Source of the DNA: a virus
Virus genome (UHGV): UHGV-0021788
DNA: 64,000 nucleotides
Direction: 5' to 3' (one strand)
Part shown: positions 1 to 64,000 of the stretch, piece by piece
Position numbering within the stretch: the first letter of the stretch is position 1
Layout of the letters: each line of letters begins with the position of its first letter
Notes under the pieces: model-generated
The model's database searches: none
What the model was told of the DNA's origin: nothing
What the model saw: only the letters and a program-made list of their open reading frames with translations
Position numbers and translations under genes: made by a program

Positions 1-3000
1 TTATACGTTTGAAGCAATAAGTACTGCTTATACTTATGTAAAAGTTTATAAAGGATTATTAGAAGTTACTTCATTTAATTTAGAGAGAATAGATGATGGT
101 TGTACTTCTGTTTATAGTAATGGAACAAGAAGATTAGATGTAACTTCATTGTCTAAAAATATAGCTACTGTTACATTAAATATAACAGTAGATGGAAATA
201 CCTTCCAAAAAGTAATGACTATAACTAAATCAATTAAAGGAGAAAAAGGCGAAGAAGGTACAGGTGTTAATATAATTGGTAAACTAGAAAATAAAGACCA
301 ATTACCTACAACTGGTAAACCTGGAGATGCTTATGTTATAGATGGTTTATTATATGTTTGGTTAGAAGAAAATAATGGTTGGTCAGATGGTGTACCTTTT
401 AGAGGAGAACAAGGTATCCCAGGTAAAAATGGTACTGACGGAAGAACCACTTATTTACATATAAAGTACAGTAACGATGGTAAAACATTTACAGATAATA
501 ATGGAGAAGACACTGGAGATTGGATAGGACAATATACAGATTACATTGAAACTGATTCAACTAATTTTGCTGATTATAAATGGAAAAAGATAAAAGGTGA
601 AGATGGAGAAAAAGGTATAGTTGCAAACTTAACTAATGATACTCATATAGTGCCTATTGAATCCGATGGTACTTTTGGAGAGGATTCTTTTAAAGGTTGT
701 TCTACTAAGATAACTTTATCTTATGTTGGACAAGAATTAATCAATGGAGTTTCATATAGTGCTAAACCTAATAGCGATATAGAAGGTACTTTAGATACAA
801 AAACAGGGACTTATACAGTTACAAATTGGACAGGAGAAGCAAAAGGTACTTATGTTGATTTAATAGCTATTTATGATGGAGTATCATATACAAAAAGATT
901 TACAATTAACAGAGCAAAAAATCCTTTAGATGCATATACTGTTGTATTAACAAATGAAGCACATATATTTCCTGGTGATATATCTAATGCTTTGGCAAGT
1001 TTTACTACTTGTGATGTCTTAGTATATAGAGGAGACCAATTAGTTAAGGCTACTATTGGAACAATAGAAAATATACCTAAAGGAATGACAATCACTATTG
1101 ATAATAACAATACAATTACTCCTACTTTGAATATAAATGTTAATACTAATTTAACTGAAAATGGTGAATTAAGTATACCTATTACAGTTGGATTATTAAA
1201 GTTTACTAAAACATTTACTTATTCAATATCTTTTAAAGGTATGCAAGGAATTCCAGGTACTCCTGGTAAAGATGGTAAAGATGGGAATTCAGTAAGAGTA
1301 TTGGGAAGATATGATAGTAAAGAACAATTAGATTCTGCTCATCCTACTGGAAATGAAAATGGTGACGGGTATATAATTGATAAAGATTTATGGGTATGGA
1401 CAGAAAATCAGTTTATAAATGTTGGTCAATTCCAAGGTGAAGATGGTACTTCTACATATGTACACATTAGATATTCTAATGATGGAGTAACTTTTACTGG
1501 TAGTAATGGTGAAGAAGTTGGTACTTGGATGGGTATGTATGTAGATAATATTGAAGAAGATTCAACAGTATTTTCAAAATATAAATGGAAAAAAATAGAA
1601 GGTTCGGATGCTAAATTATTATCATTATCTGCAAGTAGACAAACAATAGCTTTTAATAGTGATAATACATTAAAAGATAATGCTGAAATAGTATTAACAG
1701 CTAATCAACAAAATTTTAATGATACTATAACATGGTCTACTTCACCAAATGTAGAATTAGGTAGTAGTGGTAATAATAGAACATTGAATCCAACAATATT
1801 TACAAATAATAATCAAATAAAGATAACAGTAACCGGTGGAGGTTTAACTGATAGTATTACAATAGTAAAAGTATTAGATGGACAAAAAGGTTCAGATGGT
1901 ACTTCAGTTAAAATATTAGATTCTTATAATAGTAAAGAAGAATTAGACCAAGCTCATCCTACTGGAAATGAAAATGGTGACGGATATATAATTGACAAAG
2001 ATTTATGGGTATGGAATGGTAATGAATTTATAAATGTTGGTCAAATAAAAGGAAATGATGGACAAAACGGTCAAGATGGTCTAAACGGTACTTCAGCTTA
2101 TGTACATATAAAATATTCTAATGATGGTGGTATAACATTCACTAATAATAATGGTGAAGATACTGGGGATTATATGGGTGTATATACAGATGAGATTGAA
2201 GCAGACAGTACAAATCCTTCTGATTACAATTGGAGCTTGACTAAAGGTAATGATGGTTGGGATGCTTATACTGTTATATTAACAAATGAATCTCATACAT
2301 TTGCAGGTAATTCATCAACTGCCCTAGTTGGTTCTGCAAACTGTGGTATTATAGGTTATAAAGGTGGTACTCAAGTAGCTACAACAATAGGCAATATTAC
2401 AGGAATGCCAAAAGGTATGAGTGTATCAATAACAAATAACGGCACAACAAATGCTTATTTTATAGTTACAGTAGCTAATAGTATGTCAACAAGAAATGGT
2501 ACATTAACAATTCCTATTACAATTGATGGAATAACATTTACAAAAAGATTTACTTATGCTTTATCATTAAATGGTGAAAATGGTACAGATGGTACTAATG
2601 GTTCAGATGCCAGATTGTTATCATTATCAGCAAATAGACAAGCGATAGCATTTGATAAAAATAATTCTCCTAAAGATTCAACAGTTATAACTCTAACTGC
2701 TAATCAACAAAATTATAACGATACTATAACATGGTCTACAAGTCCAAATGTTACTTTAAGTGGAGATGGAAACACAAGAACTTTATCGGTTAATAACTTT
2801 ACTAATAATTTAAAAATATCTATTACTATTAAAGCAGGTGACTTAAGTGATACCATAACATTAGTTAAAGTAATAGATGGTGTAGATGGTATAGATGGTT
2901 CTGACGGAACTGATGGTGTAGATGGATGTACTATTAACTTAACTAATGACAATCATAGTTTCGTAGCTAATGCAGAAGGACAAATTGAAATGCAACAAGC

Positions 3001-4009
3001 TGTTACTACAACAGTTATAGCCTATAAAGGTAGTGAGATTGTAACTCCTAGTTTTGGTACAATGCCAACTGTTAATGGTTTAAAAATCACAAGAGATGGA
3101 TTAACTATAACGGTAGTTGCTTTGGTTGGAAGTACGCTTGCTTCAAATGGCTCATTTAATATTCCTGTAATAATTGATGGAATAACTTTTAATAAAGCAT
3201 TTAGTTATAGTAAAGTAAAATGCGGTGATGACGGAGCAGATGGATATACTATAATATTAACTAATGAAAATCATACTTTCCCTTGTGAAAATAATGGAAA
3301 TATCGAAACAGCTATTACTACAACAACACAAGTAAAAGTTTATCAAGGTACTAAAGAAATAACACCTACTATTGGTACTTTACCTACTGTAGATGGATTA
3401 ACATTGAGTAAAAGTGGAACAACAATAACTATTACTGCTACAACAGGTAATAAATTGGCTTCATCTGGTAGTTTTAGTGTTCCGATTGTAATTAATGATG
3501 TTACTTATTATAAAGTATTTAGTTGGGCTAAAGCATTTAAAGGTAACGCAGGACAAGATGGTAAAGCAGATTTACCAACTTGGATTACAGAATGGGATAC
3601 TGGTAAAACTACAATTAATGGTTCAACTGTATTAACTCCTAAAATCTTTGCAGGTACAGTTAGTAATGGATTGCCAACTGGTGTTGCTATGGGTAAAAAT
3701 GTATTTGGAACTAGTGGTAGTTATAGTGGTGTTAATGGTATAGTTGGATATAAGAGTGGTACTAAAACTTATGAATTCAACACTAATGGAGAAGTATTAA
3801 TAGGTAATAAAAATGCTTCACATATTAGTTGGGATGGTAGTAATTTAGAAATAGTAAGTGGTAGTAGTCCAGTTGCCAGTAAAGATGATGTTGACAAAGT
3901 AAATCAAAAAATTAATGAAATTAAAGAAAACGTAGATGATTACACAATAGTTATAACTAAGGATACAATAGTAACTAAATGTGATATAAATGGAAACATA
4001 ATAGATTAA
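1..4009 (+). CDS. Tail fibre protein with collagen-like Gly-X-Y tracts and repeated 'YLHIKYSNDG...DYKWKKI' modules. It is 5'-partial: the frame is open from nt 2, and the ORF track starts at an internal TTG at 149.
   Basis: GEKGEEGTG, GEQGIPGKNGTDG and GMQGIPGTPGKDGKDG tracts. Three copies of a ~110-aa module and four copies of a 'DAYTVVLTNEAHIFPGD...' module. No stop upstream in frame. Confidence 0.6.
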   Translation, partial: YTFEAISTAYTYVKVYKGLLEVTSFNLERIDDGCTSVYSNGTRRLDVTSLSKNIATVTLNITVDGNTFQKVMTITKSIKGEKGEEGTGVNIIGKLENKDQLPTTGKPGDAYVIDGLLYVWLEENNGWSDGVPFRGEQGIPGKNGTDGRTTYLHIKYSNDGKTFTDNNGEDTGDWIGQYTDYIETDSTNFADYKWKKIKGEDGEKGIVANLTNDTHIVPIESDGTFGEDSFKGCSTKITLSYVGQELINGVSYSAKPNSDIEGTLDTKTGTYTVTNWTGEAKGTYVDLIAIYDGVSYTKRFTINRAKNPLDAYTVVLTNEAHIFPGDISNALASFTTCDVLVYRGDQLVKATIGTIENIPKGMTITIDNNNTITPTLNINVNTNLTENGELSIPITVGLLKFTKTFTYSISFKGMQGIPGTPGKDGKDGNSVRVLGRYDSKEQLDSAHPTGNENGDGYIIDKDLWVWTENQFINVGQFQGEDGTSTYVHIRYSNDGVTFTGSNGEEVGTWMGMYVDNIEEDSTVFSKYKWKKIEGSDAKLLSLSASRQTIAFNSDNTLKDNAEIVLTANQQNFNDTITWSTSPNVELGSSGNNRTLNPTIFTNNNQIKITVTGGGLTDSITIVKVLDGQKGSDGTSVKILDSYNSKEELDQAHPTGNENGDGYIIDKDLWVWNGNEFINVGQIKGNDGQNGQDGLNGTSAYVHIKYSNDGGITFTNNNGEDTGDYMGVYTDEIEADSTNPSDYNWSLTKGNDGWDAYTVILTNESHTFAGNSSTALVGSANCGIIGYKGGTQVATTIGNITGMPKGMSVSITNNGTTNAYFIVTVANSMSTRNGTLTIPITIDGITFTKRFTYALSLNGENGTDGTNGSDARLLSLSANRQAIAFDKNNSPKDSTVITLTANQQNYNDTITWSTSPNVTLSGDGNTRTLSVNNFTNNLKISITIKAGDLSDTITLVKVIDGVDGIDGSDGTDGVDGCTINLTNDNHSFVANAEGQIEMQQAVTTTVIAYKGSEIVTPSFGTMPTVNGLKITRDGLTITVVALVGSTLASNGSFNIPVIIDGITFNKAFSYSKVKCGDDGADGYTIILTNENHTFPCENNGNIETAITTTTQVKVYQGTKEITPTIGTLPTVDGLTLSKSGTTITITATTGNKLASSGSFSVPIVINDVTYYKVFSWAKAFKGNAGQDGKADLPTWITEWDTGKTTINGSTVLTPKIFAGTVSNGLPTGVAMGKNVFGTSGSYSGVNGIVGYKSGTKTYEFNTNGEVLIGNKNASHISWDGSNLEIVSGSSPVASKDDVDKVNQKINEIKENVDDYTIVITKDTIVTKCDINGNIID

Positions 4010-4022
4010 GGAAGGTGATATA

Positions 4023-6098
4023 ATGGCAAATCTTTCAATTATTGGTAGTCCTTCGACTACCAATAATAACCTTATAGTTAGTTATAGTACGGATATTTCA
4101 GATATCACTAATATAGAAATTAGTAATAATGGAAGCAATTATATAAGTGCCACAACTTTTTCAAATAGTTCTGCAACCTTTGATGTATCTAGTTGGAAAA
4201 ATGGTACTTATAATTCATGTACTTTAAGGGTTACATATGGTAAAACTGGAGAAGAAACTCAGTTACTTATTAATAATATAGGAAATATAACACAAACAGT
4301 AGGAAATTCATTTTATATAAAATATAGCACAAATAAAGCAGTAACAAAACATGAAGTTTCATGGGATGGTGGAAGCACGTTCCACGATAAAACAAGTGAT
4401 GTAACTTCTAGTGGTAATAATTATTCTTTTAAACACGATGATAAAGCTAGTGCTGGAACTTATAGGATGGCTATAAGGGTAACTACTTCAAGTGGAGAAA
4501 CTAAAACAAGTAATATATTTACAGTAACTATAACTTCAGGAGTGTCAGTAGATACTTATTATACTGTTAAATATAACTTAAATAATGCTAGTAGTTCTAA
4601 TACAAATACAACTGTTAAAAAAGGTTCTAGTTATTCTACTACCATTTCTCCTGCAAGTAACTATAGAATAAAAACAATATATTGCGTAATGGGTGGTACT
4701 GATATAAGTAGTTCAACTGTTAGTGGTAATAATATTAATATACCTAATGTTACAGGCGAAATCAATATTACTGTTACAACAGAAGCAATTTCAAGTGGAG
4801 GCACAGATACTTATTATCCTGTTAATTATCATTTACATAATGCTACTAGTACCAACTCAGCTACTTCAATTAAAAAAGGTTCTAGTTACTCTACTACCGT
4901 TGCTCCTGAAAATGGTTATAGAATAACTAAGATATACTGTGTAATGAATGGTGATGACATAAGTGATTCAACAGTTAGTGGTAACAATGTCTACATAGGT
5001 AATGTTATAGGAGAAATTCATGTTACTGTATATACAGAAGCAATTTCTGGTACTAAGATTTATACAGTAACTAGAAATGTAACTAATTGTACATCAACAG
5101 GAAGTGATACTTTAGATACTTCAATAACTACAACATTCCAAAGTGTAGTTGCACCTAATGATGGATGTGTATTAAAAACTTTAACTGTAAGTATGGGTGG
5201 AGTTGACTATACTAATGGTCTTGATGTTATAACGGATATGGAATGGAATGGAAAACCTGCCAAACTAATAACTATTAAAAACGTAAATGGTAATATAGTT
5301 ATTAATGCAGTTGCTGAAAAAGAAAGCACTAAACCTGATATACCTGATACACCAATTGTAGATGATACTTTAGAAATATTACCTTCATGTACATATGTTG
5401 ATATTGCTGAAGGTGGAAGTAAAACAATATACTTTAAATTATCAAATAAACCTACATCAAGTACAACTATAAATATTTCTTCATCATCTTCTTATTTAAC
5501 ACTTTCTACAAGTCAATTAACTTTTACTGCTAATAATTATCATATTGCTCAATCTGTAAATGTAACTTCTATTAGTGATAACAATAAAACTGATGATATA
5601 TATAATATAACCGTATCAGCAAATGGCTTAACAAGTAAAACAATAACAGTAGATGTTATAGATAGTGCTAATAGTAATTTTGAAGTAATTTATGACAATG
5701 GTACTTTAGTGAACGGAGCTTCATTCTCATTAAGTAATGCGGTTAACAATGGAACTTATATAAGTACTAATCAAAGTCAAGATGTTAGTGTTGGTATAAG
5801 CAATCATCCATTAAGTCTTAATAAAAATGATAAAGTACATGTAGTTTTAGGATTAGGAACAAGTGACCCATCATCAATTTATTCTTTACGTAGTTTAATT
5901 TTAGGCGATGGTTCTGCTAATAATATAAGTAATTCTAATATGATTAATGAAGTGCAAATAAATGAAGCGTTATCAAGCGATGGTAAAGTAGATACTTACT
6001 GGACTATTGCTGGTAATTTATCAAATATAACTTTAACATTCACATGTTATTTCGCACGAGTTAATATTTATAAAATTTATATAGAAAGAGGGAAATAA
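4023..6098 (+). CDS. Tail/host-recognition protein with tandem Ig-like beta-sandwich repeats. Shares modules with the next gene.
   Basis: RBS GGAAGGTGATATAATGG. Duplicated ~80-aa repeat 'TYYTVKYNLNNASSSNT...ITVTTEAIS' and module 'FYIKYSTNKAVTKHEVSWDGG...' also present in ORF 6101. Confidence 0.5.
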   Translation: MANLSIIGSPSTTNNNLIVSYSTDISDITNIEISNNGSNYISATTFSNSSATFDVSSWKNGTYNSCTLRVTYGKTGEETQLLINNIGNITQTVGNSFYIKYSTNKAVTKHEVSWDGGSTFHDKTSDVTSSGNNYSFKHDDKASAGTYRMAIRVTTSSGETKTSNIFTVTITSGVSVDTYYTVKYNLNNASSSNTNTTVKKGSSYSTTISPASNYRIKTIYCVMGGTDISSSTVSGNNINIPNVTGEINITVTTEAISSGGTDTYYPVNYHLHNATSTNSATSIKKGSSYSTTVAPENGYRITKIYCVMNGDDISDSTVSGNNVYIGNVIGEIHVTVYTEAISGTKIYTVTRNVTNCTSTGSDTLDTSITTTFQSVVAPNDGCVLKTLTVSMGGVDYTNGLDVITDMEWNGKPAKLITIKNVNGNIVINAVAEKESTKPDIPDTPIVDDTLEILPSCTYVDIAEGGSKTIYFKLSNKPTSSTTINISSSSSYLTLSTSQLTFTANNYHIAQSVNVTSISDNNKTDDIYNITVSANGLTSKTITVDVIDSANSNFEVIYDNGTLVNGASFSLSNAVNNGTYISTNQSQDVSVGISNHPLSLNKNDKVHVVLGLGTSDPSSIYSLRSLILGDGSANNISNSNMINEVQINEALSSDGKVDTYWTIAGNLSNITLTFTCYFARVNIYKIYIERGK
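4300..4530 (+). repeat. ~230-bp module ('FYIKYSTNKAVTKHEVSWDGG...IRVTTSSGETKTSNIFTVT') present here and twice in ORF 6101 (~7930-8160, ~9375-9600).
   Basis: Protein-level identity ~75-85% between the three copies. Confidence 0.6.
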
Positions 6099-6100
6099 GT

Positions 6101-9100
6101 ATGGCGAATACAATAAATTCTACTAACAATCTCACATCCACAAAAATACCTGAATTATATATTAGATATTTCAATCCTAAACAAAAAGTTAATGAAACGA
6201 TAAGCATTAAATATTATGTATCTGATAGCACTCAAGCTGAGTATTTGAATAAAGATGATAGTAAAACTTTTACAACTATTGTTAAAATAAAAGATAAAAC
6301 ATATAATAAAACTACTAAAGCAGGAGAATATTCAATAGATATAGGTTCGATTGCTAATACTGGAGAAACTTATTTTAGTATTTATACTATAGATGATAAT
6401 GGAGTAGCAAGTATTGAACAATTTTTTGATATACTAATAGTTAATGATTCATACAATCAAGTGAATAATTATAATATGACAACTGCTGATTTATCTACAT
6501 ATAATATTACTGTTGGTGAAACTGCTAGCATAGCACAAGCTAAGACAAATAATACAGGATTGAATAACTTATTTAAAGCAGTTAAAAATAATGGTCATAA
6601 TAAGATTACTATGTTAAATAAAGTTTATATGTTAGATTATCATTCTGATAAAGTAGTTTTACCTGATAATTTCACAGTAGATATGAATGGAGCAACATTT
6701 AAAGCAACTCAATGTAATGATATTAACGTATCAAATTTAGTAGATTTAAAAGATTGTTTTGATTCTCATGTTAAAAATGGTAAATTAATTGGCAATTATG
6801 ATGGATTTGATTTCGAAGCAACAAAGACTAATACAAATTATAATATACCTGGTGAAGGATTAGCAGTTGCAGAAATTAATGGGGCAAGATATTCATCTTT
6901 TGAAGATATGGAAATGGGATATTCAGTTGGATACAATTTAGGTGTATTTGGTGGTAAACTAGCTGGATATGTAGGAACTCCTGGTCAATTAGCCTTCCCA
7001 AATGCATATTATATAAATGACCAAGGTAATACAGTTAGTAGTTCCACTATGAGTACAACAGAATTAATTGATATTTCAACATTATTAGATAGAGGTGAGA
7101 TACAATGTAATGTGTACTTAGGATATGGAGGATTAGCTTTAAACAAAGCAGAATTGTTTTTTCATTTTTATGATAGTCATTCTGCATATAAGACAACAAT
7201 AAAAACAAGACAGTATCAAGTAGTTAAAATACCAAGTGGTTCAAAATCTATGAGAATTACTGGTTTCACTTCAACTACAACATCATCAGGTATGACAATA
7301 TGTCATACAGGTGGTGCTACAAATTGTGAATTAATTAATATAAAATCACATAATACAAGAACATGTGCAATGCACCCTGGTATATACAATCATTTACTTA
7401 TAAAGAATTGTTCGTTTAACTATGTTGCTGACGAGAACGAATACAAAGTAACAAAATTAGCGTTAGATTTTGAAGATGGATATGAGAACGGTAAAAATTT
7501 ATTTTTCATAAATAATGAAGTTTATAATGGAACATCTGCTCTAACAATTCAAAGAGCTTTCAATAGTAATGTTATTAATTGTAGAAACTTTGGATTAGAC
7601 ATTAGAGGGCATATAAAAGGTGGTCTTTTTAAAAATAATTTCTTTAATGATGGAAGTATTTATACAACTAGTTTTGAATCTCAATCACACATTAAATTAC
7701 ACAATAATACATTTTTAAAAGTATTGAAATTTTTAAAATGGGATGATAAGGGAGATTATAGTACAATAGGTTTAACTAAGTTAGACTGTAAACAAAGTTA
7801 TCAAAATAATTCTAATATCAATGTAATAATTGATAAAGCAGTTGAAAGTAGTGGTAGTAGTGGAGGAGGAACTACTCCAACTGCATTAACTATAAGCAAT
7901 ATTTCAAATATTACACAAACTGCTAACACAGAATTTTATATTCAATATTCAACAAATAAAGCAGTAGTAAAACATGAAGTCTCATGGGACGGAGGAAATA
8001 TGTTCTATGATAAAACAAGCGATGTAACTTCTAGTGGAACAAGTTACAAGTTTAAACATGATAGCTCAGGTAATGCGGGAACTTATAGAATGGCTATAAG
8101 AGTTACTACTTCAAGTGGAGAAACCGTAACAAGTAATATATTTACTGTCACTTTAGAGAGTAAACCTGAAAGCGGTACTATAGGAAACATGACATATGGA
8201 AAAGGTATAGACTCAACTACTCACCTTATAAAAGACGATGCAGTGTGTTGGGCAACAGTTAATCCAGTAACAGTAGAACAAGGTGCTACTTACACATTAC
8301 AAATGGATGCTACATGGGTATGGGCATTTGCTTACGATGATAATGATAACTTTGTTAAAGATTTGTTTGATACATCAGGTGATAATAATGTTAAGTATAC
8401 ATTCACTGCACCTACAAATAAAATAAGATATAGATGTTATGACCCTAATAAGTATTTAACATATTGTAATTTAACTAAAATAAGTAGTGGAAGTACAGAT
8501 ACTTATTATACAATCAGATATTATTTACATGACTCTACTAGTTCTAACACAAGTACTTCTATCAAAAAGGGTTCTAGTTATTCTACAACTATCACTCCTA
8601 AAAATGGTTATAGAGTAAATTCGATATCTTGTATGATGGGTGGTAATGATGTAAGTAATTCGGTCGTTAGTGGTACTGCTGTTAATATACCTAATGTTAC
8701 AGGTGATGTTTCTGTTCTTGTAGATACTGAAGCGATTGGTGATACAAATACTTACTATACAGTTCATTATCATTTATCTGATTCTAGTAGTACTAATTTA
8801 ACTACATCTGTTAAAGAAGGTTTTAGTTATTCTACTACTATTATTCCTAATGATGGATATAGAATAAAAACAATATATTGTATAATGGGCGGTACTGATA
8901 TAAGTAGTTCAACAGTTAGTGATAATAAGGTTAAAATATCTAATGTTACTGGTGAAATTTATATTACTGTTATAACGGAAGCAATTTCTACACCAGAACC
9001 TGGCACTATAGGTAATATGACTTATGGAAAAGGTATAAATCAAAGTACTCATGTTATAACTGATAATACTGAATGTTGGGCAACAGTTAAGGCAATAACA

Positions 9101-11737
9101 GTTGAGAAAGGTGCAACTTATACATTACAAATGGATGGTACTTGGGTATGGGGCTATGCATTTGATGATAGTGATAATTATGTTAGTGAATTGTTTACAA
9201 GTAATGGTAATAACAACTACAAATATACATTTACTGCACCTACAACTAAAATAAGATATGGATGTTATGACCCAGGTAAATATTTAACTTATTGTAATTT
9301 AACTAAAACTTCAGGTGGTACTGAAACATTAACTATAAGTAATATAGCAAACATAACACAAACTGCTCAAACAGAATTCTATATTGAATATAGTACTAAT
9401 ATAGCAGTAGCAAAACATGAAGTCTCATGGGACGGAGGAAATATGTTCTATGATAAAACAAGTGATGTAGAGGCAAGTGGAACAAGATATAGATTTAAAC
9501 ATGATAATAAAGCTAGTGCTGGAACTTATAAAATGGCTATAAGGGTAACAACTTCATCAGGTGCTACAAAAACAAGTAATGTATTTACAGTAACATTAGT
9601 AGACAAGAACCAATTAACTTTTACTCAATATAAGAGACTTAATGATGGCGTGATAACAGATACTACAGATGGAACTTATTATACTACATTAAACTATATA
9701 AATGTAACCGCTGGTAAATCTTATACTTTAAATCTTAATAAAGCTAATTATGTATGTATTTGCTATTATAACTCATCAAATTCTTATGTATCTTACGCTG
9801 AAGGCAATACGGATGATTGGTCAAATAAAGCCTTATCATATACATTTACTATACCATCAAATATAACAAAGATGTTAATATGTGCCACTGGTGATTCAAG
9901 TACTGCTATTACAGGTACATTAAAAGAAAATAGTAGTTCCGGTACAGATACAAGTGGATTATTAGACTCTACTGGTGCTTATGTAATAGATGACTTCTCA
10001 AGTAATAGTATAGATTCACGTAAATGGAAATATGAATTAGGATATGTTAGAAATAATGAAACTCAAAGATATACAAATACTAATGCTGAAGTCAATAATG
10101 GTATATTAGCATTAAGAGGTAAAAAAGCAAGTGATGGTTCTTGGACATCAGCATCTATAATTTCTAAAGGACATTTTGCTTTTATGTATGGTAAAATAGT
10201 AGCTAGAGTTAAAGCTTGTAATTACAATGGTTCTTTCGGTGCATTTTGGACACTAGGAGATAGTTTTGAGTTTGGTTATAAAGAATGGAGTAGCCCAGAT
10301 ACTTTAGGTGAATGGTGGGCTTATTGTGGTGAATTTGACGTAATGGAATTCTATAGTGGCAAACTAACTTGTGGTACATTCTTCAATGAAAAAGAAGAAA
10401 GTGGTCGTGTATGGTATAATAATTATCCTACTGGTGATTGGCATGAGTTTGCAATGCAATGGAATACAGATGGTAGTTTGATTTTCTCTATTGATGGACA
10501 TGAGTTGAGTAGAACAAATGCTACTGATAATAGAGCATTCCATATACCTCACTTTATTTTACTTAATCAGGCAATTGGTGCTAGTGGAGGTACTCCTGAT
10601 AGTAATACTACTGAAATAACTCAATATGTAGATTGGGTTAAATATTATCCTTTAAGTACAAATAATCTAGTTGAAAATTCATCTAATTTCTATTTAGAAG
10701 CTACAGATTTTAATGATAATTCTCATAATTGCGTTGTTAGACCAAAATTCAATGATAATTGTATAAACAAATCTATAACATGGCAATCTAGTAACTCAAG
10801 TCTAGTAAGTTGTCATAGTGGATTATGTGCTACTTATTCAGGAGCTAATGGTGAAGTAGTAATTACAGGAACTTCACATTCGGGTGTATCGAAACAAATC
10901 ACATTAACTGTATCTAATGGTACATTAAGAGCTAAGAATTCAGGTGGTAATACTGGTGGTGGAGGTGATTCCTCTAATACTGAATATGCTACATCATGTA
11001 CATCATCTTACATTTTAGATAAGATGTATCCAATGCCACAGCCTCACGAAGCATTACCAAGTGGTGTAACAAGTGATTGGGCTACTCAATCTCGTTGGGA
11101 AAATCAACAAAGACCTACTGCAATAGCACATAATTGTGGTCAATCAGGTTGTCCAGGAGCAGTACAATTTAGAGCATTGGGTGCTTGGGCAAATGTTTAT
11201 AGAGTTAAAAATACAGGTTTTAGTGCAAATACTGGGGTAGAAATGAGAAATATAAAAGTTTATGGATGGTATAACGGTCAATGGGAAAAAATACAAGATT
11301 TACCAGTGCCAGATGGAAATTTCTATGCTGAAAGTTTTTTCGACGATAGTAATCAATATTTTAGTGACAGTATAAAAACTACAAGCACTAGTAAAACTAT
11401 AATTTTAAGAGAAGCTAATAAAATTAATGGAGAGAACTGTATGTATCACCCATTTAGTAAGATTAAAAACTTTGACACAAAATATCAATATGTATATACA
11501 TGTATTGATTTAAGAAAAGTGAAATGGAATGAAAGTGGTACAGATGATAGAGATAGTTCACATTACTGTGCATCTTGTGGCGGTGACTGGTGGTTAGCTG
11601 AGGGATTAACTTTTGATAGTAGTTGGCAACACAACAAAGGTATAGCTCAACCTAAAATAATTGAAATTACAAAAGAGTGGAGAAGATTCTCAATGACTAC
11701 TGTTCCACAAAATTGGACAAATGGATTCCCACAATAG
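6101..11737 (+). CDS. Giant tail fibre/host-specificity protein (1878 aa) with beta-helix-like N-region, shuffled Ig-like modules and an internal GH16 beta-glucanase (laminarinase-like) domain.
   Basis: GH16 hallmarks at ~9990-10600: 'WTSASIISKGHFAFMYGKIVARVKA', 'GAFWTLG', catalytic E-x-D-x-x-E 'GEFDVMEF' at nt 10331-10348. Confidence 0.6.
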   Translation: MANTINSTNNLTSTKIPELYIRYFNPKQKVNETISIKYYVSDSTQAEYLNKDDSKTFTTIVKIKDKTYNKTTKAGEYSIDIGSIANTGETYFSIYTIDDNGVASIEQFFDILIVNDSYNQVNNYNMTTADLSTYNITVGETASIAQAKTNNTGLNNLFKAVKNNGHNKITMLNKVYMLDYHSDKVVLPDNFTVDMNGATFKATQCNDINVSNLVDLKDCFDSHVKNGKLIGNYDGFDFEATKTNTNYNIPGEGLAVAEINGARYSSFEDMEMGYSVGYNLGVFGGKLAGYVGTPGQLAFPNAYYINDQGNTVSSSTMSTTELIDISTLLDRGEIQCNVYLGYGGLALNKAELFFHFYDSHSAYKTTIKTRQYQVVKIPSGSKSMRITGFTSTTTSSGMTICHTGGATNCELINIKSHNTRTCAMHPGIYNHLLIKNCSFNYVADENEYKVTKLALDFEDGYENGKNLFFINNEVYNGTSALTIQRAFNSNVINCRNFGLDIRGHIKGGLFKNNFFNDGSIYTTSFESQSHIKLHNNTFLKVLKFLKWDDKGDYSTIGLTKLDCKQSYQNNSNINVIIDKAVESSGSSGGGTTPTALTISNISNITQTANTEFYIQYSTNKAVVKHEVSWDGGNMFYDKTSDVTSSGTSYKFKHDSSGNAGTYRMAIRVTTSSGETVTSNIFTVTLESKPESGTIGNMTYGKGIDSTTHLIKDDAVCWATVNPVTVEQGATYTLQMDATWVWAFAYDDNDNFVKDLFDTSGDNNVKYTFTAPTNKIRYRCYDPNKYLTYCNLTKISSGSTDTYYTIRYYLHDSTSSNTSTSIKKGSSYSTTITPKNGYRVNSISCMMGGNDVSNSVVSGTAVNIPNVTGDVSVLVDTEAIGDTNTYYTVHYHLSDSSSTNLTTSVKEGFSYSTTIIPNDGYRIKTIYCIMGGTDISSSTVSDNKVKISNVTGEIYITVITEAISTPEPGTIGNMTYGKGINQSTHVITDNTECWATVKAITVEKGATYTLQMDGTWVWGYAFDDSDNYVSELFTSNGNNNYKYTFTAPTTKIRYGCYDPGKYLTYCNLTKTSGGTETLTISNIANITQTAQTEFYIEYSTNIAVAKHEVSWDGGNMFYDKTSDVEASGTRYRFKHDNKASAGTYKMAIRVTTSSGATKTSNVFTVTLVDKNQLTFTQYKRLNDGVITDTTDGTYYTTLNYINVTAGKSYTLNLNKANYVCICYYNSSNSYVSYAEGNTDDWSNKALSYTFTIPSNITKMLICATGDSSTAITGTLKENSSSGTDTSGLLDSTGAYVIDDFSSNSIDSRKWKYELGYVRNNETQRYTNTNAEVNNGILALRGKKASDGSWTSASIISKGHFAFMYGKIVARVKACNYNGSFGAFWTLGDSFEFGYKEWSSPDTLGEWWAYCGEFDVMEFYSGKLTCGTFFNEKEESGRVWYNNYPTGDWHEFAMQWNTDGSLIFSIDGHELSRTNATDNRAFHIPHFILLNQAIGASGGTPDSNTTEITQYVDWVKYYPLSTNNLVENSSNFYLEATDFNDNSHNCVVRPKFNDNCINKSITWQSSNSSLVSCHSGLCATYSGANGEVVITGTSHSGVSKQITLTVSNGTLRAKNSGGNTGGGGDSSNTEYATSCTSSYILDKMYPMPQPHEALPSGVTSDWATQSRWENQQRPTAIAHNCGQSGCPGAVQFRALGAWANVYRVKNTGFSANTGVEMRNIKVYGWYNGQWEKIQDLPVPDGNFYAESFFDDSNQYFSDSIKTTSTSKTIILREANKINGENCMYHPFSKIKNFDTKYQYVYTCIDLRKVKWNESGTDDRDSSHYCASCGGDWWLAEGLTFDSSWQHNKGIAQPKIIEITKEWRRFSMTTVPQNWTNGFPQ

Positions 11738-11752
11738 GAGAGTGATAAAATA

Positions 11753-13591
11753 ATGAGTAGTTATATAAGTAATTCGTTTTCAGTATCGGTCAATAGACCG
11801 ACTACTGGAACAATTGAACCCGTATCAACCGTTAACATATACAAAAATGAAAAAATGTTACAAGCTGTAAGTGGTACACCAGGAGACGGAGAGTATAAAG
11901 TTACAATAACAAATACAACAAATTGTAGTGCTAGTATAAAATCTGATAATAAAACTATATTATTAAATTCTGTAACAGGAAATAATGGTACAATAGAAAT
12001 ATCAGTAAATATTGAAAATAAAAAAACATATAGTAAAACTATTTCTGTTGCTAATGTTAATGATACATCTGTTTTAAGTAGTAATTTTAGTAGAATTGAA
12101 CAAACTGCTAATAAAATAAGTTGGCTAGTAAAAAGTGGTACTAGTTCAAGTAATATGACATTAACAGATGAAGCACTGGATATTATTTCAAAAAATATTA
12201 ATATTACAGGTACAGTTACTTTTTCTAGTTTAGATAGTTATACTCAAAATAGAATAAATAGTTCATATAATTTGACTTCAGATTGGTCATATGGAGGAAC
12301 AACTACAATTAATGGTGCTAAAATACAAACAGGTACAATAACTGCTGACCAAATAAGTGCTAATGCAATTAAAGGTAAGAATATTACAGGTGGTACAATA
12401 AATATAGGTAGTGGTACATTTGTAGTTAATAAAAATGGTCAAATCATTGCAAGAACAGAACCTAACTCAAAAGGTCAATATTTGGAAATGAATAGTTCAA
12501 GTTATAAAATTTATAATGGTTCTAAAACTGTTGCTATGACTTTAGGATTTAGAGATGTTACATTTGAAAATGGTAATACTTCTACATCAACACCTTGTAT
12601 ATATTTAGGGGCAGATGGTATAAATAATCAAGGTGGTAGTAGTTATACTGCTGGAACAGGTAGATATTTTGGTAGAATAATGGCTACTGATAGTCATACT
12701 TCAATGTCAAATACTCACGTTGGTGTTCCTTTGATGGAAATAAATTTCAACAGTAGATATACAGATTCTGATACAGGAAATGCAATTGCAAGTCAAATGA
12801 GATTTTTTGGTGATGGTGATATGATAATAGCTCCAGTTTGTGACCTTCAAATAAGAACCCATCAAAAAGATAATATGGTATCAAAAGGTGGTTCAGAATA
12901 TGAAGTAGCTTACTTTGCTTCAAGTTCATCTGAATGGTATTCTGGATTTATGAGAACTTATGCTGTGACAAATAATTTCAATAGTAAAGGTTTGTTCTTA
13001 GGAGATTATTATATGAGTTCTTCTGGTAATGGTTATAATTCTAGTCTAGGTGATTTTGTTAGTGCAGTTCTTGTAAAAGCAGGTAAAACAAGTTCAGGAG
13101 ACAAAATGAGAACATTTAGACCTCATACTGACAATGTTGCTTTATTGGGTACTGGTGGTTATAGATGGGCAAAACTTTATTGTGGTAATAGTTCAATAAA
13201 TACTTCCGACAGAAGATGTAAAACAAATATAAATTATCTTACTTCTGATAATGCAAAAGTTGCAAGTAAACCATTATTTAATGAAGATGAAATATGGAAT
13301 TTTGTAAAAGATATTGATTTTGCAACATATAACTTTATAGATAATGAAACAGGAGGAGCAAAAGAAGATAATCAAATAGGATTTATTTTACAAGATTTAA
13401 TTCAAGCTTATCCTGATTTAACCAATTCTTTATTATTGGATAAAGGTAGTTATGATGTAGAAGAAGGCGAAGATGACACAATAGTTCCTATGTTAGGATA
13501 CAATAGTGGAAACTATGTTAATTTATTGGGTTGTGCTTTAAAACAAGCATTACAAAGAATAGAGAAATTAGAAGAACAAATAAATAAATAG
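11753..13591 (+). CDS. Tail fibre with a C-terminal intramolecular chaperone auto-proteolytic domain (peptidase S74-like).
   Basis: C-terminal 'NTSDRRCKTNINYL' matches the Ser-Lys dyad motif (S-D-x-R-x-K) of endosialidase/tail-spike CIMCD domains, followed by a coiled-coil end 'LQRIEKLEEQINK'. Confidence 0.55.
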   Translation: MSSYISNSFSVSVNRPTTGTIEPVSTVNIYKNEKMLQAVSGTPGDGEYKVTITNTTNCSASIKSDNKTILLNSVTGNNGTIEISVNIENKKTYSKTISVANVNDTSVLSSNFSRIEQTANKISWLVKSGTSSSNMTLTDEALDIISKNINITGTVTFSSLDSYTQNRINSSYNLTSDWSYGGTTTINGAKIQTGTITADQISANAIKGKNITGGTINIGSGTFVVNKNGQIIARTEPNSKGQYLEMNSSSYKIYNGSKTVAMTLGFRDVTFENGNTSTSTPCIYLGADGINNQGGSSYTAGTGRYFGRIMATDSHTSMSNTHVGVPLMEINFNSRYTDSDTGNAIASQMRFFGDGDMIIAPVCDLQIRTHQKDNMVSKGGSEYEVAYFASSSSEWYSGFMRTYAVTNNFNSKGLFLGDYYMSSSGNGYNSSLGDFVSAVLVKAGKTSSGDKMRTFRPHTDNVALLGTGGYRWAKLYCGNSSINTSDRRCKTNINYLTSDNAKVASKPLFNEDEIWNFVKDIDFATYNFIDNETGGAKEDNQIGFILQDLIQAYPDLTNSLLLDKGSYDVEEGEDDTIVPMLGYNSGNYVNLLGCALKQALQRIEKLEEQINK

Positions 13592-13642
13592 ATTAAAGTC
13601 TTATAAATATAATGTAAAATAAAAATAAAGGAGAGATATTAA

Positions 13643-13803
13643 TGGATATAAAACTTGAAATTGCTTTTCAACAAGCAATGGAGGAAATAGCAAATTTAAA
13701 TCAAAGAGTGATTCTTGAAAAAAGTTTAAGAATACAAGTAGAAGAAGAAAATAAAGAATTAAAAGAAAAAATAGAAAAATTAGAAAAAGATAATCCTCAA
13801 TAA
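13643..13803 (+). CDS. Small coiled-coil protein (53 aa), absent from the ORF track.
   Basis: RBS AAAGGAGAG 8 nt before the ATG. Translation MDIKLEIAFQQAMEEIANLNQRVILEKSLRIQVEEENKELKEKIEKLEKDNPQ. Confidence 0.35.
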
Positions 13804-13827
13804 ATATAAATAAAAGAAGGTGATAAA

Positions 13828-14304
13828 ATGGCTGACAATTTTATCAAAAGAGAAGTAGATATAGTAGTAAAGGGCAATACTGCTTCTCTTAATGAAAATA
13901 TATATCTATATCCTAGAGATAGATATATAGACATATATTTTACAATAAAAGATGTTGGATTTGCATTTGGTAATATCAATGGTAATTATGCTGAAAATGC
14001 AAGTTATGCTAGAGTAAAATATATAAGAAAAGATAAAACCACTCAAGGTGTTGTTTCACCTAGCATTTTAAATGTTGTTGATGGTAAGGTCAAATTATCT
14101 ATAAATGATGATTTTATGTGTAAAGAAGTAAATGGAGAACACGTTGAAATAACTCCAGGAGTATATTTATTACAAATACTTTTATATGATAATTCAGAAG
14201 GACATGGAAGAATAACAATACCACCTGTTGAATTTGAAATATTAGAACCTATTTTCCCAGATGATGAAAGCATAGAAACACTTTCTCTAAAGGTAGATGA
14301 ATAA
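13828..14304 (+). CDS. Structural (baseplate/fibre-associated) protein, short paralogue of the next gene.
   Basis: RBS AAGAAGGTGATAAAATG. N-terminus and the 'GRITIPPVEFEILEPIFPDDE' motif are paralogous to ORF 14307 ('GRITIPEIEFVVLDPIFFDPE'). Confidence 0.45.
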   Translation: MADNFIKREVDIVVKGNTASLNENIYLYPRDRYIDIYFTIKDVGFAFGNINGNYAENASYARVKYIRKDKTTQGVVSPSILNVVDGKVKLSINDDFMCKEVNGEHVEITPGVYLLQILLYDNSEGHGRITIPPVEFEILEPIFPDDESIETLSLKVDE

Positions 14305-14306
14305 TT

Positions 14307-15581
14307 ATGGCTTTAATAAAAAAATATATAAATCTTACAGTAGATGGTGATAAGGCTCATGTAGACCAACCAATATTTCTATTTCAAAATGATAAAAATA
14401 TTGATTTAATATTTACTATAAAAAATTTAAAATTTGATTTTGTTAGAAATATTCAAAAAGAAGAAGATTTAGTTGAATCAATTGGAGCTACTTATTTTAG
14501 AGTTAAAGTATTAAAACCTGATAAAGATGATGTAGATAAAGAATATACAACTGATTTATTTAAAATAAAAGATAATAAAATTATATTTAATATAGATGAT
14601 ACTTTTATATTTGATAAAAAAGATGAAGATGGGAATTTACCATCTTCAGAAAATGATAAAATAGGTATATATAAATTACAGATACAATTATATGATAACG
14701 CAAATGGTAGAATTACAATACCTGAAATTGAATTTGTTGTATTAGACCCTATATTTTTTGACCCAGAAACAGATGGAATTATAGGTGGTGACATCGGAGA
14801 CTCAACCATAGGTAAACCAAGTGAAATAACAGGATTGGTTGATTGGGTAAAAGGTCAAATAATAAGTGCAGAAAGAATGAATGCAATTCATCGTTATCTT
14901 GAAAAACTTCAAAATCAAATAGATAACATTGATTTAAGCGATAAAGATATATATGCGAAAAATGTACATTATGAAAATGAACAGTTTACAAACGTACAAG
15001 ATGCCTTAGATAGCTTATTATATAAAGCTCCTCAAGTTAATTCATTATCTTCAAATATAGGTACTACTGTTGAAATGGGTACTATGCTTTCTAGTGTAAC
15101 TTTTACATGGTCTTATAATAAATCAATAGTTTCGCAATCATTTGCAGGGGTAACATTGGATTCAAATATAAGAACTTACACTTATACAAAAGGAATATAT
15201 AATAATGTTACTTTAACATTAACTGCAAATGATGGAAAAAATAATTGTAGTAGAAATATAAGTTTTACTTATGCAAATCGTATTTTTTATGGGGTATCTG
15301 ATACAACTACTTATAATGTTAACTTATTAAAATCATTATCAAATACATTAAGTAATAATAGAAATAGAAGTTTTACTGTTAATCCAATAAACAATCAACA
15401 TATTATATATGCAATACCTAGTAGATTAGGTGAATGTAAATTTTCAGTTAATGGTTTTGAAGGTGGTTTTCAAAAAGTATCCACTATAAAATATACAAAT
15501 TCACAAAATTACACAGAAGATTATTATATTTATAGGTCAGATAACCCGAATTTAGGAAAAACAACAGTTGTTGTAAATTAG
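14307..15581 (+). CDS. Structural (baseplate/fibre) protein, long paralogue of 13828..14304.
   Basis: Start overlaps the upstream stop (TAATTATG). Shared N-terminal domain with the previous gene. Confidence 0.45.
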   Translation: MALIKKYINLTVDGDKAHVDQPIFLFQNDKNIDLIFTIKNLKFDFVRNIQKEEDLVESIGATYFRVKVLKPDKDDVDKEYTTDLFKIKDNKIIFNIDDTFIFDKKDEDGNLPSSENDKIGIYKLQIQLYDNANGRITIPEIEFVVLDPIFFDPETDGIIGGDIGDSTIGKPSEITGLVDWVKGQIISAERMNAIHRYLEKLQNQIDNIDLSDKDIYAKNVHYENEQFTNVQDALDSLLYKAPQVNSLSSNIGTTVEMGTMLSSVTFTWSYNKSIVSQSFAGVTLDSNIRTYTYTKGIYNNVTLTLTANDGKNNCSRNISFTYANRIFYGVSDTTTYNVNLLKSLSNTLSNNRNRSFTVNPINNQHIIYAIPSRLGECKFSVNGFEGGFQKVSTIKYTNSQNYTEDYYIYRSDNPNLGKTTVVVN

Positions 15582-15597
15582 GAGGTGATAGTTAACA

Positions 15598-15678
15598 ATG
15601 GCTATTGAATTAATTTCAACTATAATTCCTAAAAATAGTGGGAATTTTGCTATTGTTCTCACCTGTCAAATGATATAA
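15598..15678 (+). other. N-terminal 26 codons of the PTR-repeat tail-fibre gene, interrupted by a frameshift.
   Basis: Strong RBS AGGAGGTGATAG 11 nt upstream of ATG 15598. Frame stops at TAA 15676-15678. The -1 frame is open from 15639 to 16697 and carries the rest of the conserved fibre N-terminus '..NDIKGGLHSVKTIAERDNIPLERLEEGMLCYVKD'. Confidence 0.4.
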
Positions 15679-15749
15679 AAGGTGGATTACATTCAGTAAA
15701 AACAATAGCTGAAAGAGATAATATACCTCTTGAAAGATTAGAAGAAGGT

Positions 15750-16697
15750 ATGTTATGTTATGTAAAAGATACGGAAAAGTATTATAATTGGAAAAATAGT
15801 ATTTGGTCAGAATTTAGTGGAGGCGGTTCTGGCAATTTACTAATTTATAGAGTTGATAATTTTAACGATATGAATTCTATTAATACAAAAAATCTTGAAT
15901 ATGGAAGTTTATGTCATGTATTAAATGATGAAAACTTAAGATATATGTATTATTATGGTAAAGAGGGTTGGCAATCAATCAGCCATAAATATAAAGTGTG
16001 GATAGGTAAAGAACCACCAAATGATAAAAACTCTCTTTGGGTTGACACAAGAATGATGGAATTAGATTTATCAACAGGTCAAGAATCAAGTATACCTCAA
16101 TCTGTTAAATATTTAATAAATGTAATTAGTAATCTATCTAATGAAATTATCAATCTAACAGCAAAAGTAAACATATTAAATAATGAAATAGAAACTATTA
16201 AAAAGCAAATTGGTAGTGGTGGAATTATTACTGATAATAATATATATCTTACTACTGAAGACGATAAGATTATTACAACAGAAGATGGAATTCCTATTTT
16301 ATATGAAGAAAGTAAAGGTAACAGTGGAGGTTCAGGCGGTGGTACTGGTGGTGAAGATAAACCTCCTATTGATAACAACACCTATATTGTTACTGAAGAT
16401 GATAAAATCATTACTACTGAAGATGGAATTCCTATTTTATATGAAGAAAGTAAAGGTGGTAGTGGAGGAGGAACTACTCCTAGTGTTGATAATAATACTT
16501 ATATTACAACTGAAGATGGTAAAGTTATTACAACAGAAGATGGAAAACTTATATTACATGAACAAAGTAAAGGCAACAGTGGTGGTACTACAGGAGATAC
16601 AGATAAAACAGATAAAAATACTTATATAATTAGTGAAAATGGTAAAATAATAATTACCGAGAATGGTAAAGCTATTATACCAGAAAATAAAAAATAA
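15750..16697 (+). CDS. Tail-fibre-like protein with four PTR-type repeats ('NTYIVTEDDKIITTEDGIPILYEESKG' + Gly-rich linkers). The true start is probably ATG 15598 via a frameshift.
   Basis: Frame open from 15639. No RBS before ATG 15750. Tandem nucleotide repeats at 16230-16620. Confidence 0.5.
   Translation: MLCYVKDTEKYYNWKNSIWSEFSGGGSGNLLIYRVDNFNDMNSINTKNLEYGSLCHVLNDENLRYMYYYGKEGWQSISHKYKVWIGKEPPNDKNSLWVDTRMMELDLSTGQESSIPQSVKYLINVISNLSNEIINLTAKVNILNNEIETIKKQIGSGGIITDNNIYLTTEDDKIITTEDGIPILYEESKGNSGGSGGGTGGEDKPPIDNNTYIVTEDDKIITTEDGIPILYEESKGGSGGGTTPSVDNNTYITTEDGKVITTEDGKLILHEQSKGNSGGTTGDTDKTDKNTYIISENGKIIITENGKAIIPENKK
16253..16451 (+). repeat. Near-perfect direct tandem repeat (~66 nt core repeated with ~133-nt period) encoding PTR repeats.
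   Basis: 'actgaagacgataagattattacaacagaagatggaattcctattttatatgaagaaagtaaaggt' at 16253-16318 recurs at 16386-16451. Confidence 0.7.
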
Positions 16698-16702
16698 AGG
16701 AG

Positions 16703-17989
16703 TTGGATATATTGGAAACTATTAAGAAAAGTGCATTTCAAGAAATTGGTATTCTTAATGATAATGATTATTTTGATATAGTTACTAATACAAATGTTAA
16801 TAGAAGAATTAAATTTTCAGCAATGAAAGAAGCTATAAATAATAGTGTTAATTCTTATGTCGATGTTAAAGCAAAAAATGGAAAAATTTTCAGATTAACT
16901 GTTAATAATGAAGGGGAAATAATTTGTCAAAATGCTGAAGCATATACTGCTACTGCTCCAGAAAAAACTGAAAGTGGTAGATTTGCTGGTTTAATGATAA
17001 ACATGATATATGGTGGTGGAAATAATAAAAATAATACTGCTTGTTCACATCACTTTATAGAATTATATAATCAAAGTACTAGTAGTATGGATTTAAATTT
17101 AAAAGGACTTTATTTATCTGTTAAAAGTAATACAGGTGATTGGCAATCTCTTGCATTAGAGGGTATAATACCTTATCAACATTCATTCCTTGTAAGATGT
17201 AATCAAGTTTCTAATCCTGTACTATTAGGTACTAGATGTAAAATAGATACATATGACCAAGAATGGAATATAGATTTAACTGATGTAGGATTTAGTGCTT
17301 ATTTATCAATAGGAACACCTACAACTGTTAATCCAGCTAATGCAGATGGTAATATGAATAAAGAAGTTGGATATATAGACTTAATGGGTGCTGGTGGAAC
17401 ACAAGAAACACAAGGAGTTAAAGCTTTTGAAACTGCCTATCCAATGTTGATGACTAAAGATATAGGTTGTAGAAGACTTGACTTTGCTGATACAGATAAT
17501 AATCAAAAAAACTGTAGAGCAATAAATTGGAAAACTTGTGATGTAAGTGTCTATAAACCTAGAAGTGTATCAGATGGTAAATGGGACTTATACTTTAACA
17601 AAGCAAAACTAAAATCTACAATGCCTAATCTAATAAATATGTGTTATGGACAAGATGGTTCTAAAACTAGAACATTTACTTTCCAAACTGTATTAACTGA
17701 TGAAGGTTATATTAAATGGAGAAAATACGGAGAATTAAAATGGAATAAAAAACCTACTACTAAAGAAATAATAACTCACTATGATTGTGATGCTACTTTA
17801 CATAGAGTTTTTATTACTGATTTACAACCTGGAATTTATGAATATCAATGTGGTTCTGAAGGTGCATGGAGTGATATAAGTACTTTTGAAGTAAGAAATT
17901 ATGCACAAACTGCTGATAAAAGTAATTTTGTACATAACGATATAAAAATGTTATGGACTACAGACCAACAAGCATGGACTAACATATAG
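16703..17989 (+). CDS. Exon 1 of a split tail-associated LTD-Fn3-metallophosphoesterase (purple-acid-phosphatase-like) gene. TTG start.
   Basis: RBS AAGGAG before TTG 16703. Lamin-tail-domain-like 'HHFIELYNQSTSSMDLNLKGLYLS'. PAP N-terminal Fn3-like 'HRVFITDLQPGIYEYQCGSEGAWSDISTFE'. Motif-1-like 'FVHNDIKM'. The catalytic domain continues only after the downstream intron. Confidence 0.55.
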   Translation: MDILETIKKSAFQEIGILNDNDYFDIVTNTNVNRRIKFSAMKEAINNSVNSYVDVKAKNGKIFRLTVNNEGEIICQNAEAYTATAPEKTESGRFAGLMINMIYGGGNNKNNTACSHHFIELYNQSTSSMDLNLKGLYLSVKSNTGDWQSLALEGIIPYQHSFLVRCNQVSNPVLLGTRCKIDTYDQEWNIDLTDVGFSAYLSIGTPTTVNPANADGNMNKEVGYIDLMGAGGTQETQGVKAFETAYPMLMTKDIGCRRLDFADTDNNQKNCRAINWKTCDVSVYKPRSVSDGKWDLYFNKAKLKSTMPNLINMCYGQDGSKTRTFTFQTVLTDEGYIKWRKYGELKWNKKPTTKEIITHYDCDATLHRVFITDLQPGIYEYQCGSEGAWSDISTFEVRNYAQTADKSNFVHNDIKMLWTTDQQAWTNI

Positions 17990-18194
17990 TCCCTATATTA
18001 AGTGATTAGTATAGTAAATCCTTTGAATTGCTGGTAAATCCTAAAGCCTTATAAACTACAACATGATTAGAAATAATGAGTGTGAATGTTACGAAAGTAG
18101 AAAAAATTATAAGGATAACATATGGTTAAATCCTAAGTGTTATATACAATGGAAGCTCAGCAGGTAAGATTCTAAATTAAATTATTTTAAATAC

Positions 18195-18223
18195 TTGACT
18201 TTTAATAAGATAAATTGTATAAT
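18195..18223 (+). promoter_or_regulatory. Sigma-A-type promoter TTGACT-N17-TATAAT (TG-extended) driving the intron-encoded HEG.
   Basis: TTGACT 18195-18200, TGTATAAT 18216-18223, RBS GTGAGGTGA, ATG 18246. Confidence 0.65.
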
Positions 18224-18245
18224 ATAAGTAAAGTGAGGTGATAAA

Positions 18246-19160
18246 ATGGGAAGAAAGAAAACACATGAGGAATTTATGAAAGAGTTTTATGAAAAAAATC
18301 CTAATGCTAAAAATATAGAAATATTAGGAAAATATGAAGGTAGAAAAGTAAAAATTTTATGTATGTGTAAAATAGATAACTATAAATGGCATACAACTCC
18401 TAATGGATTATTGGGAAGTAAAAATATTAAACCAAATGGATGTCCGAAATGTGCTGGAAAAATAAAAAAAACACATAAACAATTTATAGAAGAAATGAAT
18501 GAAATAAATCCAAATATTAAAATATTGGGGCGTTACATAGATGCTAAAACTAAGATAGAATGTGAATGTAAAATAGATGGATATAAATGGGAAGTTGAAC
18601 CAACTAATTTGCTACAGAAAAGAGGATGTCCAAAATGTGCTAATAAAATACCTAGAGAACATGATGATTTTGTTAAAGAATTAAATAACATCAATCCTAA
18701 TATAAAAATAATAGGTAAATTTATATCTACTAGAACTAAAATAGAATGTGAATGTAAAATAGATGGATATAAATGGGAAGCTGAGCCAAGACATCTTTTA
18801 GGAAATCATGGATGTCCAAAATGTAATGATTCTATTGGAGAAAAAATAACTTATAATATATTAAATAAATTAAATATAAAAAATATAAGACAATACAAAT
18901 TTAAAGATTGTAAATTTTATAAATGTCTTCCTTTTGATTTTTATTTGCCACAATATAATTGTTGTATTGAAATTGATGGTAAGCAACATGAGAATATAGT
19001 CAAATGGTTTGGTGGGTTAGATGGTTTTATAGATAGAAAAATTAGAGATACGGTTAAAGATATATATTGTAAGAATAATGGAATAAAATTAATTAGAATT
19101 ACATATAAAGATATAAATGAAATAGAAAAAATAATTTGTCAAGAACTTAATTTAAATTAA
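18246..19160 (+). CDS. Intron-encoded homing endonuclease: three tandem CxxC...CPKC zinc-ribbon modules plus a C-terminal Vsr-like/DUF559 PD-(D/E)XK nuclease domain (I-Bth0305I-like).
   Basis: Repeats 'CECKIDGYKWE..LL...GCPKC' x3. C-terminal 'FDFYLPQYNCCIEIDGKQHE...IRDTVKDIYCKNNGIKLIRI'. Confidence 0.6.
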   Translation: MGRKKTHEEFMKEFYEKNPNAKNIEILGKYEGRKVKILCMCKIDNYKWHTTPNGLLGSKNIKPNGCPKCAGKIKKTHKQFIEEMNEINPNIKILGRYIDAKTKIECECKIDGYKWEVEPTNLLQKRGCPKCANKIPREHDDFVKELNNINPNIKIIGKFISTRTKIECECKIDGYKWEAEPRHLLGNHGCPKCNDSIGEKITYNILNKLNIKNIRQYKFKDCKFYKCLPFDFYLPQYNCCIEIDGKQHENIVKWFGGLDGFIDRKIRDTVKDIYCKNNGIKLIRITYKDINEIEKIICQELNLN

Positions 19161-19486
19161 TTTAATATGAATAAACTTCAACGACTAAGTATCCTAGTAG
19201 TCTAGGTAGTGGAGGATACCCTTATTGGGTAATGATATAGTCTGCTCTCATGGGAAACCATGAGCAGTTTTTATGTAAAAAAACGGATAGAATAGTAACG
19301 ATATTCTATTGAACATAAGGTGTTGAGGAATCACAAGCTACTAATGTTTGTTTCCAAAATATAAGTGAATGGGAAAAAGGTACTGATTTTGATTTTCATT
19401 TAAATACAGGCGACATTTCGCAAAATGCAAACAGAAGTTTTGAGTGGAGATACCACTATAAATATGCAGATGACCTAATAAGAACT

Positions 19487-20161
19487 ATGTGTCATCAAAT
19501 AACTTGTGGGAATAATGACTTAATAGATAAGAAATATTCAGATGCATTTACATGGTACATGACACCAGAAGATTATTTCTTACCAGACCAAATAGATAGT
19601 GGTTCAGGTGTTATGGTTAATAATCCTAATAAATGTACTTTTAATTCATGTCATAGTTTTGACTTAGGATATGTACATTTTGTTTGTTTAAATAGTAATA
19701 AAGATTATTCTATGTTTAATGAAAATGAAGGTGAAAAAATAGATGATTGGATACAAAGAGAATGTGCATGGTTAGATGCAGATTTAACTAGAGATGAATC
19801 TAATGCTAAAACAAGATGGGTAATATGTTATATGCATTACGCACCTTTTACAGTATCTAGACCTGACTGGATACAAAGATTTGTTCCTGTATTTGAAAAA
19901 CATAGAGTACATTTAGTATTATGTGGTCACAACCATACAAACTCAAGAAGTATTGTAGTTAGAAGTGGTTATGATGGAGACCCAAATAAAGCAAGCTATG
20001 ACCCTAAAGGTCAAAAAACAGCTGAAGAAGAAACAGCTTTAGGACATGGTACTATAAATCATAATGAAGATTTAAAAAATGGTACTCTTTACCTAATGAT
20101 TAATGCAACTGGATTCAAGAATACAGGTAAAGAAAGTATACAAAATCCTTATCCTTGGTAA
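19487..20161 (+). CDS. Exon 2 of the metallophosphoesterase gene. The ORF-track ATG is internal; the exon probably begins ~19320.
   Basis: Frame open upstream to 19299 with no RBS. Upstream in-frame 'GVEESQATNVCFQNISEWEKGTDFDFHLNTGDISQNAN' (PAP GDxxY-like motif). 'ITCGNND' (GNH[DE]-like). 'LVLCGHNH' (GHxH motif). Confidence 0.55.
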   Translation: MCHQITCGNNDLIDKKYSDAFTWYMTPEDYFLPDQIDSGSGVMVNNPNKCTFNSCHSFDLGYVHFVCLNSNKDYSMFNENEGEKIDDWIQRECAWLDADLTRDESNAKTRWVICYMHYAPFTVSRPDWIQRFVPVFEKHRVHLVLCGHNHTNSRSIVVRSGYDGDPNKASYDPKGQKTAEEETALGHGTINHNEDLKNGTLYLMINATGFKNTGKESIQNPYPW

Positions 20162-20332
20162 AAAAATATTGCCACTTTACATAGTAATATGTAATGACAA
20201 ACTCATTGAATTGCTGGGACGACCTTAGAGCCTTAATGCCACAATATAAGAGAAATCATTATATGAAGGTTTAAAAAGTTTAAGGATTGGTTAATCAGCA
20301 GGTAAGATTCTAAATTAAATTATTTTAAATAC

Positions 20333-20361
20333 TTGACTTTTAATAAGATAAATTGTATAAT
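20333..20361 (+). promoter_or_regulatory. Duplicate of the intron HEG promoter (TTGACT-N17-TATAAT).
   Basis: ~184-bp block 20296-20479 is ~97% identical to 18157-18340 (promoter, RBS, first ~30 codons). Confidence 0.6.
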
Positions 20362-20375
20362 ATAAGTAGAGTGAG

Positions 20376-21299
20376 GTGATAAATATGGGTAAAAAGAAAA
20401 CACATGAGGAATTTATGAAAGAGTTTTATGAAAAAAATCCTAATGCTAAAAATATAGAAATATTAGGAAAATATGAAGGAAACAATAAACCTATTAAATG
20501 TCGTTGCAGAATAGATGAATACGAATGGTATCCAAGACCTTGTCATTTATTGGGAAATAAAAATGCTAAACCTACTGGTTGTCCTAAGTGTAGTGGAAAA
20601 GCAAAAAGAACAAATGAAGAGTTTATTAAGGAAATATATATAATAAACCCTAATATAGAAATACTTAGTGAATATAGTGGAGTTAGTAATTTAATAGATT
20701 GTCGTTGTAAAATAGATGATTATGAGTGGTCATCAATTGCTGATAATTTATTACATGGACATGGTTGTCCTAAATGTGGAGGACAAATAAAAAAGGAACA
20801 TGAAGAGTTTGTAAAAGAAATGGAAGAAATAAATCCCAATATAGAAATACTTGGGGAATACAATGGAGTTCATGAATATATTTTATGTGGATGTAAAATA
20901 TGTAATCATGAATGGACAACTCGTCCTCATGAATTATTAAATGAATACGGATGTCCTTCTTGTAATATATCTCGAGGAGAATTTAAAATAAAAACTTTAT
21001 TAGAAAAATATCAAAAACAATATAAATATCAATATAAATTTAAAGATTGTAAATTTTATAATGAATTACCTTTTGATTTTTATTTACCTGATTATAATAT
21101 TGCAATAGAATATGATGGAGAACAGCATTATAAAATAATTAAACAATTTGGTGGAATAAATAGATTAATAGATAGTAAAATAAGGGATACTGTTAAAACT
21201 GAATATTGTAAAAATAATAACATAAAACTTATAAGAATACCTTATTGGAATTATAAAGATATAGAAAATATACTTATAAAAGAACTTAATTTAAAATAA
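20376..21299 (+). CDS. Intron-encoded homing endonuclease, paralogue of 18246..19160 (Zn-ribbon repeats + Vsr-like/DUF559 domain). The real start is probably ATG 20385.
   Basis: 'ELPFDFYLPDYNIAIEYDGEQHYK...IRDTVKTEYCKNNNIKLIRIPY'. N-terminal 30 aa identical to HEG 18246. Confidence 0.6.
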   Translation: MINMGKKKTHEEFMKEFYEKNPNAKNIEILGKYEGNNKPIKCRCRIDEYEWYPRPCHLLGNKNAKPTGCPKCSGKAKRTNEEFIKEIYIINPNIEILSEYSGVSNLIDCRCKIDDYEWSSIADNLLHGHGCPKCGGQIKKEHEEFVKEMEEINPNIEILGEYNGVHEYILCGCKICNHEWTTRPHELLNEYGCPSCNISRGEFKIKTLLEKYQKQYKYQYKFKDCKFYNELPFDFYLPDYNIAIEYDGEQHYKIIKQFGGINRLIDSKIRDTVKTEYCKNNNIKLIRIPYWNYKDIENILIKELNLK

Positions 21300-21477
21300 T
21301 TTAACATGAATAAACTTCAACGACTATCCTGTAATGGAGTAGGGTTCAAGCGAACTCGAAGTAGTGAGCATCTTAATAAAGATGAAGATATAGTCTAGTC
21401 TCATGGGAAACCATGAGCAGTTTTTGTGCGTAAAAACAAAACGGGTTAGGTGTAGCGAACCTAATTGAATATAACGG

Positions 21478-21691
21478 GTATGGATTAAGAACTTCACATC
21501 CAACACAACCAACTTATGCAACATTAACTATAGGTTGGGATAAGATAGAATATAAATGCTATAAGATAATGAACACATTAAGTAAAGATAGAAACGGAAA
21601 TACAATAGTAGTGCCTTATGGTAGTCAAACTAAAGAATTGTATGATAGTTGTACTCTTAATTGGAGAGCAAAAGGTCAAACACTAATATAG
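21478..21691 (+). CDS. Exon 3 (C-terminal ~70 aa) of the metallophosphoesterase gene.
   Basis: Frame open after TAA ~21446. 'NGYGLRTSHPTQPTYATLTIGWDKIEYKCYKI...NWRAKGQTLI*' resembles the PAP C-terminal beta-strand region. Stop TAG 21689-21691. Confidence 0.45.
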
Positions 21692-21704
21692 GTGGTGATA
21701 GTTT

Positions 21705-24380
21705 ATGCCTAATAGAATTTGGAGTGAAGAAAAAAAAGATTGGATAATAGTCGATGAAACAAATTTAGCTACAAATATAGAAGTAATGGATATCAAAGAG
21801 TACTATCATAAAAAGAAAACAGAAGAAGAAACAAAAGATGATGAATTTTTAAGTGTTGAAAAATGCTTAGAACAAATAGGGGATAAAATAAATAATGGTG
21901 ATATAGGTGCTATAGGTGAAATAAAAGATAAAGTACAAGATTTGGATGACAGAGTAACCTATATTGAAGAAAACGGTGGTGGTGGAGGAGGTGGCTCTTC
22001 CATGCCTACCGTTAAACTTCTTAGTGATAGTTATTATGCTATACCAACCGATGGAGAATTAAATATTTATTATAACTTTACTTCTCCAAATATAGGATTT
22101 GGTACAGCATTTATAAGTTTAGACTATGGAACAGCTGAACAGTTATCAGTTGCACAAGGTCGTAATTTTTATACTGTAAAAAACTTAGAAAAAGGTGAAC
22201 ATAGACTAGATATATATGTAACTGATATAACAGGTTTATTCTCGAATACAGTTACAGTAACAATAGTTGTTGGTGGACTTGAATTAACTTCTAATTTTGA
22301 CGATAGTACGGATTTATCCTTAGAGGATTATATTAGAATAAGATATGTTATCTCAACAATATCTTCTAAGCCAATTGAAGTGTCTATTGAAATAGATGGT
22401 AAACTAACAAAAGCAGAAGGTATAATTGGTCAAAATATATTGGAAGTTGGACAGTTTAGTTCATTAGGGGTTCATACAGTTAAAATATCAGCCGTCAGTG
22501 GTGATTTAGTATCAAACCAATTAGTATTTAATTTAGTTGTAGCCGATTCAGAAAATCTTTATGTATCTACTACTTTTCCTGATAATTATACTATACAAGT
22601 AGGTAAAAACCTACAAATTGATTATAGAAATAGTATGGTAAATCAAAATAGATTTATTACTCATATGCTTATAAATGGTACTGAAGTAGATACGGTAACA
22701 TCTTATTCAGGATATAACTATTGGAACGTTGGGTCTAATTTAGAGATAGGTTTATATACTTTAACATTATATTCTACTACATCCGATGGTGCATATACAT
22801 CAAATTATTTAACATGGGTAATAGATGTTGTTTCAGAAGACTATGTTCCCTTTAAGGTTGTAACAGATGGGTTATTATGTAATTTTGATGCTAATGGTAA
22901 TCAACAAACATCTTCTAGTAGAAACATATGGAAAGACGATAGTGGAAACGACGTTAAATGTGAATTGTTTAATTTCAACTATTCTACAAATGGTTGGATA
23001 GATAACAGTTTAGTATTTAATGGTAAAACATATGCTAAAATAGATTTTTCTCCTTTTAGTGATAATATCAAAAATGGTATGACAATTGATATGTTATTTA
23101 AAGTAAAAAATGTTGGTGATATAGACGGAAAAGTATTATGGTGTAAAAATCCAATTACACCTTACCAAGGTTTTTATATAAATACTTATGAGGCAAATTG
23201 TCGTTCTGCCAACTCAAGAATAGTTAGTAACCAATTTCAAGATGACACATGGACTAGAATAACATGGGTTATTAATAGAGAAGATTTGACAATGATAGCT
23301 TATGTAAATGGTATCATAACGAAACCTGTATATATAACAGATACAGAAAACTTTAGAATGGAAAAAGATATTTATCTAGGTGTATCATTTGACGAAGTAG
23401 ATAACAATTTAGATAATGATGGTAATCCAATACCTCACTATGCATCTTGTTCTATAAAAACATTTAGAATATATGATAGAGCATTAACTGATGAAGAAAT
23501 ATTACAAAATCATATTGCCGATATAAAAGATAAAGAAAAACAATTGGAAATAAGAGAAAAGAACTATGGTGATAGTACAATGCCTATCATAAAATTTGAA
23601 GGTAATGTAGAAGGTATGGATGGTAGTATCTATAAATTATTAACAATAGATTATAATGACCCATTAGACCCATCTAAACGTTTTAGACAAGAACAATGTA
23701 GAGTAAAATGGCAAGGTACTTCTTCACTAGAATATCCAGTAAAAAACTATACAATAGAACTTAGAAGTGGTGGTAACGTTTGGGAATATGCTCCTAAAGA
23801 CAATTGGCTACCAGAAAAAAGATATACTTTGAAGGCTTCGTTTATGGATAGTTCTACATATAATAACGTTGGTTCTTCTAAATTAATTTATGATTACTTT
23901 AGAAAATCTAATATGTTTTATCCACAAGAAATTAAAAATCCTAAAACTAGAGCAGTAATAGATGGTTTCCCAGTTAGACTTTATATTAATGGGGAATCAA
24001 AAGGTATATATATGTTCAATATAGATAGATATGCTGAAAACAATTATGGATTTTCTGGGGAATCATCAATTGTATCTTATGAAATAGCTGTCAACTCTGA
24101 AAGTGGTGCTGGTGCTTTCGCATCAGATGCTTGGTCAAGTATACGTTCTGAATTTGAAATGAGATATCATTATGCTGGAGATGAAAGTGTTGTATGTGAA
24201 ACTGTTATGGAAAATGGTGTACCAACTACTGTTTTAAAAGCAGGTTTTCATTCAGAATTACAAAATTTAGTTTCATGGGTATTAAATTCTACTATAGAAG
24301 AGTTTAGAAGTGAATTAAAAGAACATTTTGAATTAAACTTTTTAATAGATTATTATCTATGGGTTCTATGTTTGGGTTAA
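21705..24380 (+). CDS. Exon 1 (891 codons) of a giant CotH-kinase-like / BspA-LRR tail protein. The ORF-track stop at 24378-80 lies in the intron; the exon probably ends at 24377.
   Basis: RBS GGTGGTGATAG. CotH-family region 'MPIIKFEGNVEG...KRYTLKASFMDSSTYNNVGSSKLIYDYF...GFPVRLYINGESKGIYMFNIDRYAENNYGF' ending '..NFLIDYYLWVLCLG'. Confidence 0.55.
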   Translation: MPNRIWSEEKKDWIIVDETNLATNIEVMDIKEYYHKKKTEEETKDDEFLSVEKCLEQIGDKINNGDIGAIGEIKDKVQDLDDRVTYIEENGGGGGGGSSMPTVKLLSDSYYAIPTDGELNIYYNFTSPNIGFGTAFISLDYGTAEQLSVAQGRNFYTVKNLEKGEHRLDIYVTDITGLFSNTVTVTIVVGGLELTSNFDDSTDLSLEDYIRIRYVISTISSKPIEVSIEIDGKLTKAEGIIGQNILEVGQFSSLGVHTVKISAVSGDLVSNQLVFNLVVADSENLYVSTTFPDNYTIQVGKNLQIDYRNSMVNQNRFITHMLINGTEVDTVTSYSGYNYWNVGSNLEIGLYTLTLYSTTSDGAYTSNYLTWVIDVVSEDYVPFKVVTDGLLCNFDANGNQQTSSSRNIWKDDSGNDVKCELFNFNYSTNGWIDNSLVFNGKTYAKIDFSPFSDNIKNGMTIDMLFKVKNVGDIDGKVLWCKNPITPYQGFYINTYEANCRSANSRIVSNQFQDDTWTRITWVINREDLTMIAYVNGIITKPVYITDTENFRMEKDIYLGVSFDEVDNNLDNDGNPIPHYASCSIKTFRIYDRALTDEEILQNHIADIKDKEKQLEIREKNYGDSTMPIIKFEGNVEGMDGSIYKLLTIDYNDPLDPSKRFRQEQCRVKWQGTSSLEYPVKNYTIELRSGGNVWEYAPKDNWLPEKRYTLKASFMDSSTYNNVGSSKLIYDYFRKSNMFYPQEIKNPKTRAVIDGFPVRLYINGESKGIYMFNIDRYAENNYGFSGESSIVSYEIAVNSESGAGAFASDAWSSIRSEFEMRYHYAGDESVVCETVMENGVPTTVLKAGFHSELQNLVSWVLNSTIEEFRSELKEHFELNFLIDYYLWVLCLG

Positions 24381-24469
24381 TACAATGGCTCAAGTAAAAC
24401 TTTCTCTGATTAATGGCGAACACCCTAGTAGAAAAGGGCAACGCTCAAGAAGATTTATTTAACAATATT

Positions 24470-24498
24470 TTGACTTTTAATAAAATAAGTAGTATAAT
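24470..24498 (+). promoter_or_regulatory. Sigma-A-type promoter TTGACT-N17-TATAAT for the GIY-YIG HEG.
   Basis: TTGACT 24470-75, TATAAT 24493-98, RBS AAAGGGGTGA, ATG 24520. Confidence 0.6.
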
Positions 24499-24519
24499 AT
24501 AAATGAAAGGGGTGATACT

Positions 24520-25230
24520 ATGAGTGAAAATAAATATTATGTTTATGAATGGATTAGATTAGACACAAATGAACCATTTTATGTAGGTAAAGGTTGTGGA
24601 GATAGATGGAGGAATTTATATAGGGATTACAATCCTCGTTTTATGAATATAATAAATAAAGTACCAGTAGCAGTATCAATATTAATAAATAATTTAACAG
24701 AAAAGGAATCTTTTGATTTTGAATGTTATTATATATGGTTATATAAAGATATTATAGGATATGATATATGCAATATAAATGAAGGTGGGGAAGGTCAAAG
24801 TTTATGTGGTGAAGCTAATGGTTTTTATGGTAAACATCATTCAGAAGAAACTAAAAAATTATTAAGTGAACAACATAAAGGCATGACTTATTCTCAAGAG
24901 ACAAAAAATAAATTGAGTGCTATGAGAAAAGGTGAAGGGAACGCTATGTGGGGACGTAGAGGAGAATTATCTCCGCATTGGGGTAAAAAATATTCAGAAG
25001 AAAGAAAAAATAATATTAGTAAAGCAATGGGTACTTCTGTAAAGTGTATTGAATTAAATATAGAATTTAATAGTCTTAATAAAGCAGAAAAATATATGAT
25101 TAAAGAATATGATATTAAATTTTCTCATAAAACTTTAAAAGCTACGATAGAAAAAAGAAGAAAAAAAGATTGGTATGGAGAAATAGAAATTAATGGAGAA
25201 TTAATTAAACTTCATTGGGAATATTGTTAA
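24520..25230 (+). CDS. GIY-YIG homing endonuclease with NUMOD3-like repeats (I-TevI-like), intron-encoded.
   Basis: 'KYYVYEWIRLDTNEPFYVGKGCGDRWRNLY' (GIY...YIG...R). Repeats 'GKHHSEETKKLLSEQHKGMTYSQETKNKLSAMRKGEGN'. Confidence 0.75.
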   Translation: MSENKYYVYEWIRLDTNEPFYVGKGCGDRWRNLYRDYNPRFMNIINKVPVAVSILINNLTEKESFDFECYYIWLYKDIIGYDICNINEGGEGQSLCGEANGFYGKHHSEETKKLLSEQHKGMTYSQETKNKLSAMRKGEGNAMWGRRGELSPHWGKKYSEERKNNISKAMGTSVKCIELNIEFNSLNKAEKYMIKEYDIKFSHKTLKATIEKRRKKDWYGEIEINGELIKLHWEYC

Positions 25231-25428
25231 ATAAAATCACTTGCAACGACTGAGTGAGAAAGGCTTAAAGATTAATTCTTTAAGTAAGCAACAGTCTGAA
25301 CTTGCGAATATAATTTCTACAAAAAACAAATCGCAGAAGAGGGGTCATCGGTAATCAGACCGATTAAAGAAGAACCCCTCTCGCCAACTTAGGTTGGTCA
25401 GTAGCCGAAAGGTGAAAGTAACAGAATG

Positions 25429-25446
25429 CTAGTAGACAACTTGGGT
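25429..25446 (+). CDS. Putative 18-nt micro-exon 2 of the CotH/LRR gene (LVDNLG).
   Basis: Sits between the 3' end of intron a (...ACAGAATG) and a second td-like 5' splice context 'CTTGGGT|TTAATGATTTTGGCTCAAG'. Keeps the reading frame. Confidence 0.4.
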
Positions 25447-25693
25447 TTAATGATTTTGGCTCAAGTATAAAATTCTCTCTGATTAATGGCGAACACCCTA
25501 GTAGAAAAGGGCAACGCTCAGGAAGATTTATAAAATCACCTGCAACGACTGAGTGAGAGAACACTTATTTAAGTGAAGCAACAGTCTGAACTGCAAATAT
25601 AATTTCTACAATAACAAATTGCAGAAGGAAGTTGAAGTGCTTCCTCGCCAACTCAAGTTGGTCAGTAACCGAAAGGTGAAAGTAACAGAATTG
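25447..25693 (+). mobile_element. ORF-less group I intron 'b' (247 nt). It is intron a without the HEG cassette.
   Basis: 5' region near-identical to 24381-24460 (IGS GCTCAAG, 'CTCTGATTAATGGCGAACACCCTAGTAGAAAAGGGCAACGCTCA'). R 'CTGCAACGACTGAG' 25530-43. S 'CAACAGTCTGAAC' 25577-89. 3' '..AGTAACAGAATTG'. Confidence 0.6.
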
Positions 25694-25786
25694 AAAAATA
25701 TGGTTTTAACAACTTTCGGTATGAATGCTGAAGGTAACGTAATTTGGTATCCATCCTTTGACATAGGAGGATGTAAAACTCTCTTT
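25694..25786 (+). CDS. Putative 93-nt exon 3 of the CotH/LRR gene (KNMVLTTFGMNAEGNVIWYPSFDIGGCKTLF).
   Basis: In-frame with exons 1/2 and 4. Contains a CotH-family 'N..L....G.W..IPWDLD..G'-like motif (NVIWYPSFDIGG). Confidence 0.45.
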
Positions 25787-26003
25787 AATTGACTTGGAAG
25801 TCCTGAAGAGGACGACAGGGGGCAAGTTTAAATACAGCCTGAACGACTAAACAAGAGAGCATTATCATATTGATAATGATGTGATAGTCTGAACTCTAGT
25901 AATAACTTGTTTTAATGAAACTAGAGAAGGAAATCCGAAGTGTTTTCCTCGCCATAAAATATTATGGTCAGTAGCTTAGGAATAAGTGAAAGTAACAGAA
26001 TGG
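25787..26003 (+). mobile_element. Compact ORF-less group I intron 'c' (217 nt).
   Basis: Begins 'TAATTGACTTGG' (cf. td 'UAAUUGAGG'). IGS 'GAAGAG' pairs with exon 'CUCUUU'. R 'CCTGAACGACTAAAC' 25836-50. S 'GTGATAGTCTGAAC' 25890-903. 3' end '..GTGAAAGTAACAGAATGG' as in introns a and b. Confidence 0.55.
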
Positions 26004-29000
26004 TATGATGCAGACTCAGAGTTGGGTTTAACCAACGATGGTGAGTTAAGATACGGTTCAGGTATCGACACTTTAACAGATAATTTCAATACTTCTGATT
26101 CTAAATTATGGACTAAATTACTAGAAGCTTTCCCAGATGAAGTACAAGCAAGATATATCTATATGAGAAGTAATGGATTTATGACTTATGAAAATATTAT
26201 AAAATATTATGAAAATATAGCAGATACAATTGGTCAAACATTCTATAATGAAGATGCAAGACTTAAATATATTAATGAAGATAATAAATCATTTATTTAT
26301 ATGTGTAATGGTTCAAGACTTGAACATACAAAAAGATGGTTAAGCGAACGTATTGTATATATGGATAGTAAATTTAACTATGGTGATTTCTTATTATCTT
26401 CTACTATACGTTCAAATGTTTCCGGTGAGGTATCATTAAAAGTAAAAACATATTCACCTCAATGGGTAGAAATATCTTTCTCAGATAGTGCTACAGGTAC
26501 AACAAGACAATGGTGTAGTAAAGATAAATGGTATACATTTATAAATACCATTGAAAATGCCGTCGACAACAATATCACCATTAGAGGTGTAACTAATATA
26601 ATGTATTTACAAGGATTAGAAAATTTAAATGTATCTTCTTTACTTGTATCAAATGCAAAAGGTTTATGTGAAATTGATATTCATGGTTCTAAACGTATTC
26701 AAAGATTGGAACTAGGTAACAATATCATGTTACAAAAACTTAATTGTAAAGATTGTATTAATTTAGGTATTGATGATAACTATAAAGTTGTTAACTTGGA
26801 AAAATGTATCAACTTAAAATATCTTGATTTATCTAATACTATGATAGGTACACTTCAATTAAATAAAGATGGTGGTGCATTAGAATATTTAGATTTATCT
26901 GAAACAGAATTAACTTATTTAACTTGTAACCATCAAGAATATTTACCTGAAATAAAATTAGATGGTTGTAAAAATCTATCATCTGTTACTATTAATGGTT
27001 GTAATGCATTAACAAGATTGAGTTTACCTAATACTAAATTAGCTGAATTTACTGTAACAGATTGTAATAGTTTAAATTACCTTGATATATCATATACTGG
27101 TTATTTAGTAAAATTAGATTTAACAGGTTGTAGTAGTTTAACTACTTTAATAATGTCAGGTATAGCAAATAATAAATTTACTGAATTAGATGCGAGAACA
27201 TTAACAAAATTAACAACATTAGATGTGTCTAAATGTTATTTCTTAAATAATATAAGATTTGCTAATGGATATAATGCTTTAACATCTGTAAACTTCCAAC
27301 AAAGTGGGATTAAGACTTTACAGTTTGGAAATAATGAAAAACCTCCTTATTTAGATTTATCTCCATTTAATTTAACAGAAGTTAATTTCTATAACTGTAC
27401 TGAAATAGAATATATTAAAAATATAAAATTATATGCTACAAAATCCATAGAACCTTTTTATAATTGTGTTAATTTACACACTATAGAAGGTACTATAAGT
27501 TTAACTGATGATTTAGGAAGAAGTTTTTATAATTGTAAAAAACTAGTTAATTTACCTACTTTAGATTTAAGTAGAGTTAAAACAGCTTCGGATTCCTTTA
27601 TGCATTGTGAGTCTTTAACTTATGACCAATTACTAGAAATTTTAGGTAAGATGAATAATTGTCAAAGTTTTTATAGAACTTTCCAAAACTGTTTAGCTAT
27701 GGAACATGACGGTTGGGAAAAAGCTTTATTCGATAAGATACCAAAAGCAACTTATTTTTATTGGACATTCTCAGATACTCCAATAAGCGGACAATTAGAG
27801 CAAGGAATCTTTGATAGTTTATTAGATTTACAAACTGTAGATGGATTATTTAGCGGTGGTAAGGCAAAAGGTTATATTCCAGCCAATCTATTCAAATATA
27901 ATACAAAATTACAAAATCTTTGGAATCTATTTAATGGATGTAAAGAATTAGAAACTGCTACTAATATAGTAAACATGTTTACCACTACAGTAGATTTAAG
28001 AGGTATAGAGGGATTATTTAGTGGTTGTACTAATGCTTTTATGAAACTAAGTGATACATGGTTTGCAAATTGTCCAGAGCTACAAAATATGGATTATGCT
28101 TTTGCAAATTGTACAAACTTAATTGGTTCTATAGCTGAAAATCCTCATATGATAAAAAATAAATCTAAATTAACAACAGCAGAACATACCTTCCTTAATT
28201 GTACAGGCATAAGTGGTGATTTACCTGATGATTATTTTGTTGGGTGTACTGCTTTACAAGAAATACAAGGACATTTTCAAGGATGTACTGGTCTAACAGG
28301 AACTCCTAAAACTGAATCATGGATAGATTGTGAAAATATAACTAATGCTTCATATTTATATGCAGGATGTACTGGTTTAGGTGGTATAGCAGGTGCTACT
28401 CAAGAAATACCTAAAGATTTCTATAAAAGAAAATATAGACTTATAGATATATCTGGTATGTGGCAAGGTTGTAATCAACTACAATTTTCTCTAATGCCAT
28501 TAAAAGAAGATAAGTTAGGTGAGGATGGAGCTGTTATAGAAAAAGGGGACGACCCTTGGTTTGTTGATTGTAGACAGTTAGCGAAAATAAATTATCTATT
28601 TGATGGTTGTAGTAATTTATCATCTGTAATACCTTCTAGGTTATTTGAAGTTTGGGATGAAAAAGGCGAAGTAATGGATACACTTATAACAGAAGCTAAA
28701 GCGGTATTTAAAAATTGTCAATTACTTACAGATGAAATACCAGAAAATCTATTTGAAAAATTTATTAAAGTTAGAGATTTAACTGAATTTTTCTATCAAT
28801 GTAGAAGTTTAACTGGTGGTATTCCTGATACATTATTTTCTAATTGTTATTCTTTAGTTTATGCTAATAGAATGTTTATGCGTTGTGGTAAATTAGGAAA
28901 ATATGCAGACCAAGTAACAGAAGAAGAGCCATATTTCTGTAATGAAGAACTATTTTGGAACTGTCCTAACCTATTGGAAATATCTCAATTATTCCATATG

Positions 29001-29396
29001 TATGATGGATGGGGAACTTCTCTAAGAGGAGACATACCTCCATTGTTATTTAGAGCTAATCCTAAATTACAAAATATAAATAATGCCTTTGCTGGTTGTA
29101 GTCTTTTAACTGGTGGGTTGGATGGGCAACTATTTGTTAGAAATGCTAAATTAAAAACTGCTAGAGAAACTTTCCACGGTTGCTCAGGTTTAAATGGAGA
29201 AATGAGTGGAGCGTTATTTACCTCTACTAATAATCCACTTTTAACAGATTTCTATCAAACCTTTCAAAATTGTAAAAATATACAAGGTACTGCACCTTCA
29301 TTATGGACACAATTCTCTAATGCAAATGGTGGAGGATGTTTTAATGGATGTACTAAATTAAGTAATTATGCAGATATACCTTCACAATGGAAATAA
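25986..29396 (+). CDS. Exon 4 of the CotH/LRR gene (true exon start ~26004): BspA-type leucine-rich repeats (LRR_5) and Cys-containing repeats. The GTG 'start' of the ORF track is intron sequence.
   Basis: 'gtgaaagtaacag' before nt 26004 is present in all three intron 3' ends. 'LDLSNTMIGTLQLN', repeated 'F.NC..L' BspA-type LRRs. Terminator after the stop. Confidence 0.55.
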   Translation: MKVTEWYDADSELGLTNDGELRYGSGIDTLTDNFNTSDSKLWTKLLEAFPDEVQARYIYMRSNGFMTYENIIKYYENIADTIGQTFYNEDARLKYINEDNKSFIYMCNGSRLEHTKRWLSERIVYMDSKFNYGDFLLSSTIRSNVSGEVSLKVKTYSPQWVEISFSDSATGTTRQWCSKDKWYTFINTIENAVDNNITIRGVTNIMYLQGLENLNVSSLLVSNAKGLCEIDIHGSKRIQRLELGNNIMLQKLNCKDCINLGIDDNYKVVNLEKCINLKYLDLSNTMIGTLQLNKDGGALEYLDLSETELTYLTCNHQEYLPEIKLDGCKNLSSVTINGCNALTRLSLPNTKLAEFTVTDCNSLNYLDISYTGYLVKLDLTGCSSLTTLIMSGIANNKFTELDARTLTKLTTLDVSKCYFLNNIRFANGYNALTSVNFQQSGIKTLQFGNNEKPPYLDLSPFNLTEVNFYNCTEIEYIKNIKLYATKSIEPFYNCVNLHTIEGTISLTDDLGRSFYNCKKLVNLPTLDLSRVKTASDSFMHCESLTYDQLLEILGKMNNCQSFYRTFQNCLAMEHDGWEKALFDKIPKATYFYWTFSDTPISGQLEQGIFDSLLDLQTVDGLFSGGKAKGYIPANLFKYNTKLQNLWNLFNGCKELETATNIVNMFTTTVDLRGIEGLFSGCTNAFMKLSDTWFANCPELQNMDYAFANCTNLIGSIAENPHMIKNKSKLTTAEHTFLNCTGISGDLPDDYFVGCTALQEIQGHFQGCTGLTGTPKTESWIDCENITNASYLYAGCTGLGGIAGATQEIPKDFYKRKYRLIDISGMWQGCNQLQFSLMPLKEDKLGEDGAVIEKGDDPWFVDCRQLAKINYLFDGCSNLSSVIPSRLFEVWDEKGEVMDTLITEAKAVFKNCQLLTDEIPENLFEKFIKVRDLTEFFYQCRSLTGGIPDTLFSNCYSLVYANRMFMRCGKLGKYADQVTEEEPYFCNEELFWNCPNLLEISQLFHMYDGWGTSLRGDIPPLLFRANPKLQNINNAFAGCSLLTGGLDGQLFVRNAKLKTARETFHGCSGLNGEMSGALFTSTNNPLLTDFYQTFQNCKNIQGTAPSLWTQFSNANGGGCFNGCTKLSNYADIPSQWK

Positions 29397-29408
29397 AAGT
29401 CTTATTAT

Positions 29409-29447
29409 ACTCATGTAAAGAGTTATTTCTTTACATGAGTTTTTTTA
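29409..29447 (+). terminator. Rho-independent terminator after the CotH/LRR gene.
   Basis: Hairpin CTCATGTAAAGAG-ttatttc-CTTTACATGAG followed by TTTTTTT. Confidence 0.7.
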
Positions 29448-29470
29448 TTTAAAATTAAGGAGATGATAAA

Positions 29471-29857
29471 ATGAGAGTAAATTTAACAATAGATAATAAA
29501 GATAAAATTATTGAATTTCATTATAAGAAGGTGAAAGGAAATATTACAATTAAATTCATTGACGATGATACTGGTGAAGTTATAAAAACAAAAATATTAT
29601 CTGATTTAGAACTTGGTACACATAATATAAAACCTACAGAAATAGAAGGATACAAATTCGTAGGGGAAGAGATTGTTGAAGAAATAGAAGAAGATGAAGA
29701 AGATTATGATGAAGAATACGATGAAGATGAAATAGATGATGAAGAATATGACGAAGAGATAGAAGAAGATGATGATGAAATAGAAGAATTAGAAGACGAC
29801 GAATTAGATTCTATTAAAAAATTTGTAGATGGATTAAGTGGAAAGGATGGGAAATAA
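29471..29857 (+). CDS. MucBP-like beta domain fused to an extremely acidic (E/D ~60%) tail.
   Basis: RBS AAGGAGATGATAAAATG. 'GNITIKFIDDDTGEVIKTKILSDLELGTHNIKPTEIEGYKFVGEE' then 'EEIEEDEEDYDEEYDEDEIDDEEYDEEIEEDDDEIEELEDDELD'. Confidence 0.45.
   Translation: MRVNLTIDNKDKIIEFHYKKVKGNITIKFIDDDTGEVIKTKILSDLELGTHNIKPTEIEGYKFVGEEIVEEIEEDEEDYDEEYDEDEIDDEEYDEEIEEDDDEIEELEDDELDSIKKFVDGLSGKDGK
29690..29800 (+). repeat. GAA/GAT-rich low-complexity coding repeat (acidic tail).
   Basis: Runs of gaagaagat / gatgaagaa codons. Confidence 0.6.
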
Positions 29858-30241
29858 ATGGATAATAAAGAATTATTAGAACAATTAAAAAAGTGCCTTA
29901 GTATATGTGATAGTTTAAAAGCTGAGAAAGAAGAATTAATACAACAATTAGAAGAAGAAAAACAAACAAATGAACAATTATCTAAAACTTTAGTTGAAGC
30001 AAATAATGCAGTTGTTGAAACAATAGATGTCTTAGGTAAAACGAATAATTCTATTATGGAATTTAAAGAAGGCGTTTTAAATTATCAAGCTTATGTAACA
30101 GTTTCATTAGATAATATGTATAAAAAGGTTAATAGTATCATAGAAAATGAAGAAGTAAGAAAAGAAGATTTAAGTAAATTTAAAGACGAAGTAGAAAATG
30201 TAATAAAAGAATTAGAAGAATTAAATAAAGAATTAAGCTGA
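29858..30241 (+). CDS. Coiled-coil protein.
   Basis: ATG overlaps the upstream stop (TAAATGG). Heptad-rich, K/E-rich sequence. Confidence 0.4.
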   Translation: MDNKELLEQLKKCLSICDSLKAEKEELIQQLEEEKQTNEQLSKTLVEANNAVVETIDVLGKTNNSIMEFKEGVLNYQAYVTVSLDNMYKKVNSIIENEEVRKEDLSKFKDEVENVIKELEELNKELS

Positions 30242-30242
30242 G

Positions 30243-31163
30243 GTGAATTCAATGGATAAAAAAGAAAAAGAAGATGATAAAAAAGTAGATGTGCTTAGCA
30301 GTTCTTTATCAACAACAGTTAAGAAAAATTATGCAATGGAACAAAGTAAAATTAAATTATTTTGGAATAAAGGAATTACTGGAGAAGGAATAAAGGTTGG
30401 AATAGTTGATACAGGTTTACAATTAGACCATCCTATGTATAATGGAAAAATATTATGTGGTAAAAATTTCTCTAATGATGGTAATTCTGAAGATAATTTA
30501 TCTAGTAATCATTATCATGGAACTGCCGTAACATCTTTAGTATGTGGCGATTATATGAATTATCAAGCTTATGGTATAGCACCTGATTGTAAAATTGTAA
30601 TAGGTAAAGCTATGAATGACAAAGGTGTAGGTAATGCTACTAATATAGCTAATGCAATAACATATTGTGTACAACAAGGAGTAGATATAATAAATTGTTC
30701 TTTAGGATGCGTAGATGATACACAAGTATTGAGAAATGCCGTAAATTTAGCAGTTTCAAATGGCATATCAATAGTTTGTGCTAGTGGTAACGATGGACAT
30801 AATGATACAGATGGGAGTATTAGAGAAGTAAGATACCCAGGTGCTTATGGTGAGAGTATTTGTGTAGGTGCAATAGATATAAATTTTAAGGTAACTGATT
30901 TTAGTAATTCAAATGAATTTGTTGATGTTGTAGCACCAGGGCAAGATATATTATGTGCTTATCCTGGTGATAAGTATGCTATAATAAGTGGAACTTCATT
31001 TGCTACACCTATAATAAGTGGAATATTAGCATTACTTAAACAAAAGTTTAGAATAGACTTTAAAAGAGACCCAGTTGAATCAGAATTATATGGTATGTTA
31101 TTAAAATATACCAGAGAGATTAAAGGAGTTCCAAGAAGTATGCAAGGGAATGGTTATCCCTGA
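30243..31163 (+). CDS. Subtilisin-like serine protease (peptidase S8).
   Basis: Catalytic triad motifs 'VGIVDTGL' (D), 'HGTAVTSL' (H), 'GTSFATPIISG' (S). Confidence 0.75.
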   Translation: MNSMDKKEKEDDKKVDVLSSSLSTTVKKNYAMEQSKIKLFWNKGITGEGIKVGIVDTGLQLDHPMYNGKILCGKNFSNDGNSEDNLSSNHYHGTAVTSLVCGDYMNYQAYGIAPDCKIVIGKAMNDKGVGNATNIANAITYCVQQGVDIINCSLGCVDDTQVLRNAVNLAVSNGISIVCASGNDGHNDTDGSIREVRYPGAYGESICVGAIDINFKVTDFSNSNEFVDVVAPGQDILCAYPGDKYAIISGTSFATPIISGILALLKQKFRIDFKRDPVESELYGMLLKYTREIKGVPRSMQGNGYP

Positions 31164-31215
31164 CCTTAGTATACGCAGGGAAAAAATTATAAAATAAACA
31201 GAAAGGAGAAATAAA

Positions 31216-32817
31216 ATGTTTGATAAAGATAATAAATTTGGATTTATTAATAATAATGAATCTAATAATAATGTAGAAGGGTTGAATAAAGTTAAAACTG
31301 ATATTACTAATATTAAAAGTGATGTAGATGAACTTAATACGCAATATAAAGATATTGCGACTAACAAAGCAGATAAAACTACTACTGCAAATATACAACA
31401 ACAAGTAAATAATCTTGTATTAGGAGCAGTGGGGGACGGAAATAATGCTGAAGTAGTTCAAGCTAGAGGTTCTTATACTACTTTAAACGCAAGATTAGAC
31501 AGTTCTGATAAAGGCAAACTTAATAAAATAGATTTTGTTGTAGATAAATACAATGATAATTATACAGCAATAGATGAATCCACTTTAAAATTTAATGTTG
31601 GTTATAATTTTAGCACTGACGGAGAAATGAGCAAATTAACAAATCAGGATTGGTGGTGTGTGTCTGATTATATACAACTTCCAAATAAAGGATATTTAGA
31701 AGTGAAAGGATATAGTGACCGTACTACACCAACTGCAATTGTTGTATATAATTCTAGTAAAGAAATAGTTGAAAAAATAAAGACTAAAAACCCCGACGAT
31801 GTCGGTAGTACTTTCCCGTGGGAAAAAGTAATTATATCAAAAGAGATTAATCCTGAATATTCATATGTACGAGTTTTAGGAAATTATTATAATGGGAGTT
31901 ACCGTAGACCAGCTTATGCAAATGAATACACTTGTCAAAATATACAAACAAATAGATATAAACCATATAGTGCAGGTACTATATTCTTTACTGTTAATGT
32001 TAATCAAGATTTTGCAGATACAACAAGTATAACTACAGCTACAAATGACAGCGAAACTATGAAACCAGTATACTGTGCTTTAAAATTGCCAACAAATTAT
32101 TCTAATGAGGGTACTCCTACAAAAATAGCTGTTGTAATGCATGGAGCTGGGGGGAAAGTTACAGATAATAATGCTGGTGAAATGATGCACTTTACGGAAC
32201 TTGTAAATAATGGGTATGCAATATTTGATGTGAATGGAAGTAACAATGAATATACAGACGGAACTAGTGACCATATGGGAAGTTCAAGGACTATAAGTGC
32301 TTATCTTAAAGCATTTGAGTGGATTAAAAATAATTATAATGTAGAAGATAAGCTATATGTTCATGGACATAGTATGGGAGGTTTGACAGCTTTGAATTTT
32401 GCTGCAAAAAACCCATATCTATGCAAAGTATTAGGTCTATATCACCCAGTTGTGGATATGTATAATCAAGCATGGTTGCATCCTTGGTTTAGTTCGACTA
32501 AACAAGCAATAGCTTCAGAATATAATTTCGATGACAAGACTGGTAACACTTATGAAAAAGATAAAGTAATAGGATACAACCCTATCGAAAATAACAGTAT
32601 TTTAATAGATGGTACTAGATATAATTACCTTCCATGTCCAATTAAAATATGGCATGGAAATGCAGATACTACTGTATCATTGAGTGGTAGCCAAGAGTAT
32701 ATAAAAGCACTAAAAAACAATGGTTGTGAAGCACATCTAAGAGTTGTAGACAAAGTAACACATAGTTACGTTGATAGTATGCACAAAGAATTGGTAATGT
32801 GGTTTAATAGACATTAG
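31216..32817 (+). CDS. Tail-associated alpha/beta-hydrolase (esterase/lipase fold) with a fibre-like N-terminus.
   Basis: N-terminus 'NAEVVQARGSYTTLNARLD' (phage structural-protein motif). Nucleophile elbow 'VHGHSMGGLTALNFAAKNP'. Confidence 0.55.
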   Translation: MFDKDNKFGFINNNESNNNVEGLNKVKTDITNIKSDVDELNTQYKDIATNKADKTTTANIQQQVNNLVLGAVGDGNNAEVVQARGSYTTLNARLDSSDKGKLNKIDFVVDKYNDNYTAIDESTLKFNVGYNFSTDGEMSKLTNQDWWCVSDYIQLPNKGYLEVKGYSDRTTPTAIVVYNSSKEIVEKIKTKNPDDVGSTFPWEKVIISKEINPEYSYVRVLGNYYNGSYRRPAYANEYTCQNIQTNRYKPYSAGTIFFTVNVNQDFADTTSITTATNDSETMKPVYCALKLPTNYSNEGTPTKIAVVMHGAGGKVTDNNAGEMMHFTELVNNGYAIFDVNGSNNEYTDGTSDHMGSSRTISAYLKAFEWIKNNYNVEDKLYVHGHSMGGLTALNFAAKNPYLCKVLGLYHPVVDMYNQAWLHPWFSSTKQAIASEYNFDDKTGNTYEKDKVIGYNPIENNSILIDGTRYNYLPCPIKIWHGNADTTVSLSGSQEYIKALKNNGCEAHLRVVDKVTHSYVDSMHKELVMWFNRH

Positions 32818-32887
32818 ATACTTAACGAACTACACAATTTGAATCAATTGCGTAATAAAAAATTATAAAATATAAGGTGGTGATAAA

Positions 32888-34804
32888 ATGCGAATCAAAA
32901 AAATTTATTTCAATAGACTTTATAATCAATGGAAAGGTGAACCTTTATATGTAGAAGATGGTTTAAGAGATGATTGCTTATATGTTAGAATAATGGATGT
33001 TAAATATGAAGATGGTTCAACAAATGCAGTAACCGCTGATTTTAAAGATTTAAATGGTTATTCGTATTCTGTTTTAGGAGAAACAAACTATAAGAAAAGA
33101 TTAGCCATATTTAAAATACCTTTATCAATATTAAGTAATAATGGTATTTATGAAGTAGATTTTTCAATATCTTATAATTCTAAAGATACAGATAAAAATT
33201 ATAAAAAAACTGCTATTCAAACTTTTGAAATTGTAGATGCTATCGAATCAGATGATGAAGCTATCCAAAATGACCCTAAGTATCCTATATTAACTGATTT
33301 AATTAATCAATTAGCAGATTATAAAATAGATATGACTGAATATCCTAAAAAAGAAGAAGTTAACGAAATAATAGATTTAAAATTTGATGATTTTCCAATT
33401 GATAAAATAATAGAAAAAATTCGAAAAGATGGATATATAACACAAGATAAAGTAAACGACATATTAAGAGATTATGTAAAGAAATTTGATTTAGGTGACT
33501 ATGCTAAAAGAACTGATTTAAATAAATATGTTACTTACATAAATTTTAATAATACATTGGATAGATATATCTTAAAGAAAACAGTTGAAGATAATTATGT
33601 TTTAAAAGAAAATGGAAAACAATTATCTACTCATGATTTTACAGATGAATTATATAATAAATTAGTAGGTATTGATATAAATAATATTGAAGTTGATTTA
33701 CATGAATATCAAAAAATAGTAGACAATAATTTGAATACAAATAATAAAGAAATAACTAAAGCTATAAATGAAGTAAATAAGAAGATACCAACTAAAACTA
33801 GTCAATTAGAAAATGATAGTTATTATGTTGTTAGAAATGAATTACATAATCATAATAATATAGATGTATTAAATAATATTACATCTTCTGATATAAACAA
33901 TTGGAATAATAAATCTGATTTTAGTGGTCAATATAATGACCTTGAAGGATTACCAAAAATACCTTCAAAAGTATCTGAATTAACTAATGATAGCAATTAT
34001 GTTAATGATAATTATGTAACTAGAAAAATAGCTGAAGCTAGTTTAAATAAAGATATTGATTTAAGTGCTTATGCTACTAAGAATTTTGTAATTGATACTT
34101 TAGCATCAGATGTTAAAAACTTGACATTAGTTAATTCAAGTGCTAAAGTTAGTCAAAATATTATAGATTATTTAAATGAAATTGTTAAATGTTTTTTAAC
34201 CAATAATACAATTAAAAATAATAAGATAAAATACTATTATATATTAAGAGGTAAGATAAATCCATTAGACGATGAATTTCAATTAAGTGTTAATGATGAA
34301 TTTTATACTAATGTTTCTTATATTTCTATGTTAAATATAGAATGTAAAGTATTAACAACATTTCTATTTGCTAATGAAGGAATGATGAGATTAGAAACAC
34401 CAGTTGAAACAGTTGTTAGTGGTGATGGAACTTATATAAATTTATCTGTCACTGAATTAGGTAGTGTTTATCTTAACAATAGCAATAACAATGTTAATGA
34501 TGTTAGTGTAGATGATATTATACAAACAATTATAAGTGATGATAAGAATAACTTATCTGAATTTAAAACATATTCAAATTCTATGATTGAAAATAGATTA
34601 TTAGAGGTTAATGCTGATATAACTGAAGTTTCAGATAATCTAAGTGGAGTTGGAAATAGAGTAAACTACTTGGAACAAAGAGAAACTTATTTAACTGAAT
34701 CTTTAAATAATATTAAAAATTTACCTCAATTATCTTTTAATGAAAATGGAGAATTAGTTGTAATTATTAATGGAGTTAGTAAAACATTTGTACCTAAAGG
34801 ATAG
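32888..34804 (+). CDS. Large structural protein of unknown function with repeated 'NDS(Y/N)YV' segments.
   Basis: RBS AAGGTGGTGATAAAATG. No recognisable catalytic motif. Confidence 0.35.
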   Translation: MRIKKIYFNRLYNQWKGEPLYVEDGLRDDCLYVRIMDVKYEDGSTNAVTADFKDLNGYSYSVLGETNYKKRLAIFKIPLSILSNNGIYEVDFSISYNSKDTDKNYKKTAIQTFEIVDAIESDDEAIQNDPKYPILTDLINQLADYKIDMTEYPKKEEVNEIIDLKFDDFPIDKIIEKIRKDGYITQDKVNDILRDYVKKFDLGDYAKRTDLNKYVTYINFNNTLDRYILKKTVEDNYVLKENGKQLSTHDFTDELYNKLVGIDINNIEVDLHEYQKIVDNNLNTNNKEITKAINEVNKKIPTKTSQLENDSYYVVRNELHNHNNIDVLNNITSSDINNWNNKSDFSGQYNDLEGLPKIPSKVSELTNDSNYVNDNYVTRKIAEASLNKDIDLSAYATKNFVIDTLASDVKNLTLVNSSAKVSQNIIDYLNEIVKCFLTNNTIKNNKIKYYYILRGKINPLDDEFQLSVNDEFYTNVSYISMLNIECKVLTTFLFANEGMMRLETPVETVVSGDGTYINLSVTELGSVYLNNSNNNVNDVSVDDIIQTIISDDKNNLSEFKTYSNSMIENRLLEVNADITEVSDNLSGVGNRVNYLEQRETYLTESLNNIKNLPQLSFNENGELVVIINGVSKTFVPKG

Positions 34805-34906
34805 TCTAAAAGTCTTATTAAATAAGTGAAGAAATATAATATAAAATAAAAATAATTAGCATATAATAAATCTTTGAACATATTATATATCAAGGGGTGA
34901 TGATAT

Positions 34907-36259
34907 ATGAAGTTTAAAGATTTAAATAAAATAAAAAATGGTATTGTGAAAATTGGAACTACAATAATATTGATATTTTCAATAAGTTTAAATTCTATTT
35001 TTATAAGTTTTGGAAATATTAATTATTCTAATGATACACAAATATTGAATGAGGTGAATGAAGAAGTGAAAACTCAAAATGGTTTTACATTGTTAGAAAA
35101 TGCCAAAGAAGTAAAAGATTGGTTAGCAAAACAAAAAGTAACTAGAAAAATTACTAAATTACAAGTACATCATATGGATTTACCAAGTTATAGCACATGG
35201 GAAAAAACTGATAAGAAGTTATTTGATGAACCACATTTTGGGAGAACACAATCTTTAAACAGTTACGGAAAATCTACATGGGGTAGTGGAGCTAGCGACG
35301 GACATGGTCATTATATTGCACAACACTTCAATGTTTTTCCTGATGGTAAGATAACAACTGGTAGAAACCTTAATAGTACTCCAATAGGAATTAGAGGATG
35401 GAATACAAATGCTATCTGCATAGAAATATATGGTTGCTTTGATAAAGGAAAAGATACAATGACTAAAGAACAAAAGAAAGCAGTTGTTTATCTTTATGGT
35501 GAATTATGTAAGAGATTTGATATTCCAGTTAATACCACTCACATAAGACCGCATTGTTGGTTTACAGCAGGAGGAACTTATCTAGGTAAGTATAATCCTT
35601 CAAGAAGTGCTAAAACTTGCCCAGGTACTGCATTTTGGGGATATGGATGTAGTGCTGATGGTTTCGCTCACTTTATAAAGGATGTAAAGAATTATGTGGA
35701 TGGTAAAAAAGAAGAACCTAAAGTAGTAGATAGAAGTGGAGAAAAAGATGTACCTAATTACACAGTTCAAGTAATAACTGATACATTAAATGTTAGATAT
35801 GGTGCTAGTACATCATATGATAAAATATCAACACTTAAAAAAGGTGACAAGGTTGTAATTACCCATGAAAAAGATGAATGGGGATTAATACAAGGTGCTA
35901 AAGGTTGGATATCTTTAAATGATAAATATGTGAAAAAAGTTGAAATTAAAAAAGAAGATGAAGTAAAAAAAGATACAGATACAAAAAAAAATGAATCACA
36001 AGAAAGTGAAACAACTTTTTATAGAGTTGTAACAGGTTCTTATTCAGATAGAGATAATGCTATAGTAGAACAAGATAAATTAAAGAAATTAGGATATGAT
36101 GCATTTTTAATTACTGCTAAAGTTAATAAAAAAATAATATTTAGAGTAGTAGCTGAATCTTTTAAAGATAAAAAAGATGCTGAAAATTTAATAGCACAAT
36201 TGAAGAAAAAAGGTTACGACCCTTTTATAGTTATATATGTAAAAAATAATACAAATTAA
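34907..36259 (+). CDS. Endolysin: N-terminal TM/signal-anchor, amidase_2 (PGRP-type N-acetylmuramoyl-L-alanine amidase), SH3b and two SPOR-like domains.
   Basis: 'IVKIGTTIILIFSISLNSIFISF' hydrophobic N-terminus. Amidase_2 'VHHMDLPS...GHGHYIAQHF...TCPGTAF'. SPOR repeats 'FYRVVTGSYSDRDNA...LGYDAFLI' and 'IFRVVAESFKDKKDA...GYDPFIV'. Confidence 0.7.
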   Translation: MKFKDLNKIKNGIVKIGTTIILIFSISLNSIFISFGNINYSNDTQILNEVNEEVKTQNGFTLLENAKEVKDWLAKQKVTRKITKLQVHHMDLPSYSTWEKTDKKLFDEPHFGRTQSLNSYGKSTWGSGASDGHGHYIAQHFNVFPDGKITTGRNLNSTPIGIRGWNTNAICIEIYGCFDKGKDTMTKEQKKAVVYLYGELCKRFDIPVNTTHIRPHCWFTAGGTYLGKYNPSRSAKTCPGTAFWGYGCSADGFAHFIKDVKNYVDGKKEEPKVVDRSGEKDVPNYTVQVITDTLNVRYGASTSYDKISTLKKGDKVVITHEKDEWGLIQGAKGWISLNDKYVKKVEIKKEDEVKKDTDTKKNESQESETTFYRVVTGSYSDRDNAIVEQDKLKKLGYDAFLITAKVNKKIIFRVVAESFKDKKDAENLIAQLKKKGYDPFIVIYVKNNTN

Positions 36260-36273
36260 GGAGAAGATAAGAT

Positions 36274-36552
36274 ATGATAGATTTAAATATTTTAACAAAT
36301 TATGTAGTTTTACTAGTGGTAGGAATTTGCGTTTGTATAGGATATATACTTAAAAATAGCTGTCCTAAATTAGATAATAAATATATACCACTTATAATGG
36401 GATTATTAGGATTAGTGCTTAATATTTGGTTAAGTAATTGGCAAATTAGTGGTGAAATAGTATTAGGTGGATTATTTAGTGGATTAGCCAGTACCGGATT
36501 ACACCAAGCATTCAAAAATCTAATAAATGGAAACAAAAAAGAAGATGAATAA
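36274..36552 (+). CDS. Holin (two TM segments, charged C-terminus).
   Basis: RBS AAGGAGAAGATAAGATATG. 'VVLLVVGICVCIGYIL' and 'IPLIMGLLGLVLNIWL'. 'SGLASTGLHQ' holin-family motif. '..NGNKKEDE' tail. Confidence 0.7.
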   Translation: MIDLNILTNYVVLLVVGICVCIGYILKNSCPKLDNKYIPLIMGLLGLVLNIWLSNWQISGEIVLGGLFSGLASTGLHQAFKNLINGNKKEDE

Positions 36553-36555
36553 TAC

Positions 36556-36597
36556 TAAAGGCTAGAGAAAATAATCTCTAGCCTTTAGTTTTTTATA
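36556..36597 (+). terminator. Bidirectional rho-independent terminator between the convergent late (+) and early (-) modules.
   Basis: AAAGGCTAGAG-aaaataat-CTCTAGCCTTT followed by TTTTTT. Confidence 0.7.
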
Positions 36598-36611
36598 ATA
36601 TTTTTAATTTT

Positions 36612-36851
36612 TTATTTAAAACTCAATACAATATCATGTGCTTTTATGATTTGATTATATTTATATTCATCTCTAATTTCATTAATACTATCATATATTC
36701 TTACATTATCAGTTGTTTCAGTTAAATCTATAGTAATAGCTTTTTGTTTAATATCGTCCCAACCTATTAATAAATAGCTATTTCCATCTATAATTATATC
36801 TCCATCAGTAGCCGAACTTCCTTTAGGGTAGTTTTTCTTTTTAATTTCCAT
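36612..36851 (-). CDS. Hypothetical protein (79 aa).
   Basis: ORF with RBS GGAGAGATGATATATG. No recognisable motif. Confidence 0.35.
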   Translation of the reverse strand: MEIKKKNYPKGSSATDGDIIIDGNSYLLIGWDDIKQKAITIDLTETTDNVRIYDSINEIRDEYKYNQIIKAHDIVLSFK

Positions 36852-36883
36852 ATATCATCTCTCCTTTATTTTTTTATAATATT

Positions 36884-37630
36884 TTATTTATCTTTATCAA
36901 TTCTAGGATATGGATTTTTACAACTCATGTCGCCCTCATTACATTTACCTCTTACACAATCTGCACCAGCATATTTAAATAAGGTAGGTGCTACTTCTCT
37001 ACATAGTCTTAACATTTCATTAGCTAATTCACATATAGGTTCTTGTGCCCTATGACAACATCTTTTATTAAAGAAATGTAATAATTCTCTTACATTCATA
37101 GTCATTACTATTTTAGTTTCACAAGCATTAGGTAACATACCTCTTGCATTTTCATTTGCTACTTTTTCTGCATTCATACCATTAGTTGGATAATCATTTG
37201 TTTCTACATATTCTTTTATTATTTTTTGCCATTTAATATATTTGTCTAATATTTCCATCATATCTTCATGCCATTCATCTGTCATATTCATTTCTTTTAC
37301 TACATTAGGAGTAGTGTGTTTAAATGTTTCATCAAGATTAACATATCTTTGAGATTGTTGACTATATGAAGCTACCCTGTGACGGACAATTTGATGTGAA
37401 ATTGTTCTATCAATTCCTTCAATAGCAAATGTAAACGAAACATGTTCTAATGGACTATCGTGACCTATTTCAACTAGATGTGTTAAAAATTTTTCTATTT
37501 TTTCAGGAGTAAGTTTCTCCATTATTTCGTCTACACCAACTTTACTATAGCATAATTTTGCAGATTGAGCAATTACTTCCTCCGGATTTGGTGTATGTGC
37601 TAATATTTTTACTTTTAATAAATCATTCAT
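36884..37630 (-). CDS. thyX: Flavin-dependent thymidylate synthase ThyX.
   Basis: ThyX signature 'RHRVASYSQQSQRY' (RHRxxSxxxxSxR). RBS AAAGGAGAGAGATATTATG. Confidence 0.8.
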   Translation of the reverse strand: MNDLLKVKILAHTPNPEEVIAQSAKLCYSKVGVDEIMEKLTPEKIEKFLTHLVEIGHDSPLEHVSFTFAIEGIDRTISHQIVRHRVASYSQQSQRYVNLDETFKHTTPNVVKEMNMTDEWHEDMMEILDKYIKWQKIIKEYVETNDYPTNGMNAEKVANENARGMLPNACETKIVMTMNVRELLHFFNKRCCHRAQEPICELANEMLRLCREVAPTLFKYAGADCVRGKCNEGDMSCKNPYPRIDKDK

Positions 37631-37813
37631 AATATCTCTCTCCTTTTTATATTATTATTATCTATTTTCTTTTTCTTCTATTTCTTTTTGCATTTCTTTT
37701 CTTACTGCTTCTTTGTACATTGTTTAATAATATTTGAAAAGAATATCTAGCTCTATCTATTCCTTGTAATTCATTTACCATATTTACCAACTCCTTAATA
37801 ATCATTTACTTAT

Positions 37814-37842
37814 ATTATACTATTATTCTTGTTAAAAGTAAA
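37814..37842 (-). promoter_or_regulatory. Early promoter (conserved phage promoter family, -35 TTTACT, N17, TATAAT) upstream of thyX.
   Basis: + strand 'ACTTATATTATACTATTATTCTTGTTAAAAGTAAAG' is the reverse complement of TTTACT-N17-TATAAT-ATAAGT. Confidence 0.5.
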
Positions 37843-37848
37843 GTATTT

Positions 37849-38166
37849 TTATATTAACATTGCAAATCTTGATATTTCAAAACCATTTAAGTAATATGTG
37901 AATTCATATATTTTTAATTCATCCATTCTTTTTTCTTCTTTAGTATGCATACTTAATGGATATATGGTTAAACTTTGCATTTTTTCTTTTAACTCATTAG
38001 CAAAATGAAACAATTCTTCTTTCTTCCATTCTGTAAATTTATTAGTATCATAACATATTAATTCACATCTTGATTCAAATCTTAATATTCTTTCATTAAA
38101 ATATTTTATCTCAATATCTACAAAATTCATTAACTTATTTCTATCATTATTATATTCGTCTCCCAT
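37849..38166 (-). CDS. Hypothetical protein (105 aa).
   Basis: RBS AAGGAGGGTATTAATG. Confidence 0.35.
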   Translation of the reverse strand: MGDEYNNDRNKLMNFVDIEIKYFNERILRFESRCELICYDTNKFTEWKKEELFHFANELKEKMQSLTIYPLSMHTKEEKRMDELKIYEFTYYLNGFEISRFAMLI

Positions 38167-38178
38167 TAATACCCTCCT

Positions 38179-38625
38179 TTATATTTCATCATATTTAAGA
38201 CAATTAATACCTCTTAAAGATGCTAATTTCTTACTTAATGGTGCATCATAATCTTCTAAATATATTATTGTATTTATACCACTGTTAATAATTGCTTTCA
38301 TACAATTAACGCATGGAAAAGTTGTTACATAAAGAGTAGCACTTTCACAAGATACTCCTACTCTAGCACATTGTAAAATTGCATTCATTTCTGCATGAAC
38401 AGCAAAACAAGTATCTAAATTTTCTCCACTTTTACTTTCTTTTCTTATACAATAACCTTTATCATAACAAGTTTCTATACCTTGTGGTGAACCATTGTAT
38501 CCTGTTGCTAATATTCTTTTATCTTTTACTATTACTGCTCCTACTTGTCTTGATAAACAACTAGAACGTTTGGCTATATCTAAACATACTGTCATAAAAT
38601 ATTCTTCCCATGTTAATCTTCGCAT
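38179..38625 (-). CDS. dCMP deaminase (ComEB/Dcd family zinc deaminase).
   Basis: 'HAEMNAI' and 'PCVNCMKAI' zinc-binding motifs. Confidence 0.8.
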   Translation of the reverse strand: MRRLTWEEYFMTVCLDIAKRSSCLSRQVGAVIVKDKRILATGYNGSPQGIETCYDKGYCIRKESKSGENLDTCFAVHAEMNAILQCARVGVSCESATLYVTTFPCVNCMKAIINSGINTIIYLEDYDAPLSKKLASLRGINCLKYDEI

Positions 38626-38677
38626 TTAATCATCTCCTTTATTTATATTATACTATTAATATTATAAAAAGTAAATA

Positions 38678-38710
38678 AAATCCTAAGAAAAAATTCTTAG
38701 GATTTTTTAA
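38678..38710 (-). terminator. Rho-independent terminator after the permease gene.
   Basis: ATCCTAAGAA-aaaa-TTCTTAGGAT with a T-run on the - strand. Confidence 0.6.
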
Positions 38711-39889
38711 TTATTTCAATTCTTTATGATTTAAGATTATATTTAATATAACTCCAACTATAGCAGATAATGCTAAAGAAGATAATGACACAATTCCTAA
38801 TGTTAATGTAAATCCACCTAATCCTATAATTAGCATAATTATTATAATAATTATATTTTTTATAGATTTATATGATTTATTATCTTTTAATGATTTCATA
38901 CCAACCCAAGCTATCATAAAATAAAGTTGTAAACTAATTGCTCCAACAACAAAACTAGGGATTGATTGTAATGTTCCACTAAAATAACCACATAAAGATA
39001 AAATTATAGCTAATATTCCAGCCCTTCTAGTTAACTTACTATCATATTGTTTTGTTAAAGCTAATACTGAAGTTGATTCTCCATAAGTAGTATTTCCTAC
39101 GCTTCCAAATAATCCTCCTAATGCAGTAGCTAAACCATCTGCAATTAATGTTCTGTGCAAACCAGGATTTTCTATGAAATTTTTATTAGTAACAACACCC
39201 AATGTAGTTATGTCTCCTATATGCTCTAAACAAGTTACTAATGCAACTGGAGCAACAATCATAATTGCAGTTAAATCGAATTTGGGTAATACTATACTAG
39301 GTAACATTATGCTTTGTGATTGTGTTACAATAGAAAAATCAACTAAACCACATAAAATAGATATTGCATATCCAACTAATAATGCTATCATTATTCCCAA
39401 TTGTTTTAATAATCCTTTTCCAAATAATAAAATTAATAATGATATACTTAAAGATATTATAGCTATTAATATATTTCCTTGTATATTCGTTATAGCACTA
39501 GGAACTAAAGATAATCCAATTATTATTATCATTGTTCCTGTTATATGAGGTGGTAATATTTTATTAATTTTGTTTACGCCTATTTTATAAATCAATAACG
39601 CAAATACAATATATATTAATCCTACTATTATAAATCCACCACAACTATATTCATAACCATATTGTGAAACAATAATAGACATAGGTGTTATAAAGGCAAA
39701 ACTAGAACCTAAAAATGCTGGAACTTTATTTTTTGTAATAAAACCAAATAACAAAGTACCAATTCCAGCAGTGAATAACGCAGTAGATGGAGGAAATCCA
39801 ACTAATAATGGCACGAGCGTAGTTGCTCCTACGCAAGCCAATAATATTTGTAAACTTAATAACCATTCTTTTACATTTTGTTTTTTCAT
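38711..39889 (-). CDS. NCS2-family nucleobase (uracil/xanthine-type) permease.
   Basis: Multi-TM. 'LQILLACVGATTLVPLLVGF...GIGTLLFGFITKNKVPAFLGSSFAFITP' closely resembles UraA/PyrP N-terminal motifs. Confidence 0.6.
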   Translation of the reverse strand: MKKQNVKEWLLSLQILLACVGATTLVPLLVGFPPSTALFTAGIGTLLFGFITKNKVPAFLGSSFAFITPMSIIVSQYGYEYSCGGFIIVGLIYIVFALLIYKIGVNKINKILPPHITGTMIIIIGLSLVPSAITNIQGNILIAIISLSISLLILLFGKGLLKQLGIMIALLVGYAISILCGLVDFSIVTQSQSIMLPSIVLPKFDLTAIMIVAPVALVTCLEHIGDITTLGVVTNKNFIENPGLHRTLIADGLATALGGLFGSVGNTTYGESTSVLALTKQYDSKLTRRAGILAIILSLCGYFSGTLQSIPSFVVGAISLQLYFMIAWVGMKSLKDNKSYKSIKNIIIIIIMLIIGLGGFTLTLGIVSLSSLALSAIVGVILNIILNHKELK

Positions 39890-39935
39890 TATATCAAATC
39901 CTTTCTCTATCTCTCGTGGATAGAATTAAAATTAT

Positions 39936-40643
39936 TTAATCATTTATTTCTACTTCATAATCATACATAGCATCATATAACTTTTTAGATATGTATGGTT
40001 TATATTCATTAGCTATTTGTTTAATATATTTTTCTTTTTCTATTTTATATACATTAAATGCTTCTTCTACTGTAGAATAACATCCTAAATATCTTTTTCT
40101 ACTATCATTAAACTCACATTGTGATATATATTTTCCATTTTTATGTTTATATACGCCTATAGGATATTTTCCTCTTTTAATATCTGTCTTTGTAAATATT
40201 TTATTTATTCTTTGAGGTACAAAAACACAAGTTTTAGGAGAGTATATTTTATTTCCTTTTATTAATATATCTTTATCTAAACACATAGTTTCTTTTTCAA
40301 TCTCATAGTAATTTTCTTCAAACCATTTAGCAAAGTTTTGGAAATTATGCCATTCTTCACAAACATAACAATCTTCATACGTATTATATTTTTCTTTCCA
40401 TAATTTACTATATCCTCTTTCCAACATTCTCATCCATTCATGGTAACATTTTGTTTCCTTATTGTTTTCTCTAAATTTATATTTACCTTCACCTAAATAT
40501 CCAATATCTCTAAACCTTTTTTCATAAGGGCATATGATACTACCATTTTTAAAATGCTCATATCTACTATGTTTAAAAGTCCAATTATATTCCTCAAAAT
40601 AAACATCTATATCCTTAGCATTTCTATATTCAATTATTTTCAT
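39936..40643 (-). CDS. Free-standing HNH-type homing endonuclease with a C-terminal AP2-like DNA-binding domain.
   Basis: 'CLDKDILIKGNKIYSPKTCVFVPQRIN' (degenerate HNH). 'GVYKHKNGKYISQCEFNDSRKRYLGCYSTVEEA' (AP2). N-terminal module 'KIIEYRNAKDIDVYFEE' shared with the Zn-ribbon HEGs. Confidence 0.5.
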   Translation of the reverse strand: MKIIEYRNAKDIDVYFEEYNWTFKHSRYEHFKNGSIICPYEKRFRDIGYLGEGKYKFRENNKETKCYHEWMRMLERGYSKLWKEKYNTYEDCYVCEEWHNFQNFAKWFEENYYEIEKETMCLDKDILIKGNKIYSPKTCVFVPQRINKIFTKTDIKRGKYPIGVYKHKNGKYISQCEFNDSRKRYLGCYSTVEEAFNVYKIEKEKYIKQIANEYKPYISKKLYDAMYDYEVEIND

Positions 40644-40680
40644 TTTGCTACCAAAATTATTATAATTAATTTCTCCAATT

Positions 40681-42114
40681 CTATCTTCTTTTCTTATTTT
40701 TATTCACCTCTTCCAATAATGATGTTGCACATAAAATCCCCATACTGCATGCAGTTGTTAAACCACGCCCCATTCCACTACAGTCGCCTATAAAATATAC
40801 ATTTTTATTTGAACTCTTGCCATATTTATCAATTAACACTTTGTTAGAACATAGTTTCACTTCTAATCCATATAATAATGTTTTATCACCATTTATTCCT
40901 GGTACTATCTTATCTAATTCTTCTATAAATTCAAGTATACTTTGCAATGTTCTATATGGCATAGCACTTGTCAAATCTCCTGCATATGCTTTAGCAGTTG
41001 GTGTCACATCTAATTCTTTTAATCTTTCATCTGTACTTCTTCTTTTAAGTTTTATATCTTTTAAAGATTGTATTATAACAGAACCATTACCTAAAGAATT
41101 AACTGCTAAAGTTAAAGGATACACATAATTACTTAATGGGTCTTCCATATCTTCATTAAAATGTCTACTAACTAATATTGCAAAATTTGTATTATCAGAT
41201 TTTTTATTTCTAAAGCTATGACCATTAGCACAAAATAATTTTTTATCACCATATGGATAACTTTCTATTGTAACAAATCCACCTGGGTTAACACAAAAAG
41301 TTCTACAACTATCACCAAAAGAACTAGTAAAATATGTTTTAAGTTCATAAAAATTTCTATTTAACTTATCCATTATATCATTAGTTGTTTCTACTCTAAC
41401 ACCAATTTGAACTTCACCATTTTTATATTCAATGTTATTGTTATCACATATAGTTTTTACTAATTTATTACCACTTCTACCCATAGCAACAATTATTTTA
41501 TCACAACTTAAGTGTTTAATATTTCGACCCTTTTTATACCATATTTCATTAGATACATCATTTGCTATTATATCAATAACTTCACAATCAGGTATAATAT
41601 TAACATTGTTATCTTTTAAAAAGTCTAGCATTCTTTTATATATGATTCTTGAGTTTTCGCTTCCAAGATGAATAGTAATGCATTCTCCTATGTCTAATCT
41701 AGGATTATCTTTAATTATATCCATTATTTCTTTTGCTTCTTCAGTATGTTTTTTTCCATATGCTTTAGATTTAAATTCTTCTATTCCAAATTGTTGATAT
41801 ATTTCATATGTTTTTTTAAGATATTTAGTTATCTCTTCTTCAGTCATTAATTCAGCCATATCCCCACCTACTCTACCAGTAGTATCAAAGTTAAGTTTAC
41901 TATCTGAAAAAGAACCAGCTCCACCACAACCATGTGTTATAGAACATACCTTACATTTCTTACAAGATGTATCAGCAGTTACAAAACATTTTCTTTTATC
42001 TATTGTCTTACCTTTTTCTAACATTGTTATATCAGCACCATCAAATCCATTATTAATTAATTCTATTGCCGTAAATATTCCTGATGCACCTGTTCCAATA
42101 ATTCCTATATTCAA
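40681..42114 (-). CDS. FAD-dependent oxidoreductase (COG2509-like).
   Basis: Rossmann 'MNIGIIGTGASGIFTAIEL'. C-terminal 'YFIGDCSGMGRGLTTA'. Confidence 0.5.
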   Translation of the reverse strand: MNIGIIGTGASGIFTAIELINNGFDGADITMLEKGKTIDKRKCFVTADTSCKKCKVCSITHGCGGAGSFSDSKLNFDTTGRVGGDMAELMTEEEITKYLKKTYEIYQQFGIEEFKSKAYGKKHTEEAKEIMDIIKDNPRLDIGECITIHLGSENSRIIYKRMLDFLKDNNVNIIPDCEVIDIIANDVSNEIWYKKGRNIKHLSCDKIIVAMGRSGNKLVKTICDNNNIEYKNGEVQIGVRVETTNDIMDKLNRNFYELKTYFTSSFGDSCRTFCVNPGGFVTIESYPYGDKKLFCANGHSFRNKKSDNTNFAILVSRHFNEDMEDPLSNYVYPLTLAVNSLGNGSVIIQSLKDIKLKRRSTDERLKELDVTPTAKAYAGDLTSAMPYRTLQSILEFIEELDKIVPGINGDKTLLYGLEVKLCSNKVLIDKYGKSSNKNVYFIGDCSGMGRGLTTACSMGILCATSLLEEVNKNKKRR

Positions 42115-42146
42115 TCTATCATCTCCAATCCAATGTCTTTAATATT

Positions 42147-42175
42147 ATTATACTAATACTATTATTAAAAGTCAA
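42147..42175 (-). promoter_or_regulatory. Early promoter TTGACT-N17-TATAAT (conserved family) upstream of the oxidoreductase.
   Basis: + strand ATTATA 42147-52 and AGTCAA 42170-75. Confidence 0.55.
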
Positions 42176-42222
42176 CATTTTTATAAAAAAATAGGAAGAA
42201 AATTTCTTCCTATTTTATATTG

Positions 42223-42792
42223 TTATCTACTTGATGTTGTCCCGAAGCCACCTCTGTTTTCTGTACCTAAATCATCAGTTTCATTAAATTCAATAGATGG
42301 TGGAATCTTACATATTTCCATTTGACATATTTTGTCACCTTTTTTAATCCATGTACCACTTATTGTTACTTTATGTCCATTTATCACAACTTTTTCAGTT
42401 TGTTTTGCCATAGTACATTGACAAGGATACATATAGATATCATCATTGCCACAGTATGAATTATCTATTACACCAACATGATTGGTTTGTATTATTCCAA
42501 AGTTTTTAAAAGTTGAACTTCTAGGATATAATTTAGCCATATAACCTTCAGGTAATTTTAATGAAAATCCTAGAGATATCAATGCTTGACCCATATAAGG
42601 AACAAATACATCTTCATATGCATATAAGTCTATAAAATCACCTTTTGATATTTTAAATAATTTATTAGCACCTTCCAAATATTTTATATCTACTTTTAAA
42701 GTTTCAGTATCTTCCGGAGTATTTTCTATAATATTTTCTCCTTTTGTATCTTTTAGTCCTTTGAAATATTTATTTAAATCTATATTATCCAT
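42223..42792 (-). CDS. dut: dUTPase.
   Basis: 'HVGVIDNSYCGND', 'GDKICQMEI', C-terminal 'NRGGFGTTSSR' (dUTPase motifs 3-5). Confidence 0.7.
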   Translation of the reverse strand: MDNIDLNKYFKGLKDTKGENIIENTPEDTETLKVDIKYLEGANKLFKISKGDFIDLYAYEDVFVPYMGQALISLGFSLKLPEGYMAKLYPRSSTFKNFGIIQTNHVGVIDNSYCGNDDIYMYPCQCTMAKQTEKVVINGHKVTISGTWIKKGDKICQMEICKIPPSIEFNETDDLGTENRGGFGTTSSR

Positions 42793-43034
42793 TATTCATT
42801 TTCTCCTTTTTCTTTTTCTTCTTTTTCAGTTTCTCTTATAATTGCATTAATTTTGCCTATAATTATTTCATTCATTTTTGTTAATGCATCGCTTAATTCT
42901 TCTGAATCTTCTTTAGTCATTTTTTCTTTTATATCTATTTTTTTACCATTTATTTCTAATTCATATATTTCTAATGATAAAGTACCATTCTCACCAATTA
43001 ATAATTCACCTATTTGTTCTTTCACAAATATCAA
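42792..43034 (-). CDS. Hypothetical acidic protein (80 aa).
   Basis: Stop overlaps dut start. Promoter 43054-43082 immediately upstream. Confidence 0.35.
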   Translation of the reverse strand: MIFVKEQIGELLIGENGTLSLEIYELEINGKKIDIKEKMTKEDSEELSDALTKMNEIIIGKINAIIRETEKEEKEKGENE

Positions 43035-43053
43035 CTCCTTACACTTTATTTAT

Positions 43054-43082
43054 ATTATACTATTATTTTTCTTTATTGTCAA
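43054..43082 (-). promoter_or_regulatory. Early promoter TTGACA-N17-TATAAT.
   Basis: + strand ATTATA 43054-59, TGTCAA 43077-82. Confidence 0.55.
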
Positions 43083-43107
43083 GAGAAATTTTAAATTTTT
43101 TAATCAC

Positions 43108-44286
43108 CTATTTTATATTATTTAATTTTTTATATAAACACTTATTGCATTCTTCTCCTATTTTAAGATATTTTCTAACTACGTCATCGCTAATATTCAT
43201 TTTATTGGCTATGTCTATAACTTTATATTTATTATTCCATAGTTCCCATGTTTTAACACATAAACTATTTTGACTTTCTTCCCAAGCCAATTCCCAATCT
43301 ACATTAGATAAATCAAAACAATCACTAAGTTCTTTTATGATGTTTTCTTTTAACCATTCTAAAGTAGAATATCTACAATCTATTACTATATAATTGTTAA
43401 TATGATTCTTAGCACACTTATATTTAAATAAATCATTCATTTGTTCTTGTTCTAAAGTTCTACCTCTAGCACTACTTTCATAATGTTGTATCCCATTTAT
43501 TTCTATTATACTATTTGTTCTAGGTAAATAAAAATCATAATAGAAATAATTTTTATCACTAAATTTTTTAGAAGATAATTCTGCTATAAAATCTTCATTT
43601 AATTGTTTTAATATGTTAGCCATAAATTTATTTGGAATACTAATTCCATCAGAACAAATTTCACAAGAAAATCTTCTTCTTACTACATTATTTAATATTT
43701 TTTTATTTTTTGATATATTACCACAATCTAAACATTTAAAATAGTATTTTTTATCACTTCCACAAGATATATTATAACAATCTTCAAAAGTTAAATTATT
43801 TTCAGATATAGCAATCATTTTGGCTACATTTGGATAATTATATGCTAAACTATCTTTATAATGAGTTTTTTTTCTAGCATTACAATATCCACATCTACCT
43901 CCTCTGTAAAAATGGCTACAACTTATTTCATATCCAATTTTATTACCTTCTCTGTCATAATTATGATATTCATTTTCTAAACAATATAGCCAAACTTTTT
44001 TATTTGCCTGTTTTGATATTTCTTTTGGATTAACTTTATTCAGTTCCCAATTCCATATGTCATCTAAATTTAATCCTAATTCAATTTCTATATGATGTGC
44101 AAAACTTTCTTCATATCTAAAAGGATGTTTTATTTCACCTTTTTTAAAACTTCCATAACTTTTATTATAATTTATAGTATTATCTTCAAATTGAACATCT
44201 ATATCCTCATAACATCTATAAGTTATAATCGTCATTTTTTCTCCTTGTGTATTTAGATTTGTTTCTCCAGTTCTGTCTTTTTTCAT
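43108..44286 (-). CDS. Free-standing homing endonuclease (Zn-ribbon/Cys-rich + Vsr-like/DUF559 nuclease + C-terminal HTH). The likely real start is the internal ATG at 44235.
   Basis: 'YDFYLPRTNSIIEINGIQHYE'. 'DIANKMNISDDVVRKYLK'. RBS GGAGAAAAA before ATG 44235. The annotated start overlaps the ruvC stop. Confidence 0.55.
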   Translation of the reverse strand: MKKDRTGETNLNTQGEKMTIITYRCYEDIDVQFEDNTINYNKSYGSFKKGEIKHPFRYEESFAHHIEIELGLNLDDIWNWELNKVNPKEISKQANKKVWLYCLENEYHNYDREGNKIGYEISCSHFYRGGRCGYCNARKKTHYKDSLAYNYPNVAKMIAISENNLTFEDCYNISCGSDKKYYFKCLDCGNISKNKKILNNVVRRRFSCEICSDGISIPNKFMANILKQLNEDFIAELSSKKFSDKNYFYYDFYLPRTNSIIEINGIQHYESSARGRTLEQEQMNDLFKYKCAKNHINNYIVIDCRYSTLEWLKENIIKELSDCFDLSNVDWELAWEESQNSLCVKTWELWNNKYKVIDIANKMNISDDVVRKYLKIGEECNKCLYKKLNNIK

Positions 44287-44287
44287 T

Positions 44288-44800
44288 TTAAACCTCTCTT
44301 TTCATTTTCTTATACATATATAAACCAGTCACAATAGCATCGTAAATATCACTTGTTTTTTCTATTTCTTTTGTTTGTTTATCACTATATTCTCCAATAT
44401 CTATATAATTTTCTCTGATATAATTTGCTACTCTTTCTTTTGTAGCATTACCTACACCAATTACCCCTTTTCTTATTGTTGATGGCATATATACACCAAT
44501 TACAATATTTTTTTTATATGACATTAATGCTTGGCATACAAACCCACATAATCTTGCTAACAAAGTAGATGTCTTTGGGTTTACACCAGTATAAGTATTT
44601 TCTATTGCTACATAAGATATATCATATTTTTCAGCTAATTCTTTTAATGTATTTGCTATATAATGCATTCTTTTTTCATCTGACCTATTAAAATCAGATG
44701 ATTTAGTGCATATTTTTCCACAATATATAATTTCATCATCATTTAATATCGCAAAACCTGTTGAGCTTAATGATAAGTCTAAAGATAATATTTTTTTCAT
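44288..44800 (-). CDS. RuvC-like Holliday-junction resolvase.
   Basis: 'KILSLDLSLSSTGFAIL' (RuvC motif I Asp), 'VAIEN' (Glu), 'DIYDAI' (C-terminal Asp). Confidence 0.6.
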   Translation of the reverse strand: MKKILSLDLSLSSTGFAILNDDEIIYCGKICTKSSDFNRSDEKRMHYIANTLKELAEKYDISYVAIENTYTGVNPKTSTLLARLCGFVCQALMSYKKNIVIGVYMPSTIRKGVIGVGNATKERVANYIRENYIDIGEYSDKQTKEIEKTSDIYDAIVTGLYMYKKMKREV

Positions 44801-44968
44801 CTATTCATTTTCACCTTCTTTAGTATAGTAATATTCTTTTTCTAATAGAAATATTATTAAAGAAGATGTTTTTTTGCCATATTTTTCACATAATTCATCA
44901 AGTATTTTTTCTTCTCTTTCATTTACTCTAAATGAAATGGTTCTACTTTTATTACTCAAAATATTCAC
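44801..44968 (-). CDS. Small ribbon-helix-helix (CopG/Arc-like) protein with GTG start; absent from the ORF track.
   Basis: Translation MNILSNKSRTISFRVNEREEKILDELCEKYGKKTSSLIIFLLEKEYYYTKEGENE. RBS GGAGAG. Stop TAG abuts the ruvC ATG. A 15-bp perfect inverted repeat lies just upstream. Confidence 0.4.
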   Translation of the reverse strand: MNILSNKSRTISFRVNEREEKILDELCEKYGKKTSSLIIFLLEKEYYYTKEGENE

Positions 44969-44983
44969 TCTCCATATAATTTG

Positions 44984-45026
44984 TTATAATGTAATACAAA
45001 ATATTATAAAATGTATTACATTATAA
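44984..45026 (-). promoter_or_regulatory. Perfect 15-bp inverted repeat (TTATAATGTAATACA / TGTATTACATTATAA) spanning a TTATAAT -10-like element: putative RHH operator.
   Basis: Arms at 44984-44998 and 45012-45026, 13-nt AT loop, immediately upstream of the RHH ORF. Confidence 0.4.
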
Positions 45027-45044
45027 CTATAAGACTATTATGTT

Positions 45045-45686
45045 TTATTTTTTCTTTGTTTTCTTATTTTTACTTTCCTCGCATTCTTTAATATGTTTAT
45101 TTATTATAACTTCTACTTCTCTAATTGCTTCATCTAATCGACCATTATTATTTTTTATTTCATTATATACAGTATGAACTCTAAAAGGCATAAAACGTTC
45201 ATAGTCATCTTTTAATCTTCTATCAACTTCTGCTTCTAAATCACCTCTAGCTAATGCTCTAGCTTTTATTTCTTCTTGTGGAGCAGTTATAAATATTGGA
45301 ACTATCTTATTATTACCTACATATGCTTTAAGTTCTTTAAAACCAATTGAATCAACTATAACTATTAAATAATCATCTTTTTCCAATTCTGCTCTTTCTA
45401 TACCATATCTCCAAGTCGCATCTTTTTCTATACCATTTTCTTCTATTTTAGTATGATATGCTCTTTGTTCAACAAAATCTGTTCCTCTTTCAAAAAAATC
45501 TTTATCATTAATAAAATAATATTCTACACCTTCTGTTTCACCATTTCTCATAGGTCTAGTTGTTGTACTAATTATTGGTTTAACCATATCTAAATCTTTT
45601 AATATTTGTTTTAATATAGTATCTTTACCAGAACTACAATATCCGAGTAATGCGAATATTTTCTTAGCTTTTACATTTCTACTCAT
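45045..45686 (-). CDS. Guanylate-kinase-like nucleoside monophosphate kinase.
   Basis: P-loop 'GYCSSGKDT'. 'ISTTTRPMRNGETEGVEYYFI' (GMP-kinase signature region). Confidence 0.6.
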   Translation of the reverse strand: MSRNVKAKKIFALLGYCSSGKDTILKQILKDLDMVKPIISTTTRPMRNGETEGVEYYFINDKDFFERGTDFVEQRAYHTKIEENGIEKDATWRYGIERAELEKDDYLIVIVDSIGFKELKAYVGNNKIVPIFITAPQEEIKARALARGDLEAEVDRRLKDDYERFMPFRVHTVYNEIKNNNGRLDEAIREVEVIINKHIKECEESKNKKTKKK

Positions 45687-45715
45687 TTACATCTCTCCTT
45701 TATTCATTTACTTAT

Positions 45716-45744
45716 ATTATACTAATGTTCTTATTAAAAGTCAA
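45716..45744 (-). promoter_or_regulatory. Early promoter TTGACT-N17-TATAAT, then RBS AAAGGAGAG, upstream of the kinase.
   Basis: + strand ATTATA 45716-21, AGTCAA 45739-44. Confidence 0.6.
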
Positions 45745-45962
45745 TTATTTTCTTCCCATTTTGTATTTTTATAATCTGCTTCTATTTTTTCTAATACTTC
45801 ATCAACTGTTAATTCACCACTTACACCTTTACTTAAAGAAAATAACATTGAACAATAATCATATATTGGACAAAATTCTTCACATTGCATGATTGTGTCG
45901 CATGGTAAATTAGAAAAATCAATTAATAATTCACTTAATTCTAAGAGTTTCTTTTCATCCAT
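45741..45962 (-). CDS. Hypothetical Cys-containing small protein (73 aa).
   Basis: RBS AGTAAAGGAGTTGATAATATG. Own promoter 45984-46012. Confidence 0.35.
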   Translation of the reverse strand: MDEKKLLELSELLIDFSNLPCDTIMQCEEFCPIYDYCSMLFSLSKGVSGELTVDEVLEKIEADYKNTKWEENN

Positions 45963-46013
45963 ATTATCAACTCCTTTACTTATATTATACTATTGATATT
46001 ATTAAAAGTCAAT

Positions 46014-46052
46014 ATAAAAAGAAAAAACCTAGATAAATTATTTATCTAGGTT
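46014..46052 (-). terminator. Rho-independent terminator after HEG 46060..47490.
   Basis: AACCTAGATAA-atta-TTTATCTAGGTT with a T-run on the - strand. Confidence 0.6.
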
Positions 46053-46059
46053 TTAAATT

Positions 46060-47490
46060 TTAACTACATTTAGTAATTTTATATCCTTCGTATTTTGATA
46101 TAATACTTCTTTTAGATTTAGAAAAATTTGAAGAATATATTATAAATCCTTTTTTTGCAATATTATTATAATAAGTATCTTTTGATATATTTAATAATTT
46201 ACACAATTCTGTTAATGTTATTTTAGTTTTATTATTTTTTAAATCAATCAGATATAATGTTAATTCTTTAAATTTACCCTTTTCCTTTTGACTATCTACA
46301 TCATATTTTATATTATTTGAATCATTACCATCTTTTAAATACTTTCTTATAGTATGTCTATCTAATTTTAATAATTGACATATCTCACTTATACTTTTTC
46401 CATTTTTCCATAAGTCCCAAGTTTCAACACATAAACTTTTCTGAGAATTTTTCCATATTAAATTCCAATCTAAAATACTTAAATCGTATAAATATTTTAA
46501 ATTGGAATTTAATATTTTCATTTTTATATAATTAAAAGTATTACAATTATATTCTTTAGAATCCATCAAATCTACTCTTATGACATATATCTCATGCTCT
46601 AAGCATTTCTTATCTTTCCAACTATCTATTTCTTTTCTTTTATTTTTATGATTATCTTTATATTCTGCATCCATTTCTATAGCAATTTTTAAATGTTTAT
46701 CATATCCGTCTAATCTTTTATTTTCCAACCATATTGGAGAATATTCAAATTCTAAATCTAAATTAAGTTGTTCTGATATTTGTCTTAAAATTTTATTTGG
46801 TAAACTTATTCCATCTGAACAATATTCACAATGATGATTTTGAAGCATAACACTACTCAATTCTTTCTTATTATTTGATATTTTATTACACTTATCACAT
46901 TTAAAATAAAACTTTTTATTACTTTGACAAGCTATATTATAACAATCATCAAAAGTTAAATTATTCTCAGATATAGCAATCATTTTGGCTATATTTGGAT
47001 AATTGTAAGCTAAACTATCTTTATAATGAATCTTTCTTCTATTACAATATCCACATCTATGACCTCTGCAAAATCGACTTGGTTTAGTTTTATATCCTAT
47101 TTTATCACCCTCTTTATTGTAGTTATGACAATTATATTCTAAACAATACAACCATATTTCCTTATCACTCCCAAAAGAAATAAAATAAGGATTTATATTA
47201 TTTTCATTATTCTTTTCCCAATTCCAAATATCATCTAAATTTAATCCTAATTCAACTTCTATATGATAAGCAAAACTTTTTTCATAACAGCCACAACAAT
47301 TCCTACATTTATTTATATATTTATTAAAACTATCCAATCTAATAATTAACTCATTATCACAATACAAATGTGTTACATTCACTTTAATTCTATCTTTTCC
47401 ATTCTCTTTTAGTTTAATAGAATAATTATATTTAAAAGTATTATATTGTTCAACTTTATTTTTATGATTTTCATTATAATATTTTACCAT
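46060..47490 (-). CDS. Free-standing homing endonuclease (multiple CxxC zinc-ribbons + PD-(D/E)XK-like core + C-terminal HTH).
   Basis: 'CRGHRCGYCNRRK', 'CDKCNKISNNKK', 'CEYCSDGIS', 'IAIEMDAEYKD', 'ICQLLKLDRHTIRKYLK'. Paralogue of 43108 and 55843. Confidence 0.5.
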   Translation of the reverse strand: MVKYYNENHKNKVEQYNTFKYNYSIKLKENGKDRIKVNVTHLYCDNELIIRLDSFNKYINKCRNCCGCYEKSFAYHIEVELGLNLDDIWNWEKNNENNINPYFISFGSDKEIWLYCLEYNCHNYNKEGDKIGYKTKPSRFCRGHRCGYCNRRKIHYKDSLAYNYPNIAKMIAISENNLTFDDCYNIACQSNKKFYFKCDKCNKISNNKKELSSVMLQNHHCEYCSDGISLPNKILRQISEQLNLDLEFEYSPIWLENKRLDGYDKHLKIAIEMDAEYKDNHKNKRKEIDSWKDKKCLEHEIYVIRVDLMDSKEYNCNTFNYIKMKILNSNLKYLYDLSILDWNLIWKNSQKSLCVETWDLWKNGKSISEICQLLKLDRHTIRKYLKDGNDSNNIKYDVDSQKEKGKFKELTLYLIDLKNNKTKITLTELCKLLNISKDTYYNNIAKKGFIIYSSNFSKSKRSIISKYEGYKITKCS

Positions 47491-47583
47491 TATTTACCAC
47501 CTCGTTTATATTATAAGACTTGGTGGTTATAAATAATGGTAAAATATGTAATTAAAGGTGTATATATTTATTATATAATATAT

Positions 47584-50001
47584 CTATTCACATTTACTCC
47601 AAGAGCATGCACCACATTGAATGCATCCTCCCACGTAGGATAACTCTTCATAGCACACTGGACATCTACTGAATCTTTGAGCAAATGCAACTTCTCCATA
47701 CTCATTTATAAAATCTAATTCTTCTTTAGTAAATATTTCATGTTTACTTAATTTATATTCTTCTTTTTTTTCTTTAACTACTTCCATAGTTTCCTTTTTA
47801 TCATAATATCCTAATAATCGAAGCTCTTCTAAACAATCATTTTTTAAATCCTTTTCAACATCCAATAACATATGCAATATTGCAGAACCACAAGAATTTC
47901 CTTTTGATACTATTTGTCCTTTTGCTCTTGCTCTTGCAAATGAACTACAGTTACCCGCTCCTTCATAGCTCTTCTCTAAACTTTGAAGCGAACCTCCAGT
48001 TCTAATAAGGTTAGATATTGTTATAGCTATATTTTGTATGCTTAAAGAACATCCACCTTTAGCTGAATTCGTTACATATACATCAAATACTCTCTTTTCA
48101 CTAGGTATAATAGTTATATGTAATGTCATTTTTCCACATCCACTATATATTTTTCTAGGTATTTCTATACATCCTTGAGGTTTAACTTCCCATTCACCAC
48201 GTTTTAATTCATGAGGTTTTTCGTCCTCTTTAGTATTCTCATTAGTTAATAATATACCTTGTCTTACTTCATTAGGTCTAAATACAGTACATCCTTTTAT
48301 TCCTCTTTTCCAACATTCCATATAAACATCTTTCATTTCTTCAAAAGGGTATTCTGTTGGTATGTTAATGGTCTTACTACAACTCATATCTGTATGAAAG
48401 GCTATTGTAGATAATATATCTAAATGACTTTTAACACTCAATTCCATAGATGTTTTAAATACATCTTTATTTACTATATTATCTTCATTATTAAATTCTA
48501 ACCATTCTCCATAAGCATAATCTCTCATTTTATATATTCTTTCATGTTCTTCGTCTTGACCTCCAACTTTTATCTTCCTATCATATTCTAAAGAAAATAT
48601 AGGTTCAAGACCACTTGAGCAGTTATTTCCATATGATAAAGATAAAGTTCCGGTAGGAGCGATTGATACAAGTCTAGCGTTTCTAATACCATCTTTTAAT
48701 ATTTTTTCTTTTATATTATTCCATTTTGAATTTCTTTCAATATGTTTTTTTATAAAATTACTTTCTACAAATTTCTCTCTATCTAAAAAATTAAATGAAC
48801 CTTTTTCTTTAGCAAGATTACAACTTTCATCATAAGCAGTATATACTATAAAATCCATTAATTCATCGGTTAATTGAATTGATTCTTCATCACCATACTC
48901 TAAACCTAGCATAACAAATAAATCTGCCAATCCAGTTATTCCTAATCCTATTGTTCTTATATTTTTTTGATAATTAGCATAATTTTCTAATGGATAATTA
49001 TTAATATCTATTATATCATCCAATAATCTTACCCCTACTCTAATAGCTTTTTCAAGTTTATTCATATTGATTCCAGCTTCTTTAGTAAATGGATTTTCAA
49101 CAAAGTTATGCAAGAATAAACTACCTAAATTACAAGCCCCAAAATAATCGTATCTAGCTTTACCATCTAAAGTAATAACACCACTAAGATATTCACCGCA
49201 TGGATTTGTTGTTACTATTTTTTCCATATACTTTAAATTATTATCTTTATTCATATTGTCATAATATAATACTCCATATTCTCCAGTATTATATGCTTTT
49301 TCCATTATTAAATTCCATAACTCTCTCGCATTAACCTCTTTTTTTACATTCCATTCATCTTCGTTATATATAAAATCACCATTTTCCGTCATACAAGGGT
49401 ATCTTAAATATATGTTTCCGTCTTTTTCTACGGCTTCCATAAATTTATCATCGACTAAAAATGATAAATTAAAATGTGTTAACTTACCTTCATCCCAAGA
49501 TTTACTTTCTAAAAATTCATAAATATCAGGATGATATATACAAAGACAGCCCATGTTAGCACCTCTACGTGAACCTTGTAAAACTGTATGAGTTTGTGCA
49601 TCAAATGCATTCATAAAAGATACTACTCCACTAGCTATAGCTTCATTAGAAGTTGGAGTACCATTAGGTCTTAATAGTGAGAAATTATATCCTGTTCCTC
49701 CACCAGCTTTTTGAGTTATAGCACCATATTTTACAAAATTAAATATTCCTTCCATTGAATCAGGTACAAAATTTAAAGAAAAACAATTATTTAATGTTAA
49801 TGATTTTCCTATTCCACTATTACTCATTGTTCTACCAGCTGGATAAAATAATCCATCTATCATTACATCATAAAAATCTTGTTTTTCTTTATCTGTTGAA
49901 CCTATATAATCAGCTACTCTTCTTAACTGTTCTTCAAAAGTTTCATCATGTTTTCTATATCTATCATTCCATATTTCTTTAGAAATCAAATTATTTATCA
50001 T
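47584..50001 (-). CDS. nrdJ: Class II (adenosylcobalamin-dependent) ribonucleotide reductase NrdJ.
   Basis: N-terminal 'WNDRYRKHDETFEEQLRRVA'. 'TNPCGE' active-site motif. C-terminal CxxC...CxxC zinc ribbon 'CPVCYEE...CIQCGACSW'. Confidence 0.7.
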   Translation of the reverse strand: MINNLISKEIWNDRYRKHDETFEEQLRRVADYIGSTDKEKQDFYDVMIDGLFYPAGRTMSNSGIGKSLTLNNCFSLNFVPDSMEGIFNFVKYGAITQKAGGGTGYNFSLLRPNGTPTSNEAIASGVVSFMNAFDAQTHTVLQGSRRGANMGCLCIYHPDIYEFLESKSWDEGKLTHFNLSFLVDDKFMEAVEKDGNIYLRYPCMTENGDFIYNEDEWNVKKEVNARELWNLIMEKAYNTGEYGVLYYDNMNKDNNLKYMEKIVTTNPCGEYLSGVITLDGKARYDYFGACNLGSLFLHNFVENPFTKEAGINMNKLEKAIRVGVRLLDDIIDINNYPLENYANYQKNIRTIGLGITGLADLFVMLGLEYGDEESIQLTDELMDFIVYTAYDESCNLAKEKGSFNFLDREKFVESNFIKKHIERNSKWNNIKEKILKDGIRNARLVSIAPTGTLSLSYGNNCSSGLEPIFSLEYDRKIKVGGQDEEHERIYKMRDYAYGEWLEFNNEDNIVNKDVFKTSMELSVKSHLDILSTIAFHTDMSCSKTINIPTEYPFEEMKDVYMECWKRGIKGCTVFRPNEVRQGILLTNENTKEDEKPHELKRGEWEVKPQGCIEIPRKIYSGCGKMTLHITIIPSEKRVFDVYVTNSAKGGCSLSIQNIAITISNLIRTGGSLQSLEKSYEGAGNCSSFARARAKGQIVSKGNSCGSAILHMLLDVEKDLKNDCLEELRLLGYYDKKETMEVVKEKKEEYKLSKHEIFTKEELDFINEYGEVAFAQRFSRCPVCYEELSYVGGCIQCGACSWSKCE

Positions 50002-50029
50002 ATTATCTCTCCTTTTTAATTTAATATAA

Positions 50030-50045
50030 CCACTATATATTGTGT
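50030..50045 (-). promoter_or_regulatory. NrdR box 1 (CCACTATATATTGTGT), one mismatch to the acaCwAtATaTwGtgt consensus.
   Basis: Near-palindromic 16-mer 45 nt upstream of the nrdJ ATG. Confidence 0.55.
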
Positions 50046-50062
50046 AGCATATAAAAAATAAG

Positions 50063-50078
50063 ACACTATATATTGTAT
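50063..50078 (-). promoter_or_regulatory. NrdR box 2 (ACACTATATATTGTAT), 33 bp from box 1.
   Basis: Tandem arrangement typical of NrdR operators. Confidence 0.5.
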
Positions 50079-50225
50079 TTTTAACCCCTAACCTTAATAA
50101 AAATGAATCAATTAATATTTATAAAATTTCATGAATTGATATAATGTTAAAGTTTGTTGTTTTTCTAATGAAGCTAATATATTATTCATAATTCATCTCT
50201 CCTTTATTAAGATTATTTTAATTAT

Positions 50226-50254
50226 ATTATACTAATATTATTTATAAAAATCAA
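50226..50254 (-). promoter_or_regulatory. Early promoter TTGATT-N17-TATAAT upstream of a 25-aa leader ORF and nrdJ.
   Basis: + strand ATTATA 50226-31, AATCAA 50249-54. Confidence 0.5.
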
Positions 50255-50387
50255 TAAAACAAATGTATATTTTTAAAATCTTTTGATAATAATATTAGTA
50301 TCAAAGAGTTGTCAACGTGCTTTCATGATAAACCTATCGCCTTTTTACCAACTGACTAATTGTAAATTTGACAACTCTTTGATAGAA

Positions 50388-51389
50388 TTATTTTGCTGAA
50401 TTATCTGCATTATCTAAAGTCAATAGTCTAGCATAATTTAAATATCCAATTTTTCTAACCAATTTTTCAGATGAATATCCATTTTTTAATATCATATGGT
50501 TATTTATTAACCAAGCTATATCCATAATATCTCTATCACAAAGTTTAGTATATTTTATTAATACATCTATAACATCATAAGCTGACATATTCTCATGATT
50601 ATAATAATGGCAATGTCTACCTTCTTCGTCTTCTGTTTTTGCTATTGGTTTACTTATGTCATGCAACATAGAAGCTATTAATAAATTTTCATCAAGTTTA
50701 CTAACTTCTTTAATTTTCTTATAACAAAAATACATATGTTTACTTAAGGATAAATTGTGCCATTTACTATCTTGTGGCATTTCTATGCAATTGCTTAAGC
50801 TTAATTCAATTAATAAATTAATGTATTCTTTATAATCATCACATTTAATAAATCTTTCTTTATCCATACCTAAGCCAATTTTTCTTCTATTATCAATATA
50901 TAATTTTGTTTTATTATCATAATCTATAATAATTTCATCAAACCCTTCACATTTATGTGGTATTTCTATATTTTTATACATTCTTTCTACAACTTCATTA
51001 GGAACTTCTCTATCTCTTGCTTCATTATCTATAATACAATTTGTTAAATTCTTATATTTAAATAAACAAATTACTTTAGAATAATATTTTTTCATTTCTT
51101 TTAATAAGGCTCTTCTACGTTTGCTAGATATATTTGTAGCTTCATATATAGTCACATAACCTTTAGATAAACTCTTTTTTGTTCTTTTCCTCATCATTTC
51201 AAATACTTCTTTATTTTTGCTTTGGTCTTCTATGTCATTTAATAATTCTTTTCTAATTTCATCTGATGATATAACTTCTATATTTTTATCTTTATTTTCT
51301 TCTATATAATTTTTAACCCAAGATGTTTTTCCACTTCCAGGTATACCAACTGCAACAATTAGAATTCCTTGCAATTTTCTTCCACCCAC
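50388..51389 (-). CDS. Polynucleotide-kinase-like P-loop kinase fused to a C-terminal HD-domain phosphohydrolase.
   Basis: 'LIVAVGIPGSGKTSWV' (T4 Pnk-like Walker A). 'KHMYF...LLIASMLHDISKP' (H...HD). Translationally coupled to the RNA ligase gene. Confidence 0.6.
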   Translation of the reverse strand: MGGRKLQGILIVAVGIPGSGKTSWVKNYIEENKDKNIEVISSDEIRKELLNDIEDQSKNKEVFEMMRKRTKKSLSKGYVTIYEATNISSKRRRALLKEMKKYYSKVICLFKYKNLTNCIIDNEARDREVPNEVVERMYKNIEIPHKCEGFDEIIIDYDNKTKLYIDNRRKIGLGMDKERFIKCDDYKEYINLLIELSLSNCIEMPQDSKWHNLSLSKHMYFCYKKIKEVSKLDENLLIASMLHDISKPIAKTEDEEGRHCHYYNHENMSAYDVIDVLIKYTKLCDRDIMDIAWLINNHMILKNGYSSEKLVRKIGYLNYARLLTLDNADNSAK

Positions 51390-52594
51390 TTTCTTATTTC
51401 ATTATATTTTTTATATGCACCACTATGAGATTTAAGTATATTATATTTTCTTCCTAAATATTTCATTCTAACAAATTCTCTAATGTCACTATCTAAACAA
51501 TTAATATATTTATGTAATTCTTTATCGGTTTGAAGCTTACCTTTATTTCTTAATAATTCTATATTTATTCTATTTTTTGTTATTTTCATATTCATTCCAA
51601 CTATAAATTTTTCTATGGTATCTATTGTGTTTTTATTTGTTTCTTTTAGTGAGGACGACATATTAGCATATAAATCATCTATTGTGTCATCTGCATATGC
51701 TTTTATTATTGTGTTAGCAGAACTTAATTTATCATTTAGTCTATGTAATTGTAGATAGTCTTCACATTTAAGTTTTATTTTATGACCGTCTATATTTAAT
51801 ACAAACCCTTCTCCATCGTTTATTGTCATTTTATTTAAACGTTCCAAGACTTCTTCTAATGTATCACATTGATAAATCTTACAACAAGGAACATTAAATT
51901 TTATTGATGTTTTTTTAATGTATTTATAATCATATTCTTTACCATCTAAAACGCTTCTCATACCTATAAGATATAGACCTTTTTCTTTAGAATAGTCATA
52001 AGGAATAACATGCTTATCTTTTTCTGATATATATTCAAATACAAATGTTATCATTGGACAACTTTTTATCATCTGTTTATGATTATCTGTTAACATTTCA
52101 AATCCTTCTTTTAATCTAAATGAATTATTTATATCTAAAGATATACTTCCACTACCAACTATTTTTCCGTTATAATACCTATATGATTGCATACTACCAT
52201 CTAATTTTTCAGATACTTCAAACATATCGCAGTTGTTTATTTCTTCTTCTATAATATCTTTCATATTTTCTTTTACTTCATTCATATTAAAAAATTTTCT
52301 AAATGGTGTTAATACCATTTCTTCATTTTTTATATCAAAAACCAAACTTCTTGCTTCTCTTAGTGGAGAATTTTCATCTTCCCACATATTTCTTCCCATT
52401 TCATGTAATTTATATCTAATTAATACCAAGTCGTCTTTTTGATTAATTTGTACTTCATCAAATATTTCATTATATGGAATCCCTTCTTCTTTCATTGTAT
52501 CAATCATACCATTGAAAATTATATAATCTCCAAAATATTTAATATAATCATGTTTTAACTTAATACATTCATCAAACATTTTATTCCAACTCAT
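51359..52594 (-). CDS. RNA ligase, Rnl1 (T4 RnlA) family.
   Basis: Motif I 'EVSEKLDGSMQSYRYYNGKIVGSGS' (cf. T4 Rnl1 'TKEDGSLVSTYLDG..KSKGS'). Confidence 0.65.
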   Translation of the reverse strand: MSWNKMFDECIKLKHDYIKYFGDYIIFNGMIDTMKEEGIPYNEIFDEVQINQKDDLVLIRYKLHEMGRNMWEDENSPLREARSLVFDIKNEEMVLTPFRKFFNMNEVKENMKDIIEEEINNCDMFEVSEKLDGSMQSYRYYNGKIVGSGSISLDINNSFRLKEGFEMLTDNHKQMIKSCPMITFVFEYISEKDKHVIPYDYSKEKGLYLIGMRSVLDGKEYDYKYIKKTSIKFNVPCCKIYQCDTLEEVLERLNKMTINDGEGFVLNIDGHKIKLKCEDYLQLHRLNDKLSSANTIIKAYADDTIDDLYANMSSSLKETNKNTIDTIEKFIVGMNMKITKNRINIELLRNKGKLQTDKELHKYINCLDSDIREFVRMKYLGRKYNILKSHSGAYKKYNEIRKWVEENCKEF

Positions 52595-52638
52595 ATCATC
52601 ATCTCCTTAAAAATAATAGTTTGTGTATCTTTACTTAT

Positions 52639-52667
52639 ATTATACACAAACTATTATCAAAAGTCAA
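52639..52667 (-). promoter_or_regulatory. Early promoter TTGACT-N17-TATAAT upstream of the rnl-pnk operon.
   Basis: + strand ATTATA 52639-44, AGTCAA 52662-67, then RBS AAGGAGATGATGATATG. Confidence 0.6.
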
Positions 52668-52683
52668 TTATTTTTTATTATTT

Positions 52684-53622
52684 TTATTCAGTATCTTCAT
52701 CATATTTACTTAATACTTCACCTAATGTTTTAGATAATTCATCTTTATCTTCTTCTTCATCCTCAGTATCTTCTTCTTCATCTTCTTTGTGGCAATCACA
52801 ATTTCCGTCACATTCACAATTTCCACCACATTTACATTCTTTCTTATCTTCCATTTCTTCATCTCCCTCCTCATCTTCATCTTCATCATTTAATCCTAAA
52901 ATTTCAGATAAACCTGTATGTAATAAAGTTATCGCCAATTCTCCTTCTTCCATATCCATTAATTGAGCAAAGGTTTGAACTGCTAAAGCAGTTGCTTGAT
53001 TAAATCTTTCATCTAATTCATCCCAATCAGGTTCACAACCTTCATATCCATAATTTACTATTCCTAACTCTATTGCTTCCTCATAGCCATAGTATATACA
53101 TTTTAATCTACTTGCTTCAATTTGTTCTTCAGGTATATTTGTTTGTTCTCTTATCATTTTATCATATAAATCATCCATATAATCACTATGGTCTAAATCA
53201 CTTCTAACTTCTTCTCTATATCCCATATAATGAGAACGACTACTATGATTCATGCCAGCAAATAATTTATCTGCTGTCCTTTTATTAAATGCTATATATA
53301 TTATGAACGCCATAGACATACAAGTTATTCCATTTGCTATTAAAGGTATTTCTAATTCTTGCATCTCTTTTATTCTTGATATAATTAAGTTACCATCATA
53401 TATATTTCCTCCAGGAGAGTTTATAGTAACTGTTATCGTAGGAAATTTTTGTTGCATAATTTCTTTTATATAAGAAGTTTCAGTTTTATATGATGTAAAT
53501 TCATCTATTATATCTTGTGTTTCTTCAATAAACTTATTAGATACATTATCATCAATTATTCCAGTTATAAATAATTCAGTTCTTAATTTATTTTTTTTAT
53601 CTACCATATTTTTATTCTTCAC
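52684..53622 (-). CDS. ClpP-family serine protease with an acidic, Cys-rich C-terminal extension.
   Basis: 'TINSPGGNIYDG', 'ANGITCMSMAFIIYIAFNKR', 'AGMNHS' (ClpP Ser/His regions). Tail 'ECKCGGNCECDGNCDCH' flanked by poly-E/D. Confidence 0.5.
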   Translation of the reverse strand: MKNKNMVDKKNKLRTELFITGIIDDNVSNKFIEETQDIIDEFTSYKTETSYIKEIMQQKFPTITVTINSPGGNIYDGNLIISRIKEMQELEIPLIANGITCMSMAFIIYIAFNKRTADKLFAGMNHSSRSHYMGYREEVRSDLDHSDYMDDLYDKMIREQTNIPEEQIEASRLKCIYYGYEEAIELGIVNYGYEGCEPDWDELDERFNQATALAVQTFAQLMDMEEGELAITLLHTGLSEILGLNDEDEDEEGDEEMEDKKECKCGGNCECDGNCDCHKEDEEEDTEDEEEDKDELSKTLGEVLSKYDEDTE

Positions 53623-53635
53623 TTTGTTATCAAAG

Positions 53636-54364
53636 TTACTCTCCTTGTTTTATTCTATATACTTTATTATGATTCCATACTAAAAACTTCCATTTTAACT
53701 TAACTCCATTAGGTAGTTTTCCAGCAGTTTTAATATTTATTTTTTTACCATTTGCCATACGATAACCATAACAACATCTAGTTATTCCAGATTGATGACA
53801 ATTATAATATTGAGAAGCTTCTGATAATGATGTAAAAATTCTTTTTGTTGTTAAACATATAACGCTTTTAGCTTCTGGATGATTACCAAATGAAACATCA
53901 GCATGATTTTTACTCATTTTTATTCTGGACTCTTCACTCATTTTAACTCCAAACATATGATTATCTTCTCCACAATATTTACCTTTTTTATTTTTACTCA
54001 TTTTTTTCTTACTTTCTTCTTTATGATGATATCCACTTACTCCTTCTCCTCCCCAACTACAATTAACTAAATGATAATTTTTACCATCACAACTTCCATT
54101 ATTAATTATATCAATAGAATAACCTTCATTAAACACTAGATTATATATTGTTTCTTCTTCCAATTGAAACGCTTCTTTTTCTGTTAGGTTATCATATAAT
54201 ATTTCAACAACACATTCTGTTTTATTTAATATATTTGTAAAATGATTGCTTCTATCTTGTAAAACAAATCGTCTTCTGTCTTTTCCTTTGCCTATATAAA
54301 AATAAGTATTTGTATCTAATCTTATATATCCATATACATAGTATTTATTATTCATTTTTATCAC
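53636..54364 (-). CDS. Free-standing GIY-YIG homing endonuclease with NUMOD3-like repeats. The likely real start is ATG 54355.
   Basis: 'KYYVYGYIRLDTNTYFYIGKGKDRRRF'. 'GYHHKEESKKKMSKNKKGKYCGEDNHMFGVKMSEESRIKMSKNH'. Confidence 0.7.
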   Translation of the reverse strand: MIKMNNKYYVYGYIRLDTNTYFYIGKGKDRRRFVLQDRSNHFTNILNKTECVVEILYDNLTEKEAFQLEEETIYNLVFNEGYSIDIINNGSCDGKNYHLVNCSWGGEGVSGYHHKEESKKKMSKNKKGKYCGEDNHMFGVKMSEESRIKMSKNHADVSFGNHPEAKSVICLTTKRIFTSLSEASQYYNCHQSGITRCCYGYRMANGKKINIKTAGKLPNGVKLKWKFLVWNHNKVYRIKQGE

Positions 54365-54521
54365 CTATGTATTCCAAATATTGTTCATGAGTATAATATC
54401 TTCTATTAGTTGGAGTTCTATATGCTACTAATAATCCTTTTTTATCCCATCTTTGTAATGTTTTTACAGATACTCCTAATAATTTTGCAAATTCTTTTGG
54501 TTTATATATCTTACCTTCCAT
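54348..54521 (-). CDS. Small MerR/excisionase-type HTH protein (57 aa), overlapping the GIY-YIG start; absent from the ORF track.
   Basis: RBS GTGAGGTGATAAAATG. 'KPKEFAKLLGVSVKTLQRWDKKGLLVAYRTPTNRRYYTHEQ'. Confidence 0.45.
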   Translation of the reverse strand: MEGKIYKPKEFAKLLGVSVKTLQRWDKKGLLVAYRTPTNRRYYTHEQYLEYIGDKNE

Positions 54522-54599
54522 TTTATCACCTCACTATCTAGGTAAGACTATATTTGTATACTTTTGTCTATATTTATTTATGTTTATTATTTTAATTAT

Positions 54600-54628
54600 A
54601 TTATACTAAAAAATTTATTAAAAGTAAA
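54600..54628 (-). promoter_or_regulatory. Early promoter TTTACT-N17-TATAAT upstream of the HTH-GIY-YIG pair.
   Basis: + strand ATTATA 54600-05, AGTAAA 54623-28. Confidence 0.5.
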
Positions 54629-54631
54629 TAG

Positions 54632-55195
54632 TTATTTCAAAATTTCTGTTTCTAAAGTTATAGGATTAATGTTTATAATTTCTACAATGTTTTCTTGTTG
54701 TAAAGCATATCTAATAGTATACCATGTCCCACCATGTTTTTCATGATTCCAACATGAAATAAGAACATTAGAATTGTCTATCATTAATTCATTTCTTTTT
54801 ATTAATTTTGCAATATGATATTCTCCTTCTATTGTATCTTTAACTTTATATTGTTCTACACTATCAACATAAATAACCTCATCACATTTCGACTTCATAA
54901 TATTATAAACTTCAATATCATTCTTTTTCCATTTTTTATATTGTTTTTCAAAAGGTATACAACCTATTATATTAGTTCCTTGTCTACTAAACCATAGCTC
55001 CTCAAAAGCTATTGTATCAAATCCTAATGCTAAACCATTATAAGCATTAATTATTTCGCCATATTTATTTTCGATATAAGAGAAAATTTCTTGTAGTTTA
55101 TCTCTCAATGGGTCGTATTTTTTACTGTAAATATTATCACCATATAACCCTTTTGGTCTATGACCAGTGAAAGATATATTAACCATATATTTCAC
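54632..55195 (-). CDS. DUF1273/YoqJ-like (SLOG superfamily) protein.
   Basis: N-terminal 'ISFTGHRPKGL' signature. Confidence 0.45.
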   Translation of the reverse strand: MKYMVNISFTGHRPKGLYGDNIYSKKYDPLRDKLQEIFSYIENKYGEIINAYNGLALGFDTIAFEELWFSRQGTNIIGCIPFEKQYKKWKKNDIEVYNIMKSKCDEVIYVDSVEQYKVKDTIEGEYHIAKLIKRNELMIDNSNVLISCWNHEKHGGTWYTIRYALQQENIVEIININPITLETEILK

Positions 55196-55874
55196 CTACT
55201 TTTATTCTTTTTTTATTATCTAAAATTAAACATCCTTTATCTGTTATTGCATAATTTAAAGTTTGCTTAAAAGAGCAATCTAAAAATCTATTAAATTCTC
55301 TAAATAATTCTTCATGATTTTCTTCATTGTAATGGACGAATAAGTTAACTATATCTATTAACCCTATTCCTTCATATTTCATTGGTATTGCATTTGTCAT
55401 TACTACATAATATTCTAATAAGCATAATGCCCCAGCTGACTCCCCTATTAAAATTTTGTTATCCAATTGTTTTATTGTATCTAATAATTTATATTTCTTT
55501 AACATCATCATTAGCATATCCATAGAACCACCAGTAAAATATATTACATCTGACGTATTTATTAGCCATTTAATAAGGTTTAAATTGTCCAAAGGAGTAA
55601 TTACATTAAAATCTTTAATCCCATACTCTCTAAAGTGTTTATTATGTTTATTATAGAATTTACCATTATATTGTAAATCAGTTTGATTTTTAAATAAATA
55701 TTCTAAATCACAAGCAAATGGAATACATACTACTCTTGAATTAGGTTTTATATATTCCTTAACTTTATTATAACATTGTTTATCTTCTAAGTAATCAGCA
55801 TTAGATAATAATATATATTTATTCATATCAACCACCACCCTTTTAATATATTTGTCTGAAGAATTGTAAATCAT
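55179..55874 (-). CDS. Peptidase S51 (dipeptidase E / class I glutamine-amidotransferase-like) family protein.
   Basis: 'IYFTGGSMDMLM...LIGESAGALCL' matches the S51 nucleophile region. Confidence 0.4.
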   Translation of the reverse strand: MIYNSSDKYIKRVVVDMNKYILLSNADYLEDKQCYNKVKEYIKPNSRVVCIPFACDLEYLFKNQTDLQYNGKFYNKHNKHFREYGIKDFNVITPLDNLNLIKWLINTSDVIYFTGGSMDMLMMMLKKYKLLDTIKQLDNKILIGESAGALCLLEYYVVMTNAIPMKYEGIGLIDIVNLFVHYNEENHEELFREFNRFLDCSFKQTLNYAITDKGCLILDNKKRIKVGEIYG

Positions 55875-57294
55875 TATTTTTTATTTTATAAATTTTATTA
55901 TGTCTCCAATTTATATATTTCCATATTAATTTAGTTCCATCTTCTAATTTTCCAGCTGATTTACTTCTGCCTTTACAACAAGATGTTACACCACTTGGAC
56001 TTTTAATATTATAGAAATTACAAGCATCAGTTATTGTATAAAATAATTTACCAGTGGTAATACATATAACTCCTCTTGAACAATAATTATCTTTTCCTTT
56101 TTTCTTTAAATTTCCAATTCTTTTACTTTCTTCTTTTGTATAATCGCATTTATTACATTTCACTCCTTGTTTCAAATAGCTTCTAACCGTAGACCTATTT
56201 AAATCAAGTATATTACTTATTTTATTAATATCATGTTCTCCATTGTTCCATAATTCCCATGTTTTAACACACAAACTATTCTGAGTTTTTTTCCATGCTA
56301 ATTCCCAATTAATATCAGACAAATTAAATAAATTTGATAATTTCTTAGTTACATTTTCTTTTAACCATTCTAAAGTTGAATATCTACAATCTATTACTAT
56401 ATAATTATCTACATGAACTTTAGCACATTTATATTTAAATAAATCATTCATTTGTTCTTGGAATAAATTTCTTTTAGTTAAACTGCATTCTTCATAATGT
56501 TGTATCCCATTTATTTCTATTATCATATTATATTTTTTAATATAAAAATCATATTTGAAATATCCACACCATTTAAAATCTGATTTATTTAATTGTGTTT
56601 GAAAATCTACGTTAAGTTGTTTTAATATGTTTATCATAAATTTTTCAGGAATTGAAATGCCATCTGAACAAAAATTACAAGAATATCCTCTATTAACAAT
56701 AAATTGTAAAACTATTTTATTTTCACTTACTAAATTACAATCCAAACACTTAAAATAATATTTTTTATGACTAAAAGGTGCTATACTATAGCAATCTTCA
56801 AAGGTTAAATCATTTTCTTTTATAGCAATCATTCTGGCTATTTGAGGATATTTATATGCTAAACTATCTCTCCAATGAGTTCTATTAGTACTGCAATACC
56901 CACATTTACTTCCATTATAAAAATTATTACACTTCATTTTATATCCTATTTTATTTCCTTCTCTATCATAATTATGATAATCGTGTTCTTGACAATATAA
57001 CCATATAATAGTTCTGCTACTTTTAGATGTTTCATAGGGATTAATGCCTAATTCATTATTTTTCTCCCAATTCCAAATATCATCTAAATTTAATCCTAGT
57101 TTATTTTCTATATAGTAACCAATACTATTTTTTAACGGGTGTTTAATATCTCCGTTTTTAAAATTTTTATAATGCTTTTTATAAGCTATAGTACCATCTT
57201 CAAATTGTATATCTATATCTTCATATTTTCTATAATTTATTACAGTCATTTTTTCGCCTTGTTTATTGTATTTTATTTCTCCTTCTCTATTCAT
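55843..57294 (-). CDS. Free-standing homing endonuclease (Zn-ribbon + Vsr-like/DUF559 + HTH + C-terminal Cys cluster), overlapping the start of the S51 gene. The likely real start is ATG 57249.
   Basis: 'YFKYDFYIKKYNMIIEINGIQHYEE'. 'ISNILDLNRSTVRSYLK'. N-terminus 'MTVINYRKYEDIDIQFEDG' shared with 43108 and 39936. Confidence 0.55.
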   Translation of the reverse strand: MNREGEIKYNKQGEKMTVINYRKYEDIDIQFEDGTIAYKKHYKNFKNGDIKHPLKNSIGYYIENKLGLNLDDIWNWEKNNELGINPYETSKSSRTIIWLYCQEHDYHNYDREGNKIGYKMKCNNFYNGSKCGYCSTNRTHWRDSLAYKYPQIARMIAIKENDLTFEDCYSIAPFSHKKYYFKCLDCNLVSENKIVLQFIVNRGYSCNFCSDGISIPEKFMINILKQLNVDFQTQLNKSDFKWCGYFKYDFYIKKYNMIIEINGIQHYEECSLTKRNLFQEQMNDLFKYKCAKVHVDNYIVIDCRYSTLEWLKENVTKKLSNLFNLSDINWELAWKKTQNSLCVKTWELWNNGEHDINKISNILDLNRSTVRSYLKQGVKCNKCDYTKEESKRIGNLKKKGKDNYCSRGVICITTGKLFYTITDACNFYNIKSPSGVTSCCKGRSKSAGKLEDGTKLIWKYINWRHNKIYKIKNNDLQFFRQIY

Positions 57295-57529
57295 TTATAT
57301 CATCTTCTTTATGTAATAATTCAAAATACTTTAAATCACATAAATATAATATCATTTCTGTTCTATTCATATCTAATTTATCACATATATATTCAATTCT
57401 ATCATTTTCTATTTTATTAACTTTCATTGTTATAAGTTTATCTTTTTTCAAACTAATCTCTCCTTTAAAGTAAAATAAGGTATATACAAATATATAACAT
57501 ATCTGTATATACCTTTAATAAGACTTACT

Positions 57530-58780
57530 TTATATAAAAAATATACTATTATCTTTATCAGCACAAATTATTTTAGTAGTTTTATTTGATTTTCTAAGTT
57601 CTTCTTCCATCTTATCTCTAAATTTATATTTACTATCATCACTATGATGTATAACAATTAAATTAGTATTAATACCTTTCATCATTTTGATTATTTCTTC
57701 TCCTTGTATATGAGAAGACCATGTATTATATCTTATAACTTTAGCTTTCTTTTTAAATGACATATTTTCAATTTTAACTTCTTTAGTATTATCTTTTAAT
57801 AATAATCCTCCTACTGTCGTTGGAGCACAATAGCCAATTATCATTATAGTATAATTACTATCTTCTATATTTGCTTTTAAATGATTCAATATTCTACCTA
57901 TATTACACATACCAGCAGATGATATTACAATTTTTTGTTGTTCTTTATTAAGTGCTAAATTCATAGATGATTCAAAATCTTTTACAAAATGAAGTTTTTC
58001 CCATGATAATATTTTTTCAAACATATCTTTATCTTCTTTGTTTAATATTTGTTTATAAACATCATTGATTTCCAAAGAAAGTTTACCATCTAAGAATATA
58101 GGAGTTTTAAAATTTGGGTCATTAGAAAAAGTATTATATAAGTAATATAATAAATCTTGAGTTCTAGCTTGAGCAAAAGCTGGTATTAAAATTGAATGAC
58201 CTTGTTTTAATTCGTTGATTATATCATCTTTCATTTTCTTTCTTTCTTTTTCGATATCTTTTGCATTAAATCCTCTTGATAAATCTGAATAAGTTGCTTC
58301 TGTTATTACTAAATTAGCATTTGATATAGTTTTAGTTTTTTTACGGAATGGTTGTTGATTATTGAAACTACCTGTATCTCCACTATAATATATTTTTTTT
58401 GTAACTCCACTTGGCATTTTAAAGAATAATTCTATTGAAGTTGCTCCTACTATATGGTTATTTGGCAAAAGTCTAAAGCTAACATATTCATTTAACTCAT
58501 GTATAACATCTTCTTCATAAGTAGAAGTTTTTGATAACATTCTATATACATCGCTTTCAGTATAAAGAGGTTCTACCTTATATCCTTGATTACTCATTTG
58601 TCTACAATTTCTTTGTAATATATAAGCACCATCTATCAATAAAGGTTCAGATAATTCTTTATTCTCATAACCCATAATAAATTTATCTACATTATCTACT
58701 ATAGCTGGTAGATTTCCTATATGGTCTAGTGATTTCAAAGATGTGAATGAGATACAAAACAAGCTTTTATTTGACCACAT
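57530..58780 (-). pseudogene. C-terminal ~95% of an MBL-fold beta-CASP nuclease, frame-disrupted relative to ORF 58735..59436.
   Basis: Begins within motif II '...DHIGNLP'. beta-CASP motifs 'YSGDTG', 'ITEATY', 'WSSHIQGEE', 'VIHHSDD'. Confidence 0.5.
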
Positions 58781-59436
58781 TCACAAACTTTTTCAACCAC
58801 CCCCTTATTAACTACATATTCTTCTCTTAAAGCACCATTCATTTGAACCATACCACATTCAATAAGAACTTTTTCATAGTCTCCTTCTTTTGTTGGATAT
58901 GATAAGAGTATAGAAGTTCCAACAACTCCATTATGGCTTTCGCCTACGAATTCAACTATTACTTTATTTTTATTTTTCTTACTTATAATATATGGATTCT
59001 TTTTCTTCTTTTTCTTTTTCTTGATTACATTGAGATTTTCTTTTCTGCAATCCAAAAAATCACCATTTATAAATTCTATTTTATTATCATTTCCTAGTAT
59101 ATAATTTTGTAAAGTTGTATTTTTGCCTAACACATCTCCAATAATACAAGAATGTTTTTTATTCCATCTTACATTTTTACATGTTTTTACATCATCTAAA
59201 TCTATTAATACTCTTTCTTCAAGTTCTTCTTGAAATAAAGTATCATATAATACAATTTCAGCATAATCTTTATGTATTATTATTTCATTATTGTCAAATT
59301 CTGTTACAGGACTATCTGATATACAAAAACCATATTTCCTATATTCATCCCAATGTTTTTTACAAAGTCCATTTTTATTTTTTTTGCTTAATAATTTTCC
59401 ACATTGGCTACAGTGTTTTTTATTATCTTTATCCAT
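58735..59436 (-). pseudogene. N-terminal part of the same nuclease: Zn-ribbon, poly-Lys linker and MBL motifs I-II, ending 'ACFVSHSHL*'.
   Basis: 'CSQCGKLLSKKNKNGLC'. 'KKKKKKKK'. 'VEFVGESHNGVVGTSILL'. The HxHxDH motif is split by an 11-nt segment 'tgaaatcacta' (58754-58764). Confidence 0.5.
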
Positions 59437-59591
59437 TTATTTCCCTCCATCCATACCCTGATACAAATATTTTTATATTTTTAATAACAATGTTTTATGG
59501 TTAATAATAAATCTATTCTTCATATTCAACACCTCTTTACCTTTACATATATTAAATAAGTCAAATTCTTTATAATTATCTATTTACTTAT

Positions 59592-59620
59592 ATTATACTA
59601 TCAGTCTTATTAAAAGTCAA
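59592..59620 (-). promoter_or_regulatory. Early promoter TTGACT-N17-TATAAT abutting an upstream terminator hairpin.
   Basis: + strand ATTATA 59592-97, AGTCAA 59615-20. Hairpin GGAGTGAA-tttcac-TTCACTCC 59621-59642. Confidence 0.55.
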
Positions 59621-59642
59621 GGAGTGAATTTCACTTCACTCC
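59621..59642 (-). terminator. Terminator hairpin after ORF 59667..59867, fused to the next promoter.
   Basis: 8-bp GC-containing stem directly adjacent to the -35 element. Confidence 0.45.
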
Positions 59643-59666
59643 TAATAAAATTAAAATTTTATTCAA

Positions 59667-59867
59667 TTACTCCTTTGCAAACTCACCTAATTTTTCACCA
59701 CACATAGGACAATAATTTAATTTTATCCCATATATACTTTCTTTATGTCCTCCAACTCTATTTTCTTCTAAATAGTTACAACTATTAATTTTTATTGCAT
59801 AATCACTATTATTTTTATACATTAATGGTTCTTTATCTTTATATTTACCTTCGCAATATTTACACAT
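59667..59867 (-). CDS. Small zinc-ribbon protein (66 aa).
   Basis: 'CKYCEGKY...CPMCGEKL'. RBS AAGGAGGATTAATATG. Confidence 0.45.
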   Translation of the reverse strand: MCKYCEGKYKDKEPLMYKNNSDYAIKINSCNYLEENRVGGHKESIYGIKLNYCPMCGEKLGEFAKE

Positions 59868-59879
59868 ATTAATCCTCCT

Positions 59880-60071
59880 TTACTTATATTCTACCAAATA
59901 CTCTTTTATATCATCTATAAAATAACAATCTTCACTTATTATAATTGGAAATCCTACGAATAAAATTTGCATAATATTTTTCAAATCATCAAAATCTTTT
60001 ACTTTATCAAAATCAACTATATATCGCTTTGGCATTTCAGTAGTTGTAAAATCTTCTTTCTTTATTTCCAT
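59880..60071 (-). CDS. Hypothetical small protein (63 aa).
   Basis: RBS AAAGGAGATGATAATATG. Promoter 60105-60133. Confidence 0.35.
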   Translation of the reverse strand: MEIKKEDFTTTEMPKRYIVDFDKVKDFDDLKNIMQILFVGFPIIISEDCYFIDDIKEYLVEYK

Positions 60072-60104
60072 ATTATCATCTCCTTTTATTATCTATTTAC
60101 TTAT

Positions 60105-60133
60105 ATTATACTACTACTCTTATTAAAAGTCAA
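60105..60133 (-). promoter_or_regulatory. Early promoter TTGACT-N17-TATAAT abutting the hairpin 60134-60155.
   Basis: + strand ATTATA 60105-10, AGTCAA 60128-33. Hairpin GGAGTAGA-ttaatt-TCTACTCC overlaps the stop of ORF 60144. Confidence 0.55.
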
Positions 60134-60143
60134 GGAGTAGAAA

Positions 60144-60551
60144 TTAATCTACTCCTAATTCTGTAATGTTTGTGTTAAAATTTTCATTTAAATATTCACG
60201 CAAAATATGTCTATGGCAAAAATCAGTAGACTTTTCATAACACAATAATACAATTTCCGTATCTGTAATTCCTTCATAATCATACATATCTTCGAGTATT
60301 CGTTCTAAATCTAATTCTTTTAATTTATCAATATATGCATTTATAAAACCTTCTTGTGATATGTTGTTATTTTTTAGTTTAAAAACATTGTCACCAGATG
60401 GTGCTAATGGTTTATATTCCATATAGTATTCTTCCCTATCTAAGAACCATTTAGGTAGACTGGTTGAAATTAATATTGGCATATATCTATCCTTTTCTTC
60501 TTTTGATAACCTAGAAAAACGAGCATAATAACTTGTTTTCATCACAATCAC
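60144..60551 (-). CDS. DUF488-like protein.
   Basis: 'EIVLLCYEKSTDFCHRHILREYL' resembles the DUF488 C-terminal Cys/His motif. Confidence 0.35.
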   Translation of the reverse strand: MIVMKTSYYARFSRLSKEEKDRYMPILISTSLPKWFLDREEYYMEYKPLAPSGDNVFKLKNNNISQEGFINAYIDKLKELDLERILEDMYDYEGITDTEIVLLCYEKSTDFCHRHILREYLNENFNTNITELGVD

Positions 60552-60557
60552 TCCTTT

Positions 60558-62145
60558 TTATTTATTTGCTTTTCTATATTCATATTCTTCTTTATTTAAT
60601 TCTTCTACTTCTTCTTCATTAAGTAAATGATATTCATCACACCATATTTCAAACTCTCCATTTTGTACCCATTTTGTTTTAGTTATTGTATTTCCATCTT
60701 TGTCTATTGTTTCAACTTCTTTTTTTTCTTTTTTTGCCTTTTGAAACATATGGTATACATTGATTACACTAAATGCTTTAAATGGTTGTGCTTCATAAAT
60801 TCCTTCACCAACTTTTATTTCTATGTTTTTTCCAGTACTTATATTAAAAATCCATGCTTTTTTATTCTTAAATTTGGTTATAACATCAATAACGATACAA
60901 GTTGATGAATCATAATCTTCAAAATAATAATTACATTCTCCAGTCATTTCAAGATTAATTTTAACCTTATCTATTGATGGCATTTCGTTATCTTCTATAT
61001 TCAACATTAATTCATTACATAATTCTAATGCTTTTTCTACTTTATATTGTTTATATTTATCTTCTTTACTTTTTTCAGTTGCATATTTTTCTATTATTTC
61101 TTTAGGATATGGTAGGTCAGCTTTATTAAATGATACTTCACCTTTCTTAGATTTTAATTTTTTACTCATTATTTTTTCATATAAATCTATAATATCTAAT
61201 AATTTTTGTGATTTACCAAATTCATCGAAGAAATCTATTGCTATTAATATATTAAGTTGTCTTGAGTTTATAGATGTTTTATCATTTAAATCAATAAGTA
61301 AATCCATAAAACTATTATATTTATTATCTTTTAACATATATAATTCTTGTGATACTTGTTCATTCATATATTTTATACTAGCCATACCTTTATATATAGA
61401 ATTACTTTCTTTATCCATAAAATATTCAGCTTTAGAATATCTAAATTTAGGTGGTAATAATTTTATATCAAAATAACTTAATTCTTTTATTAGTCTATTT
61501 GTTCTAGTTGAATCATCGGAATAAATAGATAGGGCAACTGTATAATATTCAAGAGGATAATGTGATTTTAAAAATGCTCCATACAGACTATCATAGGCAT
61601 AAGAAAGTGAATGTGAAGCATTGAATGAATATTTTGAAGCATCATTAACTACTTGCCATGTTTCTTCAAATCCATCAATTGAACCAACTTTATCTATCCA
61701 ACCTTTTTTTAATTTTTTTTCTAACTCTATTAATTCTTTTTCTTTAAATTTTTTCTTTGATATTTTTTTAATAATTCCATATGTTTCAGGCTCAGGAATA
61801 CCTAACCATATTAAATATTTCATAATAGATTCTTGATACATCAAATAATGATAACTATCTTCTAACAAATTATCCAATTCTTTTACACCTGTTGTATATG
61901 GTTTTCTTTCTATAAAATTATCTAATAAAGAAGCAAATCCTGGTCTAATTGAAGCAACAAACGCACTCATTTCAGCTACACTAGAAACTTTATATCTTGA
62001 TGCTAAATTAGTTGCAAAATCTGAATCAGATTGATTTATTGTACAAGTTATTTTATCTTCATATATTTTAAATGTTTTTTCATCTAACATTTTTTCTAAT
62101 TCTTTAATAGTCGGTATTTTAATATTAGCTAATTCACAAGTTTTT
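60558..62145 (-). CDS. dnaE: 3' exon of the split dnaE-type DNA polymerase III alpha gene. The ORF track starts at internal ATG 62090.
   Basis: 'SKYSFNASHSLSYAYDSLYGAFLKSHYPLEYYTVAL' (DnaE 'SFNKSHA..YA..Y.TAYLK.HYP' motif). Frame open upstream of the ATG to ~62150, no RBS. Confidence 0.55.
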
Positions 62146-62515
62146 CTTATTAATGTCCAAACTGTAACCGCAAGATACGTTAATACCGTTCCTTTCGGAA
62201 TACTTTAACACCCATTTAAGGGTCGGACTAGACTATACCTTTATCTTCGACATTACTCGTTAAGATATGCCTATTATAGTCGTTGAAGGTTTCCCATTTT
62301 AAAGGGATTTCCCTGCTGATTATCCATTCATTCGCCCTTAGCGCCTTTTACAAGGCTTTTATTTCAGCTTAGGTAATCCTTATAATTTTTTCTGCTTTCG
62401 CAACCATCAAGCTTAATGTCACCATTTACTTTGTGGTTTATAAGGCTTTAGGAACTCCCAGCAATTTAAGGCATCATAATCTACATAATTTCTTATATAG
62501 ACGACTATTAAATTA
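62146..62515 (-). mobile_element. ORF-less group I intron in dnaE, same family as the phosphoesterase-gene introns. Splice sites approximate.
   Basis: On the - strand: P 'AAATTGCTGGGAG' (rc of 62456-68), Q 'AATCAGCAGG' (rc of ~62312-21), R 'CCTTCAACGACTAT' (rc of 62277-90), S 'GGTATAGTCTAGTCC' (rc of 62226-40), 3' end '..TTTGGACATTAATAAG'. Confidence 0.6.
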
Positions 62516-64000
62516 ATCATTCTTTAGATATTTATAAACATCACAATTATAACCATCTAAATTACAACATATTCCTTCTTTAGTTTTTATTAAACCAATT
62601 TCTTCTGAAACATTTTTATCATATAATAACATTGAACAAGGTGATTCTGATATACTTTCTACTACTCCTTTAAATACTTTTGAATCTTTTATTATTTTTC
62701 CCCAATATTCATCATTTTCATATTGTTCTAAATTTTTAGCTATTTCATCATATTTACTAACATGCATATCATTTGCCTTACACCATAGTCTAAAAGCAGA
62801 TGAATCTTGTAAAGGTTTATATGATAAAATCCAAGCACAATTTTCTTCGCCTAATAAATCTTTAGTTGCTTGTATAAATACTGAACGGTCTTCTGTATTT
62901 AAATCTACATCAGGCAATGAACGTGTACCTAATATACGTTCTATACTCATAAATCTAGTTGGATACAATGGAACTGGTGCAGACAATCTATCTATTTCTG
63001 TTAAACCTAATAATTTATTTATAATAAAACTTACAGCTGAATTATGAACTATCATATTATTAAGTAAATAACTATGCTCATTTTCAACTTCTATATCATA
63101 TACTGTGGTTTTTTGTTTAGGTAATATAATGATTTCCTTAATAGGAAGATAATAGTAATTATTATCCTCGAAAGTTCTTTCATTTTTTTTCTGTGAATAA
63201 TTAGAATTTTTATTTAATCTTAATTTATAAGATTCTTTACATAAATACCCTTCTTTCATTTTATGTTCTTTTCTTACGCTTAAACTATTTACTCCTTCAT
63301 CCGTCATTAAACATAATAATTTATATGCGTTTATTAAAGATTTTGAAGTATTATCGAAATTGATTCTATATTCACAAAAGCTTCCATCTGATAATCTTAA
63401 TCCTTTTACTATACCTAATAAATTTTCTTTTGATTGATTAAACCATTTTTCATTAAATATTTTATCTTTTCCTTTTTTAGATTCAAATAATTCCTGTTTA
63501 ACAAAATTACAAAATACTGTAGAATTAATATATAGTTGACTTAATTTTTTAGTTTTACTTACATTTTCATATATAGATTTATTTAATTTAGATGCTATAT
63601 TATAAAATATTTCTCTATTATATTTATCTTTTTCAGTAGTATTGTTTATGGCTAATCCAACACTGGTTTTTTTAGAAGTAAATCCGTCGCCATACATTAA
63701 TCCTATAAATATATTAAATTCTTTATCTATTTCAATATATCTTTCTAATTTTGAAAATTGTTTAGATTTAACATATTTAGAATATTCTTCTTGGGTATTA
63801 AAAGGTATATAATCCATTAAAGCTTTATATTTATCTTTTTTCCTATTAAAACAATTTTTTTTCATATTTGCAAAATTTTCTACTAATGACTTACCAACAC
63901 CTATTTTTCTTGCAACATCACTAGGAGAATATTTATAAATAGTATTAGTTTTTTCATATATATATTTATCATCAAAATCAAATCCGTTGATATTATAATC
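62516..64000 (-). CDS. dnaE: 5' exon segment of dnaE, 5'-partial at the window edge. Contains the C-terminal part of an intein and the downstream extein.
   Basis: Extein 'SAVSFIINKLLGLTEIDRLSAPVPLYPTRFMSIERILGTRSLPDVDLNTEDR' (pol III alpha core). Frame open to nt 64000. Confidence 0.55.
63041..64000 (-). mobile_element. Intein with a LAGLIDADG homing-endonuclease domain inside dnaE. The N-terminal splice junction lies beyond the window.
   Basis: LAGLIDADG-like 'IFIGLMYGDGF' and 'LGIVKGLRLSDGSF'. Intein C-terminus 'YDIEVENEHSYLLNNMIVHN|S' (His-Asn + Ser+1 at 63038-63043). Confidence 0.6.

Follow-up and report, generated by a model that had tools for sequence, protein, structure and literature searches.

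An overlapping Rnl1-type RNA ligase and kinase-HD gene pair in an uncultivated phage is predicted to heal and seal RNA ends

T4 Pnkp and Rnl1 form a tRNA repair pathway directed against PrrC (PMC3400036). The gene pair described here would carry out the same three chemical steps and resembles T4 in having the kinase N-terminal and the phosphatase C-terminal, and in its homologous kinase and ligase folds. The 3'-phosphatase of T4 Pnkp, however, is a DxDxT (HAD) acyl-phosphatase, whereas our protein has an HD metalloenzyme in its place. To our knowledge, the T4 Pnkp and Rnl1 genes are not adjacent.

HD domains have been linked to end healing before. A report from 2005, cited in PMC1997131, described a PNKP of the HD type from phage RM378 with 3'-phosphatase activity, which the citing paper credits to the HD domain. 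The protein, Rm378p110, likewise joins a Pnk kinase to an HD domain in a phage, and our profiles match both parts (kinase, E=2e-17; HD, 6e-18), but its HD domain (residues 16-160) precedes the kinase (188-336) and its host is thermophilic. RM378 also encodes an RNA ligase annotated as Rnl1-type, Rm378p103; as the two genes lie ~6.5 kb apart on opposite strands, there is no operon in that phage. A bacterial HD-Pnk, from Runella slithyformis, is a characterised healing enzyme that unites an HD 2',3'-phosphoesterase with a P-loop 5'-OH polynucleotide kinase (PMC6097658, citing Munir and Shuman 2017). According to PMC6097658, its gene is directly preceded, and overlapped, by a ligase ORF, a likeness to our locus that is one of description and not of alignment. 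By the same account the Runella enzyme differs in being bacterial and in carrying its HD domain at the N terminus, that is, in the reversed order; its partner is an ATP-dependent ligase-like protein, so far inactive, and not Rnl1, and the cluster contains Tpt1 and an MTase-HIT gene besides. Deinococcus DRB0098 is an HD-then-kinase PNKP studied for DNA repair, in an operon with a ligase-like gene (PMC6097658, PMC1997131). The HD-first form has been studied biochemically, but we found no such work on the kinase-then-HD order in the literature searched.

The closest match in overall layout comes from Tsamsa-like Bacillus phages, in which an RnlA-type ligase lies directly upstream of a gene for a ~320-aa kinase-N/HD-C protein, an architecture identical to ours. 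Such pairs include Tsamsa gp174 (ligase) with gp175 and Thrax gp101 with gp100, as well as those of Izhevsk, PBC2, pW2, FADO and PK-3; in Tsamsa itself the two genes overlap by 4 nt. The kinase-HD proteins of these phages are 31-35% identical to ours over 97-100% of their length, but identity between the ligases is low (22-28%), and the Tsamsa-like phages have Bacillus hosts whereas ours is uncultivated. The ligase/kinase pair has previously been read as T4-like anti-PrrC tRNA repair, in a paper that leaves the HD domain of the kinase protein unmentioned (PMC9703825). GenBank labels for the latter vary, from polynucleotide kinase and AAA ATPase to HD-domain protein and hypothetical protein.

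We analysed a 64-kb stretch of DNA (the window) from an uncultivated phage of ~200 kb and 26% GC. Both ORFs proposed by a first-pass annotation, 51359..52594 and 50388..51389 on the minus strand, were found in place, and they form a genuine, confirmed two-gene phage operon on that strand. We give a probability of about 70% to the reading that this operon serves RNA end healing and sealing, its substrates most likely being host tRNAs or other RNAs cut by defence ribonucleases. The features of the locus are as follows.

52639..52667, minus strand: sigma-70-type promoter, TTGACT-17 nt-TATAAT, matching 11/12 consensus positions; putative in function
52603..52608, minus strand: ribosome-binding site AAGGAG, 8 nt 5' of the ligase ATG, read from the sequence
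51359..52594, minus strand: gene for an Rnl1-family ATP-dependent RNA ligase of 411 aa, from PF09511, phrog_562 and a T4 Rnl1 profile match
51379..51386, minus strand: GGTGGAAG, 4 nt 5' of TTG 51374, read from the sequence
50388..51374, minus strand: gene for a Pnk-HD end-healing protein, 328 aa from TTG 51374, from homologue starts and an AlphaFold2 model
50901..51374, minus strand: polynucleotide 5'-OH kinase domain, ~aa 1-158, from profile, fold and residue matches
50391..50807, minus strand: HD phosphoesterase domain, ~aa 190-328, from PF01966 and conserved metal ligands
50291..50392, minus strand: conserved hairpin with a 17-bp stem and a 52-nt loop (inverted repeat I2), beginning at the kinase-HD stop codon

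The shared promoter, also proposed at first pass, holds up well: it is the best site of the scanned stretch, tied with one other 11/12 site, and is unchanged across seven related contigs, with or without the ligase gene. The AAGGAG ribosome-binding site is kept in relatives too. The 31-nt overlap ascribed to the two genes is correct for the longest ORFs, with kinase-HD running from GTG 51389 (333 aa), but not for the likely true start. In relatives without the ligase, the kinase-HD protein starts at an ATG (MKGILIV...) that aligns with TTG 51374 of the window (MQGILIV...), and gene callers give 328 aa for most listed homologues, the closest one included. These two observations point to TTG 51374 as the start, so that the true overlap is most likely 16 nt rather than 31. 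A similar GGTGGTGGAAG stands in front of the kinase-HD ATG start in one ligase-free relative (L012). With an overlap of 16 nt, translational coupling of kinase-HD to the ligase is plausible.

The upstream gene was proposed to encode an Rnl1-type ligase, and the family searches bear this out. The protein matches Pfam RNA_lig_T4_1 (PF09511) with E=7e-19 and 69 bits against a cut-off of 28.3, and phrog_562 with E=9e-36 over profile positions 23-350 of 377. It falls below the threshold of the NCBIfam equivalog TIGR02308 (53.9 vs 242), and passing the former while missing the latter marks it as a member of the Rnl1 family and not as an equivalog of T4 RnlA. A single-sequence search of the PDB with the ligase returned noise only, with Rab proteins at E ~0.8, and a family profile built from 19 sequences was needed to reach T4 Rnl1 (2c5u; E=8e-16, residues 53-322). 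Towards the all-helical C-terminal domain typical of Rnl1, the alignment reaches residue 322 of the 374 of T4 Rnl1, and the phrog_562 match reaches position 350 of 377.

Within this alignment, motif I of the ligase (K130-L-D132-G133) falls on K99-E-D101-G102 of T4 Rnl1, with K130, D132 and G133 invariant among the 19 homologues. Motifs III, IV and V, whose conservation with Rnl1 had been singled out as a check, were found conserved as well: E187 corresponds to T4 E159, E262-G263 to E227-G228 and K274/K276 to K240/K242, again all invariant in the 19 homologues. The N-terminal residues R82, K100 and F102, equally invariant, align with T4 R54, K75 and F77. Wang et al. are said to have shown in 2003 that these three T4 residues, upstream of motif I, together with K119, are essential and specific to Rnl1. 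K119 lies opposite S150 or S148 of our ligase and has no lysine counterpart in the alignment. On this sequence evidence, the protein is an Rnl1-family ligase in which the nucleotidyl-transferase catalytic residues are all present, and its activity is predicted.

T4 gp63 (Rnl1) also acts in tail-fibre attachment, and a ligase kept for a structural, non-catalytic role of that kind, and not for joining RNA, would fit the PHROG label 'RNA ligase and tail fiber protein attachment catalyst' and its category, tail. That label derives from T4, however. The nucleotidyl-transferase catalytic residues of the ligase are all unchanged among homologues diverging to ~42% identity, and the gene is coupled to the healing enzyme in a replication block rather than a structural block. 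We regard such a role as extremely improbable.

The downstream protein was proposed to carry a Pnk-type kinase, and the best sequence and fold matches of its N-terminal domain are indeed C. thermocellum Pnk and T4 Pnk. Pfam AAA_33 matches residues 10-143 (E=5e-17), and KTI12 matches likewise. The P-loop reads G10-x-P-G-S-G15-K16-T17, the acceptor site comprises S37, D38, R41, Q51, F58, T80 and V129, and R120 and R122 are lid residues. In C. thermocellum Pnk, the residues that bind NTP or the 5'-OH strand are K21, S22, S37, D38, R41, Q51, F58, T80, R120, R123 and V129 (PMC3902929), and each has a conserved counterpart in the window. K16, T17, S36-S37-D38-x-x-R41, R120 and R122 align with K21, S22, D38, R41, R120 and R123 of that enzyme; the acceptor-strand residues S37, Q51, F58 and T80, aligned to it as well, are 85-98% conserved among 145 family members. 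At position 129 our kinase and C. thermocellum Pnk both have Val, where most of the 145 have Ile. The window clade also departs from the family at two positions, with E78 in place of the D78 of 96% of members and S241 in place of the Gly of 95%. An AlphaFold2 model of the 328-aa protein (pLDDT 96.1, pTM 0.93) gave 4gp6 (target TM-score 0.79, rmsd 2.3 A) and T4 Pnk 1ly1 (0.75) as the top Foldseek matches to the kinase fold. We take the domain to be a T4 Pnk/C. thermocellum Pnk-type kinase; its complete active-site residue set is confirmed from the alignments and its activity is predicted.

The same searches bear on a different view, in which the protein heals no polynucleotide ends: its HD domain would break down nucleotides or small signalling molecules (2',3'-cyclic nucleotides or other immune messengers, for instance), and its kinase, like PSTK or KTI12, would modify a nucleotide or a substrate linked to tRNA. 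A single-sequence PDB search placed O-phosphoseryl-tRNA kinase on top (E=6e-11), narrowly above C. thermocellum Pnk, and the KTI12 match points the same way; HD functions are, moreover, very diverse, with PhnZ oxygenases and alarmone hydrolases among the fold matches. The family profile, on the other hand, favours C. thermocellum Pnk (4gp7, E=6e-27) over PSTK (3e-22), with T4 Pnk at 5e-15, and the residues S37, D38, R41, Q51, F58, T80 and V129, which hold the 5'-OH oligonucleotide, are conserved position for position. Together with the close genomic linkage to an RNA ligase, this makes a small-molecule function very unlikely.

An HD domain in place of the usual HAD 3'-phosphatase, as claimed at first pass, is what the C-terminal half contains: PF01966 matches residues 232-309 with 24.4 bits, above its cut-off of 22. 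The metal-ligating residues, on which the claim was to be checked, are present, and H206, H213, H238-D239, K242, H260, H293 and D324 each recur in 99-100% of 145 diverse homologues. By profile, the domain matches the portion of a class-II tRNA nucleotidyltransferase that bears the HD domain (3wfp, E=1e-15). Foldseek with the full-length model was swamped by kinase matches, and a separate HD-only model was made; its best fold match is 3wfp/3wfr (query TM-score 0.62-0.63). As judged from profile and predicted structure, the HD region of bacterial class-II tRNA nucleotidyltransferase is the nearest structural relative of the domain. Yakunin et al. reportedly found in 2004 that the HD domain of the E. 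coli enzyme is a 2',3'-cyclic phosphodiesterase and phosphatase.

In domain order, the window protein is the swapped form of the phage family phrog_6931 ('unknown function'), whose profile runs HD then kinase: positions 35-151 are matched by our HD domain (E=4e-13) and 187-339 by our kinase (E=3e-23). With its kinase at residues 1-158 and its HD domain at 190-328, the protein departs from the HD-first order and represents a sister architecture of the same two domains, not a strict HD-Pnk. The kinase-first arrangement is itself common. It fills at least 147 of the top 150 protein clusters: in the representatives of these clusters, every one of the 147 two-domain proteins has its kinase first. 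At E<=1e-30 the family comprises 188 clusters (50% identity). Kinase-then-HD proteins appear in 37 GenBank phage records, with the ligase adjacent wherever checked. Kinase-HD follows downstream on the same strand at 58 of the 64 IMG/VR loci that carry this ligase subfamily, and three of the six exceptions are truncated contigs. Adjacent or overlapping pairs are also found in the metagenome relatives L004-L008 and L011. In many of the IMG/VR loci an ORF that is absent from the window lies between the two genes; a candidate identity for it as RlaP was weak (E=0.006, below cut-off) and was set aside.

The linkage is looser among the closest relatives. Related contigs were sought with an alignment of the close clade. 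At least six independent contigs (L012-L017; L002 and L003 duplicate L017, which was counted once) have the same promoter and kinase-HD but no ligase, and they are absent from the best 80 of 424 viral ligase matches. The slot 5' of kinase-HD is filled by the ligase, by another small ORF or by nothing, and the ligase-free relatives imply that the healing enzyme does not strictly depend on this ligase.

These relatives lend something to the idea that kinase-HD mainly heals DNA or general nucleic-acid ends, serving phage DNA replication and repair by readying 5'-OH/3'-phosphate nicks for a DNA ligase, with Rnl1 an accessory passenger in some genomes. The operon lies among DNA replication and nucleotide-metabolism genes (PolIII alpha, RNR, thymidylate synthase, RuvC, guanylate kinase and dUTPase), and Tsamsa has an ATP-dependent DNA ligase three genes downstream. 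Characterised HD-Pnk enzymes act on DNA ends too, the Runella enzyme being described as a DNA/RNA end-healing one and DRB0098 as a DNA-repair PNKP (PMC6097658, PMC1997131). Yet the pairing with an Rnl1-type ligase at 58 of 64 viral loci and the structural nearness of the HD domain to a tRNA-processing enzyme speak for RNA, and a search of the 64-kb window for the Tsamsa DNA ligase turned up no homologue. We consider a mainly DNA-directed role unlikely.

Because the closest relatives keep kinase-HD alone behind an invariant promoter, a ligase-independent role is conceivable. The kinase-then-HD enzyme, and not the ligase, would then be the conserved and selected core, with a counter-defence role of its own: it might erase 2',3'-cyclic-phosphate ends or signals, or pass healed ends to a host ligase, perhaps together with the unusually conserved structured element at 50291-50392. 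We think this improbable. The element folds with z=-4.3. Its conservation among relatives is 94%, and one base pair changes in a compensatory way (AU in 7 sequences, GC in 2). No credible Rfam family was found for it, either at the gathering threshold over the whole window or at E<=10 in the hairpin region. Its loop contains AGTTGGT, and a tRNA-like nature was unsupported by Rfam and ARAGORN searches. The hairpin may be the 3' boundary of the operon or a regulatory element, and may or may not be part of the module.

For the RNA-repair reading that we prefer, we propose a model in which one promoter drives the ligase and the overlapping, probably translationally coupled, bifunctional healing gene. 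The N-terminal P-loop kinase would phosphorylate 5'-OH polynucleotide ends, while the C-terminal HD domain, probably a two-metal enzyme, would convert ends carrying a 2',3'-cyclic phosphate or a 3'- or 2'-phosphate to 3'-OH by hydrolysis. The ligase, adenylylated at K130, would then join the 3'-OH to the 5'-phosphate. The substrates would be host tRNAs or other RNAs cleaved by metal-independent defence ribonucleases, as in the case of T4 Pnkp/Rnl1 and PrrC. The analysis establishes which domains are present, that their active sites are complete, how the operon is built and that phages strongly conserve the two genes as a pair; that the enzymes are active, that they act on RNA (tRNA) and that they counter host defence is inferred, and the anti-anticodon-nuclease role proposed at first pass is suggested by analogy with T4. 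Counting against the model are the ligase-free close relatives, the missing counterpart of T4 K119 and the E78/S241 substitutions of the window clade. The absence of tRNA genes (ARAGORN) and of further RNA-repair genes besides this pair from the 64-kb window counts against it as well.

The kinase-HD plus Rnl1 design was at first thought to be undescribed, a claim that falls: RM378 (2005), the Runella HD-Pnk and the Tsamsa-like pair all precede it. The annotation of the window pair is sound, but it is no discovery, the design having been known since 2005 and close copies being present in many sequenced phages. It leaves the current understanding of RNA repair unchanged. What is gained is that two genes of this uncultivated phage can be assigned functions with confidence, and a view of the kinase-first/HD-last healing enzyme with its Rnl1 ligase as a large, widespread phage module. 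Relatives with and without the ligase behind one invariant promoter also offer a ready natural comparison for the solo role of the healing enzyme.

A DNA-level search of the phage collection gave no matches. A 61%-identical homologue lies on a contig binned as 'MAG: Bacilli bacterium', and the host of our phage is possibly a member of the Bacilli.

The RNA ligase and kinase-HD genes of the window are a new, divergent member of a phage module that has already been sequenced and annotated. Both reading frames were found where the first-pass annotation had placed them, behind a promoter-like site that is one of the two best in the scanned stretch; AAGGAG and then the ligase ATG come after it.

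52667..52639, minus strand: promoter-like site, TTGACT-17 nt-TATAAT, 11 of 12 positions matched
51359..52594, minus strand: ligase ORF, 411 aa
50388..51389, minus strand: kinase-HD, longest ORF, 333 aa

The genes overlap as proposed, but the start codon of the second, and with it the claimed overlap of 31 nt, needs correction. In relatives lacking the ligase, the reading frame behind the same promoter and ribosome-binding site opens with ATG-AAA-GGA-ATT (MKGILIV), the exact counterpart of TTG-CAA-GGA-ATT at 51374 in the window, and among the homologues listed, the closest included, gene callers mostly give a kinase-HD protein of 328 aa. Both observations point to TTG 51374, preceded by GGTGGAAG, as the most likely start, and the overlap with the ligase would be 16 nt.

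The ligase is matched by Pfam RNA_lig_T4_1 (E=7e-19, over the gathering threshold) and by phrog_562 (E=9e-36); its match to the NCBIfam T4 RnlA equivalog lies under the cut-off for that family, and a PDB search with the single sequence returned no usable structure match. A profile built from 19 homologues (91-41% identity) matched T4 Rnl1 over residues 53-322 (E=8e-16). The T4 residues that we take to be essential, R54, K75, F77, K99, D101, G102, E159, E227, G228, K240 and K242, pair in order in this alignment with R82, K100, F102, K130, D132, G133, E187, E262, G263, K274 and K276, all 11 of which are invariant across the 19 homologues. The motif lysine is thus conserved together with motifs III-V. 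No lysine counterpart to T4 Rnl1 K119 appears in the profile alignment.

The kinase half of the second protein matches Pfam AAA_33, the kinase part of TIGR04075 (bacterial Pnkp) and phrog_505 (polynucleotide kinase), and its family profile matches Clostridium thermocellum Pnk (E=6e-27), PSTK (3e-22) and T4 Pnk (5e-15). An AlphaFold2 model of kinase-HD (pLDDT 96.1, pTM 0.93) gave a target TM-score of 0.79 against C. thermocellum Pnk (rmsd 2.3 A) and 0.75 against T4 Pnk. In an ungapped alignment, the 328-aa numbering equals that of C. thermocellum Pnk between residues 36 and 81, approximately. The Michaelis complex of that enzyme has D38 as general base with R41 as its partner, phosphodiester contacts S37 and T80, base-stacking Q51, F58 and V129, P-loop K21 and S22, and lid R120 and R123 (PMC3902929). 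Every one of these residues has a counterpart, 80-100% conserved in 145 diverse family members, with Ile or Val at position 129. Retention of these residues favours a polynucleotide kinase over a small-molecule kinase. Position 78, Asp in 96% of the family, is Glu (E78) in the clade to which the window protein belongs.

PF01966 matches the HD half with a score just over threshold. The metal ligands expected of an HD domain are present (H206, H213, H238-D239, H260, H293 and D324) and, like K242, are 99-100% conserved; they form the H..HD..H..H..D pattern that is usual in two-metal HD enzymes. For this half, the family profile hits a class-II tRNA nucleotidyltransferase in its HD-bearing region (3wfp/3wfo/3wfr, E=1e-15) and Cas3-HD (E=5e-5). 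The same nucleotidyltransferase is the best fold match of an HD-only model (pLDDT 95; query TM-score 0.62-0.63). Yakunin and colleagues are said to have found in 2004 that the HD domain of the E. coli CCA enzyme is a 2',3'-cyclic phosphodiesterase, 2'-nucleotidase and phosphatase.

An exhaustive search over 1.84 billion cluster representatives returned 188 clusters matching kinase-HD at E<=1e-30. Kinase precedes HD in all 147 two-domain members of the top 150 clusters, the other three being fragments. Full-length homologues occur in 37 GenBank phage records, mostly Tsamsa-like Bacillus siphophages, under the labels polynucleotide kinase, AAA ATPase, HD-domain protein or hypothetical. An RnlA-type ligase gene adjoins or lies close to kinase-HD in every GenBank record cross-checked; Tsamsa gp174 and gp175 overlap by 4 nt. 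Using our own kinase, HD and ligase profiles, we scanned the best 80 of 424 IMG/VR ligase relatives, 64 of them subfamily ligases (33-98% identity to that of the window) and 16 more distant Rnl1 ligases. A kinase-HD gene lies downstream on the same strand in 58 of the 64 subfamily loci, abutting or overlapping in 27 and spaced in 31, usually by one ORF of ~270 aa; of the remaining six loci, three are truncated contigs. Within 4 kb of the 16 distant ligases there is no kinase-HD gene. On these counts the pair is a conserved module and not a chance neighbourhood. The ~270-aa spacer ORF, seen in IMG/VR loci L020, L021, L022, L032-L046 and others (e.g. L034 5301-6101), has a nucleotidyltransferase-like GS...DxD motif; that of L020 shows weak similarity to Pfam RlaP (RNA repair pathway Pol-beta family), short of the cut-off (E=0.006). 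The window has no such ORF.

The reading of an Rnl1-type ligase beside a Pnk-type kinase with an HD domain is well supported by the domains, the active sites and the linkage of the genes. The further claim that the design was undescribed does not survive the literature. By one published account, a PNKP subfamily of 5'-kinase plus HD 3'-phosphohydrolase had been put forward years ago, the 3'-phosphatase activity demonstrated for the phage RM378 enzyme lies in its HD domain, and Deinococcus DRB0098 (HD-kinase) shares an operon with ligase-like DRB0100 (PMC1997131). Another describes Runella HD-Pnk, with an N-terminal HD 2',3'-phosphoesterase, a C-terminal 5'-OH kinase and a ligase ORF overlapping it immediately upstream (PMC6097658). 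HD-like phosphatases have also been noted in the RNA repair systems that some jumbo phages carry (PMC7824862), and the Thrax/Tsamsa kinase and ligase pair has already been read as T4-like anti-PrrC repair (PMC9703825). The chemistry of the module has been demonstrated in domain-swapped HD-Pnk enzymes. Runella HD-Pnk, RM378 Rm378p110 (HD at 16-160, kinase at 188-336 by our profiles) and the phage family phrog_6931 are HD-first, whereas the window protein is kinase-first, an order for which we found no characterisation or naming in the literature searched. Rm378p110 (48060-49145), which our profiles identify as an HD-kinase PNKP, is 'probable poly A polymerase' in RefSeq, a label probably prompted by an HD domain that resembles CCA/poly(A) polymerases; Rm378p103, an RNA ligase, lies ~6.5 kb away. 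For the window's pair, we infer substrate and biological role.

The closest relatives are ~200-kb metagenome contigs and one contig binned 'MAG: Bacilli bacterium', sharing the synteny S51 peptidase, YpsA, ClpP, ligase/kinase-HD pair, RNR, Gmk and RuvC. The pair occurs in the window, in contigs L011 (ligase 98% identical) and L006/L007 (91%), and in a more distant clade, L004/L005/L008 (66%). Contigs L012-L017 and L002/L003 (duplicates of L017) keep kinase-HD (85-89% identical) with promoter, leader and ribosome-binding site invariant and have no ligase. The ligase position is empty in L013-L017 and L002/L003, where kinase-HD directly follows the leader with an ATG start, and is occupied in L012 by an unrelated small ORF; none of these contigs is among the best 80 of 424 viral ligase matches. 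The ligase is therefore an optional cassette, and what stays constant is the healing enzyme. A strict model of healing then sealing by this pair has its chief caveat here.

The window has a GC content of ~26% and a strand switch near 36.5 kb, with an endolysin at the switch. The ligase/kinase-HD region sits within a minus-strand phage replication and nucleotide-metabolism block (PolIII-alpha pieces, beta-CASP protein, S51 peptidase, YpsA/SLOG protein, homing endonucleases, ClpP-like protease, ribonucleotide reductase, guanylate kinase, RuvC, thymidylate synthase). The PolIII-alpha-like DNA polymerase is apparently in two ORFs (60558-62090 and 62513-63865, minus), ~420 nt apart, which may reflect a split gene, an intron or a frameshift; Rfam at gathering threshold gave no intron. 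Homing-endonuclease-like genes lie at 53636-54364, 55843-57294 and 39936-40643. Upstream of the operon, the ClpP-like protease (52684-53622, minus) has an acidic, cysteine-rich C-terminal tail, KECKCGGNCECDGNCDCH..., that looks like a metal-binding motif. Comparison of the RNR region (window 47584-50001; L002/L003 10672-13872 and 9376-10476) shows no intein in the window and an intein with a LAGLIDADG domain in relatives; in the intein-bearing L002/L003, kinase-HD and RNR are also separated by a TnpB (OrfB_IS605) gene.

The stop codon of kinase-HD marks the start of a hairpin (50291-50392, minus; 17-bp stem, 52-nt loop; fold z=-4.3). Its conservation is 94% across 7-9 relatives, above that of flanking coding sequence, with one compensatory pair (AU in 7 sequences, GC in 2) and a loop almost invariant except for a 5-nt indel; it has no Rfam match. 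The TTGACA of a promoter-like site (50315..50286) sits in its 3' arm. Between hairpin and RNR gene lies a 25-codon ORF, MNNILASLEKQQTLTLYQFMKFYKY (50110-50187, minus). It has a promoter-like site of its own (50254..50226), AAGGAG as a strong ribosome-binding site, and a start region kept in relatives.

Follow-up and report, generated by a model that had tools for sequence, protein, structure and literature searches.

An ORF-less group I intron and a LAGLIDADG intein at active-site motifs of a phage dnaE-type polymerase gene

How a replicative DNA polymerase might be produced from a gene that appears to be interrupted twice is the question raised by one end of a 64,000-nucleotide stretch of a virus genome (UHGV-0021788), hereafter the window. 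On its minus strand lies a gene for the family-C (DnaE-type) replicative polymerase of a human-gut phage of roughly 200 kb; the gene crosses the window edge at 64000. The original prediction, made from the sequence alone, held that the coding frame is broken by a group I intron without an ORF, that a LAGLIDADG intein is encoded upstream in the same gene, and that the replicase needs both RNA and protein splicing. The analysis reported here makes it very probable that a single dnaE gene was invaded by two independent selfish elements, each at an active-site motif, which would be removed by RNA splicing and protein splicing. The arrangement of intron and intein in dnaE is confirmed at the level of sequence (Table 1), and conservation suggests that ribozyme, intein and endonuclease all function.

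Table 1. Coordinates of the dnaE exons and of the two inserted elements in the window (a slash marks a splice junction)
Feature	Position	Strand	Remarks
dnaE exon 1, in-window part	62516..64000	-	frame open from 64000 down to TAA 62513-62515
Intein (431 codons), last 320 codons, with LAGLIDADG endonuclease domain and blocks F/G, end ...MIVHN	63041..64000	-	
LAGLIDADG motif 1, FIGLMYGDGF	63680..63709	-	Y214, D216, G217 invariant in 19 homologous inteins
LAGLIDADG motif 2, VKGLRLSDGS	63380..63409	-	D316, G317 invariant in 19 homologous inteins
Ser+1 codon (TCA), first C-extein residue, predicted splicing nucleophile; S of polymerase GRGS	63038..63040	-	aligned to Taq GPGRGSAAGS
C-extein within exon 1, palm segment of 175 codons	62516..63040	-	LPDVDLN motif 62897-62917
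Group I intron, 338 nt, without ORF	62178..62515	-	5' splice site after GAU (62516); terminal G 62178
P1: 5'-GAU/UA-3' (62518-62514) with internal guide 5'-UAGUC-3' (62507-62503)	62503..62518	-	U·G wobble at splice site
P6a hairpin (UCCCUUUAAAAUGGGA)	62292..62307	-	comparison with L005, L016, L018, L036, L012
Catalytic core: P7, P3 3' strand, P8	62231..62281	-	compensatory-change analysis
P7	62275-62281 with 62231-62237	-	invariant
P3 3' strand	62267-62272 with 62469-62474	-	pseudoknot; three pair types at two positions
P8	62243-62266	-	5 compensatory pairs
dnaE exon 2: fingers, helix-hairpin-helix, C-terminal region; 539 codons and stop	60558..62177	-	PF17657, PF14579

The assignment to the DnaE type agrees with the domain architecture, in which PHP, palm (pol3_alpha), fingers and helix-hairpin-helix domains follow in order (PF02811, PF07733, PF17657 and PF14579, each over its cut-off); exon 1 is matched by PHP, Intein_splicing and DNA_pol3_alpha, and exon 2 by DNA_pol3_finger and HHH_6. 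PDxD and KxD presumably supply the catalytic Asp triad and GRGS the loop, roles that we take to be those known from published Pol III alpha structures. With an E value of 2e-42, the protein aligns to Pol III alpha structures from Taq and E. coli, and in the alignment to Taq alpha (2hpi) the GRGS loop corresponds to GPGRGSAAGS, PDVD to SMPDIDTDF and KND to LLKMDFLGL. When exon 1 was scanned alone with the intein included, the NCBIfam cut-offs were not reached (TIGR00594, 142 versus 434; PRK06826, 141 versus 1260), which is in keeping with a divergent phage clade. The gene starts at virtual coordinate 65488, approximately 1488 nt outside the window, and the full exon-1 product of 991 aa was read from a metagenome contig (L002:3238-6213) that agrees with the window at 99.97-100% of 3848 common bases.

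Exon 1 ends with ...KYLKND followed by the TAA, exactly where the original prediction had placed the end of the frame, and exon 2 opens with TAT (Tyr) at 62177 and closes with a stop codon at 60558-60560. Gene callers predict two proteins here, one of 991 aa and the other of 510 aa, and an ATG is present at 62090, both of which would suit a split polymerase made of two separately translated, non-covalently associated ORFs, with the intervening RNA being a relic or having another role and RNA splicing being unneeded. Such a split is very improbable, as the interruption separates the Asp of KxD from the next residue within one continuous palm strand, and initiation at that first ATG would lose 29 conserved codons. 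Furthermore, this ATG is not preceded by a Shine-Dalgarno sequence, which most neighbouring genes possess and whose absence had been predicted. Intron-less alleles with identical flanks carry one continuous ORF, and the RNA between the two ORFs passes the group I threshold and has co-varying helices, as described below. The C-extein segment aligns ungapped, at 74% identity, with residues 355-529 of a DnaE that is uninterrupted, that of Clostridioides phage AR1086-1, and exon 2 is 56% identical to residues 530-1018 of the same protein, the match beginning exactly one residue past D529. The gap between the ORFs shows no enrichment of promoter-like sites and contains no sense-strand terminator.

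Reading the gap as a group I intron is favoured by several lines of evidence. Its boundaries can be fixed to the base because in an intron-less allele (L009), which reads ...AAGAATGAT/TATCTTGCG, the 60+60 nt on either side of the site are the same. The gap had been given as 370 nt from 62146; its identification as an intron stands, but its size is smaller, and the stretch 62146-62177 belongs to exon 2. The first three bases of the intron form an in-frame UAA, and the insertion point lies directly past the codon aligned to the Asp of the Taq LLKMD motif in the polymerase active site. No ORF of at least 40 aa is present within the intron on either strand. Against Rfam RF00028 the intron scores 65.3 bits (gathering score 50; E 3.4e-16) over the full model (1-253), so that the cmsearch proposed with the original prediction, run on a short stretch, exceeded the gathering score. 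The match emerges only on a short stretch (851-nt scan, 65 bits), and scans of the whole window under gathering and E-value thresholds, as well as a scan of 4 kb at 17800-21800, gave no match; the whole-window misses are due to speed filters and not to the absence of an intron. The proposed likeness to the introns of the phosphoesterase gene holds for the 5' half of the intron, which shares 74.5% identity over 149 nt with the plus strand at 17986-18131 (E 9e-19).

The predicted RNA structure is strongly supported by covariation in an alignment of six sequences from three diverged lineages. Across helices P1-P9.1, 97.2% of the cells are able to pair, and compensatory changes occur in 29 of 90 pairs, compared with 1-7 compensatory pairs in slid alignments and 0 of 500 shuffles reaching the observed level. 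These changes back P2, P3 (the pseudoknot), P4, P5, the P5 extension, P8, P9 and P9.1. P1 is paired in all six introns, and the U·G pair at the 5' splice site (columns 9-20) and the ...CG/UAUCU end are likewise kept in 6/6 sequences. P2 and P9.1 are present, P7.1/P7.2 are absent between P7 and P3', and the P5 extension of ~125 nt includes a hairpin capped by GAAA as well as an A-rich segment. RNAalifold paired GAUGC with the region of the 3' splice site; this is an artefact of its ban on pseudoknots, and the co-varying P3 pairing was adopted instead. Together with the Rfam score and the identically flanked intron-less alleles, these pairs bear out the ORF-less group I intron of the original prediction.

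The second element was recognized initially from its '...IVHN/S' end, and this canonical C-terminal junction was found at 63041/63040 (...NNMIVHN/SAVSF), but only the C-terminal part of the intein lies inside the window; its start is at virtual coordinate 64333, and its first 111 codons fall outside. The N-terminus was taken from metagenome contigs L002-L004, whose 3.8-kb overlap with the window shows 99.97-100% identity. The search for block A beyond 64000, suggested earlier, recovered GRG/CFTEDALVHT with Cys1 and, further on, block B (TLDH), and blocks F/G read VYDIEVENEHSYLLNNMIVHN/S (63041-63103 / 63040), so that blocks A, B, F and G are all found. PF14890 (cut-off 35.8) gives 60-62 bits, and TIGR01443 (cut-off 15.6) gives 20.1. 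C1, T66 and H69 are invariant across 19 homologous inteins, and every residue invariant among these homologues is present. The intein sits inside the polymerase G-R-G/S motif, in the dNTP-binding loop of the active site. Intein-less alleles read LTKTGRG/SAVSF exactly at the insertion point, and KTGRG/SA(V/P)SF with nothing in between is found in P0006, P0009, P0011, P0013 and AR1086-1.

The population is polymorphic for both elements, which could invite a chimeric assembly joining intein-bearing and intron-bearing alleles of a mixed population. This explanation is extremely improbable, since the identical layout of an intein and an ORF-less intron occurs in the same three contigs, which are independent ENA assemblies, and more members with the 991-aa product are found in Logan, NCBI and IMG.

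Each LAGLIDADG motif keeps its acidic residue, D216 (...LMYGDG...) and D316 (...LRLSDG...). The Pfam LAGLIDADG models PF14528, PF00961 and PF03161 did not match the intein even at E up to 5, therefore its membership among the endonucleases rests on the motifs and the fold; a homologue (P0089) has a precomputed PF14528 match. An AlphaFold (AF2) model built from the 98% identical allele P0001 (pLDDT 91.9) points to a HINT domain with an inserted two-motif LAGLIDADG domain, as in the solved structures of PI-SceI, TliVMA/PhoVMA and PI-TkoII, and to the LAGLIDADG enzyme I-DmoI. With this model, the best Foldseek matches are HEN-containing inteins (E 1e-16 to 1e-11; TliVMA, E 1.2e-16), also including PI-SceI, and the duplicated alpha-beta-beta-alpha-beta-beta-alpha fold matches I-DmoI (E ~5e-6, target TM 0.55-0.63). 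The solved proteins differ in that they share only 12-15% sequence identity with the intein and have another host protein and target site. An extra helical region of the intein (residues ~137-192) may be a DNA-recognition region. The recovered N-terminal block, the profile scores and the model thus uphold the LAGLIDADG intein that had been proposed. The intein-less site in allele L010 reads ...TTGACTAAGACTGGAAGAGGT/TCAGCTGTAAGTTTTATTATA..., and ...ACTGGAAGAGGT/TCAGCTGTAAGT... is the candidate cleavage target there.

The intron has either lost an endonuclease gene or lacks one, a stage of the degeneration cycle, and it might be asked whether one or both elements are without splicing activity, which would leave this dnaE allele a pseudogene and replication to another polymerase. 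Such decay is quite improbable. The catalytic and invariant residues of the intein are all kept, the core pairs of the ribozyme are intact and upheld by compensatory change, and the exons contain no stops or frameshifts. Relative to the 98% identical allele, dN/dS values computed from 29 substitutions are 0.12 for the intein, 0.105 for its endonuclease part and 0.08 for the N-extein, hence about 0.1 in intein and extein alike. Moreover, many independent contigs, the longest of about 200 kb, carry the same allele with its 991-aa exon-1 product.

The favoured reading, one gene with two removable elements, leads to the following proposed course of expression. The gene would be transcribed as a single pre-mRNA, in which the 338-nt intron is predicted to fold into P1-P9.1 and to leave by guanosine-initiated two-step transesterification. 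RNA splicing would join ...AAU GAU to UAU CUU..., giving the predicted junction AAGAAUGAU/UAUCUUGCG (junction sequence GTTTATAAATATCTAAAGAATGATTATCTTGCGGTTACAGTTTGG) and restoring ...KYLKND-YLAVTVW..., while on unspliced RNA translation would halt immediately on the UAA that opens the intron. The spliced mRNA would yield a 1530-aa precursor, from which the 431-aa class-1 intein (Cys1 ... His-Asn, Ser+1) would excise itself and ligate the exteins, rebuilding the G-R-G-S loop of a 1099-aa polymerase. Both splicing events are probably required, as originally claimed, because unspliced RNA stops at the UAA, exon 2 is without a Shine-Dalgarno sequence and the intein divides the dNTP-binding loop. 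The freed intein, with its two-motif LAGLIDADG endonuclease, presumably cuts intein-less alleles during co-infection and is thereby copied into them. For annotation, this means that the two proteins predicted by gene callers would correspond to a single product of 1099 aa; in public records they appear as 'DNA polymerase III alpha' or 'intein/homing endonuclease'.

An intron and an intein in a single phage gene have been known since 1998 from bnrdE, the gene for the RNR large subunit of the Bacillus subtilis prophage SPβ (Lazarevic et al. 1998, with the commentary of Derbyshire & Belfort 1998, 'Lightning strikes twice', as cited in PMC8270828 and PMC3888941). The dnaE case is therefore a well-known type of selfish-element insertion and involves no new mechanism. 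The gene bnrdE resembles dnaE in being a DNA-metabolism gene of a phage with a low-GC Gram-positive host, in requiring RNA self-splicing and protein splicing (which is likely for dnaE as well), and in having both elements in conserved motifs. It differs in that the host gene encodes RNR and not a family-C polymerase, the likeness being one of arrangement, and in that no set of alleles in all states is known to have been described for it.

The closest counterpart of the intein is in the DnaE of Lactococcus phage 949 / P1048 (ORF116, HM029250), where a homologous intein occupies the identical site (LTKTGRG/CFEET...VVHN/SAPSFY). The two are 35.8% identical over the full 431 aa (E 4e-57), but the phage 949 intein has 376 aa versus 431, its gene carries no intron at KYLKND/LL, and its record is annotated as 'DNA polymerase III alpha subunit' only. 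According to Novikova et al. 2016 (PMC4760082), the inteins of bacterial DnaE (Pol III alpha), of which the split intein of cyanobacteria is one, cluster in catalytic domains at several insertion points, with a hot spot in the fingers domain, and those at site 'a' are split. The present intein, by contrast, is contiguous and lies in the palm GRG/S loop.

The intron has relatives in other genes of Herelleviridae and further Firmicutes phages, Staphylococcus Twort-like ones included. In Enterococcus Kochikohdavirus, an intergenic stretch among split RNR ORFs has 74% nucleotide identity over 87% of the intron, and 201 phage records match more weakly. These copies differ in residing in other genes (the RNR region, or beside the tail tube gene). 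All 58 deposited phage genomes that encode a related DnaE are uninterrupted at the dnaE intron site, and a literature search, incomplete in coverage and hence no proof of novelty, found no group I intron in dnaE. With the present case, the family-C polymerase joins the phage genes known to carry a group I intron.

An exact-pattern search of IMG/VR for the 5' core of the intron returned 3 loci only, and the allele survey was anchored on the protein in its place. Alleles at least 94% identical are known in every intein and intron state. An intein without an intron is found in P0001 (1530 aa), neither element in P0006 (1099 aa), and an intron without an intein in P0009 and P0011 (560-aa exon 1); in addition, L016 combines the intein with an ORF-containing intron, and L017 has an ORF-less intron and no intein. 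No linkage of the intein with the intron is evident, as all combinations are present among close alleles. Sibling introns at the same site carry an insert of ~840 nt in the P6 loop (at P6a), which encodes a 286-aa LAGLIDADG endonuclease; the intron ORF of L005 matches PF14528 (E 5e-7). Signs that the ORF-less intron arose by simple deletion from the ORF-bearing form were sought, but its P6a hairpin is without clear homology to the ends of the insert, so that either loss or gain of the insert may have occurred. Most likely, the ORF-less intron either lost its endonuclease gene or never gained one.

This allele series is the more useful result, as human-gut metagenomes hold near-identical alleles of the gene with and without the intein and with the intron absent, ORF-less or ORF-bearing, which provides a natural system for the homing cycle and for the interplay of two adjacent selfish elements. 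One rather unlikely idea is that the ORF-less intron persists and spreads by hitch-hiking, in that the intein endonuclease would cut intein-less alleles just 525 bp upstream of the intron site and repair by co-conversion would carry the intron along, or that the endonuclease of an ORF-bearing sibling would mobilise it in trans during co-infection. If true, the intein-linked form of hitch-hiking would make the intein the driver of intron trans-homing.

On the minus strand, one frame is open from base 64000, the window edge, to a TAA codon (62513-62515) and encodes a product ending in ...CDVYKYLKND, and a second frame starts at 62177 (YLAVTVWTLIRK...) and stops at 60558-60560. In Pfam, the first frame matches Intein_splicing and DNA_pol3_alpha and the second matches DNA_pol3_finger and HHH_6, and the mature protein can be aligned to Taq Pol III alpha (structure 2hpi) with an E value of 2e-42. 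The original prediction held that an ORF-less RNA intron and a LAGLIDADG intein interrupt this replicase gene. Both the observation and its interpretation are right, and only the 3' boundary of the intron had been misplaced, by 32 nt.

The intron boundaries were set without any RNA model. A gap-free alignment to the DnaE of Clostridioides phage AR1086-1, which has no interruption, puts D529 at the end of exon 1 and Y530 at the start of exon 2. The intron-less, intein-bearing allele L009 matches the window perfectly in the 60 nt flanking the site on either side and reads ...AAGAATGAT directly followed by TATCTTGCG...; together, these define the 338-base intron. It opens on an in-frame UAA and its final base is G; within P1, the guide sequence UAGUC supplies the G of a U·G pair whose U is the terminal base of the exon. 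Its G+C content is about 35-37%, versus 21-27% in the surroundings, and it has no ORF of at least 40 aa on either strand, as predicted. An Rfam scan of 61900-62750 matched the full group I intron model RF00028 at 65.3 bits (gathering score 50; E 3.4e-16), therefore the lack of any match in scans of the full window, at either threshold, is a filter effect. In this AT-rich window, full 64-kb scans miss every group I intron and only scans of ~1 kb recover them, and other windows of the same phage group probably hide introns likewise.

Covariation was assessed on the window intron and five copies at the same dnaE site, whose source DnaE alleles are 49-100% identical, using a structure with the P3/P7 pseudoknot. 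Under this structure 97.2% of cells pair, and compensatory changes occur in 29 of the 90 pairs, versus 1-7 after shifting the partners by one to three columns; in 500 shuffles the values of the real alignment were never attained. The compensatory changes support P2, P3, P4, P5, the P5 extension, P8, P9 and P9.1, while P1, P6 and P7 are invariant, which amounts to good, though not deep, evidence from six sequences of three lineages. In five related loci (L005, L016, L018, L036 and L012) P6 carries a ~840-nt insert with a LAGLIDADG ORF of 286 aa (277 aa in L012), which in L005 matches PF14528 (E 5e-7). P6a is a short hairpin in the window and in locus L017, and in the ORF-bearing siblings it is swapped for another stem (AAUAUGUUU...AAACAUAUU).

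It is very unlikely that the polymerase is instead split in two and its RNA left unspliced, since AAGGAG-type Shine-Dalgarno sequences lie upstream of most neighbouring minus-strand genes and none precedes the exon-2 ATG at 62090, promoter-like sites in the gap show no excess over shuffles, the sole terminator-like hairpin there lies on the opposite strand, and intron-less alleles exist. Furthermore, a start at 62090 would lose 29 conserved codons.

The intein N-terminus is located past base 64000 and had therefore escaped the original prediction. Looking up the exon-2 ORF by exact match retrieved three independent metagenome contigs (L002-L004), which share 3848 bases with the window at 99.97-100% identity and extend upstream. 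They yield a 991-aa exon-1 product in which block A with Cys1 directly follows GRG. The 431-aa intein scores 60-62 bits with PF14890 (cut-off 35.8) and 20.1 with TIGR01443 (cut-off 15.6), and keeps all the residues that do not vary across 19 homologous inteins (C1, T66, H69, D216, G217, D316, G317, H430 and N431). The AlphaFold model of the intein of DnaE allele P0001, 98% identical to that of the window, has a mean pLDDT of 91.9, and in Foldseek it most closely matches inteins that contain an endonuclease (TliVMA, E 1.2e-16; PI-TkoII; PI-SceI), with I-DmoI next in the list for the endonuclease domain. Pfam LAGLIDADG profiles gave no direct match to the intein sequence, thus the LAGLIDADG label rests on motifs and fold. 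Relative to L009, the intein as a whole has a dN/dS of 0.12, its endonuclease part 0.105 and the N-extein 0.08, which suggests constraint on the basis of 29 substitutions only.

Features of dnaE, of other apparently interrupted genes and of related DnaE alleles
Feature	Position or size	Strand	Remarks
dnaE group I intron	62178-62515, 338 nt	minus	RF00028 match; empty-site alleles
N-extein	385 aa	minus	ends ...LLTKTGRG; L002-L004
Intein block A	CFTEDALVHT	minus	Cys1; L002-L004
Intein block B	TLDH	minus	L002-L004
LAGLIDADG motifs 1 and 2	FIGLMYGDGF, VKGLRLSDGS	minus	
Intein blocks F/G	VYDIEVENEHSYLLNNMIVHN	minus	then SAVSF...
Intein end; Ser+1 codon	63041; 63040-63038	minus	
LAGLIDADG ORF, sibling intron	L005:5861-6721		P6 insertion
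Cysteine-rich PHP insert	L002 ~3409-3525		residues ~58-96; upstream of window
Second-intein site of P0055	61587-61631	minus	empty in window
P0001	1530 aa		intein+, intron-
P0006, P0008, P0010, P0012, P0013	1099-1101 aa		intein-, intron-
P0009 (74 members), P0011 (18 members)	560 aa		exon 1, intein-, ends KYLKND
Metallophosphoesterase gene	16703-21704	+	
5' half of its intron-like sequence	17986-18131	+	
P6 ORFs in that gene	18246-19160; 20376-21299		
Apparent tandem group-I-like units	24381-25985	+	between ORFs 21705-24380 and 25986-29396
Core repeats of these units	~24388 plus 25230-25440; 25455-25695; 25700-26000	+	
NUMOD3 endonuclease ORF	24520-25230	+	in first tandem unit
beta-CASP break	58724-58740	minus	between ORFs 58735-59436 and 57530-58780

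Alignment to 2hpi places the intein inside the Taq motif GPGRG/SAAGS and the intron after the Asp codon of LLKMD/FLGL, with 525 nt of mature coding sequence between the two sites, and LPDVDLN aligns to Taq SMPDIDTDF. In published Pol III alpha structures, the GRGS motif is the loop for the dNTP phosphates, and the PDxD and KMD motifs provide the three aspartates of catalysis; thus, in keeping with the usual habit of homing elements, both lie in motifs of the active site. RNA self-splicing would restore the reading frame, protein splicing would next restore the GRGS loop, and the freed intein would most likely act as a homing endonuclease, activities that we infer from conservation. The mechanism is the standard one, and the value of the case lies mainly in correct annotation and in a natural allele series.

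Searching proteins with the 991-aa product as query recovered every presence/absence state among alleles at least 94% identical, with exact empty sites for both elements in their DNA; the 560-aa products end at the exon-1 terminus, so their alleles contain the intron. Among 80 IMG/VR loci with a related DnaE, four have the intron at this site, three the intein and only L016 both; P0007 (58% identity) and P0087 (49%), from two diverged lineages, also combine intein and intron. Among the members listed for the cluster of the window's product most are 991 aa long, and their contigs reach about 200 kb; one member, a Caudoviricetes MAG protein, is in NCBI nr, and the IMG label is 'intein/homing endonuclease'. 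A second intein, containing an HNH-like endonuclease, interrupts the fingers motif YSFN/C...SN/CSHSLSYAYD in some related DnaE proteins (P0055, 1676 aa). In addition, a cysteine-rich insert of ~30 aa (CSEVCVKLTQENNEYTKHNCEKCQYKDVCDKSYKG) lies in the PHP domain of the window's DnaE clade; it is missing from the AR1086-1 homologue and could be a zinc-binding module.

An intron and an intein in one phage gene are described for SPβ bnrdE (1998) in PMC8270828, citing Lazarevic et al., and a commentary on it, 'Lightning strikes twice', is cited in PMC3888941. Inteins are found in Pol III alpha more often than in most other proteins, and at several positions (PMC4760082), and a gut crAss-like phage can contain as many as 14 introns and 3 inteins (PMC7886860). 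In Lactococcus phages 949 and P1048, DnaE contains a homologous intein (35.8% identity over the full length) at the identical GRG/S site, unannotated in the record. The intron family is spread through Firmicutes phages, with weaker matches in 201 records; across 87% of its length, the dnaE intron shares 74% identity with a copy located among the split RNR genes of Enterococcus Kochikohdavirus phages. Of 58 deposited phages whose DnaE is related, none has an interruption here, and the literature searched did not describe a group I intron in dnaE. Judged by DnaE, the nearest relatives in culture are the large Clostridioides phages phiCD211 and AR1086-1 (identity about 78%), followed by Clostridium botulinum phage c-st (64%), therefore the host is probably a clostridial gut bacterium.

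Other genes of the window also appear interrupted. The metallophosphoesterase gene is apparently split by two group-I-like introns of the dnaE-intron family, with a 5' half 74.5% identical to the dnaE intron; one 4-kb Rfam scan of the region gave no match. Each has a P6 ORF with treble-clef zinc-finger/CapR/PvuRts1I-like domains, preceded, inside the intron, by an identical promoter-like TTGACT-N17-TATAAT and a GAGGTGAT ribosome-binding site. What seem to be three group-I-like units in tandem, belonging to another subtype, reach only 28.8 and 23 bits with RF00028. Finally, a beta-CASP metallo-beta-lactamase-fold gene is broken in its HxHxDH motif, reading cat tca cat CTT [TGA AAT CA CTA] GAC CAT, where a stop comes directly after one Leu codon and a second Leu codon immediately precedes the point at which the frame resumes. 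This arrangement resembles a short gene-60-type translational bypass; alternatives to a bypass are a -1 frameshift adding LKSL, a two-piece enzyme or a pseudogene. Assemblies L015, L016 and L017 have the same 11 nt without change, and skipping them gives FVSHSHLDHIGNLP, which aligns gap-free to the uninterrupted L059/L061 homologue (FVCHAHQDHLGNIP).
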